64,000 nucleotides of DNA from Chiloscyllium plagiosum (lineage: Eukaryota), in NCBI RefSeq assembly GCF_004010195.1, contig NC_057757.1, forward strand, positions 4,139,111-4,203,110, written 5' to 3'. Shown here in pieces: positions 1 to 64,000 of this stretch; the stretch's first letter is position 1, and every line of letters begins with the position of its first letter. The position numbers and the translations under genes are program-made. The notes under the pieces are model-generated. The model was not told the origin of the DNA, did not search any database, and saw only the letters and a program-made list of their open reading frames with translations.

Positions 1-329
1 GTGTGTGTGTGTAAGGAAAGACCTGAGTTGAAGAGACAAAGGACTAGAGAGAGGATGGAGTGATGTGGGGGAGGATAGAGAGAGAGAGAGAGAGAGAGAC
101 ACACACACACACGGTGGGGGGTCAGGGGGTGGTTTGGGGTTGGTGTTGGGGACTGTGGGGTGGGGCGGAGGGACAGAGACCCGAGAGTGCTTTTGCAGGA
201 AGGCTGCGGGTTTGTTTTGAAATACAGGCTGAGTGCTGCAGCCAGATTGCAGGGTCTAATATTGCTGCAGTTCTTGGGAGCTGGGGGGAGGGCGCAGATT
301 CCAGAGTCTGTGAAACATTGAAGAAACAC

Positions 330-407
330 AAACCGTCCTGTTCCCCCCCTTCTCGCAACATTGCCCGATCCTCTGAGAGTGAACACACATACATCTGAGG
401 GACCCCG
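330..407 (+). other. Possible non-coding first exon of the Ig V-set gene (start undefined)
   Basis: Strong donor CCG|GTGAGT at 407/408; the exon at 1348 has an acceptor before its ATG, so an upstream exon is needed. Confidence 0.35.
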
Positions 408-599
408 GTGAGTGAGTGATCGAGTGATCTCTGTCTATTCCGCAGCACTGCAGTCCCATTAATATCAACACCACTACTTTGCAATGCCAGAGCAAGCCAG
501 GAATATGTTTCAGCAAAAGATAAACTCAGTCACTCCCTCCTGCCCAATCATTCCCTGGCTATCGGCCTTTCCAATGTCAGTTCCCTGTTTTAAGCTGAA

Positions 600-1223
600 A
601 TTAAAGCTCCCTCTGTACTGTCCTCCATCAAACACTCCCAAAACAGCGGCAGCACGGGGTTAGATACAGAGTAAAGCTCCCTCTCCACTGTCTCCCCAAT
701 CAAACATTCCCAGGACAGGGACAGCACGGGGTTAGATACAGAGTAAAACTGCTTCTACATTATCCCCATCCCAGGATATGGACAGCACAGGGTTAGCTAC
801 AGAGTAAAGCTTCCTCTACATTGTCCCCCATCAAACACTCCCAGGACAAGGACAGCACCATGGTTAGATACAGAGTAAAGCTCCCTCTACACTGTCCCCC
901 ATCAAACACTCCCAAGACAAGCACAGCACATGGTTAGATACAGAGTAAAGCTTCCTCTACACTGTCCCCATCCCAGGACAGGGACAGCACGGGGTTAGAT
1001 ACAGAGTAAAGCTCATTCTACACTGTCCCCATCAAACACTCCCAAGACAGGGACAACATGGGGTTAGATACAGAGTAAAGCTCTCTCTACACTGTCCCCT
1101 ATCAAACACTCCCAGGACAGGGACAGCATGGGGTTAAATACAGAGTAAAGGTCCCTCTACACTGTCCCCCATCAAACACTCCCGGGACAGGGACAACATG
1201 GGGTTAAATACAGAGTAAAGCTC
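600..1223. repeat. Minisatellite, ~70-bp unit (some ~60-bp variants), ~9-10 copies
   Basis: Head-to-tail repeats of ACAGAGTAAAGCTCCCTCTACACTGTCCCCCATCAAACACTCCCAGGACAGGGACAGCACGGGGTTAGAT with no unique spacers. Confidence 0.9.
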
Positions 1224-1362
1224 ATGAACACACCCTGCCCTCCCAATCAGGCAGTCTGAGCAATCTTCATGTTGTCAATGTTGGTACCTCCCCACGATCT
1301 GTCGATTGGAATTGCATTGAACTGTCGCCAGTGTCTGTCTCCACCAGGTTGGACTCATCAGA

Positions 1363-1426
1363 ATGGCCTTGCAGAGGCTCTCGCTCCTCCTCCTGCTGAT
1401 GACAGTTGCTCTGTGCTGGGCAAAGG
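1363..1426 (+). CDS. Ig V-set gene, signal-peptide exon (MALQRLSLLLLLMTVALCWAK)
   Basis: Acceptor ccaccag| at 1347, ATG at 1363, hydrophobic leader, donor AAGG|GTAAGT at 1426/1427 (phase 1) matching the next exon. Confidence 0.85.
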
Positions 1427-2804
1427 GTAAGTGTTTCATTGCTGGCCCTCCCTGCTGCCCTGCTCAGTCAAAGCCTGGCATGTTCGGACATGCACTGTTG
1501 TTCGTTGCACCATAAGGATAAGCAGGTGTCGGAAGTTATTGAACGTGCGCCCCTTTGAACAGGTCATGATTGATCTGATCGTGCTTTCATTCCAACCTAC
1601 TGCTGAACCATATTATCCATCACTCTCTCAAAATCCAACTGATGCAGTGTCACTGCTACATTGAATGGGCATGCTATAGAGGTACAGTAACCACAGCCAT
1701 GTTCCTCCAAATACAGAGGACCCTCGGTTATCCGAACAAGATGGGTGGGCAATATTTCATTCAGATAATTGATTATTCGGTTAATTGATTTAATGCCTCT
1801 CCTCTGAGGCTTGGAATTTTTTGTCCTCGCTCTGCCTGCCTTGCTCCCTCTCTCTGTCTCAGGGTTTGTTTCTGAGCAGACACACACGTGTGTGTAAGGG
1901 ACCAGCAGCATTGCTGAAGCCTCCCACTGCACCCCCCATCAGTTCAATGGGATTGTCACAGCGAGCACTTGCTCAGTCCGCTCCATGTTCAGGAGACGAG
2001 GCAGCAGCACATCGCACGCGAGCCCTCACTCCCATCCTGTGCCCCCCCAACATCGTCCCCTGTCCACCCCTCTCTGCTCCCCCCAAACTCACCCCCATCC
2101 ATCTCCCCCCATCTGCTTCCCCCAACCCCGGTCCCCATCCACCCCCTCCCACTGAACACCCTCCCACCCCTTACCCAATCCCCCTCTGGGGCAGCCCGGT
2201 CTGGACAACAACAGTAAGACAGCTGCTGCCTTTTGGGGGTGAGTCTCAAGATAACACACACACAGGCACAATATACGTGTGTGAGCACACACAGACACAC
2301 ACACAGGCACAATACACACGTGTGCGCGCACACACACGCACACACGCAGACACAGACACACACACACACAACTTTTTACTGCAACATTTTGACAGGCTCC
2401 ACCTTTGCCCTGTACAGGACAATGTTGGAGAGATTTTCTGGGAAAGGGGGGGGTTTAGGGTTCACTCCTGTGTAGAGCTCCAGGGAAAGTGTCGGGATGG
2501 GGGGAGGGGGTCAGAGAGAGAGTGGGAGGTCAGTCATTTGGATATGGTGCCTGGGCTCCCATCGACGTCCAGGACTGTTCTCAGCAGCATTTCAGTAAGC
2601 TGGGTTCATTGTTAATCACTGTAAACAAAAGATGAGAACACTGTTAAAACATCTCTTTGATGTAATGTTTCTATTGGGATCTTGAGATCTTCTTTGGATA
2701 TTCCAAAATTCAGATAATCGAGGTTCCTCTGTATTTCCCACCCCATAAAACAAACCCTGCATATCCTATCCTTTGCATCAACGACTCCTTCCCCAGTTAC
2801 TGGG

Positions 2805-3000
2805 GGTTAGGTGAATTAGTTTGGCCAAGTCACCAATCCTGTACATCTTTGAACTGTGGGAGGAAACCAGAATCTCTGAAGGGAACCCACACAGATATGG
2901 GGAGAACATGCAAACTCCACACAGTGTGCCTGAGGATGGAATTGACCCTGGGTCCCTGGTGTTGTGAAGCAACAGTGCTAGCCACTGAGCCACCGTGTCA
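2805..3000 (-). mobile_element. HE1-type tRNA-derived SINE fragment
   Basis: Reverse complement of the SINE head GTGGCTCAGTGGCTAGCACTG...GGGTCAATTCC...GTGTGGAGTTTGCA, also found at 63232. Confidence 0.75.
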
Positions 3001-3809
3001 CTCCTGTTGTTTGTGGGATGGGGGAGTGGGGAGCAGTAAATTCTTGTTGACATGGTGCCAATCAAGCAGGCTGCTTTGTCCTGGATGGTGTTGTTGGAGC
3101 TGCCCCCATACTCACATTCCTGACCTGTGCCTTGTCGAAGGTGGACAGGCTTTGGGGAGTCAGGAGATGAGTTACTCACTACAGGATTCCAAGCCCCTGA
3201 CCTGCTCTTGAAGCCGTTATATTTATGTGGCAAGTCTAGTTGAGTTTCTGGTCAGTGGTAACTCCAATGATGTTGATAGTTGGGGATTCAGTGAAGGTAA
3301 CAAAGTTGAATGTCAAGGAGCAGTGGTTAGATTGTCTCTTATTGGAGATGGTCGTAGACTGGCATTTGTGTGGCACGAATGTCACTTGTCACCCCAAGCT
3401 TGGAAATTGTGCAGATCTTGTTGCATTTAGATATGGACTGTTTCAGTGTCTCAAGAGTCGCAAATGGTGCTGAACATTGTGCAATCATCAGTGAAAATCC
3501 CTTGTGAAGGTGGGAAGGTCATTGATGAGGCACCTGAAGATGGTTGGGCCTAAAACACTACCCTGAGGAGCCAGGAGTCTTGTGGCTCATTGGTAGCATC
3601 CCTATCTCACAGCCAGGAATTAGTTCAAGTCCCACCTGCTCCAGAGGTGTGTCATAACATATACGAGCAGGTAATGAAATATGTTTACTCTGAGGAGCTC
3701 CTCCAGAGATCGCCTGGAACTGAGATGACTGACCTCCCCCCCCCCAACAATCACAACCATCTTCCCTGTGCTAAGTAGTCTACCAAATGAGGATGGGGTC
3801 AGGGATAGC

Positions 3810-4142
3810 TAGGTCATATTGTCCACAACTAATGGAAATGATTTGGATGTGAACATAAGAGGTATGGTTCGTAAGTTTGCAGATGACACCAAAGTTGTTG
3901 GTGTGGTGGACAACGAAGAAGATTACCTCAGAGTACAATGGGACTTTGATCAGATGGGCCAATGGGCTGAGGAGTGGTAGATGGAGTTTAATTTAGATAA
4001 GTGTGAGGTGCTGCATTTTGGAAAGGCAAATCAGGGCAAGACTTAATGGTAGGATCCTAGGGAATGTTGTTGAACCAAGAGACAGGTTCATAGTTCCTTG
4101 AAAGTAGAGTCACAGGTAGATAGGATAATGAAGAAAGCATTT
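3810..4142 (+). mobile_element. CR1 LINE RT fragment
   Basis: Encodes KFADDTK and degenerate downstream CR1 ORF2 sequence. Confidence 0.8.
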
Positions 4143-4179
4143 GAGGACTCCCAGGCCAACTCCCTCCCAACTGTATCCT

Positions 4180-4655
4180 ATTGTGCTCACTAAGCTGATC
4201 AGTTTGTTTTCAGATGTTTCGTCACCATGGTAGGAAACATCATCAGTGAGCCTCTGGTGAAGCACTGATGTTCTGTCCCGCTTTCTATTTCTGTGTCTTG
4301 GTCTGTTAAGATGGGTGACATCAGCGGTTGGTAAATGGGGTCCAAATTGATGTGTTAATTTTCAACTGAGACAACACATCCAGCCTGGGACAGGCTAAGC
4401 AGCGACACACACAGGAATTCCCAGAGACCTGGCACTCAAACCGGAACTCCATCAATCAACGCATCGATTTGGACCCCATTTGCCAACCTCTGAGAAAAAG
4501 AACCGTAAATGATATCATCCATCAATACACATAAATAGGAAGCAGGACAGAACACCAGCACTTCACACGAGGCTGACTGATGACGTTACCTAGCATGGTA
4601 ATGGACCATCTGAAGACAAACCCACCAGCTCAGCAAGCAAACTTACAACTTGAAC
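4180..4655. mobile_element. Penelope-like 3' end/pLTR fragments in inverted arrangement
   Basis: 4180-4340 and 4440-4640 are reverse complements of each other and match the termini of the GIY-YIG element at 48209-48910. Confidence 0.7.
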
Positions 4656-5964
4656 CTGTGAGTATGACTGTGTCAGGCTGTTGCTTGACTAGTCTGTGAG
4701 GCAGCTCTCCCCATTTGGCACTAGACCCCAATAATAGGGAGGACTTTGCAGGGTCGGTGGGACTGTTTCTGCTTTTGTCTTTTCTGGTGCCTAGGGTCAG
4801 TGCTTGGTCAGTTTCATTCCCTTTCCGAGACTTTATGACCAAAACTGAGTTGGCCATTTCAGAGGGCAGCTAAGAGGCGATCGCATTGGCTGTTTGGAGC
4901 CACGTGTAGGCCAGACTGGGTAAGGATGGCAGATTTCCTTCCCTGAGGAGCATTCATGAACAGAATGAGTTTATTCATCAAACAACAATGGTTCGCCAGC
5001 CAAGTGTTAATATGCGAGGGAGAGTGCATTTGAATGTGTGTGAGAGTGTTAATAATTTCTCACATCTCACTGGGATAGCCAGCTGGAAATGAAACTTTGG
5101 TATTCCAGATTTGTCACAAAAGTTAGTCCTTTTTAAATAAAATTCACAAAGTTCTCAAATTTACCTGACTTTCAGACCCAGTTAAATAGATTCGGTTTCT
5201 ATGAGCAAACTAGAATTACTGTTTAGTGTCAGTAAGTAGATTTTAGCTACAGGTAAAGAGTTATAGACTGTCAGGATTATATAAACTATATACAATTATT
5301 GTGAATGACATAACAATACCAATTAAACCTATAATAAATCCCTCCTTTCACACACAGACACACTGACAGACACACGCAAATGCATACACACACACACATG
5401 TGCACGCACATACACAGACACACACACGCAGACACACACACGCACACAAACACACAAATGCATAGACACGCGCACACACACACATGGTAAATTAGGTTAG
5501 GATAGAGGTGAAAGACTAAAAGGACAGTTCAGTCATCGCTGTTCCAAGTTCTATTGTTGAGATGATCTTTCTAACTCTTCTGCTGGCTAGCATAGTACTT
5601 TAGTCATCTTTCTCTGGATGCTTCCAGTAATCCATAAGAGATATAGACTGACCTGTTCACTCGTAAAGAGCCTGTGACTTATCAGGTAAAAGTCACAGCT
5701 CTCAGTTACTATGGCAGGGGAAAGAAAGCCAATTTTTGTTCAGTTACGCAGTGCCTTTTTACTGCAGAGAACAGAAAGACTGCTCCTGAGCTGGAATGAT
5801 ATGAACACTTCCACCTCTCTCTCTCTGTAACTTATTCCCAGCTAAAAGTTGCTCATTTACTGGCGAACCCAATCGCACAGCGTAAGCAGACAGAAATATC
5901 TCTGTCATCGATAACTATCCCCCAGTCCTGAGATGGTTCAGTACATTGTTGCCAAGCAAATTGA

Positions 5965-6370
5965 GTCATACAGCACAGAAACAGACCCTTCGATTCAAAC
6001 CATCCATGCCGACCAGATTCTAAATTAATCCAGTTCCATTTGCCAGCGCTTGGCCCATGTCCCTCTAAACCCTTCCTATTCGTATACCCATCCAGGTGCC
6101 TTTTAAATGTTGTAATTGTGCCAGCCTCCACCATTTCCTCTGGCAGCTCGTTCCATATATGCACCACCCTCTGCAGGTAAAAGTTGCCCCGTAGGTCTCT
6201 TTTGGATCTTTCCCCTGTCACCTTAAACCTCTGCCCTCTAGTTTTGGACTCGGCAACATTGGGGAAAAGACCTTGTCTATTCACCCTATCCATGCCCCTC
6301 AAGAGTTTATAAACTTCCATAAAATCACGCCTCAGCCTCTAACACTCCAGGAAAAACAACCCCAGCCTAT
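5965..6370 (-). mobile_element. CR1 LINE 3' end
   Basis: Translates to the CR1 ORF2 C-terminus (EVYK..RG.DRV..GLFP...WNELP..TFKRHLD) plus 3' UTR. Confidence 0.9.
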
Positions 6371-6372
6371 CC

Positions 6373-7105
6373 TGTCTGTGTGGAATTTGCACATTCTCCC
6401 GTGTCTGCCTGAGTTTCTTCTGGATGCTCTGGCTTCCTCCCACAATTCAAAGATGTACAAATAAGATGAATGGGGTGGCACAGTGACTCAGTGGGTAGCA
6501 CTGCCGCCTTACAGCGTTAGGGACCCAGCTTCAATTCCAGTTTCAGGTGACTGTCTGTGTGGAGTTTGCACATTCTCCCCATGTCTACGTGGATGGATAA
6601 GGTAAACAGACAAGGTCATTTTCCCTGAGGTGGGGGAGTCTAGAACGAGAGGGCATAGGTTCAGGGTGAGAGGGGAAAGGATATAAAAGGGACCTAAGGG
6701 GCAACTTCTTCACACAGAGGGTGGTGCGTGTATGGAATGAGCTGCCAGAGGATGTGGTGGAGGCTGGTACAATGACAACATTTAAAAGGCATCTGGATGG
6801 GTATATGAATAGGAAGGGTTTAGAGGGATATGGGCCAAGTGCTGGCAAATGGAACAAGATTAGGTTAGGATATCTGGTCAGCATTGGACTGAAGGGTCTG
6901 TTTCCGTGCTGTACATCTCTATGTGCAGGTTAGGGTGAATCAGCCATGCTGAATAGTGTTCAGGGGTGTGTAGGTATGGTGTACTAGTCAGGGGGAATGT
7001 AGAGTAATTGGGGAGGGGAATGGGTCTGGGTGGGTTACTCTTCGGAGGGTCCATGTGGACATGTTGGGCTGAAGGGCCTGTTTCCACACTATAGGAATTG
7101 TATGA
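6373..7105 (+). mobile_element. HE1-type SINE(s) interrupted by a CR1 3' fragment (~6594-6922)
   Basis: SINE head at ~6475, CR1 C-terminus nested, SINE body and tail resume at ~6922. Confidence 0.8.
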
Positions 7106-7230
7106 TTCTATCCGTCCCCTCTCTATAACTCAAACCCTCCAGACCCCGGCAGCATCCTGTCCGAACCCTTTCAGCTTGTTTGCTTCTGAGAACCGCGAGT
7201 GCCTTCATTTTAAATTCTGCTTCTGCCCAG

Positions 7231-7599
7231 TGCCACTGAGCTGCACTCCAAGGGTCGAAGAGCTGACCGCGAGTGTCGGAGGGACGGTGACGATGCCGTG
7301 TGCCTTCAATTGGACGGGTTCGGCGCCCGAGACGCGGCGGGCACTGTGGCAGAAGAAGGCCGAGCACGGCAGCCCGCTGGTGGTCCACGTGTATGAGATG
7401 AACAGGGAGAACATGGGCCAGGACAGAGAGTTTGCAGGGCGCACCTCGCTGTTGGCCAATTGGTTCGAGGCGAAAGACGTGTCGCTGCGCCTCACCCACC
7501 TCTCACTCAACGACACCGGGGATTACGAGTGCCACGTGATCACGCAGAGGCCCCCTGCTTCCAGCGTCTGCACTGACGTCAAGCTGACCGTCACTCCAG
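7231..7599 (+). CDS. Ig V-set domain exon, butyrophilin/MOG/B7-like
   Basis: Acceptor ttctgcccag|, donor CAG|GTGAGC, 369 nt, phase 1-1. Motifs VTMPC (B-strand Cys), LWQK (C-strand Trp), VVHVY, FAGRTSL, DVSLRL, DTGDYEC; sequons NWT and NDT. Confidence 0.92.
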
Positions 7600-7724
7600 G
7601 TGAGCAATTTCCCCTGGCTGCTCGACTGCAAGGGGCATCACCGGGTTTCTCTTCCCCACCGGAGAAAGGGAATCTCCCACCAGCTGGGACGGAAAGGTGA
7701 ACGATGCCGAGGGATGGCAAATAA

Positions 7725-9270
7725 GATTTCCAAGGATGGTGCCAGGGTTGGAGGGTTTGAACTAAAGGGAGAGGCTGAATAAGCTGTGGCTATTTTCCCT
7801 GGAGCGTCGGAGGCTGAGGGGTGACCTTACAGAGGTTTATAAAATCATGGGGGGGCATGGTCTTTTCCCTGGGGTGGGGCTCCAGAACTAGAGGGCATAA
7901 GTTTACGGTGAGAGAGGAAAGATAGAAAAGGGACATAAGGGTTAACTTTCTCACACAGAGGGCGGTGCGTGTATGGAATGAGCTGCCAGAGGAAGTGGTG
8001 GAGGCTGGTACAATTCCAACATTTAAAGGGCACCTGGATGGGTATATGAATAGGAGGGGTTAAGAGGGATATGAGCCAAGTGCTGGCAAATGGGACTAGA
8101 TTAGGTTGGGATGTCTGGTCAGCATGGATGAGTTGGACCGAAGGGTCTGAACTTACAGAATACTGGACAGAACGGACATTGGGAAGATTTTCCATTGGCA
8201 GGAGGACCCGAGGGCGCATCCTTAAAGTAAAGGGAAGGCCCTTTAGGAGGGCAGTCAGAGGAAACTTCGTCAGCCAGAGAGTGGTGAATCTATGGGATTC
8301 ATTGCCACAGAAGGCTGTGTAGGTCAGGTTATTGAGTGTACTTAAGATGGAGAAAGATAAGTTCTTGAATATCAAAGGGATTAAGGGTTATGGGGAGAAA
8401 GCGGGAGATTGGGGTTGAGGAACGTATCAGCCATGATTGAATGGCAGAGCAGACCGAATGGGCTGAATGGCCTAATTTCTGCTCCTACGTCTTACGGTCT
8501 AAACGGGGTTGAATTCAGACGTTGCATTTTAGTGAGAAAAACCAGGGCAGGACTTACTCAGTGCCCTGGGTTGTGCCGTTGAACAGGGAGACCTAGGTGT
8601 GCAGGTACATGGTACCGTGAAAGTGGCATCACAAATAGGCAGAGGAGTGAAGAGGGCATTTAGCATGCTTACCATCATCAGTCAGAGCATTGAGTACAGG
8701 AGTTGGGAACACTATGGAAGACATTGGTGAGGCCACATTTGGAGCACTTCATAGCACCCCCTTCACCCTGCTATAAGCAGGCTATTATTAAACATCAAAA
8801 GGGGGAATAAAAAGCATTTACAAGGATATTACCAAGACTGGGGGGCTTTGAGTTATAAGGAAAGACTGGGACATCTTTCACTGAAGCATCAGAGGCTGAG
8901 GGGAAACCTTATAGAGGCTTATAAAATCATGAGGGGCAAGAATAGGGTGAAAAGCCAAGGTCTTTTCCCCACGGTAGGGGATTTCAAAACTAGAGGCCGT
9001 AGGTTTAAGATGAGAGGAGAAAAATTAAAAGGACCCGAGGGGCAGGTTTTTCATGGAGAGGATGCTGTGTGTATGGAACGAGCTGCCAAAGGAATTGGTG
9101 GAGGCAGGTACAATTACAACATTTAAAGGGCATCTGGATGGGTAGATGAATAGGAAGGGTTTAGAGGGATATGGGCCAAATGCTGGCAAATGGGACTAGT
9201 TCAACCGGGACTAGGAATCCCAGTTGGCATGGAGGAATTGGGCCGAAGGGTCTGTTTCCATGCCCTCTGA
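7725..9270 (+). mobile_element. Stack of CR1 LINE 3' fragments (at least 3)
   Basis: Repeated CR1 ORF2 C-terminal motifs (RRLRGDL.EVYKIM, WNELP, LWDSLPQKAV) and 3' UTRs. Confidence 0.85.
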
Positions 9271-10457
9271 CTCTCAGCAGGGACTGAGCTACCTCTGAGA
9301 GCTTCACTGATAGTTGAAGGTGCCGCTCTTCTCTCTCTCTCTCTCTGTCTCTCTCTGTCTCTCTCCTTCTCTCTATCCATCTCTTGTCAGTCAATCCTAC
9401 TTCCTCCCAGCATTTCTCTTTCTCTTGCTTTCTGTCCTTCTATTATCCCCTTTCCTTCTCTCTTTCTCTCTGCCCATCTCCTCTTTCATTCTCCTTTCTG
9501 TCTGCATTTTTCCCTCCCTCCATTTTCTCCCTGTGTACTTCCTCATTCGCTCTCTTCCAGTCTTCCTGCTTCGCTTCCACCATTGTTTTCCAACCTTCTG
9601 TTTCTTCCTTTATCCANNNNNNNNNNNNNNNNNNNNNNNNNNNNNNNNNNNNNNNNNNNNNNNNNNNNNNNNNNNNNNNNNNNNNNNNNNNNNNNNNNNN
9701 NNNNNNNNNNNNNNNNNNNNNNNNNNNNNNNNNNNNNNNNNNNNNNNNNNNNNNNNNNNNNNNNNNNNNNNNNNNNNNNNNNNNNNNNNNNNNNNNNNNN
9801 NNNNNNNNNNNNNNNNNNNNNNNNNNNNNNNNNNNNNNNNNNNNNNNNNNNNNNNNNNNNNNNNNNNNNNNNNNNNNNNNNNNNNNNNNNNNNNNNNNNN
9901 NNNNNNNNNNNNNNNNNNNNNNNNNNNNNNNNNNNNNNNNNNNNNNNNNNNNNNNNNNNNNNNNNNNNNNNNNNNNNNNNNNNNNNNNNNNNNNNNNNNN
10001 NNNNNNNNNNNNNNNNNNNNNNNNNNNNNNNNNNNNNNNNNNNNNNNNNNNNNNNNNNNNNNNNNNNNNNNNNNNNNNNNNNNNNNNNNNNNNNNNNNNN
10101 NNNNNNNNNNNNNNNNNNNNNNNNNNNNNNNNNNNNNNNNNNNNNNNNNNNNNNNNNNNNNNNNNNNNNNNNNNNNNNNNNNNNNNNNNNNNNNNNNNNN
10201 NNNNNNNNNNNNNNNNNNNNNNNNNNNNNNNNNNNNNNNNNNNNNNNNNNNNNNNNNNNNNNNNNNNNNNNNNNNNNNNNNNNNNNNNNNNNNNNNNNNN
10301 NNNNNNNNNNNNNNNNNNNNNNNNNNNNNNNNNGGGGTGCTGCTATGAAGGATGCTGTTCGATGGGGTGGGTTTACGTGGGAAGGGGAAGAGGGTGAGGG
10401 TTGAGACCAGAAACTAATAAATCCCTTTGGGTTTTTTCATGTGGGGTGTTTTCACAG

Positions 10458-10531
10458 ACGCAGCTGAAGCTACAACAATACCCAGCATTCTTCTGCTGAT
10501 GGGATTGGCCCTTGTTCCTCTGTTCAGTTGA
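10458..10531 (+). CDS. Ig V-set gene terminal coding exon: hydrophobic C-terminus, predicted GPI-anchor signal
   Basis: Acceptor gttttcacag| at 10457; phase-1 splice gives DAAEATTIPSILLLMGLALVPLFS* (TGA 10529-10531); a further donor CAG|GTCAGT at 10551/10552. Confidence 0.7.
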
Positions 10532-11379
10532 TTGGATTCCCTATGCACCAGGTCAGTAACAGCAAGAAACATTATCATTATCCCCCTCCTCTCCCTATCC
10601 CTCTCCTCTGAGTAACCGCCATCCTGTGTAATCCCTTTTATTGACTTGTGGGATGTAGTCATCACTGGCTGGGCCCAGCATTTATTGCCCTTTGTGAAAG
10701 TGGGGGTGAGTTGCTTTCTTGAATCACTGCAGCCCCACGTGGTGTAGGGACACCCACACAGCGCCATTAGGGAGGGAGCTCCGGGATTCTGACCCAGCGA
10801 CATTGAAGGAACATTTTCAAGTCGGGATGGTGAAGGGGTCAGAGGGGATCTTGCAGGGGGTGGTGTTCCCTTGTATCTGCTGCCCTTGTCCTTCCAGATG
10901 GAAGTGGTCATGAGTTTGGAAAGTGCTGTGTGAGGATCTTGGGTGAAGTTATGCAGTGCATCTTGTAGATGGGACACACTGCTGCTACTGAGCGTCAGTG
11001 TTGGAGGGGATGGATGTGGTGCCAATCAAGTGGGGGGGCTGCTTTGTCCCTGGATGGTGTTGAGTTTCTCGAGGGTTGTTGGAACTGCTCCCAGCAAGTG
11101 GGGAGTATTCCTTCACTTAAAGACTTGCGCATTGTCGATGGTGGACAGGCTTTGGGTTGTTAGGAGCTGGGTTACTCACCACACTATTCCTAACCTCTGA
11201 CCTGCTCTTGGACTCACTGTGTGTATGCAGTGAGTCCAGTTCAGTTTCTGGTCAATTGTAACCCCAAGGATGTTGATATTGGGAGTGGGGGCAGGGGGTT
11301 CAGTAACGGTAACACTATTGAATGTTAAGAGGCAGTGGTTAGATTGTCTCTTGATGGTCTTTGCCTGGCATTCAGAGAC

Positions 11380-11715
11380 TTAGTGGCCGAGTGGTAATTT
11401 CGCTGGACTGTTAATCCTGATACTCAGGCAATGTTCTGAAGACTTGCGTTTGAATCCCACCACGGCAAATGGTGGAATTTGAATTCAGTAAAAGTCTGGA
11501 ATTAACAGTCTAATATTGTTAACAGTCCAATTGATTGTTTGGGGTGGATGGGGGCACCTATCAGGTTAACTAATGCCCTTTAGGGAAGGAAACTGCCATC
11601 CTTACCTGTCTGGCCTGGATGTGACTCCAGACCCACAGCCCAATGTGGTTGACCCTCAACTGCCCTCTGGGTAATAAATGCTGGGCCTGTCCAGCAATGT
11701 CCACCTCTTGTGACT
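11380..11715 (+). mobile_element. DeuSINE-like (SacSINE1-type) element; related copies at ~4850-4975, 10640-10830, 50850-51130, 53100-53300, 58870-59140 (all -)
   Basis: Deu-domain-like core TTTAGGGAAGGAAACTGCCATCCTTACC..TGTGACTCCAGACCCACAGC..TGTGGTTGAC..AATAAATGCTGG. Confidence 0.6.
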
Positions 11716-12762
11716 GACTAACGACACAACAAGTTGTGTGGTGTGAATGTTACTTGTAAATCTACACGGTTATAAACGGAATCCGGTACCTCAGGGATTG
11801 ATGCCTGGGCCCCAGCTATTCCCAATTAATGATGTCAATAGGGGAAACGAAATGTGATATCTCTGATTTGGCAGAGCCCACACAAGCTGAGTGAAAGGGT
11901 GGGCTGTGAGGAGGGTGCAGAGGTCCCTCAGTGCGATTTGGACAAGTTGAGTGAGTGGACAAATGCACAGCAGACAGAATCACAGAATCTGCAGACCTCA
12001 CCTTTTCNNNNNNNNNNNNNNNNNNNNNNNNNNNNNNNNNNNNNNNNNNNNNNNNNNNNNNNNNNNNNNNNNNNNNNNNNNNNNNNNNNNNNNNNNNNNN
12101 NNNNNNNNNNNNNNNNNNNNNNNNNNNNNNNNNNNNNNNNNNNNNNNNNNNNNNNNNNNNNNNNNNNNNNNNNNNNNNNNNNNNNNNNNNNNNNNNNNNN
12201 NNNNNNNNNNNNNNNNNNNNNNNNNNNNNNNNNNNNNNNNNNNNNNNNNNNNNNNNNNNNNNNNNNNNNNNNNNNNNNNNNNNNNNNNNNNNNNNNNNNN
12301 NNNNNNNNNNNNNNNNNNNNNNNNNNNNNNNNNNNNNNNNNNNNNNNNNNNNNNNNNNNNNNNNNNNNNNNNNNNNNNNNNNNNNNNNNNNNNNNNNNNN
12401 NNNNNNNNNNNNNNNNNNNNNNNNNNNNNNNNNNNNNNNNNNNNNNNNNNNNNNNNNNNNNNNNNNNNNNNNNNNNNNNNNNNNNNNNNNNNNNNNNNNN
12501 NNNNNNNTGAGGTGTCAGCAGAGACCAAAGACTGCGTGAGCCGCCAGTCTCGGGTGGATTGGCCCTGCTCAATTACCCCATAGTCTGCAAGCTCGATGGA
12601 TTAACTGCGGGGTAGGACTCAATGACTCTCCTTTGACACATTGTTCAGTCCGAAATCTGCATTGAACGACTGGGTGGCAGGACAGTAAGGGAAAATAAGA
12701 GGGAGGGGTGTGACTTTGGGGCAGTTCCCTGAGGGAGGAGAAAGACAGAAAGTAAGGCGTAA

Positions 12763-12835
12763 TGTCTCCACCCAGGATCAAACTGGGGTACCGTTTGCAT
12801 GTGAGGGAAACATGATAACCGCCACACAACAGAGC
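12763..12835 (-). pseudogene. tRNA-Val(CAC) pseudogene
   Basis: Recognisable GGTTATCA..CCTCACA..CCCCAGTTTGATCCTGGGTGGAGACA with broken stems. Confidence 0.75.
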
Positions 12836-13467
12836 AGACTTTTGTTACATGTTCATTCCTGCCCGGAGACAGCCCTGTGATTCAATGTGATTAGATACAA
12901 TGGCAGCGCCAGGATATTGGCTATTTCTGTGCACAGAGCTGTGCAGACGCTGACACTGAGAGTCTCTCTGAGCCTCTGCCTCTCTGTATCTCCACTTCTG
13001 TCTCGGTGTCTGTATCACCCCCTGTCTCTCTCTTTCTATATTTTTCTCCCTCTGAATCTCCCTCTCTCTCTGACTGTCTCTCTCGCTATGTCCCTCTCTG
13101 TCTCTGCATCTCCCTCTCTCTGTCTGTATTTCTCTCGCTGTCTCTCTCTCTCTCTCTGTCCCCACTCGCCCTGTGTCTGTATTTCTCACTGTGCACCTGT
13201 CTCTCTCTCTCTCTCTCTCTCTCTGTGTCTGTGTGTGAGCTTGGCCGGTCTGGCAATGCTGAGAGACAGTGTGAAAGCTGCAGGTTGCGAGAAAGAACTG
13301 AAGTCACTGGAGCAGAAATTAGGCCATTCGGCCCATCAAATCTGCTCTGCCATTCAACCCTGGCTGATAAGTTTCTCAACCCTTTTCTCCCGCTTTGTGG
13401 AGCCAGTGGCTTGGACGTGTCAGTGTGGCCGAATTCGACAGACGTGCGTGGACTGTTACTGCGTGGA

Positions 13468-14430
13468 TTCTGGATTAGTGGTGCTGGAAAAACACACCAG
13501 TTCAGGCAGCATCCGAGGAGCAGTAAAAGCGACGTTTCGGGCAAAAGCCCTTCATCAGGAATACAGGCAGAGAGCCTGAAGGGTGGAGAGATAAGTGAGA
13601 GGAGGGTGGGGGTGGCGAGAATGGAGCATAGAGTACAATAGGTGAGTGGGGGAGGAGATGAAGGTGATAGGTCACGGAGGGGGGAAAGGGTGGAGTGGAT
13701 AGGTGGAAAAGGAGCTAGGCAGGTAGGACAAGTCATGTGGACAGTGCTGAGCTGAACGTTTGGAACTGGGGTGAGGTGGGGGAAGGGGAAATGAGGAAAC
13801 TGTTGAAGTCCACATTGATGCCCTGGGGTTGAAGTGTTCCGAGGCAGAAGATGAGGCGTTCTTCCTCCAGGCGTCTGGTGGCGAGGGAGCTGCGGTAAAG
13901 GAGGCCCAGGACCTCCATGTCCTCGGCAGAGTGGGAGGGGGAGTTGAAATGTTGAGCCACTGGGCGATTTGGTTGATTGGTGCGGGTGTCTCGGAGATGT
14001 TCCCTAAAGCGCTCTGCTAGGAAGCGTCCAGTCTCCCCAATGTAGAGGAGACCGCATCGGGAGCAACGGATACAATAAATGATATTAGTGGATGTGCAAG
14101 TAAAACGTGGACCTGACCAGGTTGTCACGAAGTGAACGGTCTTTGCGGAAGGCGGAAAGGTGTGGGGAGGGAAATATATCCCTGGTGGTGGGGTCTGTTT
14201 GGAGGTGGCGGAAATGTCGGCGGATGATTTGGTTTATGCGAAGGTTGGTAGGGTGGAAGGTGAGCACCAGGGGCGTTCTGTCCTTGATACGGTTGGAGGG
14301 GTGGGGTCTGAGGGCGGAGGTGCGGGATGTGGATGAGATGCGTTGGAGGGCATCTTTAACCACGTGGGAAGGGAAATCGCGGTCTCTAAAGAAGGAAGCC
14401 ATCTGTTGTGTTCTGTGGTGGAACTGGTCC
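13468..14430 (-). mobile_element. Penelope-like element, 5'-truncated, with GIY-YIG endonuclease and hammerhead-containing 3' pLTR
   Basis: ORFs 14085-14402 and 13733-14128 give NIIYCIRC..CGLLYIGETGR..ERFREH..HFN..LGTLQPQGIN; pLTR has CTGATGA-AGGGCTTTTGCCC-GAAACGTC. Confidence 0.9.
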
Positions 14431-14469
14431 GTACCGAGTTTGCCTATGAGGAGGCTGGCTAGCGTGTGG

Positions 14470-14552
14470 GTCAGGATGGCCGAGCGGTCTAAGGCGCTGC
14501 GTTCAGGTCGCAGTCTCCCCTGGAGGCGTGGGTTCGAATCCCACTCCTGACA
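14470..14552 (+). tRNA. tRNA-Leu(CAG), intact
   Basis: 83 nt GTCAGGATGGCCGAGCGGTCTAAGG...TTCAGGT...GGTTCGAATCCCACTCCTGACA, canonical vertebrate sequence; TTTT 13 nt downstream. Confidence 0.97.
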
Positions 14553-14894
14553 AATGGCGTTTAGTTTTCAACTTCCCCAATGCCTGGTCTGTGATCTCGT
14601 TAACGCCATCCCTCCCGGCCACGATTTACAAAAACTGTCCTCTCATGTGTGTCAGCAGTATCTGGGTGTACGGTCCACACCCTCCCCCAGTGTCGATGGG
14701 CCGAATGGCATTTTGTAATGGAGCTCGCGGTAAAACGAGCGGCTGCCGAGAAAGTGTCTGTGTGTCTGCAGGGAGAAACAAGACTCTGCTTGAACTCAGA
14801 CCAGCGACAGAGGCAAAGTGGAAGTGCTTGTTGCTAGGTTGGATGGGGAGAGGCTGGGCAATGGGGGTGTGCCTGTGTTCTTTTTAACAAGCAG

Positions 14895-14922
14895 CATGCT
14901 CTACCGACTGAGCTAGCCGGGC
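14895..14922 (-). pseudogene. tRNA-Lys 5' fragment (nt 1-28)
   Basis: Perfect GCCCGGCTAGCTCAGTCGGTAGAGCATG, then homology stops abruptly. Confidence 0.85.
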
Positions 14923-15192
14923 CTCACACTGCCGGCTGCACCTACCTTGTGCCCGGTTGTGGTCAATTTGTTCCCTCTATTTCCCCAGTGATGTTTTCTG
15001 TTTCAAATATACAAGTGCTGCCGCTGGGAATCGGAAAATAAAACCGACATTACTTACAATCCACAGCTTGGATTTGACACAACTCATCCAGGCTCCTCCT
15101 CCTGCTGCTGACCGGGGAACCTGCAATCACCTCCCTCCCACACACTGCAAACACTCACAACCTGCTGCATTCACACTGTCACAACCGTCAAG

Positions 15193-15231
<39 letters not shown>

Positions 15232-15429
15232 ACAAAGAAAGAGAGAGAGGTGGAGTGGCGAGATGCAGAGACAGAAATAGGTAGAGAGAGACACAGAGAC
15301 AAAGAGAGAGAGAAAGACTCTTGGTGTCTGCGTTTGCACAACTCTGTGCACAGAAACAGCAACTATCCCGGGGAGGAAATTACATGAATTCGCCTCGGCG
15401 TGAAGGGACAAAAGCCATGCTCCAGAGCA

Positions 15430-15502
15430 GTTTCCGTAGTGTCGTGGTTATCACATTCGCCTCACACGCAAAAAGTCCCTACTTCGATCCTGGGTGGCAA
15501 AG
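15430..15502 (+). pseudogene. tRNA-Val(CAC) pseudogene
   Basis: GTTTCCGTAGTGTCGTGGTTATCACATTCGCCTCACACGC...; T-stem and acceptor stem mismatched. Confidence 0.85.
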
Positions 15503-16438
15503 TTGTGCAGCTTTCTGCCTTTTTCTTGCTTACGGGAAACAGGCCGAAACTCTCACATTCCCCATTCGAAGCTGAGAATTGATTCCTGGGGACAGGGTCA
15601 GTGACCTTGGCCGGTGTGGCAATGCTGGGAGACAGTGTGAAAGCTGCTGGATGCGAGAAAGGCCCTTAGACAGTGGAGCAGAAATTACACCAGTTGGCCC
15701 ATCGAACCTGCTCTGCCTGATAAATGGCTGATAAATTCACTGGACTGACCTTGTGATCAAATATCCCTCCCCTAGGCCAGGATTTGAGCGACTGCTGCTT
15801 CAGGGACGATTTACAAAAAAACATCCTTCAAATGTTTGTGTCAGTGAGTGTGAATGTGTGCAGCCTCTTTGTGTGCGGCCCATACCCTCCCCCAGTGTCA
15901 ATAATAAAAGCAGCAGCACTCGGTAATGAAGCTCTCAGTAAAATGAGCGGCAGAGAGAGAGAGAGTCTGTGTGTCACTGCACTCCATCAAACTGCAGGGA
16001 GAAACAAGCCTCTGCTTAAACTCAGAGGCAAAGTGGAAGTGATTGTTATCGAGATTAGAGCCGTGCTGGAAAAGCACAAGCAGGTCAGGCAGCATCCGAG
16101 GAGCAGGAAAGTCAACGTTTCGGGCAAAAACATCATTCCTGATGATTGACACTGTTCCTCCCCCAGGCCGTGATTTGAGCTCCCCCCCCCCCCCCGCTTC
16201 TCCAGGGATGATATACAAAAAAACACCCTTTAATGTTTGTGTCTGAAATTGTGAGCAGTCTCTGTGCGGCGCACACACCCTGCCCCAGTGTCGATGATAA
16301 AGGCAGCAGCACTCGGTAATGGGGCTCTCAATAAAGCTTCTGCGTGTGCCGTTGCACTCCATCAGACTGCAGAGAGAAACGAGCCGACACGTTGACGCAG
16401 AGCAATGAAGGTTTGTGTTTTTAAACAGGCTAGCGCAG

Positions 16439-16513
16439 CGCCCAATGTGGGGGTTGAACCGCCAACCGTGAGATTAAAAGTCTCGTACTCTCTCTCTACT
16501 GAGCTAGCCAGGC
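16439..16513 (-). pseudogene. tRNA-Lys pseudogene (CTT backbone, anticodon reads TTT)
   Basis: Lys-like throughout; D-loop replaced by AG repeat, T-arm damaged. Confidence 0.75.
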
Positions 16514-17096
16514 CTCACAGAAGGCTGTGCCACTGTCTTGTGCTTTGGTGTGGTGAATTTGTTTCCTCAATTACCTTTTCAGTTTTAACTGTAAAGGTGA
16601 TGCTCCTGCCATTGCTATGAATCGGAAATTAAAACCAACATAACTTATAACCCACAGCTTGGATTTGACAAAGTTCATCCAGGCCTCTCCTTCTCCTCCT
16701 CCTGTTGATGCTGTTGGGCGAACCTGCAATCACCTCCCTCCCACACACTCGCTGCAAACCTCACAACCTGCAGCATTCCCACTGTTACACCGGCCAAGCT
16801 CTCTCTCTCACACACACACAGACACAGACACTGACGCACACCTACACACAGATACCGAGAAAGAAATAGACACACAGACAGAGAGAGAGAGACAGACAGA
16901 CACACATACACACACAGATGCCGAGACAGAAATAGAGACAGGCAGACACACACAAAGATTCTTAGTGTCTGAATTTGCACAACTCTGTACACAGAAACAG
17001 CGGATTTCCCGGGGCTGAAATTGCATCAATTCGCCGTGAATCACAGAACTCCCCCAAGGCCGGAAGGGGCATGTGCAGACGTCTAAGAGCAGCGCA

Positions 17097-17166
17097 GTTT
17101 TCGTAGTGTCGTGGTTATCGCGTTTCTACACGCGGAAGGTTCCCAGTTCGACCCTAGGTGGAGACA
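17097..17166 (+). pseudogene. tRNA-Val pseudogene
   Basis: A/B boxes recognisable; deletion in the anticodon arm. Confidence 0.75.
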
Positions 17167-17804
17167 TTGCAATCAGAACTTTTCTTACTGTCGAGAACCA
17201 GGCCCAAACTCACACATTCCCCCATCCGAAGCTGAGAATTGATTCCTTGGGGGGCAGGGTCAGTGAGAGGTTTGGTGAGATTGCAGAGAGGGCTAGAGAG
17301 CTGTTGGAATGAAGGGGCCGGTTTCAAAAGAAGTCAGTCACCCAACACGTCTTGGGGCCACAGCCCTGAGGCCCAGGCTCTCTCCCATTGTCGGAGAGAA
17401 TGAGGACTGCAGATGCTGGAAGTCAGAGTCCTGAGTGTGATGCTGGAAAAGCACAGCAGGTCCGGCAGCATCAGGAGCAGGCGAATGAACGTTTCAGGCT
17501 GTGAGGAATGAGGGATGTTGAGATAAATGGGCGGTGGTGGGGGAGGGAGGTAGCTGAGAGTGATAGAGGTGGAGACCACTCACTGCAAACACTCACAACC
17601 GGCAGCATTCACACTGTTACACCGACCATGCTCATATACACCGAGACACACACACACACACACATATTCTTGGTGTCTGAGTTTGCACAACTCTGTACAC
17701 AGAAACAGCAGGTATCCCGGGGCTGAGATTGCATAAATTCGCCTTGAATCACAGGGCTCCCTCCAGGCAGGAAGGCACATATACAAAGCAACCATTACGG
17801 TGCA

Positions 17805-17862
17805 GTTTCCATAGTGTTGTGGTTATCCAAAGCTTCCCCCAGTTCAATCCTGGGTGGGAAAA
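17805..17862 (+). pseudogene. tRNA-Val pseudogene, anticodon arm deleted
   Basis: GTTTCCATAGTGTTGTGGTTATC...CCCAGTTCAATCCTGGGTGGGAAA. Confidence 0.7.
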
Positions 17863-17902
17863 TTGTGCTGCAGAATTTTTTCTTACTGTCGAGAAACAGC
17901 CC

Positions 17903-18145
17903 CAAACTCACACATTCCCCCATCCGAAGCTGAGAATTGATTCCTTGGGGGCAGGGTCAGTGAGAGGTTTGGTAAGATTGCAGAGTGGGTCAGAGAGCTG
18001 TTGGAGAGAAGGGGCCGGTTTCAAACTCACACATTCCCCCATCCGAAGCTGAGAATTGATTCCTTGGGGGGCAGGGTCAGTGAGAGGTTTGGTGAGATTG
18101 CAGAGTGGGTCAGAGAGCTGTTGGAGAGAAGGGGCCGGTTTCAAA
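17903..18145 (+). repeat. Local ~120-bp tandem duplication in cassette spacer
   Basis: CAAACTCACACATTCCCCCATCCGAAGC...GGGGCCGGTTT occurs twice, near identical. Confidence 0.85.
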
Positions 18146-19084
18146 AGAAGTCAGTCACCCAACACGGATCTTGGAGCCACAGCCCTGAGGCCCAGGCTCT
18201 CTCCCATTGTCGGAGAGAATGAGGACTGCAGATGCTGGAGGTCAGAGTCCTGAGTGTGATGCTGGAAAAGCACAGCCGGTCAGACAGCAACAGGAGCAGG
18301 AGAATCAACATTTTGGGCAAAAGCCCGTCACCAGGAATGAGGCTGTGAGCCAAGGGGGTGGTGAGTTATATGGGTTGGGGGTGGGGGTGGGGGAAGGTAG
18401 CTGAGAGTAATATAGGTAAATGGTGAGAGATCGGAGAGGAGGGTGGAGCGGATAGGTTGGAAGGAAGAGGTGGACAAGGGATGTAAAGAGGGGATACAGG
18501 GGTTGACTGAAGAAGGAAATCAGGAGGCCGAAAAGTGGACATGAGGTAGCCTTGGCTGAGAAGATTAGGGTGATTCCAAAGAGGTACTTTAAATATATTT
18601 AATGAAAAAAAGAATAACAAGAGGGAGAATATGGTCCCACAAGGCCCTCAATCACTCCGCACTATCACCTGGCATTGTGTAATCAAATCTCTCTGCAGGG
18701 CTGCTGGAGATTTGAACAAATTATCTTTCCCATCCTCTCATCAAACCCGACCCTCCTCCAAATGAGGTGTTGGCTCTCCCCAATGGGAGAGGAGCTCACT
18801 CTTGTATTCATTAATCCCAGCTGAAGGAGGTGGGAAGGTGGGGAGGGGTTCTCACTGAGGGTTTGGATAAATGGGAATAGACAGCAGCATGAGCCGGTGG
18901 GAGGTGTGTACAGGCAGCGCTGCGTCAGTGAGAAACCCCCTGTGAGTGTGTGTGTGTATGGCCCAGGACAGTGTGAGTGAGCAAGGGCCTCCAGAATATC
19001 CTGGATGGGAAAGGCACTTTGTTCAAGTCACCAGGAACCCTAACACGAGATCTGATTACACAATGCCAGGTTATGGTGCTGTGT

Positions 19085-20580
19085 GATTGAGAGACCCTAT
19101 TCTCTCTAGTTATTCTTTTTCCTTTAATATACTGAACGTACCACTTTGGAATCACCCTAATCTTCTCATCCAAGGTTATCTCGTGCCCCCTTTACGGTTT
19201 TCTGATTTTCTTCTTCCGTAAGCTCTTGTATATCCGGTGTACCTCCAGAGATTCCCATGATCCCAGCTGTATGTATCTGAGCCACGCATCCTTTTTTTTC
19301 TGTTCAAAGCCTCAATATATCTTGTCATCCAGGGGTCCCTACTATTGCCACCCTTGCCTTTTCACCCTCACAGGAACATATAGACGTTGAACTCTGGATA
19401 TCTCACTTATAAAGGCCTCCCACTTGCCAGAGGTCCCTTTGCCTGCAAACAAACTCCTCCAATCAATCCCTGCAAGCCCCTGTCTAATCCCATCCAAATC
19501 CACCTTGCCCCAGTTTAGAACTTGAACCGTTGGACCAGTTTTGCCTCTCTCCATAACAATTTTAAAATGAATACAACTGCGGTCACTGGTCTCAAAGTGC
19601 TCCCCCACTGTCAGCTGCATCACCTGTCCTGCCCTCCTTCCCAAGAGTAGGTTGAGTTTTGCCAAATCCCATGTAGAACCCTTTGTATCATCAAAACCCT
19701 TAACGCTATGTTAGGAAAATTAAAGTTCCTTACTATGACAAACATTTTACTCTTGCAAGTCTACCCAGTCTCCCTGCATATTTCTTCCTCTAATGCCAGT
19801 TGACTATTTGGGGGCCAATAACATCACCATCCTCTCCTTATTTCTTAGCTACGCCGACAAAACCTCACTGGATGACACTTTAGCTACTCCATCTCTGACT
19901 ACTGCTGTGACATTCACCTTAATCGTAAATGCAAACCCCACTCCTCTCCTTCCACCATCTCTGTCCTGCCTAAAGCACTTGTACCATGATACATTAACCT
20001 GCCAGTGCTGTCTCTACCTTAGCCAGGTTTCTGTAATGGCTGTAATATCCCAGTGCCATGAACCGATCCACACCCTGAGTTCATCGGCCTTACCTGTCAG
20101 CCCTCTTGCATTGAAATAAATGCAATTTAATCTGACAGACATTCCTTGTTTCCTGTCTTGTTCCAGCCTGACCTGTCTCTTCAACCTACTATTTCCAATT
20201 ACTGTATTTCCTTCCAGCATTTGCCTTCTTGCTGTTGAGGATCCAATTCTCTCTGACAATCCAGTTTGAATCCTCCCTTGCTGCACTAACAAACCTGAAT
20301 GCCAAGATATTGGTCCCCCTCCAGTTCAGATACAACCCGTTGCTCTTGAACAGGTCACCTCTGCCCCAGAAAAGATCTAAAAATCTGAATCCCTGCCCCT
20401 GCATCAATTCTTTTGCCATGCATTCATTTGCCATATCCTCCTGTTCTTACCCTATCTAACATGTGGAATTGGAGGTAATCCAGAGATTATCACCAAGGAG
20501 GTCCTGGTTTATTTCTTTTATTCTATAATCACTCTGCAGGACTTCATCCCTATTTCTACCTATGTCATTTGTGCCAAAGG
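19085..20580 (-). mobile_element. Degenerate CR1 LINE (ORF1 esterase end + ORF2 APE endonuclease); paralogous copy at ~30990-32320
   Basis: LNCIYFNARGLTGKADEL..ITETWL, TSDH/TSDR, FWGRGDLFK.NGL.LNW.GTNILA. Confidence 0.85.
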
Positions 20581-21400
20581 GCACAATGTGGTTGAGGGCC
20601 CTGTCAGCCACAGTGGGTGGGAAAACACAATCATGGAAGCAGCAAGCCATGTCAACAGCACTGATCTGGAAGGTGGCATCATTCGAACAAATGTGACTAG
20701 GTGAAGGGACATGAAAGGACATGAAAGACACTTTTCCAGGATGTGGGGTGTGATGAGCTGTTGTGTGGGTAGCTCTGGGAATCAGTGGCTGTGTAGTGGA
20801 TGGAGGTGGAGCATTTATTCTCTGAAATGGAGAGAGCGAGGTCAAGAATAGGAAAGGAAATGTCGGAGATAGACAATGTGAAAATTATAGAGGGGTTGAA
20901 ATTGGAGACAAAATGAACAGATTTTTCAAGGACCAGAATGAGGTAGCACAGAAACAGTCATCACTGAACACAAACACAGAATTGTGGGAGGGGGGGACCA
21001 GTGGTCCTTGTTCTACATACCCCATAAAGGGGCAGAAGTAACTGTGCGACCCATGCTGGTGCCCAAAGCCACTGCTTTGCAGAAGTGAGATGAATTAAAG
21101 GAGAAATGGTTCAGTGAGAGACCAGGTTCAGCCCAGTGGAGGAGAGGATGTTGGATGGGGATTGTTCAGGTGTCTGCTCGAGGAAGAAGCTGAGAGATCT
21201 CAGACCACCCTGGTGGGGAATGGAGGTGTAGACGGATTGGACATTTTGGTGAACAGGAGGCCGTTACGACCAGGGGACTGGAAATTGTCGATATGGTGGA
21301 GGGCATTAGATGCAGTTAGATAGGGACTGGACAAATGGGTAGAGAATGGAGGCGAGGTAGGGATATATGAGCTCGGTGGGGCAGGAACAGGTTGGTACAA
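20580..21400 (-). mobile_element. Degenerate Penelope-like RT fragment; paralogous copy at ~32320-33130
   Basis: Remnants such as LLFTMNVQSL.TSIPHQGGL, A(M)GT.M, WYSDD and HPTSWKDSIPFSQ. Confidence 0.65.
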
Positions 21401-21503
21401 TGGGCAAATGTGTGAGAGAATTAGAGTTCGAGAGATGTGGACTGACCTTTATGAACCGATTATGCCCGGACTGTGAGCATTGTGGAGCCCATGGCTGGTA
21501 TGT

Positions 21504-21586
21504 GTCAGGATGCTCGAGCGGTTAACAGCACTGCACTCAGGTCACAGTCTCTCCTGGAGATGCTGGTTTGGATCCCACCCCTGACA
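21504..21586 (+). pseudogene. tRNA-Leu(CAG) pseudogene
   Basis: Full-length match to 14470 copy with many substitutions, T-loop TTGGATC. Confidence 0.8.
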
Positions 21587-21689
21587 GTGAAGGCTCATTT
21601 TAAAGTCATGAATGACTGGAGTGTCGCCTTGTAATAAAATTGACACTTCAGGACTGGAGTGTCCTGCTGATGTGGTGTCAGAAATTAAA

Positions 21690-21925
21690 TAAAAATCGAA
21701 AGAACTGCAGATGCTGTAAATCAGAAACAGAAACAGATTTTGGTGAAAAATTCAGAACTGAGAAGTTAATTTTGCTTTCTCTCCACAGAGGCCGCTAGAC
21801 CTGCTGAGCTTTTCTCGCAAATTTCAGAACTGAGGAAGGGTCACTTGACCTGAAACGTTAACTCTAATTTCTCTCCACTGATGCTGTGAGGCCTGTTGAG
21901 CTTTTCCAGCAATTTCTGTTTTTGG
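21690..21925. mobile_element. Short Penelope-type pLTR element with hammerhead-like core
   Basis: CTGAGGA-AGGGTCACTTGACCT-GAAACGTTA at 21830-21860; internal inverted/direct repeats. Confidence 0.6.
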
Positions 21926-22319
21926 CCCAGCTGTTTGTTTGCGTCTGTGAGTGAGTGTGAATGTGTGCAGCCTCTGGCTTTGTGGCCCAGCTTTCCACAG
22001 TGTGTCAATAATAAAGGCAGCACTAATAGAGCTCTCAATACAGCGACTATGTGTTCACTGCACCCCATCAGAGAGAATTGGGCCTTTTTATTTACTAATA
22101 ATGCGGAGGTGCCGTGTTAGATTAGTGTTGACAAAGTTACAAGACACACAATATCAGGTCATAGCCCAACAGGCTGATTTGAAAGCTTCAGCCCACCCCG
22201 AACAGTGAGGGCTCATTTTAATGTCATGAACTACTGGAGCGTGACCTTGTGATAAAATTAACACTGTCCACAGATGCCGTGATGGATGTGGTTGGTGATG
22301 ATTCATGAGATGGAGGCGT

Positions 22320-22369
22320 CATGAGACGCTTCATCTCAGGGTCATTGGGTTCAAGCCCCACGTTGGGTG
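22320..22369 (+). pseudogene. tRNA-Lys 3' part pseudogene
   Basis: CATGAGAC..ATCTCAGGGTC..GGGTTCAAGCCCCACGTTGGG. Confidence 0.7.
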
Positions 22370-22974
22370 ATGTGCTCCATTTGTAAACAGACACACCCTT
22401 TCCCTAACAACAGCTCTCTCCCATTTGGATGCACCCTGTTTTTTCACTGTCTGAGTGAATCAGGAGGTTCAATACTCTCAGGTGCCTGATGAAGGGCTGA
22501 TGGCCGAAACGTCGACTCTCCTGTTTCCAGCACCACACTCTTAGACTCTGGTCTCCAGCATCTGCAGTCCTCACTTTCTCCTAAATTCTCCCTACAGTCT
22601 GATGGAGTGCAGCAACACACAGACACTCTCTCTGCAGCCGCTCGCTTCACTGAGAGCTCCGTTACTGAGTGCTGCTGCCTTTACCTTCCATAACCAGGAG
22701 AATTTCACAAAAAAATACAACCAGGAGATTATAATTTCCTCAACTCAGAGAAAAAACATTCATCGAAGTGACCATTCTGCCCACTTAGTCTGTGCTGGAG
22801 GAAGAGGGAGGGTTCTTGCTGAAGGGTTTGGATAAATGAGAATGGACAGCAACATGAGCCAATGGGATGTGTTAAGGCAGCGCTGAGTGTGTGAGGAAGC
22901 TCCAGCACCAACCCATTCCCGGTTCAGCCCAGTGTGAAGCAGAGCTGAGTCATCACCCCAAAAGCATCCCCTCT

Positions 22975-24325
22975 CCTTTGAATCCTTTAGACCAATGGGG
23001 TAGTGATGGGCACCTGCATGAGCCCCAACTATGCCTGTCTGTTCATTAGGTACGTGAAATAGTTAATCTTCCAAAGTTAACCAGGCACAATTTGCCATCT
23101 TTTCCTCCACTACATCGATGACTGTATCGGCGCCACCTCAAGCTCCCACAAATAGGTTGAACAGTCCATCAACTTCATGAACACATTCTCAAATTCACCT
23201 CGAGCATTTCAGACACCTTCCTCCACTTCCTGGGCCTCGCCATCTCCATTTCTGGTAACAGACTCAATCGGACATCTACTTCAAACCCATCAACACCCAT
23301 CAAAAGAGAAAATGCTGGAAAATCTCAGTAGGTCTGGCAGCATCTGTAAGAAGAGAAAAGAGCTGATGTTTCAAGTCTAATTGACCCTTTGTCAAAGCTG
23401 GCCCATCAACTCCACCCGACCTCCTGTAGAAATGCAACCCATCAGTCCCTATTTCTCTGCCTCCGCTGTATATGCTCCGAGGAGAACCAATTCCACTCCA
23501 GAACATCCCAGATGACCCCCTACCTCAAGGACCATAATTTCCCCTCCAATGTGGTCACCAATGCCCTCCAATGCATCTCTTCCACTTCCCTCTGCCCTTC
23601 AATCCCACCCCTACAACTGCAGCAAGGATAGAACCACCCGGTCCTCACCTTGCACCTCACCAATCTCTGGATACAATACATCATCCTACACGATTTTCCC
23701 CACCTACAGTCAGACCCCACCTCCAGAGATAAAATTCCTTCTCCACTTTTTTCAGCATTCTGCAGTGACCATTCCCTCTGTGACTCCCTCATTAGGACCA
23801 CGCCTCCCCACCAACCTATCCACCAAAAGAAGTGTACAACCTGCACCTACGCCTCCCCCCTCACCTCCATCCAAGGCCCGAAAGGATCCTTCCACATTTG
23901 GTAGAGATTTTCCTGCACATCCAAACACCTCATCTGCTATGTCCATTGTTCTTGATGTGGTCTCCTCTACATTGGAGATACAAGATGCCAACCTGTGGAA
24001 TGTTCCCGAGAACATACCTGGGACACACAAACTATACAACCATACAGACCACTTCAAGTGCCCCTCTAACTCTGCCAAGGACATGCAAGTCCTGGGCCTC
24101 CTGCCCTGCCAAATCCTAGCCACATGATGACTGGAGGAAGAACGCTTCATCTTCCGCCTTTGGACCCTCCAACCACACAGAACCAATGTCAATTTCAGCA
24201 GTTTCCCAATCTCCCCTCCCCCCACCTTATCCCGGATCCAACCCTCCAACTCGGCCCCTGCTCCTCAGATGCTGCCTGACCTGCTGTGCTTTTCCAGTAC
24301 CATAGTCAGGACTCTGACCTCCAGC
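22975..24325 (+). mobile_element. Degenerate Penelope-like element (RT 3' part, GIY-YIG, pLTR)
   Basis: GVVMGTCMSPNYACLF, YIDD, then sequence homologous to 13733-14430. Confidence 0.85.
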
Positions 24326-24566
24326 CCTCACACTCTCCGACAATGTGAGGGAGCCTGGGTCTCGGAGATGTAGCTTCAAGTTCCAGGTTGGGTGACTGAT
24401 GTCTTTTGAAACACGCACCTTCTTTCTACGAGCTCTCTGACCCACTCTGCAATCTCCCCTGAAGTCTCACTGACCCTGCTCCAAGGAATCAATTTTCAGC
24501 TTCGGATAGGGGAATGTGTGAGTTTGGGCCTGTTTCATGAAAGGAAGATAAAGTTCGGCAGCATAC

Positions 24567-24639
24567 TGTTCCCACCCAGGATCGAAGTAGGGACCTTTCG
24601 CGTGTGAGGTGAACATGATAACGACTAGACTATGGAAAC
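24567..24639 (-). pseudogene. tRNA-Val(CAC) pseudogene
   Basis: 73 nt; D-loop GG lost, D- and T-stems mismatched. Confidence 0.85.
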
Positions 24640-25185
24640 ACCACGGCAATATTGACCCCACTACATGTTCCTTACAGCCTTGGGGTGGGGAGGGGTGGAA
24701 CCGCTAAACCTGTGATTCACGGGGAATGTATGCAATCTCAGCCCCGGGATACTTGCTGTTTCTGTGTACAGAAATGTGCAAATCCGACACCAAGAGTCTC
24801 TCTCTCTCTCTCTCTTTGTCTCTGTGTGTCTCTCTCTCTATCTATTTATTTCTGTCTCTGTATCTCCTCCCCCACCCCCATCTCTGTGTGTGTGTGTGAG
24901 AGAGAGAGGGAGCTTGGCCGGTGTGACAGTGTGAATGCTGCAGGTTGTGAGTGTTTGCAGTGTGTGGGAGGGAGGTGATTGCAGGTTCCCCCGACAGCAG
25001 CAGGAGGAGGAGGAGCCTGGATGAGTTGTGTCAAATCCAAGCTGTGGATTGTGAGTAATGTCGGTTTTATTTTCCGATTCCCAGCGGCAGCACTTATGTA
25101 TTTGAAACAGAAAATATCACTGGGGAAATAGAGGGAACAAATTGACCACAACCAGGCACAAGGTAGGAGCAGCCGGCAGTGTGAG

Positions 25186-25213
25186 GTCCGGCTAGCTCAG
25201 TCGGTTGAGCATG
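25186..25213 (+). pseudogene. tRNA-Lys 5' fragment
   Basis: GTCCGGCTAGCTCAGTCGGTTGAGCATG then CTGCTTTTT; same breakpoint as the 14895 copy. Confidence 0.8.
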
Positions 25214-37731: not shown

Positions 37732-37804
37732 GTTCCCAAAGTGTAGTGGCTGTTACGTTCACCTCATACGCGATAAGTCCCCAGCTCGATCCTGGGTGGG
37801 AACA
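37732..37804 (+). pseudogene. tRNA-Val pseudogene
   Basis: 73 nt Val-like, anticodon drifted to CAT, T-loop CTCGATC. Confidence 0.75.
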
Positions 37805-38461
37805 GTATTCTGTGCCTCGTTTTGTATGTTTCCCCTCCTGCTGGAAACTGGCCCAAACTCCCACATCCCCCATCAGAAGCTAAGAATTGAACTTTAAAAT
37901 CTCGCTGATGTTAGAAGTCTCCAGTTTAATCCGAGAGTGCTGGCCATGCTGTAATAGAATCAACTCGTTGAACCCGACCCTCTTCCAAATGAGGTGCTTG
38001 CACTCCCCAATGGGAGAAGAGCTCCTTCTTGCATTCTGAGAGGAGACCATTCTGTCCAAACAGTCCGTGCTGGAGGAGAGGGTAGGGGATTTCGCTGAAG
38101 GGGTTGGATGAAGTGGGAATGGACAGCAGCATGAGGTCAGAGGAGAACGCAGAGTGGGTGAGAGAGATATTAGAAAGAAGATGCGTGTTTCAAAAGACAA
38201 CAGTGCATTAAGGCATCGCGGAGGGAGTGAGGAAACTCCAGCACCGAACCATTCCCTGTTCAGCCTCGTGTGAAGCAGAGCTGTGTCATCACCCCAACAC
38301 TTTTCTGCATCCATCTCCCCCTGTGCGGGTTGGGGGTAGTTCGGAATTAACTGTTTGAGAACATTTGTGTATCCCCTCGCCAGACAAAGCAACAGGTTAT
38401 AAAATGTATGCATGTGTGTGAGAGAGAAGAGAGAGAGAGAGAATTTGGTAGGTTCGCATGG

Positions 38462-38540
38462 GTCAGGGTGGCCGAATGGTCTCAGAGGTCGCGTTCAGGT
38501 CACCATCGCCTCTGCGGTGTGGGCTCGAGTCCCCTCTCTC
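38462..38540 (+). pseudogene. tRNA-Leu pseudogene
   Basis: GTCAGGGTGGCCGAATGGTCT..CGTTCAGGTC..GTGGGCTCGAGTCCC. Confidence 0.7.
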
Positions 38541-39232
38541 CCCCCACCACCCCCCCCAAACAGGGCGGGCTTTTCTAAAAATTCATTAATAACTGGAGAG
38601 TGACATCGAGATCAAGTTGTCAGTGTCCCTCCCGAGGCCACGATTTGAGCTCCTGCTGCTCCAGGACGATTGGCAAAAAAAAAATTCCCCGTTTGCGTCT
38701 GAGTGTGTGCGAATGTGTGCGCCCACACAGTCCCCCAGTGTCGATGGGAAAGGCAGCAGTACACTGAATAAAACGAGCGGCTGCAGAGAAACGAGCCTGT
38801 CGGTTCATTCCGATCAGAACTTGCAATGCATGGCTTGGATTGGACAAAACTCATCCAGGCTCCTCCTCCTCCTGGTGCTGCTGTCGGGGGGACCTGCAAG
38901 CGCCCCCCTCCCACACACTCACTGCAAACAATCACGACCTGCAGCATTCACACCCAGCTCTCAGCACCGCCCCACCGAAAAAAGCTCGATAACGCACATG
39001 GAGGTGGAGAAAGCGAGTGGGGGAGATACGGAGACAGAAATAGAGGCGGAGACAGAGATTCAGAGAGGAAAATACAGAGAGAGAGAGAGAGATGCAGAGA
39101 CCGAGAGACACTCTGGGTGTATGAGTCTGCACACAGCAAATGGCTTGGAGCTGAGATTGGATCTATTCACGGTGAATCGCAGGGCTGCCCCTAGGCAGGA
39201 ACGGACATGTTCAATGGCAATGATTCAGTGCA

Positions 39233-39305
39233 GGTTCCATAGTGTAGTGGTTCTCACATTGGCCTGACTTGCGAAACGTCCCCAGTTAGATCTTGGGCGG
39301 GAAAA
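39233..39305 (+). pseudogene. tRNA-Val pseudogene
   Basis: GGTTCCATAGTGTAGTGGTT.TCAC..CCCCAGTTAGATCTTGGGCGGGAAA. Confidence 0.7.
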
Positions 39306-39849
39306 TTATGCTTCACTTCCCGTTTTTCCCTTCCCTCAGGAAACTGGCCCAAACTCACCCGTTCCCCATCCGAAGCTGAAAATTGATTCCTGGAGAGCTG
39401 GAGCTGTGGGGCAGGGTCAGCGAGAGGTCAGGGGAGAGCGCCGAGAGGGTGAGAAAGTTAGAAAGAAGGTGCGTGTTTGAAAAGACGGCAGTGTGTCAAG
39501 GCAACGCTGAGTGAGTGAGAAAGCTCCAGCGGCGACCCATTCCTTGTTCAGCCCAGTGTGAAGCAGAGCTGTATCATTACCCCAACACTGTTTCTCCATC
39601 CATCTCCCGCAGTGCTTCACCTCATCGCCGACAACCCCCCCGCTGGAGGGGAGCAAACCTAAAAACATTCGTGCGGAATTATTCAACCTCATTTGATACC
39701 ATATGGGATTGTGCAGGACCACGGTGGGGCGAATTAATTGTTTCAGAATATTTGTGCACCCCTTGTCCTAACAAAGCAACGGGTTGTAAAATGTGTTTGT
39801 CTATCTGTGTCAGATAGTTTGACGGATATGTTTTTGAGCTAACAATGCT

Positions 39850-39880
39850 TCTCATGCTCTACCGACTGAGCTAGCCGGGC
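39850..39880 (-). pseudogene. tRNA-Lys 5' fragment (nt 1-31)
   Basis: Perfect GCCCGGCTAGCTCAGTCGGTAGAGCATGAGA, then deleted. Confidence 0.85.
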
Positions 39881-40510
39881 TTCTCATCACTGTGCACAAA
39901 CTGTCTTATCCATTTTCGTAGTCACTTTGTTTCCTCTATTTTTCCACTAATTTTGTTTCCTGTTTTCAATGTAAAAGTGCTGATGTTGGGAATTGGAAAT
40001 TAAAACAGGCCGGATTGGACAAAACTCATTCAGGCTCCTCCCATTCGGCCCATATTGTCCGTACAGGTGTGGGGGTTCTCGCTGCGGTAGTTGAATGGAA
40101 TGGGAGTGGACAGCAAGATGAGCCAGTGGGAGGTGTATCAAGGTAGCGCTGAGTGAGTTAGGAAGCTCCAGCACCGACCCATTCCCTGTTCAGCCCAGTG
40201 TGAAGCAGAGCTGTATCATTACCCCAACACTGCTCTTCATCCATCTCCCGCAGTGCTTCACCTCATCGCCGACAAACCCCCCGCCTGGAGGGGAGGTAAC
40301 TGACAAAACAACCGCGAAAGTAATCAACCTCATTTGATGGACCAGACGGGATTGTGAAGCTCCACAGTGGGGGTGGGGAGAATTAATTGTTTGAGAATAT
40401 TTGTGCCCGCCCCACACCCTTGCTTGATAAAGCATCAGGTTGTAAAATGTGTCTGCTAGAGTTTTGTGTGGGTCAGCATGGGCGAGCGGTGGGGAGGGAT
40501 TCTCGCTGAA

Positions 40511-42252
40511 TTTTTTTTAATTTCAAAAATATACTTTATTCATAAAATACTTTGATCTGTACAACTGGACATGCCATGCATATGTAAACATTCCATTTGT
40601 TTGCATACCGAAAACAGAGTAATCATTCCTATTTATAGGTCCATACGATTATATTTTATTGCTGAGGTGTCAGCAGAGCCCAAATGACTGCACGGGCCCC
40701 CTGTTCTTCGTTAGGCAGGCGGCAGATATTACATGGTGGTCTTTCCCCACTATGCCTTGGCGGCAGCTGCCCCAAGCTTCAGCGCGTCCCTCAACACGTA
40801 GTCCTGAACCTTGGAATGTGCCAGTCTGCAACACTCAGTCGGGGTCAACTCCTTCAGCTGGAAGATCAACAGGTTTCGGACCACCCACAGAGCGTCCTTC
40901 ACCGAGTTGATGATCCTCCAGGCACAGTTGATGTTCGTCTCGGTGTGCGTCCCGGGGAACAGACCATAGAGCATGGAGTCCCGCATCACGGTGCTGCTCG
41001 GGACGAACCTCGACAAACACCACTGCATTCCTCTCCAGACTTCTTCTGCTTAGGCACATTCCAGAAGGAGGTGTGTGACAGTCTCATCCCCCCCTCAGCC
41101 GCTTCGAGGGCAGCGTGCGGTGCGGCTGAGAGTCCGGGCGTGCATATAGGATCTCACAGGCAGAGCCCTTCTCACCACCAGCCAAGCCATGTCTTGGTGT
41201 TTGTTGGAAAGTTCTGGCAATGAGTCATTCTGCCAAATGGCTTTGACAGTCTGCTCAGGGAACCGCTCGATAGGAATCGCCCTCTCCTTTTCCTCAAGGA
41301 CACTACGTGCTGACCACTTCCTGATGGACTTGTGGTCAAAGGTATTTTTCTTTATAAACTTCTCCATGAAGGACAGGTGATACGGAACGGTCCAACTACT
41401 TGGAGCATTCCGCGGCAGCGAGGCCAGGCCCATCCTTCACAACACCGGGGACAGGTAGAACCTCAGTACATAGTGACACTTGGTGTTTGCGTACCAGGGA
41501 TCCACGCACAGCTTGATGCAGCCACACACAAAGGTGGCCATCAGGGTGAGGGTGGCATTGGGTGTATTTTTTCCCCCGTTGCCCAGATCTTTGTACAGCG
41601 AGTCCCTTCGGACCCGGTCCATCTTTGACTATAAACTGGAAGATGGCCCGGGTGACTGCAGCGGCACAGGTTCTGGGAATAGGCCAGACCTGTGCCACGT
41701 ATAATAGCAATGACAGTTCCTCACACCTGATGACCAGGTTTTTTCCCATGATGGAGAGCGACCGTAGCTTCCATCTGCCTAGTTTCTGCCTCACTTTGCT
41801 GATACGCTCCTCCCAAGACTTGGCGCATGCCCCAGCGCCCCCCTGAACCAAATACCCAGCACCTTCAGGTGGTCGGTCCTGACGGTGAAGGGGATTGAGG
41901 ATTGGACGGCCCAGTTCCCGAAGAGCATGGCCTCGCTCTTGCCTCGGTTTACTTTGGCCCCCGAGGCCCGTTCGAACTGGTCACAGATGCACATAAGTCT
42001 GCGCACGGACAGCGGATCCAAGCAGAAAACGGCGACGTCATCCATGTACAGGGAGGCCTTAACCTGCAGGCCCCTGCTGCCAGGAATAGTCACCCCTCTC
42101 AGGCTCGCATCCTTCCTGATGGACTCGGCAAATGGTTCTATGCAGCACACAAACAAGGCAGGAGAGAGAGGGCAGCTCTGCCTGACTCCAGATCTGACTG
42201 GGAAGCTATCTGATTCCCACCCATTGATTGAGACTGCACTGACAATGTTGGT
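40511..42252 (-). mobile_element. Tx1/L1-clade non-LTR retrotransposon, 5'-truncated, with poly(A) and 18-bp TSD
   Basis: RT motifs GVRQSCPLSP, LYMDD, SGAKVN..KSE; C-terminal Cys/His region (CPRSG..ETVTHLLLEC); AATAAA plus A-tail at 40511-40540; TSD GGAGGGATTCTCGCTGAA at 40493-40510 and 42253-42270; several frameshifts. Confidence 0.92.
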
Positions 42253-42630
42253 GGAGGGATTCTCGCTGAAGGGTTGGATAAATGGGAATGGACAGCAACA
42301 TGAGCCATTGGGAGCTGTCAAAAGATGGCGCTGAGTGAGCGAGAAACACTCTTTGTGTCTGCGTGTGTCTCTGTCTGTCGGGAGTTGGGGGACTGTCTCA
42401 TTTTAAAGTCATGAATGCCTCTAAGTGTAACACCTTCATAAGCTTGTTCTGTACTTCTAAATAAACCAGTTGGACTTTCACCTGGTGTGGTGTGACGTTT
42501 AAGTTTGCACTCCATTAGACTGCAGGGAGAATTGAAGGCCTTGATTCGCTCAGAGCAGTTAATGATAGGGAGAGTGTCCAAAAGGGTGCGAACTATTTTT
42601 AAGGTGAGTGTTATCTTAAATTAAACGCTC

Positions 42631-42703
42631 CGCCCAACGTGGGGCTCGAACCCACGACCCTAAGATTAAGAGTCTCATGCTCTACCGACTGAGCTAGCCG
42701 GGC
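42631..42703 (-). tRNA. tRNA-Lys(CTT), essentially intact
   Basis: Identical to the 28942 copy except C>T giving a G-U pair in the anticodon stem. Confidence 0.93.
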
Positions 42704-43155
42704 TTCGCGGAACTGTGTACAAACTGTCTCATCCACTTTCATAGTCACTTTGTTTCCTCTATTTGTGCCACTAATTTTGTTTTCTGTTTTCAATGTAAAA
42801 GTGCTGCTGTTGGGAATCGGAAATTAAAACAGGCCGGATTGAACAAAACTCATTCAGGCTCCTCCTCCTGACGGGGGAACCTGCAGTAACCTCCCTCCCA
42901 CACACTCACTGCAATAACCTTCCTGAATAAGACTATCAGCCCTGGTAATAAACCTCATTTGATGGACCAGACGAGATTGTTAAGGACCGCACTTGGGGGA
43001 GGGGAGATTGCTTGTTTTAGATGTTTTGTGCTCATCTTGTCTGACAACACAATAGGTTGAAAATGTTTGCGTGTGAGCAAATTTGATAGATGTACACGTG
43101 AACTGATACTGCCCGGACTGAGACTTCCTGTGAGCATGGCGGCGGCATAGTGCAA

Positions 43156-43238
43156 GTCAGGATGGCCGAGCGGTCTAAGGCGCTGCGTTCAGGTCGCAGT
43201 CTCCACTGGAGGCGTGGGTTCGAATCCCACTTCTGACA
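43156..43238 (+). tRNA. tRNA-Leu(CAG), intact
   Basis: 83 nt canonical with two tolerated variants (variable-arm loop; acceptor G-U); TTTT 8 nt downstream. Confidence 0.95.
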
Positions 43239-44319
43239 TCCTCCCTTTTGCTTGAAGCATCATGAATGACGGGTGTGCGATTTGTGTCGTCAAATCGACA
43301 CGATCCCTCTTCCGCCCAGGGACGATTGACAAAAAACACACTTTCTCGCTTGTGTCTGTGGGTGAGTGTGACAACATGCAGCCTCCCTGAGCACGGCCCA
43401 AACTTTCCCCCACTGTCCACGGTAAAGGCGGCAGCACCCGGTTATGGAGATCTCAGCAAAACGAGCGGCTGCAGAGAGAGTTTGTGCGTCACTGTATTCC
43501 GTCAGACTGAGAGCGAAAGGAGCCTGTATGTTCACTCAGATCAGTGACAGAGGCAGAGTGGAAGTGCATATTGTGAAGAGTGAGAGAGGTGGGGGAGATA
43601 CGAAGACAGAAATCGAGATGGAGAGGGAGACCAGAGAGAGTGAGATTGAGATACAGAGCCAGAGATTCTCGGTGTATGAGTTTGCACACAGCCAATCTCC
43701 CGGAACTGAGATTATATCTACGACGTTTTCTGTTTCCATTGTAAAAGTGCCTACTGCTGCTGGAAATCAGAAATTAAAAACGACAGCACTTACAATCCAC
43801 AGCTTGGATTGGACACAATTCATCCAGGCTCCTCCTCCCCCTGAGGGAGACCCAGAGAGGGAGAGATGAGTCGGAAATTGAAACCAACAATATCTACAAC
43901 CCAATGCATGGATTGGACCAAACTCATCCAAGGTTCCTCCTGCTGCTGCTGTCGGGCAACCTGCAACCACCTCCCTCTCACACAAGCACCGCAATCACTC
44001 ACAACCTGCAGCATTCACACAGATCTCTCGGCACCGTCCCAACAGTGAAACACACACACACAGAGACAATCATACACCCACGCACACACACAGACAGAGA
44101 AAGAAAGAGATATGGAGGCTGAAATCGAGACAGAGAGGGAAACACTGGGGGACAGACATACAGACAGGAAGCTACAGAAAGAGAGGGAGAGATACAGAGA
44201 CATAGACAGACTTCGGGTGGATGAGTTTGCACACAGCTTCTGTCTTGGAACTGACGATGTGTTTGTTCGCAGTGAATCGCAAGACGTGCCCAAGGTGGAC
44301 AGGGGCATGGACAGGTATG

Positions 44320-44822
44320 ATCATCCTTAATCAGTATCCTGTTCCTGCCTTATCTCCATAACCCTTGATTCCACTATCCTTGAGAGCTCGATCCAACTCT
44401 TTCTTAAATGAATCCAGACACTGGGCCTCCACTGCCCTCTGGGGCACAGCATTCACACAGCCACCACACTCTGGGTGAAGAAGTTTCTCCTCATCTCTGT
44501 CCTAAATGGTCTACCTCGTATTTTTAAGCTGTGTCCTCTGGTTTGGCACTCATCCATCAGCGGAAACATGTTTCCTGCCTCCAGTGGCCAATCCTTTAAT
44601 AATCTTATATGTCTCAATCAGATCCCCTCTCAGTCTTCTAAACTCAAAGGTATACAAGCCCAGTCACTCCAGTCTTTCAGCGTAAGGTAGTCCCGCCATT
44701 CCAGGAATTGATCTCGTGAACCTACGCGGCACTCCCTCAATAGCCAGAATGTCCTTCCTCAAATTTGGAGACCAGAACTGCACACAATACTCCAGGTGTG
44801 GTCTCACCAGGGCCCTGTACAG
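44320..44822 (-). mobile_element. CR1 LINE 3' end (second family)
   Basis: LYRALVRPHLEYCVQFWSP.LRKDILAIEGV.RRFTR. Confidence 0.85.
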
Positions 44823-45051
44823 AGAGGGAAAAAGAGGAATATAAAGATACAGAGAGAGATGGAGATACAGAGAGCGGGGGAAGTTACAGAGAGATAGGGA
44901 GGGAGAAAGAGATATAGACACACAGAGACTCTCGGGGTATCAGTCTGCACGCAGCCAATGTCCCGGAGCTGAGATGATATCTATTCACTGTGAAGTGCAG
45001 AGCTGCCCCCAGGCCGAAAGTGACATGAACAAAGCTTTAAAATGTAAAGTA

Positions 45052-45125
45052 GTTCCTGTAATATAGTGGTTATCACGTTTGCCTCACGCACGTAAGGTTC
45101 CCCAGTTCGATCCTGGGTGGGAACA
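45052..45125 (+). pseudogene. tRNA-Val(CAC) pseudogene
   Basis: GTTCCTGTAATATAGTGGTTATCACGTTTGCCTCAC..CCCAGTTCGATCCTGGGTGGGAACA; D and anticodon stems broken. Confidence 0.8.
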
Positions 45126-46098
45126 CGATGCTTCATTTTGTATCTTTCCCTTTGCTCAGGAAACTGGTCAAAACTTTAATATCCCCCCATCAGAAGCGGA
45201 GAGCTGATTCCTGAGAGCAGGATATGTGAGGGGAGATCGCAGAGTGGGTTCGAGAGCTGATGAAAATAAGGTGCATGTTTCAAAAGGCATCAGTCACCCA
45301 ACATGGGCCTTGGAGCCACATCCCTTAGATCCAGGTTCTCTCACATTGTCGCCAACTGAGCCAGCCAGAGATGATGCTGGGTGCTTGCTCATGAGTTGCT
45401 GTCGTGAGGTAGGTCCCTGTGATTGCCACGGCGATCATTCCGGATTTTTTAAAAATCGCGCTAATGTTGGAAATCTCCAGTTCAATCCGAGAGTGTTGGA
45501 AATGCTGTAATAGAATCAACTCATTCAATCCGATCCCCCTGCAACTGAGGTGCTTGCACTCACCAATGGGAGGGGAGCTCCTTCTAGTATTCATAGAGGT
45601 GACCATTTTGCCCAGTCCGGGCTGGCTCGGGGTTGGGGTGGGAAGGAGTTCTCGCTGAGGGGATTGGATGGATTGGGAATGGACAACAATATGAGCCAGT
45701 GGGAGGTGGTGTCAAGGTATCGCTGAGTGAGTGAGAAAGCTCCAGCAACGACCTATTCCCTGTTCAGCCCAGTGTGAAGCAGAGCTGACATCTCTCCAAT
45801 ACTGTTCTCCACCCATCTCCCGCAGTGCTTCACCTCATCGCCGACAAACCCCCCGCTGGAGGGGAGCTAACCTACAAAACTCGTGTGAAATTATTCAACC
45901 TCAGTTGATGGACCAGACTGGATTGTGAAGGACCATGATGGGGGCGAATTAATTATTTGACAATATTTGTGCACCCATTGACAAAGCAACAGATTGTATA
46001 ATGTATGTGTGCGGGAGAAAGTTTGATAGATATGTGTGGGCTGATACTGCCTGGACTGAGACTTCCAGTGAGCATTGTGGACCCAGTGACTAGCATTG

Positions 46099-46181
46099 GT
46101 TTGAATGGCCGAGCGGTCTAAGGCGCTGCATTCAGGTCGCAGTTTCCCCTGGAGGTGTGGGTTAGACTCCCAGTCCTAACA
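46099..46181 (+). pseudogene. tRNA-Leu(CAG) pseudogene
   Basis: 83 nt; acceptor stem broken, T-loop TTAGACT. Confidence 0.85.
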
Positions 46182-46849
46182 GTGAGGGCTGTGTTTTGAA
46201 TTCATGGAAGACTGGAGTGCGACCTTGTGATCAAGTTGACACTGACCCTCCTCCTGACAGGATTTGAGCGACCGCTGCTCCAGGACGATTTGCAAATCTG
46301 CACTTTGCCGTTTGTGAGTAAGTGTGAATGTGTGCTGCCCACACCCTCCCCCAGTATCCATGGCAAAGGCAGCAACACGCTGTCTTAGAACTCAGCCAAA
46401 CAAGCAGCTGTAGAGCGAGTGTCTGTGCATCGCTGTAATTCATTTGATTGCAGAGAGAAGCGAGCTTCGATGTTCACCCAGGTCAGTGACAGACACACGT
46501 GGAAGTGATGGTGTTGGACTGGGGTGACAAAGTTAAAAATCACACAACACCAAGTTTCCAACAGGTTTATTTGGAAGCCCTAGCCTTTGGAGCGCTGTTC
46601 CTTCATCAGGTCACTTCACTGAAGGAGCAGCGCTCCGAAAGCCAGTGCTTCTAAATCAACCTGTTGGCATTGCGTAATTTTTAACGTCCCTCCCATGCCG
46701 TTGATCAATAGTTGCAGCAGGGCTGGCATTGAATGGCTAGATGGCAGGATAGTAAGTAAGAAAGAGTGAGGTGAGAGAGTTTGGGCAAGTTCCCTGGGGA
46801 GCAGTGAAGTAAGTCCCCGCCTTTCCTTAGAAATGAAACTCTTCATTCC

Positions 46850-47155
46850 TGGCAACATTCTGGTAAATCTCTCCTGTATCCTCCCCAGCTTAATTCATAC
46901 CTTTCCCATAACAGTGCAGCCAGAACTGGACACAGTACTCCAGACGAGCTCTCACCAGTATCCTGTACAAACTCAACATCGCATTCCAACTCCTACACTC
47001 AAAGGACTGAGCAATGAAGGCAAACATGCAAAACGTCTTTTTAACGATCCTGTTTATATGTGACATAAACTTGGAAGGATTATGTACCTGCACCCCTAAG
47101 TCCGTCCATTTTACAACACTACCCGAGGCCTTGCCTTTAATTGTATAAACCCTAC
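46850..47155 (-). mobile_element. CR1 ORF2 fragment
   Basis: LYRILVRARLEYCVQFW. Confidence 0.75.
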
Positions 47156-48208
47156 ACTTGTTTAGAGTTGAGAGTGTGGTGCTGGATAAGCACAGCAGGT
47201 CAGGCAGAATCCTAGGAGCAGAAGAATGGATCTTTTGGGCATAAGCCCTTCAGCAGGAATCTGACTCCGATCTCCAGCATTGGCAGTTCTCACTTTCTCC
47301 TTGCTTGTTGTACTAAAATGCTTGATAGATCATATCTTCTTTCTACTATAATGTAACGGGGCAGTCTTTCGTTGAAACATATGTAATTAAGGTTGCAGAT
47401 TTGCTTTTTATAGTAAAGGTTTATTAATAAAATAAACCAGGACAAAAGAGAGAAAACTAAGACAACACAAATGACAAAACAAAATCACATCTCCAACATT
47501 ACAAAAATCCAATAAATTTCCCTACCCTATCAAATTAGTAGGTTCAACTTAATTGCTTTCTCTCAGTTCAGGTCTGGAGTGCTGTGAGGTCTTTTACCTC
47601 TCCCAATTACATGACTGAGAGCTTAGACTTTCTCAGCATTGAATAAAAGATGTATCCTTAACTGCTCCCAATAATTTGCTTTGTCCAGGAGAGGCAACAC
47701 TTCCATCTGAATTCAGTCAGATCCCGTTTAAAATGCCGAAACATAAGCGTTTGGCTTTTTTATGTTGAAATTAATCCATGATTATTCTAAACACAGAAGC
47801 AAGATAATGCCTTTCAATGTTTTCTTTTTCCTATTGTTTCTCCCCAAATAAATATAAACAAACTTCCAATGACACTCCATGAGGCACGTACAGGTTTAAA
47901 GTCATGGCTTTATAATATTAATTAGTTAATTATGACCTAGTTAATTACTTAACCCTTCACAAGAACAAATACCCATATGCCATTAGTTTAAGTTCCAAAG
48001 TCTAAAACAAGTGATATTGATATGCAAATCACACATCTTTCATTACAGTAACAATGGAAAAGCAGGTCCCACACTGTTACATAAGTTTAAAACCTTTAAA
48101 AATTAAGAACAGTAGGAGTGCATTTTTGAGGCTGCCCCTCCATTCATGTCAAATCACAGCTAATCTTTCACCCTACCAATAGTTGTCTATACCCTTTCTC
48201 CTCATGGA

Positions 48209-48910
48209 TGTAGGTTTGATCGCTGAGCTGAAAGGTTCATTTTCAGACCTTTCATCACCATACTAGGTAACATCTTCAGTGAGCCTCCAGATGAAACACT
48301 AATGGTGCATCCCGCTTTCTATTTGTATGTTTGGGTTTCGGTGAGTTGGTGATGTCATTTCCGGTGGTGACATCATTTCCTACAGTGATGTCATTTTCCA
48401 TTCGGGGGGTGGTCAATGGGATCCAAGTCGATGTGTTTGTTGATAGAGTTCCAGTTGGAATGCCATGCTTCTAGGAATTCTTGCGTGTGTCTCTGTTTGG
48501 CTTGTCCGAGGACGGATGTGTTGTCCCAGTCGAAGTGGTGTCTCTCCTCATCCGTATGTAAGGAGAGTGTGTGGGTCATGTCTTATTGTGGCTAGTTGAT
48601 GTTCATTTATCCTGGTAGCTTGTTTTCTGTCCGTTTGTCCAATGTAGTGTTTGTTACAGTTCTTGCAAGGTATTTTGTAAATAACATTAATTTTGCTTGT
48701 TATCTGTATGGATCTTCCAAGTTCATGAGCTGCTGTTTTAGTGTGTTGGTGAGTTTGTGGGCTGCCATGATGCCAAGGGGTCTGAGTAGTCTGGAGCCTC
48801 ACTGAAGATGTTCCCTAGTATGGTGGTGAAACATCTGAAAACAAACCTTCCAACTCAGTGAACAAAGCTACATTCAGAACCTCAACCTGAGCTACAAATC
48901 TTCTCAAAAC
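48209..48910 (-). mobile_element. Penelope-like element (second family): GIY-YIG flanked by inverted pLTRs
   Basis: NVIYKIPCKNCNKHYIGQTDR..RINEH..HHFDWDNT..FLEAWHS; 48209-48292 is the reverse complement of 48790-48873; hammerhead-like CTGAAGA..GAAA core. Confidence 0.85.
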
Positions 48911-49051
48911 TCACCTTTCTCTTCATCCCAGGGCAAAATCTCTGGTTCAACATTCTTTAGCCAGGGTTAGGGTTGGAGGAATGATGGTGAGGGGAGGAAA
49001 GCAGCCCCTTGGAATGGTGCATCTTCCATGTGCCAACACCCTAAACCATTT

Positions 49052-49422
49052 CTACTCGTCGGCCTGGATGATAGGCGTGAATGGGAGCGCCCATTGCCAC
49101 CACAAGAACAGGCGGCGAGACTGGGGGTGGCTCTCCTTCATGGAGTTGAACAAGTTGAAGTCCATGTCATCCAACATCCAGCTCAGCATGCGGATGATCA
49201 CCAGGGCCGGGAGCCGAGAGACACACTGCACAAAGGCCTTGAATGTGTCTGCCTGGGGCTTCAGTTGGTTGGTGTACAGACGGGAAATATTCAGATCCCT
49301 CAGCTCGCGCATGTCATCCAGGGTCAGGAAGAAATCCCTCCAGCCCAGGTCGCTGAGCTCCTCATTCATGCTCAGATCGAGAACATTCAGTTTCCGAAGA
49401 TGACCGCTTTTGGCTGCTTTGG
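49052..49422 (-). CDS. NAIP: NAIP last coding exon (C-terminal LRRs)
   Basis: Acceptor ccccacag|; AKAAKSGHLRKLNVLDLSMN..FF.TLDDM..QCVSRLP..MLSWMLD..MKESHPQS..W.LPFTPIIQ matches the NAIP C-terminus as recalled; TAG ends at 49052. Confidence 0.93.
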
Positions 49423-49854
49423 CTGTGGGGTAGGACACGGTTTGGGAAGAAAATTAGCTGGTATGAGATGAGGTAACTTTCAGGAGACCAGCAGAAATAG
49501 GAATAGGAGTAGGTTATTCAGCTGCTTGCACCTGCTCTGTCATTCAATAGGATCACGGCTGACAATCCTCACGGCCACTTTGTTGCCTTTTTCCTGTAAC
49601 CCTTGATCAAGAATCTATCTCATTCAGTTTTCGATATACACAAGGGCTGGACCCCCACAACGCTCTCTGGCAAAGAGTTTCAAAGACTCACAAACCTCTG
49701 ATGAAAACATTCCTCCTCATGTCAATCCTAAATTGTGCCACTTTATTCTGAGACTGTGCCCTTTGGTCCTAGACTCTCCCATGCAGGGAACGATCATCTC
49801 AGCATTGACCCTGTCAGGCCCTCTAAGCATCCTAGATGTTTCAATGAGATTTAC

Positions 49855-50612
49855 TTTAGGTAAATGTGAGGTCTTGTATTTTGGTACGGTAAATTAGGGC
49901 AGGACTTATACACTTAATGATAGAGTCCTGGGGAGTGTTGCCAAACAAAGAGACCTTGCAGGTTCATAGTTCCTTGAAAGTAGAGTTGAAGGTAGAAAGG
50001 ATAGTGAATGAGGTGTTTGGTACGCTTGCCTTTATTGCTCAGTGCATTGAGTACAGGGGTTAGGAATTCATGTTGCGTCTGTATAGGACATTGGTTAGGC
50101 CACATTTGGAACACTGCATTCAATTTTGGCTTTCCTATAAAGGGAAAGATATTGTTAAACTTGAAAAGGTGCAGAAAAGATTTACGAGGATGTTGCCAGG
50201 GTTGGAGGTTTTGAGCTATAGGGAGAGGCTGGGACTACTTTCCTTTATCAAGTCTCATAGAATCATGAGAGACATAGATAGGGTGAATGGCCAAGGTCTT
50301 TTCCCCAGGGTAGGGGAGTCCAAAACTGGAAGGCATAGGTTTAAGGTGAGAGGGGAAAGATTTAAAAGGGAGTTAAGGGGCAACTTTTTCACATAGAGGT
50401 TGGCACGCATATGGATTGAGCTGCCAGAGGTGGTGGTGGAACCTGGTATAACTACAGCGTTTAAAAGGGATTGGATGTGTATATGAAAATAAAGGAGTTA
50501 GTGGGATATGGACCAAATGTTGGCAAATGGAACTAGATTAATTTAGGATATCTAGTCGGCATGGACAAGTTAGGTCAAAGGGTCTGTTCTGCGCTGTACA
50601 ACTCTATGACTC
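49855..50612 (+). mobile_element. CR1 3' portion nested within an opposite-strand CR1 fragment (~49480-50720)
   Basis: LYRTLVRPHLEHCIQFW..LEKVQKRFTRMLPGL through the 3' UTR. Confidence 0.85.
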
Positions 50613-51154
50613 ATCCTCCAGGGGCTAGAGCCCCAACCTGATTAGCCTTTGCTCATACGACAATCCCTCTATTCCAGGGATCATCCTAGTGAACCTTCTC
50701 CTACCTGCCTCCAACGCCAATGTTCTTTAAAAAGGACACCAACTTTGAGGAATTACAAATGCGGGCCAGAACAGTGATATCTCAAGGGAAGTCCTACTCT
50801 GATTCAATTCACGAACAGAAGAAGCACTATTTTGCAATTTTTAAAATCAGATGTGGCATTTTGTTGCCGTCCCTCAGAAATACTTGGCCCTCTCAAAGCA
50901 ACCCTGGTTCAGACTCAACTCCATTACTGTTAGACTGGAATCACATGTGGGCCCAGACTGAAAAGATGGCAGACTCCCCTCCCTAAAGGACAATTTGAGC
51001 GCAAATGAGTTTTCACACAATTTGATGGTAGTTTCACAGTCACCATCGCAGAGAAAAGCTTTCAATCCCAGATTTACAAATTCAACTTCGATTCCAACAA
51101 CTGCATCTCAGGGATTGGAACTCTCAGATTTAGCCTGGGTGCTGGTGTTGGAAT

Positions 51155-51565
51155 GGTTACCTCCTCCAGCCCCAATACCCCTCCCTATCTTCATAACCTC
51201 CTATATGTTCCCCAACGCCCCGTCCTATCTGTGTTACCTCCTCCATCCCCTACATCCCACCGTACCTCTGAAACCTCCTCCAGCCCCTAGACCTCATTAT
51301 CTCTGTAAGCTCCTCCATCTCCTACACCCCTCCCTATCTGTGTTACCTCCTCCAGCCCTACACCTCTCCCAATCCTTGTTACTTCCTCCAGACCCTACAA
51401 CCCTTCCTACCCCTGTAACCTCCTCTGTCCCCTATACACCTCCATATCTCTGTAACCTCTTCCAGCCCTGTACCCCTTCTACTTCGGTCACCTCCTCTAG
51501 CCCCTACAACCCTCTCTATCTCTCTAACCTCATCCAGCCCCTACAACTCTCTGTGCACCTCCAAT
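51155..51565. repeat. Degenerate ~35-bp pyrimidine-rich tandem repeat
   Basis: Recurring CCCTATCTCTGTAACCTCCTCCAGCCCCTACA-like units. Confidence 0.8.
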
Positions 51566-51886
51566 CATGGTCCCTTGGGATGCCTGCATTTTACTGACTC
51601 TGCAATTTGTGGCTGTGGTCCCAGCTGCCAGGATCTTTCAAAATCCCTCCTCCACTGATTGGATTCTCTCGTTTCCTCCTAAAAGTTTTCCCTGGGACCT
51701 TCCTCACTGAATGAGCATTTGGTCAACTTTTTCCATATCTCCTAACACAGTTGAGAGCTCATGTTGCTCGATAGTAGTTCATGCCAAACCATCTCAAGGG
51801 ATCTTGCGCTATTTCAGAGGTGCTCGGTAAATGTAAACCCTTTATGGTTGTTACAGAAGTGTTCAACACTGCAACAACATACTCAC

Positions 51887-52051
51887 CTAGCTCTAACAGA
51901 CTCTGGTCATCCATGATCTTTTTGATGGAGAGCTCCCTGAGGTGTTGCAGGTTCGGTAACTGTTGAGTTAGTGGGGATGCAGCAGTGATTATTCCATCAT
52001 TGTAGCAATGGTGAAATACTTCTAGCAGTGTGAGAGAGCCAACAGCACGAG
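51887..52051 (-). CDS. NAIP: NAIP LRR exon
   Basis: ctcctag| ... G|GTGAGT, 165 nt, phase 1-1; ARAVGSLTLLEVF..DGI..LRELSIKKIMDDQSLLEL. Confidence 0.88.
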
Positions 52052-52657
52052 CTAGGAGTGGAGTAAAATTCACGTTTGGGTAAAGAATAATTCCAAAACA
52101 ACACTCTTTTCCTCATTTTAACCAGATAATACCCCTTATTCTCTCCCTCTAAAGCTACTTAATCATCTCCATTGTTTCTGAATTTACCTCCCAATTCGGG
52201 TCAGCCTTTGCTGTCCCTAAACAATGTTTTAGCTTCTCACTCGACATTCTTCCCCCCTCCCCACTCGTCACCTCATTTGAACACCTTAGAGAACTCCTTC
52301 ACTCAGCATCTTCATTCAACACCTTCACTTGACTCACACAATGCTCTCACTCTCTCCCATCTTTCTCACTTGATCCCCTCACTCAAATTACTCAATTTTC
52401 CTTACTTAACTCCTTCATTTGGCCTCTCCCTTTGACATATTGCTATGAAAATGTAATGTGTACTGTACTTTTAAGGGAGACTGGAAGCTGGCATGGACTT
52501 AGAGAGGCACACAGTGTGCTGAAAGAATTTAAAATGGTAATTTGACTGTGAAACCAATAATGCAGATGAGTTGTCATGATACAAAAGCAAATTCAAATTC
52601 AGCTAATCTATTTAAATTATGTCCCAGATACCAAAATCCAATCAAATTTGAATTTAG

Positions 52658-52922
52658 TGATGTGCAATTCTGGTCTCCTTCCTATTGGAAAGATGTTGTG
52701 AAACTTGAAAGGGTTCAGAAAAAATTTACAAGGTTGTTGCCAGGGTTGGAGGATTTGAGCTATAGGGAAAGGCTGAATGGGCTGGGGCTGTTTTCCCTGG
52801 GGCATCGGAGGCTGAGGGGTGACCTCATAGAGGTTTACAAAATTCTGAGGGGCATGGATAGGGTAAAAAGGCAAAGTCTTTTCCCTGGGGACGGGGAGTC
52901 CAGAACTAGAGGACATAGACTT
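52658..52922 (+). mobile_element. CR1 ORF2 fragment
   Basis: VQFWSP..KDVVKLERVQKKFTRLLPGL..RRLRGDLIEVYKI. Confidence 0.85.
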
Positions 52923-53542
52923 ATGCAAAAATCAAAATACAAACACACACAGACAGGTACATACAAGCAGAACTAAAGGCTCTAGACTATGATTGCCCTT
53001 AGGAAATCCAATCAGGATTTCCCGAGTAATGTTCCCAATTAGGGGGTGAAGGAAAATAGAATTTGGTCCCACATGGAGCAGGCAAAGCTGGAAGTTCTTT
53101 CTTAATTCAGCGTGGGACGTGGGCATCGCTGGCTGGTCCCAGCATTTACTGCCCATCCCTAACTGACCCTTTAATAAGGTGGTGGTGACCTGCCTTCTTG
53201 AGCCACTCCAATCTCACGTGGTGTAGGGACACCCACACAGTGCCGTTACAAAGGGAGCTATTCTGACCCAGTGATACTGAAGGAACATATATATTTCCAA
53301 GTCAGGATGGCGAGTGGCTCAGAGGGGAACTTGCTGGGGATAATGTTCCCAAAATCTGCTGCTCCTTAAGGACTATGAAGGTCAGCAGAAGAGGGAGAAG
53401 GGACTGAATTAAGTTGGAAAAGAAAAATGAGAAGAGTGCAGGGAACAGAAAACATCAAAAATCATCTCACTCCCAGACTCCAATGGATTAATCTATGTCA
53501 ATCTATTGATCACCATCGCTGATCAGGATAAAAGCAACTTAC

Positions 53543-53629
53543 CAAAAGCTTCTGATTCCTCTGCATTGGAAAAGTTGATGCCTGGAACTTCCAATAGTCT
53601 GAGGTTCTGGAGTTTGCTCAGTGAAGCAG
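53543..53629 (-). CDS. NAIP: NAIP LRR exon (too short for the ORF track)
   Basis: tcttctag| ... G|GTAAGT, 87 nt, phase 1-1; TASLSKLQNLRLLEVPGINFSNAEESEAF. Confidence 0.87.
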
Positions 53630-53829
53630 CTAGAAGATAGAGAAGTAATGGGAATAATAGCACAGAACAGAATAACACCATTCAGCCCTTGCCTTCTCTA
53701 CAGGTGCTCCTGCTCCACAAAAAACCTTCCCACTCCCTTTAAGATCCTTAGCTCACCCCTGAGAGAGCATCCTTCCACCTTTTTCTCCCTCATCCACACT
53801 CTCCTTAAAGGATTCGGGACAGTATAAAC

Positions 53830-54257
53830 GTGTATATGTGTTTGAAATGTGCGTCAGTGCGTGTTTGAGTACCTCTGCATTTAGGTTTTCTGTGTGTGTA
53901 CACTAGTTTGCCTGTGTGCCAGCATATGTGCATTCTCCTGGATATCTGTGTGTGTGTGTGTGTGAGAGACTGTCCAACTTATTGCTGCAGGTACACCTCT
54001 GGGAGTGTGCTCATAGGGTACATGTGACTGTGCATGCGTGTGAGTATATGTATGTGAGTTTGAGAGCAAATCTGCATGTGTATGTGTACATGTTTGTATG
54101 AGAGTTTGTGTAGGTGGGGGTGTATTGATGCATGTGCCTGAGTATGTGTGTATGTGCACATGTGTTTGTGTGGGTAAGAGTGTATTTGTGTGTGAATATC
54201 TGTGTGAGAGTTTGAATGAGGTTGTGAGAGTGCGTATGTGTTTGTGTGTGCACGCGC

Positions 54258-54294
<37 letters not shown>

Positions 54295-54360
54295 TGTGTA
54301 TGAGAATGTGCGTGTGAGAGTGTTTATGTGTGAGTGTTTGTGTGACTGGGTGAGTTTGTG
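53830..54360. repeat. Degenerate (TG)n/(AG)n microsatellite tract
   Basis: Direct reading; similar tracts at 1-115, 2250-2370, 5345-5485, 9330-9615 and within cassette spacers. Confidence 0.85.
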
Positions 54361-54959
54361 TTATGGGACCTCCATCAGCAGACAGCAACAGTAATGGAGA
54401 CCATTGAGAAGGGGAGCTCAAGCAGTTGTGCTGGGACCTCCTTGCAGTTGTACTGATACCTGATAAACAAATCCTTTTCTTTGCATGGACCTATTCATCT
54501 CTTTGCAAGGACCTATTGTATACTAACACCTGCTTATCAGCTAGTAACCAATGCTGTCCAGACATTACGTGACTGAAGCTAATGACTTGGCAAGTTGCCT
54601 CGCTTGTTCATTCTCCTGCAATTAACAGTCTGCACATTGTTAATCGATTGCAATCTGCATAATCACGCAACTTTCTTTATCTCGTTGGAGTGACTTGTGG
54701 CCATCCGGTCAATCTAGTCACTGTCTCTCCCTATGAGCTCATGAACAAACCAGTCAATACTCAATGCTTGAGTGACACAGTAGTTCTAAATTGGACTGCT
54801 ACATGCGAGTCACCCACTGCATAATTTACTTCCATCCACAAAAGTGGAGCATCGCAAGGAGCCCCCAGTCTGCAAAACCACCTCTCCACTCCCAAAATTA
54901 CAGCCACCCCCCAAGGAAAAACAGACAAGACATCAGGGTTGAGACCTTAGTTCACTTAC

Positions 54960-55124
54960 TGAACGCCAAAGTTTCATTCGGAGACAGGTGAAGCGCACTT
55001 AGCACTAGTTCCTCCAGACGTGAGCACGATGATAAAGCCTGGCTGAGATCCTCAAACTCTGGGAAGCTGCTGGTGCACTTCAGGTGGAAGACTCGGAGTT
55101 GTGAAAAATTCTGGAGGTGGTGAG
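54960..55124 (-). CDS. NAIP: NAIP LRR exon
   Basis: ccccacag| ... A|GTAAGT, 165 nt, phase 1-1; LQNFSQLRVFHLKC..F..L..C..LEEL. Confidence 0.9.
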
Positions 55125-56332
55125 CTGTGGGGACAGTGACAGGGACAGATTGCGACAATGCAATGCCTTTCAAGAGCTTATTTTGTCCTGGTTTTTGTTT
55201 TAAGAGAGGTTATAAGGCAGAGCTGTCTCTAAGAAGGTAAACAGCTTATGAGGCCTTGGTGTGTTTTTTTAAAGTTGGAACAATAGAAGCAGCCTGGATG
55301 GGTGTGGCCAGCTCTCACAAATCAGGCTTCCTAGCTTATTTGAAGTTTTTAGGTTTAGCTTTAAGCAGAAACCATTGGGTTCTCAAAAGAGTTGAGAGCT
55401 CCAGTGAATGTCTCCTGGCTGCTACTCTCTCTGAATTTTCTCGCAATGTTTTCTTCCTCCTGGGTTGGAGAACTGCGTGTGAGAATCTGTGTCTGAATTT
55501 GCCTTTTTCTGCCGAGGGGCATGTTTATGGGATGTTACTGTATTGGATCAGTTAATTAGTAACAGTTACTGTATCTATTATTCAGTTAAGTTCCAATCTG
55601 TTAAGTTATTCTAAATTCTTCTTTCTTTCTTTGTATTTGAACTACAGTGTTTCAATAAATTGTATTTTTCTTAATGTTGAGTGGTTTGACCAGTCGCATT
55701 GCATCTGCAACACACACTTTACATCTACCTTTAAATTAAGAAAAAGTTAGGGTCTAGGCTGCCTTCTTAAAATATTTTGAGGGGGTTCTGAACTAGTCCA
55801 TAACAGCAGGAACTGTTGTCGTTCTTTACAAATGCACCGAGGGGTTACTTCGTTGTCAATGGATTGCTGACAATCGCTTGCTTAAAAAATGTGAATTAGA
55901 GGCAGATGCGCACCCTCAAACCTGCTCTGCCATTCAGTAGGATCACAGCAGATATTTGTGTTCCAAGTCAAGCATTTCATCTCTCCATGGGAGTAACCAA
56001 ACCTCTGTCAGGCAACCTCTCAATCCCTCAATCTATTTTTAAACTATTGAGTATTTCCTCAAGCATTTCCTTAAGGGGATGTGTGCAGCATGGAAATGGA
56101 CCCTTCGGACCAACCAGTCCACGCCGACTGTAATCCTAAACTAAACTAGCCCTATCTGCCTACTCCTGGCCCATATCCCTCCAAACCTTTCATATCTCCT
56201 TCCCATTGGAAGGATGTTGTGAAACTTTGCCAAGGTTGGAGGATTTGAGCTACAGAGAGAGGCTGAATAGGTACTACAGCAGGGTTGGGGACCTCACGTT
56301 TGTTTGACTTATCAAAGAACTATGGGCCCTAC

Positions 56333-56509
56333 CGAGTTTTGAAGAATCCTGCATGCAGTTGACTCCAGATAAAGTGAGGTTTTCCATGTTCTGCAGTGTC
56401 GCTAAGCCCTCGGAAATCTGGTCAATGATTCTCAGAGACGAACCAGTCCTCACCTCGATCTTGAGTTTTTTCAGGTGTTCCAACTTGTCCAATCGGCTCA
56501 GCAGGTACT
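56333..56509 (-). CDS. NAIP: NAIP LRR exon
   Basis: ctttgtggtag| ... G|GTAGGG, 177 nt, phase 1-1; EYLLSRLDKLEHLKKLKIEV..I.E..LQNMENL. Confidence 0.88.
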
Positions 56510-58274
56510 CTACCACAAAGAGATTGGTCCTTTAGTTCATCATGAGAAGCCGATGCACTCTTCGTATGTCTTAGAATCATTATAGAATCCTTAGAGAAAT
56601 ACCGCAGTTAGCAGTAGAGTGGGGTGGGGGTGGGGGGGGGCGGGAAATATAAAATCCCTGGACAGTGGAGCAGGACTATTCATCCCATCAACTTCACACT
56701 AGCCCTCCAAAGAGTATCTCACCCAGACTCACCATATAACCCTGCATTTCCCACAGCTGACTCACCTAGCCTGTGCATCGCTGGCCACCATGGGACAATT
56801 CAGCATGGCCAAACCACTCTAACCTATACAATCCTGGACACTATGGGTCAATTCAGCATGGCCAAACCACTCTAACCTATACAATCCTGGACACTATGGG
56901 TCAATTCAGCATGGCCAATCTGCCCTTACCTGCAAATCTTTGGACTGTGGGAGGAAAACCCACACAGACAATGGACAGTGTACAGACTTTACACAGACAG
57001 TATCGAACCTGGGCCCCCGGTGCTGAGAGGCCGCAGCACTAACCATCCGCGCTGCCCCACCTGGCAACTTCGAACAGGAACGTTACCTGCAAGGTTTTCC
57101 TTACTCGTGTGGCCAGTTTATTCCCTTCCACCAACCAGGACTTGGCCTGGTCCCTGTATCCTATCACACAGTGCACCCATCGCTGACCTGCATTACTTCC
57201 TAATCCAGCAATGGATTCCAAACTCATCCTCGTTTCTCTGGGCCTTGCCCCTCTCTACTCCTGCAACTTCTTCCAGGCCTGACAACTCTCTGAGATCTCT
57301 GGTCCTTTCCTCCCATTCTGGCCTTTTGAGCATCCCCCAATTCCCCTCACTCCACCGTTAGTGGTAATGCCTTTGGCTGCTTGGATCCTGGGTTTTGGAA
57401 TCTCCCCCTCTCCTAAATTTGTCCGTCTCTCTCCCGGCTTCATGGATGCTCCCTAAAACCTCTCATCTCTTCGATCAAGCTTTTGGTCACTTCTCTGGAG
57501 CCAGCTATTGCAGAGTCGTGGAGATATTCTGGGGCAGAAGGAGGCCATTTGGTCTTTCGTGCCTACCCTAGCTCTGTTACCCAGTGGCCAATCTCCTGCC
57601 ACCCCCCATATCCCTACAGACTCTCTCCATTATCCAGTGCCCTTCTTGAATGTCTCATTTGAACCTGCCTACCCTACATTTCCAGGCAGAGTAAATACAT
57701 TTGGTAGCACAATGGTCAGCTGCCTCACAGCACCAGGGAACTGTGTTCAATTCCAGCCTTGGGTGACTGTCTGTCTGGAGTTTGCATGTTCTCTCTGTGT
57801 CTGTGTGGGTTTGTTCCAGTTTCCTCCCCTAGTCCAAAGACGTGCAGGAAAAGCAATGGGTAGTGATCAGGGTTGAAGAAACAATGGGGACAGTTCATGG
57901 CTGACAATGGGGCGTCTGTGGTAGCAGTGATGATGACAAGACTTGGTGTATGTGGGGGGGTTGGGATAAGGACATGGGAGAAAGGTACTCAGGCCCAGAA
58001 ATTATCGAACTTGACATTGAGTCCTGCAGAGTCCACCATGTGGAAATCAAAGAGCTGTTCTCCGAGCTTCACTGGAGCACTATAGCAAGCCTGTTGCCCA
58101 AAGAACACGGGGATGTGTGTTAAAGTGGCAGACAACTGGAAGCTCAGGGTCATTTCTGCAGACAGAATGTAGATGTTTCGCAAAGCAGCCACCCAGCCTA
58201 CGCTTCATTTCCCCATTCTAGAGAAGGCCACATTGTGAGGAGCGAATGTAGTAGTTGGTAAATAGTTGGGAAGG

Positions 58275-58855
58275 TGCTGGGGAGTGTTGCTGAACAAAGA
58301 GATCTTGGAGTGAAGGTTCAGAGTTTCTTGAAAGTGGAGTCACAGGTAAACAGGATAGTGAAGGCGGCGTTAGGTACGATTGCCTTTATCGGTCCGTGCA
58401 TTGAGCATAGGAGATCATGTTGCGGCTTTTCAGAAATTGGTTAGGCCACTTTTGGAATATTGCAGGCAATTCTAGTCCCTGCTATAGGAAGGATGTTGTG
58501 AAACTTGAAAGGGATCAGAAAAGATTTACAAGGATGTTACCAGGACTGGAGGATTTGAGCTACAGGGAGAAGCTGAATAGGCTGGGGTTACTTTCCCTGG
58601 AGCGTTGGAGGCTGAAGGGTTACCTTATTGGGGGTATAGGGTGAATAGGCAAGCTCTTTCCCCCCAAGGTGATGGAAGTCCAAAACTAGAGGGCATAGTT
58701 TTAAGGTTAGAGGACGAAGATTTAAAAGGACCTGGACAGTGAATGGGATGTATATGGAATGAGTTGCACAGGAGTGGAGGAGGCTGGTACATGGACAACA
58801 TTTGAAGAGCATTTGAATGGGAAGGGTTTAGACAAATTATGGGCCAAATGCAAAT
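58275..58855 (+). mobile_element. CR1 3' fragment
   Basis: KDVVKLERDQKRFTRMLPGL.. Confidence 0.8.
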
Positions 58856-59685
58856 AGATTAATCCCTAATGGCCCAGAGGCAGTTAAGTGTCAACCACAT
58901 TGGCTGATCGTCTGGAGTCATGTGTAGGCCAGACCAGGTAAGAATGGCAATTTCCTTCTCTGAAGGACAGTAGTGAACCAGATGGATTTTTCCAACAGTC
59001 ATCAACTGTCATCATTAGACTCTTAATTCCAGACCTTTTTTTTGTTGAATTCAAATTCCACCATTTGCTATGGTGGGATCTGAACCCAGCCTTACCTGGG
59101 TCTCTGGATTAACAGTCCAGCGAGAATACCAGTAGGCCATCACTTTCCTCTCAACAGTTGGACCAAATGGCCTGTTTCTGTGCTGTACATCTCTACGACT
59201 AGATTGTGGGAAGTGTAGGTAAAGTGCTGCTTGACCTGGAAGATGTGTCTGGGCCCTCGGATACTTGAACATCAAACTTGCTGGCCAATTTGCAAAGGCT
59301 GACACTCCCACACGCCCCTGGATCTCCCTAGCTGCCTCATCAATCATCACTCTCAACTGCCCCTGAACCACTGAGCCCAAATTCCAGAACCCGCTTCCTA
59401 ACAGCAGTGACTGTTTCCTCGACAAAACGTCCAGAGACCATTCTCCCCAGCTCACCTGTTCGATGACTCTGATCTCAAGTTCTACGATCGGCAAACACAT
59501 GCCATAGACATATTTGCCCCCTACTGCACTGGCACTTGACTAACTACTAGCTAATGTGTCGTCAAATGGAGACAGATCATGACTTCCTATGCCAGATTTA
59601 ACCTATTTCTCCCATGGCATCACTGGCTAAATCTACCTAAGGACTTCCAAACATTTCCAATTGATTGGCAGACCTGGCATAGAGT

Positions 59686-59891
59686 TGAGAGTGTGTGGTG
59701 CTGGAAAAGCACAGCAGATCATACAGCATTCTAAGAGCAGGAAAATCACATTTCAGGCAGGAGCCCTTCATCTGGATGAAGTGATCTTGCCCAAAACATC
59801 GATTTTCCTCAGATGCTGCATGATCTGCTGTGTCTATCCAGCAACGCGCACACTCTCAACTCCAGCATCTGCAGTCCTCACTTTCTCCTCA
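59686..59891. mobile_element. Hairpin mini-Penelope (inverted pLTRs) with 14-bp TSD
   Basis: ACCTGGCATAGAGT at 59672-59685 and 59892-59905; the two arms are reverse complements meeting at degenerate hammerhead cores. Confidence 0.8.
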
Positions 59892-60392
59892 ACCTGGCAT
59901 AGAGTCATTGGGATCTACAACAGAGAAAAAGCCCCTTCAGTCCATCAAGGCTGTGCCAGTCAGAAACAACTACGTAATTACTCTAATCCTATTTTCCAGC
60001 ATGTTTGCCCTGGCAAGGGCACATCTAAATGCTTCTTCAATATGATGGGGATTTCTGCCTCTCCCCCACACTCACAGCCAGTGGGTTCCAGATTCCCATC
60101 TCCCTCCGTGTGAGGAAGAGCTTGTCCCCATGTCCCCTTTGAACCTCCTGTTCCTCAGCTTCAGTCTATGCCTCCCTGGGTCATTGATTTCCCCCCAACA
60201 AGGGGAAAGGTTCCTCCCTGTCTACCCTGTCAATGCCCCTCATCATTGTTTTATCCATTAAATCATGCCCCTTCGCAATCTCCTCTGCTCTAAGGGAAAC
60301 AACCCCAGTCTGTCCAATCTCTCTTCATAACTGAAACATTCCATCACAGGCAACATCCTGGTAAATCTCTCCAGATTGTGCAACATCCTGCT

Positions 60393-60528
60393 CAGATCAG
60401 ATCAGGTCTGACCTGCTGTGCTTTTTCGATTTTCCTGCTGCTCGGATGCTGCCTGACCTGCTGTGCTTTTCCAGCACCACTCTGATCTAAACTCTGGTTT
60501 CCCGCATCTGCAGTCCTCACTTTTGCCT
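60393..60528 (+). mobile_element. Mini-Penelope pLTR with 11-bp TSD
   Basis: AACATCCTGCT at 60382-60392 and 60529-60539. Confidence 0.7.
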
Positions 60529-60935
60529 AACATCCTGCTAAGTCAAATCTCCCAGGACTAGGCAACATCTTGGTAAATCTCTCCATACCGGGCAACATTC
60601 GAGTAAATTTCCCCAGACTGGGCAACGGCCTAGTAAATCTCCTCTGCGCCCACTCCAGTGCTAGCAGATGCCTCTTATAAGGTGGATTCCAATGCTCCAG
60701 CAGTGTGACCTAACCAACAGTCTATACAGTTCCAGCAGCAACTCCCTGTTCTTAATCTGTAGTATCCCATATGCCTTCTCAAACATTTTATCCATCTGTC
60801 CCACTACCGAAGGGACAAGCTGACAGCCACCAGTTTGGACACCTTCCCTGCACGTCCCCAGCTGGGTGACTGTCTGGCGCGGGGCGGTTAAACACGGGCA
60901 GCGCCTGGCGCTGCGACAACGCTATCGGTCAATAC

Positions 60936-63020
60936 CCGGGGCTTGGTCGTCGTCGAAGCTCAGCTCCAGCGCCTCCAGGCCGCTCATGGCGGTGACCAGC
61001 TCCTGCTCGCGGTGGCTCAGCGCGGTCCGGTGCAGGCACAGCGCCCTGAAGCTCTCGCCGCGCCGCTCGACGGCGTCTCCCAGCTGCCCCAGGACTCCGC
61101 GAGCCTCCCAGACGGTGAGCTCGACCCGGTCGGAGACGGAGCACAGCCGCAGCAGACGCTCCGAGTCTCCGGGCCGGAAAGCGTCGACGGAACGGACGTG
61201 GAGCTCGAGCGCCGGCGCCTTGTGGAGAGCCGTGACTGAAGACAGCGTCGACACGAAAGAGTCCGGGATGCTGTGGCAGGCGAGGGCCGAGAAGCTGCTT
61301 ATTTGCTCTTCCTTCTCCCGGTTGCTGAGGAACACCTGTTCCAGGCTCTGGAAGGCGGGCGCGTAGTCCTCCTCCACCTTGGGCGCGCCAAAGTGGCTCA
61401 TGGCCTGCGCCATTTCGGAATAACTGGTCGCGGCCGCTTTCCTCCTCCCGCTGACCGAGACCCGCAGGGAGCCGAGGACGGTCAACATCTCGGGGTACAC
61501 CCTGAGGAACTCGAACGTGCTCTGCCGGAGGTGGCTGGACGTGGACATGGTCAAGCATTTCCCGCTCAGGAAATCCCGCAGGACCGGGGCGATGGAGGCC
61601 CGGGTCTCCGCCTTGGTCAGCAACAGGACGAAGTCCAGCAGGGGGCCCGTGGCCACGTCCGACAGCTGCCCGGGCTCCATGATCTGGGAGCACTGGACGA
61701 AGAGGTCGCGGTACGGCTCCAAATCGGGGTGCTGCGCCAGGGCGAGGCTGGTGTCCGCGCCGCAGTCGAAGGACGACGGCCTCCGGGCCATGTCGAGGAC
61801 GTGGGCGGCGATGAGCGAGGCGGCCTGGCCGCACTGGCACGCGGCGTACACCAGGAGGTAACGGTAGCGGGTGAAGAGCTCGAGGAAGGTGCGCACCCGG
61901 CTCAGGGCGGAGGACCCCTCCTCCCGCTCCGCCGCGACCTCCGACCCCAGCAGGCTGCCCAGCCGCGTGCCTGCCAGGTACTCCTGGAAGGAGGCGTGCG
62001 GGAACCGGTAGACGGGGCTCAGCCGCTGGGCGGTGAACTTGCTGAGCAAGCCGAGAGCCAGCGCGGGCTCCGCGGCCACTCCGGCCCGGTGCAGGTCGCC
62101 GTCGGCGAAGTCGCGGCGGCAGGCGAGGAAGCCGGTCAGCGCCAGGCGCCCGCAGGTCGCCAGAGTGGTCCTCGCCGGCTCGGCCCCGCCACGCCGGCCG
62201 ACGGCGTGGTCCAGGAAGGCGCGAAACAGGGTGACGCAGCTGACGCCGGCGTCCAGCGGCTCCCTCACCCAGTGCTGGCAGAGGGCCAGGGCAAACAGCG
62301 GGCTCTTCAGGGCCCCCCTCAGCGTCTCGGAATAGCCGATGTCCTGGACGAACCTGCGCAGGCGCGGCACGTCGTGGGCGAACATGGCCTTCAGGAGGCG
62401 CGCGCTGCTGTAGAGCGGGAATCCGACGATGGAGACCGCGGCGTCGGCGAAGCGCCGCGCGCCGGCGGCCCTGTCGGTCCTCAGGGCCAGCAGGACGGCG
62501 GCGCCGCCGCTCCGGTGGTTGGCGCGCACCAGCTCCTCCTCTTCGACGGGCGGGGGGCCGGCCTCGCCGGAGTCGTCCAGCAGGACCAGCAGCCGCTCGC
62601 CCAGCCGGGCGGCCAGAGCGCCGAGGCAGCGCCCGCCGGGGGCGGCGCCCGCGCTCTGGCCCGCGCCGCCGCCCGGCACGTGCAGCACCAGCGCGAAGCG
62701 GGACAGCAGGGGGCAGCGGCCGGACGCCCAGAGCAGCGCCACCTGCCTGAGGAGGGCCGACTTGCCCGTGCCCGCCTCGCCCTCCAGCAGGGTCACCCGG
62801 CGGAGGTCACGCAGCAGCTCGGGCAGGACCAGGCGGCGCACCTCCCTGCCCGCCAGGTCCCTCAGCGCTAGGCACGGCTCCGCATAGCAGCGGCGGAGGT
62901 CGACGGAGACGCAGCCGTTGAAGGAGACGGTGGCGAATTCGGAGGAGAGGTACAGCTCCCGCAGACGCCTCCTCATCCCCCTGATGGTCTCGGCCCAGTC
63001 CCCCTCACTGGACGGGATCC
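60936..63020 (-). CDS. NAIP: NAIP large NACHT-HD1-WHD-HD2/LRR-start exon (gene 5' part, expected BIR exons, outside window)
   Basis: Acceptor ttttttttaaacag| at 63021, donor G|GTATTG at 60936/60935, 2085 nt open. LVLPE..EGEAGTGKS..LLWASGRCPLLSRF (NAIP signature), Walker B LLVLLDD, SPLF, SKFTAQRL, SFQEYLAG, EDYAPAF. Confidence 0.93.
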
Positions 63021-63231
63021 CTGTTTAAAAAAAATAAGACATGTCAGTGGACCTCCTTGGAAGGTGGCACCTCGTCAGAAGAAGGTGGCAGAAGAGTGGA
63101 TAAGATTACAGAGGGACCTTGATCAAATGGGGGCCAATGGGCTGAGAAGTGGCACATGGAGTTCAATCTGGATAAATGTGAGGTTTCGCATTTTAGCAAA
63201 ACAAACACTGGCAGGACTGATACAATGGAGG

Positions 63232-63516
63232 GCGGCACGGTGTCTCAGTGGTTAGCACTGCTGCCTCATGGCACCCAGGGACCCAGGTTCGATTCCTGCC
63301 TCGGGCGACTGTCTGTGTGGAGTTTGCACGTTCTCCCTGTGACTGCGTGGGTTTCCTCCCACAGTCCGAAGATGGCTGTGCTAATTTGCCCATAGTGTGA
63401 GGTATGTTAGTCAGGAGTAAATGTAGGGGAATGATTCTGGGTGGGTTACTCTTCGAAGGGTGGGTGTGGACTTGTTGGGCCAAAAGGCCTGTTTCCACAC
63501 TGTAAGGAATCTAATC
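63232..63516 (+). mobile_element. HE1-type SINE, near full length
   Basis: GGCACGGTGTCTCAGTGGTTAGCACTGCTGCC..GGTTCGATTCC head, body and AATCTAATC tail. Confidence 0.88.
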
Positions 63517-63521
63517 ATGAA

Positions 63522-64000
63522 AGGGTTCAGAAAGGAAAGACTTCTAAGGACGTTGCCAGGGTTGGAGGATTTGAGCTATAGGGAGAGCTTGAATAAGCAT
63601 GGACAGCTTTCTCTGGGAGCGTCAGAGGCTGAGGAATGACCTTATAGAGGTTTATAAAATCATGAGGGGCATGGATAGGATAAATAGACACGGTCTTTTC
63701 TCTGGGGTGGTGGACTCCAGAACTTGAGGGCATAGGTTTAGGGTGACAGGGGAAAGATATAAAAGAAACCGAAGGGGCAACTTTTTCACGCAGAGACTGG
63801 TACGTGTATGGAATGAGCTGCCAGAGGAAGTGGTGGTGGCTAGTACAATTGCTACTTTTAAAAGGCATCTGGATGGGTATATGAATAGGAAGGGTTTGGA
63901 AGGATGTGGGCCGGGTGCTGGCAGGTGGGACTAGATTGGGTTGGGATATCTGGTCAGTATGGACGAGGTGGACTGAAGGGTCTGTTTCAGTGCTGTACAT
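63522..64000 (+). mobile_element. CR1 LINE 3' end
   Basis: RGNFFTQR.VRVWNELPEEVV..TFKRHLDGYM plus 3' UTR. Confidence 0.9.

Follow-up and report, generated by a model that had tools for sequence, protein, structure and literature searches.

How strongly lymphocytes are activated is set by B7-family ligands, whose early history is traced mostly through sharks. Rainbow trout CD80/86, whose proteins have the V+C arrangement, reportedly occurs in GPI-type forms, a precedent for GPI-type B7 molecules in fish. MOG and chicken BG are also single-V proteins, and Thy-1 (CD90) and CD160 each have a leader, one V domain with extra cysteines and a GPI signal. In B7-H4 almost nothing follows the hydrophobic segment. 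A GPI anchor was at first suggested for B7-H4, which was later reported to be transmembrane; its soluble V domain works as a decoy in mice (PMC2760136).

We analysed a window of 64,000 nucleotides of the Chiloscyllium plagiosum genome (NC_057757.1, positions 4,139,111 to 4,203,110; positions below count from its first letter), for which a preliminary description had proposed a butyrophilin/B7-like protein. We read the locus, with a probability of about 0.65, as a spliced gene for a GPI-anchored single B7-type V domain that is likely a ligand acting in trans.

Gene model

Three coding segments on the plus strand (64 + 369 + 74 nt) join into 507 nt, that is 168 amino acids and a stop, and both introns are phase 1 with GT donors and AG acceptors. 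Exon 1 (1348..1426), which would start behind the acceptor AG at 1346-1347, holds 15 nt of 5′ UTR, the ATG at 1363 and a coding part (1363-1426, 64 nt) of 21 leader codons plus 1 nt, up to a phase-1 donor. The leader is hydrophobic, occupies its own exon, is conserved (20 of its 21 residues are identical in whale shark) and is helical in the structure model. Exon 2 (7231..7599, 369 nt) encodes the Ig V-set domain, residues 22-144. Intron 2, which contains an assembly gap of 717 N (9617..10333), splits the codon of D145, and the coding part of exon 3 (10458..10531, 74 nt) follows with D145, A146, A147, a spacer, a hydrophobic end and the stop.

The 3′ part of a candidate upstream non-coding exon may lie at 281..407 (plus strand), before a GTGAGT donor at 408; one basis for it is the 207-457 nt that sequencing contigs carry 5′ of the V exon, and it has a weak likeness (E 0.08-0.15) to the N-terminal extension of a whale-shark model. 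Downstream, the sequence alone suggests 20 nt of 3′ UTR (10532..10551, plus strand) ending at a possible CAG/GTCAGT donor, and an intron within the 3′ UTR after 10551 is possible.

Splicing evidence

Contigs from four sequencing runs (one contig per run, four studies, three coded organisms) were compared over the V exon and its flanks. The run type is a guess of RNA for two runs and is unrecorded for two, none being on record as RNA; the joints fall exactly at splice sites, so the contigs derive from spliced molecules. Together they cover the whole length of exon 2. In 4/4 contigs the V exon passes directly to 10458, skipping the gap, and the letters that follow 7599 occur in the window at 10458 alone. 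Upstream, the V exon is joined to exon 1 in all three contigs that reach 7230, the next letters matching 1396-1425 alone. A genome search gave a single near-identical V locus.

Both junctions proposed earlier (1426>7231 and 7599>10458) and the three-exon, 168-aa reading frame are thereby borne out. The accompanying caveat, that the 717-N gap could hide an IgC exon, can be dropped for the main transcript because all four contigs splice 7599 to 10458. No read-through of 7599 into intron 2 appears in the four contigs, from which rare forms can be lost, and no second Ig exon appears among 108 plus-strand frames of at least 55 aa between 1427 and 30000, gaps excluded.

That the three-exon form is incomplete or minor, with an IgC or transmembrane exon inside the gap, seems to us a very slim prospect. 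Gaps of 717 and 500 N do occur less than 5 kb from the V exon, rare isoforms are invisible in contigs and a catshark model (XP_072349274) has a transmembrane end, but the direct junction is found in every contig and three independent gene models from other sharks have the same 168-aa core. The catshark model, which combines the same V with a PILR-like V and a transmembrane segment, has neither the leader nor the first cysteine, and its second domain corresponds to a PILR-like exon that stands apart at this locus; it therefore looks like a merged model. We regard the gene model, a spliced shark gene, as practically certain.

All four runs carry T>C at 7392 and at 7394. VVHVY, quoted in the preliminary description among the V-domain motifs, thus has His instead of Tyr in the runs; the position is also His in C. 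punctatum, and Arg in the whale, basking and sevengill shark orthologues.

Orthologues in other sharks

Distant sharks retain the gene. Orthologues from whale shark (XP_048476177, aligned from its second Met), basking shark (XP_078390009) and sevengill shark (XP_067828258) align without gaps across the 168 aa, and all end in D-(A/T)-A, a spacer and an uncharged hydrophobic stop. NCBI has the orthologues as automatic models, VTCN1-like (sevengill and basking shark) or uncharacterized, with a paralogue called CD276-like; the VTCN1 and CD276 names are nearest-match labels, not statements of orthology. To call the protein undescribed was therefore an overstatement, though we found no paper on the gene family, of which subscription papers or supplements may hold a mention. 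Our protein searches, which likewise failed to find some proteins that the database does contain, listed no full-length C. plagiosum record among their matches. Among the matches listed there was no ray or chimaera orthologue either, 143 of 150 rows being multi-match and dominated by multi-domain proteins.

In the three orthologues 18-22 of the 24 tail residues are identical. Set against the V domain, tail identity was 22/24 vs 82/122 (p 0.014), 18/24 vs 71/122 (p 0.17) and 18/24 vs 61/122 (p 0.027); a tail better conserved than the V domain is odd for a signal that is discarded.

V domain

Exon 2 matches Pfam V-set (E 1.5e-13) and is modelled as an Ig V sandwich (pLDDT 93) with core residues C45, W61 and C122, sequons at N48 and N115 and an extra cysteine pair, C26 and C135, whose co-conservation suggests a second disulfide. 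Outward positions invariant across the four orthologues number 8/17 on the front face vs 1/13 on the back face (Fisher p 0.04, for positions picked after the alignment had been seen). It is a V-set domain of the B7 type, as in the extended B7 family, and stands alone where that family has a V + C ectodomain with a transmembrane anchor.

A fold search with the V model placed CAR first (Z 17.7), its rank in both fold searches, and PD-L1, ICOSL, VSIG4, B7-H3 and B7-H6 were tied at Z 15.6-15.9; taken alone, this model-based search does not set B7 apart from CAR and VSIG4. The first Atlas clusters were VTCN1-like, butyrophilin-like and HHLA2-like (scores 0.92-0.95), a Thy-1 cluster scoring 0.91. 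With a family profile, the best single-domain PDB matches were B7-H3 (60.6 bits) and B7-H4 (55.7), with MOG (50.8) and BTN3A (49.7-49.8) behind them. Thy-1 and CD160 were absent from 49 PDB sequence matches and from the best 60 profile matches.

The protein could be GPI-anchored and yet serve as an adhesion molecule of the Thy-1 or CAR/nectin kind, outside lymphocyte co-signalling. The rank of CAR and the Thy-1 cluster fit such a role, as does a V sequence that B7-H3/H4 resemble just slightly more than other V domains do. We consider it unlikely in view of the leading Atlas clusters, the first places of B7-H3 and B7-H4 in the profile and the immune genes around the locus (NAIP-like, C1s-like and PILR/Siglec-like genes and VJ-type V exons).

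C-terminal tail

The tail of 24 residues comprises the predicted omega site D145, A146, A147, a 7-residue spacer and 14 uncharged, mostly hydrophobic residues before the stop. There are no charged stop-transfer residues and no cytoplasmic tail, and on both the single V domain and the GPI-type pattern, which the three orthologues keep, the preliminary description was right. GPI signals are described as a small omega residue (Asp included), a non-Pro omega+1, a small omega+2, a spacer and a hydrophobic end, with quoted ranges of 8-12 residues for the spacer and 15-20 for the hydrophobic stretch, and GPI proteins as carrying a polar, unstructured linker of some 10 residues ahead of omega (PMC10491789). 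The three positions read D-A-A, D-A-A, D-T-A and D-A-A and agree with the rule in 4/4 orthologues; the spacer of 7 and stretch of 14 (23 residues after omega) fall just below the quoted ranges, and the tail holds two prolines. In the structure model strand G reaches residue 143, two positions short of omega, so the polar linker is absent. Its absence is not disqualifying, since Thy-1, whose anchor site comes directly after the domain, is an exception to the linker rule.

Hydrophobicity was scored on the Hessa scale as a position-independent sum over 19 residues, taking the best window of each protein. The four orthologues gave +1.3 to +2.4, eight paralogue proteins +1.7 to +7.0 and six transmembrane controls -1.1 to -5.1, the tail being less hydrophobic than all six; a single residue follows the best window in the orthologues. 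Taken alone, a GPI-like tail is weak support: in four scans of 25-30 kb our procedure flagged one false region, and one true tail escaped it.

The tail might instead be retained as a short membrane anchor with no cytoplasmic part, as is reported of B7-H4 (PMC2760136), and be conserved through packing against a membrane partner. The missing linker would agree with this, as would a conservation above that of the V domain in each of the three orthologues (significantly so in two). We judge it unlikely, since the stretch is 14 residues long, its marginal hydrophobicity lies well away from 6/6 transmembrane controls, no basic residue follows and D-(A/T)-A is present in 4/4 orthologues.

Alternatively, the mature protein could be mainly soluble, either cleaved with no stable anchor or shed immediately, and act as a secreted decoy V domain, as the soluble B7-H4 V domain does in mice (PMC2760136). 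The short, marginal tail and the tail-less isoforms among epaulette-shark models of a neighbouring paralogue speak for this, but secretion has no need of a conserved omega-type tail and 0/4 contigs read into intron 2, though contigs drop rare forms; we give it little credence. A GPI anchor attached at the predicted D145-type tail is, on the sequences, the likely arrangement.

Relation to butyrophilins and B7 proteins

The gene is not a butyrophilin. Its V domain scores at most 26 bits against BTN3A1 and MOG, where a true shark BTN-like domain (L008, contig C37) scores 72-89 bits against BTN/MOG, and in a V-domain tree, from which a PILR-like exon row in the wrong frame was left out, a clade of the gene with five BTN-like domains of C37 was rejected (p-AU 0.0005). 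The membership in the butyrophilin/MOG/BG group claimed in the preliminary description is thus not supported, although the whole family as sister of the C37 domains stays acceptable (p 0.21). The gene lies on contig C48 and the BTN-like domains on C37; if C37 is Chr37, as we assume, the latter belong to a chromosome treated together with the MHC genes (PMC7677710), and the linkage to the MHC seen as a butyrophilin trait is missing from this gene. A nearby SPRY exon is SPSB-like.

A single group of the orthologues with the shark B7-H3/H4-like L014, L015 and L018 was also rejected (p-AU 0.0016, in a tree without human sequences and with L014 alone checked against PDB names), and the sequences do not point to orthology with the named B7-H3 or B7-H4. 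An origin from the V domain of TAPBPR was considered for a likeness to it and set aside: a match (E 2.5e-4) was obtained for paralogue C only, and TAPBPR is absent from the best 60 profile matches. Judged by sequence, the gene is a member of a distinct B7-like lineage that has an extra cysteine pair and branches off by itself, away from the butyrophilins.

Gene cluster

The lineage has four genes on one contig, three of them with GPI-type tails, and a newt relative. For two same-contig paralogues, public models likewise finish with a hydrophobic stop exon and correspond to exons that we located; paralogue B has a V and a second Ig-like exon. The cluster is interleaved with non-rearranging VJ-type receptor exons.

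Synteny to human 12p13 (an MHC paralogon), hinted at by the SPSB-like and C1s-like neighbours, was rejected on the published chr48 list for C. plagiosum. In that immune-gene list NAIP, C1s-like and MASP2-like are consecutive, in the order seen here, and TRIP6, SERPINE1, EPO, GNB2, CLDN15, APRIL, ARRB2 and PLD2 are also entered, C1S proper being placed next to TCR beta on a different chromosome (PMC7677710 Table S10). A genome search for TPI and GAPDH gave nothing usable. A tRNA cluster beside a butyrophilin would mimic the extended MHC; this idea was dropped because the gene is not a butyrophilin and eight tRNA genes in 364 kb say little.

Proposed function

The mRNA encodes a leader, a single B7-type Ig V domain and the 24-residue tail. 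In the GPI-anchored reading, the leader would be cleaved near residue 20 (placed by eye) and transamidase would cut after D145, a GPI lipid replacing the tail, so that one V domain would remain on the outside of the cell. With no cytoplasmic tail the protein itself would not signal, so a partner would be engaged in trans; the V domain would likely be the ligand of a receptor on another cell, bound through the better conserved front (C-C′-F-G) sheet. The putative partners that suggest themselves most readily are the three non-rearranging VJ-type receptor genes of the same cluster. A role as immune ligand is the reading we slightly favour. Should a phospholipase or protease release the V domain, it might compete as a soluble decoy.

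On a broader and more doubtful conjecture, the gene would represent an old, unnamed shark B7 branch with an extra disulfide, mostly GPI-switched, whose genes alternate with the non-rearranging VJ-type receptor genes, ligand linked to receptor in pairs, on a chromosome that corresponds to human 7q22/17p13 and not to an MHC paralogon. A transmembrane member would survive in newts, and the whole would run in parallel with B7/CD28 and B7H6/NKp30 as a second system of co-signalling, one of whose ligands would be this protein.

A conserved, tail-less and probably releasable B7-like V domain is a design not known from the B7 family of mammals. It is also a small, cheap construct for asking which receptor binds, and with candidate receptor genes in the same cluster the pairing is directly testable. 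Were the protein merely another GPI-anchored Ig protein, the value would lie in a corrected name, these genes being neither butyrophilins nor B7-H3/H4 orthologues.

Comparison with known systems

B7-H4 (VTCN1; PDB 4gos) and B7-H3 (CD276; PDB 9lme, 9ly6) are the best single-domain profile matches; the shark protein differs from them in having no C domain, in its extra C26/C135 pair and in an identity of about 23% in structural alignment. With butyrophilins, MOG and BG it shares motifs in strands C′, D and E of the V domain, but unlike them it has no transmembrane segment, heptad tail or B30.2. Thy-1 and CD160 have the same design of leader, single V domain, extra cysteines and GPI-type signal, a likeness of design that does not indicate descent. 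The uncharacterised 'CD276 antigen-like' proteins of the newt Pleurodeles waltl (XP_069072352-5) have a first V domain that groups with this gene and paralogue C (99/92) and shares with it both the extra cysteines and the T-x-R-P motif of the F-G loop; unlike the shark gene, they have two V domains and a true transmembrane segment followed by a cytoplasmic tail.

Gene structure and splicing

The gene (window G000:C48:4139111-4203110) is spliced and encodes a single V domain with no cytoplasmic tail. The three coding exons proposed in the preliminary description (1363-1426, 7231-7599 and 10458-10531) hold in position, with GT-AG intron ends, phase-1 introns, and a join of 168 codons plus stop. 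Of 24 sequencing runs listed, none is recorded as RNA; four (X1, X15, X16 and X6, from four studies) were aligned to window 7130-7730, and contigs derived from such runs lose rare forms and carry no expression level or tissue information. All four contigs (one per run) stop at 7599 and then take up exon 3, matching its first 30 letters, and all three that reach 7230 run on into the end of exon 1. Since the contigs pass directly from the V exon to exon 3, an IgC or transmembrane exon is absent from the main spliced form; the earlier caveat, that the 717-N assembly gap at 9617-10333 could hide an IgC exon, is removed for that form by contigs from four runs. No further Ig exon was found among 108 plus-strand frames from 1427 to 30000.

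The aligned runs differ from the assembly by three T>C changes (7310, 7392 and 7394), two of which convert Tyr76 to His and are present in all four runs; residue 76, on the predicted binding face, is Arg in other sharks. The differences may reflect an allele or an assembly error. Immediately upstream of exon 1 (600-1230), a shark repeat of ~60 nt is seen by eye in tandem array.

Orthologues in other sharks

Proteins labeled uncharacterized or VTCN1-like at NCBI align without gaps over 168 residues in three species, which represent three shark orders and both superorders. Identities for leader, V domain and tail are 20/21, 82/122 and 22/24 in whale shark (XP_048476177, from its second Met), 13/21, 71/122 and 18/24 in basking shark (XP_078390009), and 12/21, 61/122 and 18/24 in sevengill (XP_067828258). 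A partial model from C. punctatum is 94% identical. The catshark model lacks a leader and has the same V fused with a PILR-like V plus a transmembrane segment; it is likely a merged gene model, because the matching PILR/Siglec-like V exon here is a separate locus (L056:6830-7651, minus strand, G000:C48 ~3.906 Mb), 240 kb from the gene.

V domain and C-terminal tail

The middle exon matches a V-set domain (Pfam) and is modeled as a nine-strand V sandwich (pLDDT 93). A post hoc comparison (p 0.04) finds outward positions invariant at 8 of 17 sites in the front sheet and F-G loop versus 1 of 13 in the back sheet. The front face is the side by which B7 proteins bind receptors, and its conservation at the sequence level favors a conserved binding partner over a fast-changing pathogen decoy.

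We give a probability of roughly three in four to the prediction that the protein is GPI-anchored. The tail runs D145-A-A, seven mixed residues, 14 uncharged, mostly hydrophobic residues, then stop. The triplet of the GPI-signal pattern proposed earlier fits published rules in all four orthologues, as D-(A/T)-A. The rules in PMC10491789 are a small omega residue, anything except proline at omega+1, a small omega+2, a spacer of 8-12 and a hydrophobic stretch of 15-20 residues, and ~10 polar unstructured residues preceding omega; here spacer and hydrophobic stretch are each one residue below those ranges, and the linker is missing because the last strand of the structure model runs to residue 143. 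On the Hessa scale, values for the best 19-mer lie between +1.3 and +2.4 for the orthologues and between -1.1 and -5.1 for six of six transmembrane controls. Exon 3 is the sole pass of a GPI-like filter among 532 phase-1 acceptors within 25 kb, a filter weak by itself because, in three paralogue scans, it produced one false region and overlooked one true tail. Two points count against anchoring: the tail is conserved above the V domain (p 0.014 for whale, 0.17 for basking and 0.027 for sevengill shark), and B7-H4, according to PMC2760136, was first suggested to have a GPI anchor and later reported as transmembrane.

Family placement

Membership among butyrophilin/MOG proteins, as first suggested, is not borne out: scores of the V domain peak at 26 bits for BTN3A1 and MOG and at 33 bits for B7-H4, while L008, a domain on contig C37, reaches 72-89 against BTN/MOG. 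A family profile search put B7-H3 and B7-H4 slightly ahead of MOG and BTN3, Atlas cluster ranking gave VTCN1-like, BTN-like, HHLA2-like and Thy-1 (scores 0.95-0.91), and fold searches had CAR on top with families not separated. In a tree of 41 rows, which has no human rows and labels matched to PDB names for L008 and L014 only, the family and the domains of newt (Pleurodeles waltl) "CD276 antigen-like" proteins form one branch (88/84, not starred), and this gene, paralogue C and the first newt V domain form a starred branch (99/92). Grouping the orthologues with five C37 domains (p-AU 0.0005) or with three B7-H3/H4-like domains (p-AU 0.0016) was rejected; the whole family as sister of the C37 domains stays compatible (p 0.21).

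A cysteine pair, at the domain start and in the last strand, occurs in 13 of 14 family rows, both newt domains and 1 of 25 other rows, and would form a second disulfide. The sole family row without the full pair is the catshark model, whose N-terminus is missing. A B7-like V elsewhere (L049/L004, G000:C87283:2142-2444, minus strand) has the last-strand cysteine, lacks the first one in the reading frame examined, and is unplaced in the tree.

The B7-like lineage is real, conserved and uncharacterised, with a GPI anchor likely. Literature searches, in which key B7-evolution work was partly covered, returned no paper describing it; the passages covered of PMC10751288, PMC12227049 and PMC13262535 do not mention it under the search terms used, a term search of PMC11372145 gave no match, and those of PMC6742230 and PMC7269912 contain nothing relevant.

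Paralogues and neighborhood

Related genes on C48 are paralogue A (3.96 Mb; single V and hydrophobic stop exon; MOG-like or CD276-like at NCBI), paralogue B (4.08-4.09 Mb; V, second Ig-like exon and GPI-type tail) and paralogue C (2.93 Mb; its putative end falls beside a gap). Public white-spotted bamboo shark proteins match neighboring exons letter for letter. The second domain of paralogue B (L035:8600-9100, minus strand, G000:C48 ~4.088 Mb) is cysteine-rich, went unmatched by Pfam Ig models at E 1e-4 across the scanned frames, and may be an atypical C-like domain.

The Pfam search covered two window frames and, of 582 frames left after filtering, the longest 148. A NAIP/NLRC4-like gene with BIR, NACHT and NLRC4 helical domains (window 49052-63021 plus L051:1515-2177, minus strand) ends inside the window, its BIR exon lying immediately outside; one exon of 699 codons carries NACHT, winged-helix and NLRC4 helical domains, and leucine-rich-repeat-like exons lie farther down. 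Other neighbors are C1s-like exons, CUB exons, an SPSB-like exon and the PILR/Siglec-like V. Human copies of the genes listed for chr48 lie at 7q22 and 17p13. In PMC7677710 (Table S10 part 2), the chr48 list of the same species runs NAIP, C1s-like and MASP2-like as here, and with those human counterparts it overturned a candidate synteny with 12p13. Window 14470-46181 holds five tRNA genes (three Leu-CAG, two Lys-CTT) and many tRNA-like repeats; three additional tRNA genes lie downstream.

Three more V exons lie on C48, at 2.909, 3.996 and 4.068 Mb. These VJ-type, non-rearranging exons (L033:8751-9113, minus; L026:7135-7506, minus; L042:4985-5350, plus) have a joined J-like motif (G-x-G-T) at their end and share 25-29% pairwise identity. 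TCR alpha V is their best match, one also matching the CTLA-4 F-G region, and a transmembrane exon is predicted in two of the three genes. VJ-type and B7-like genes alternate along C48, and the former are candidate binding partners.

Proposed mechanism

The precursor would lose its leader, gain a second disulfide within the V domain and receive GPI at D145, so that the V domain would be displayed near the membrane. Its front sheet and F-G loop would contact a conserved partner, possibly a linked VJ-type product. Single-V GPI-anchored proteins are already known in Thy-1 and CD160.
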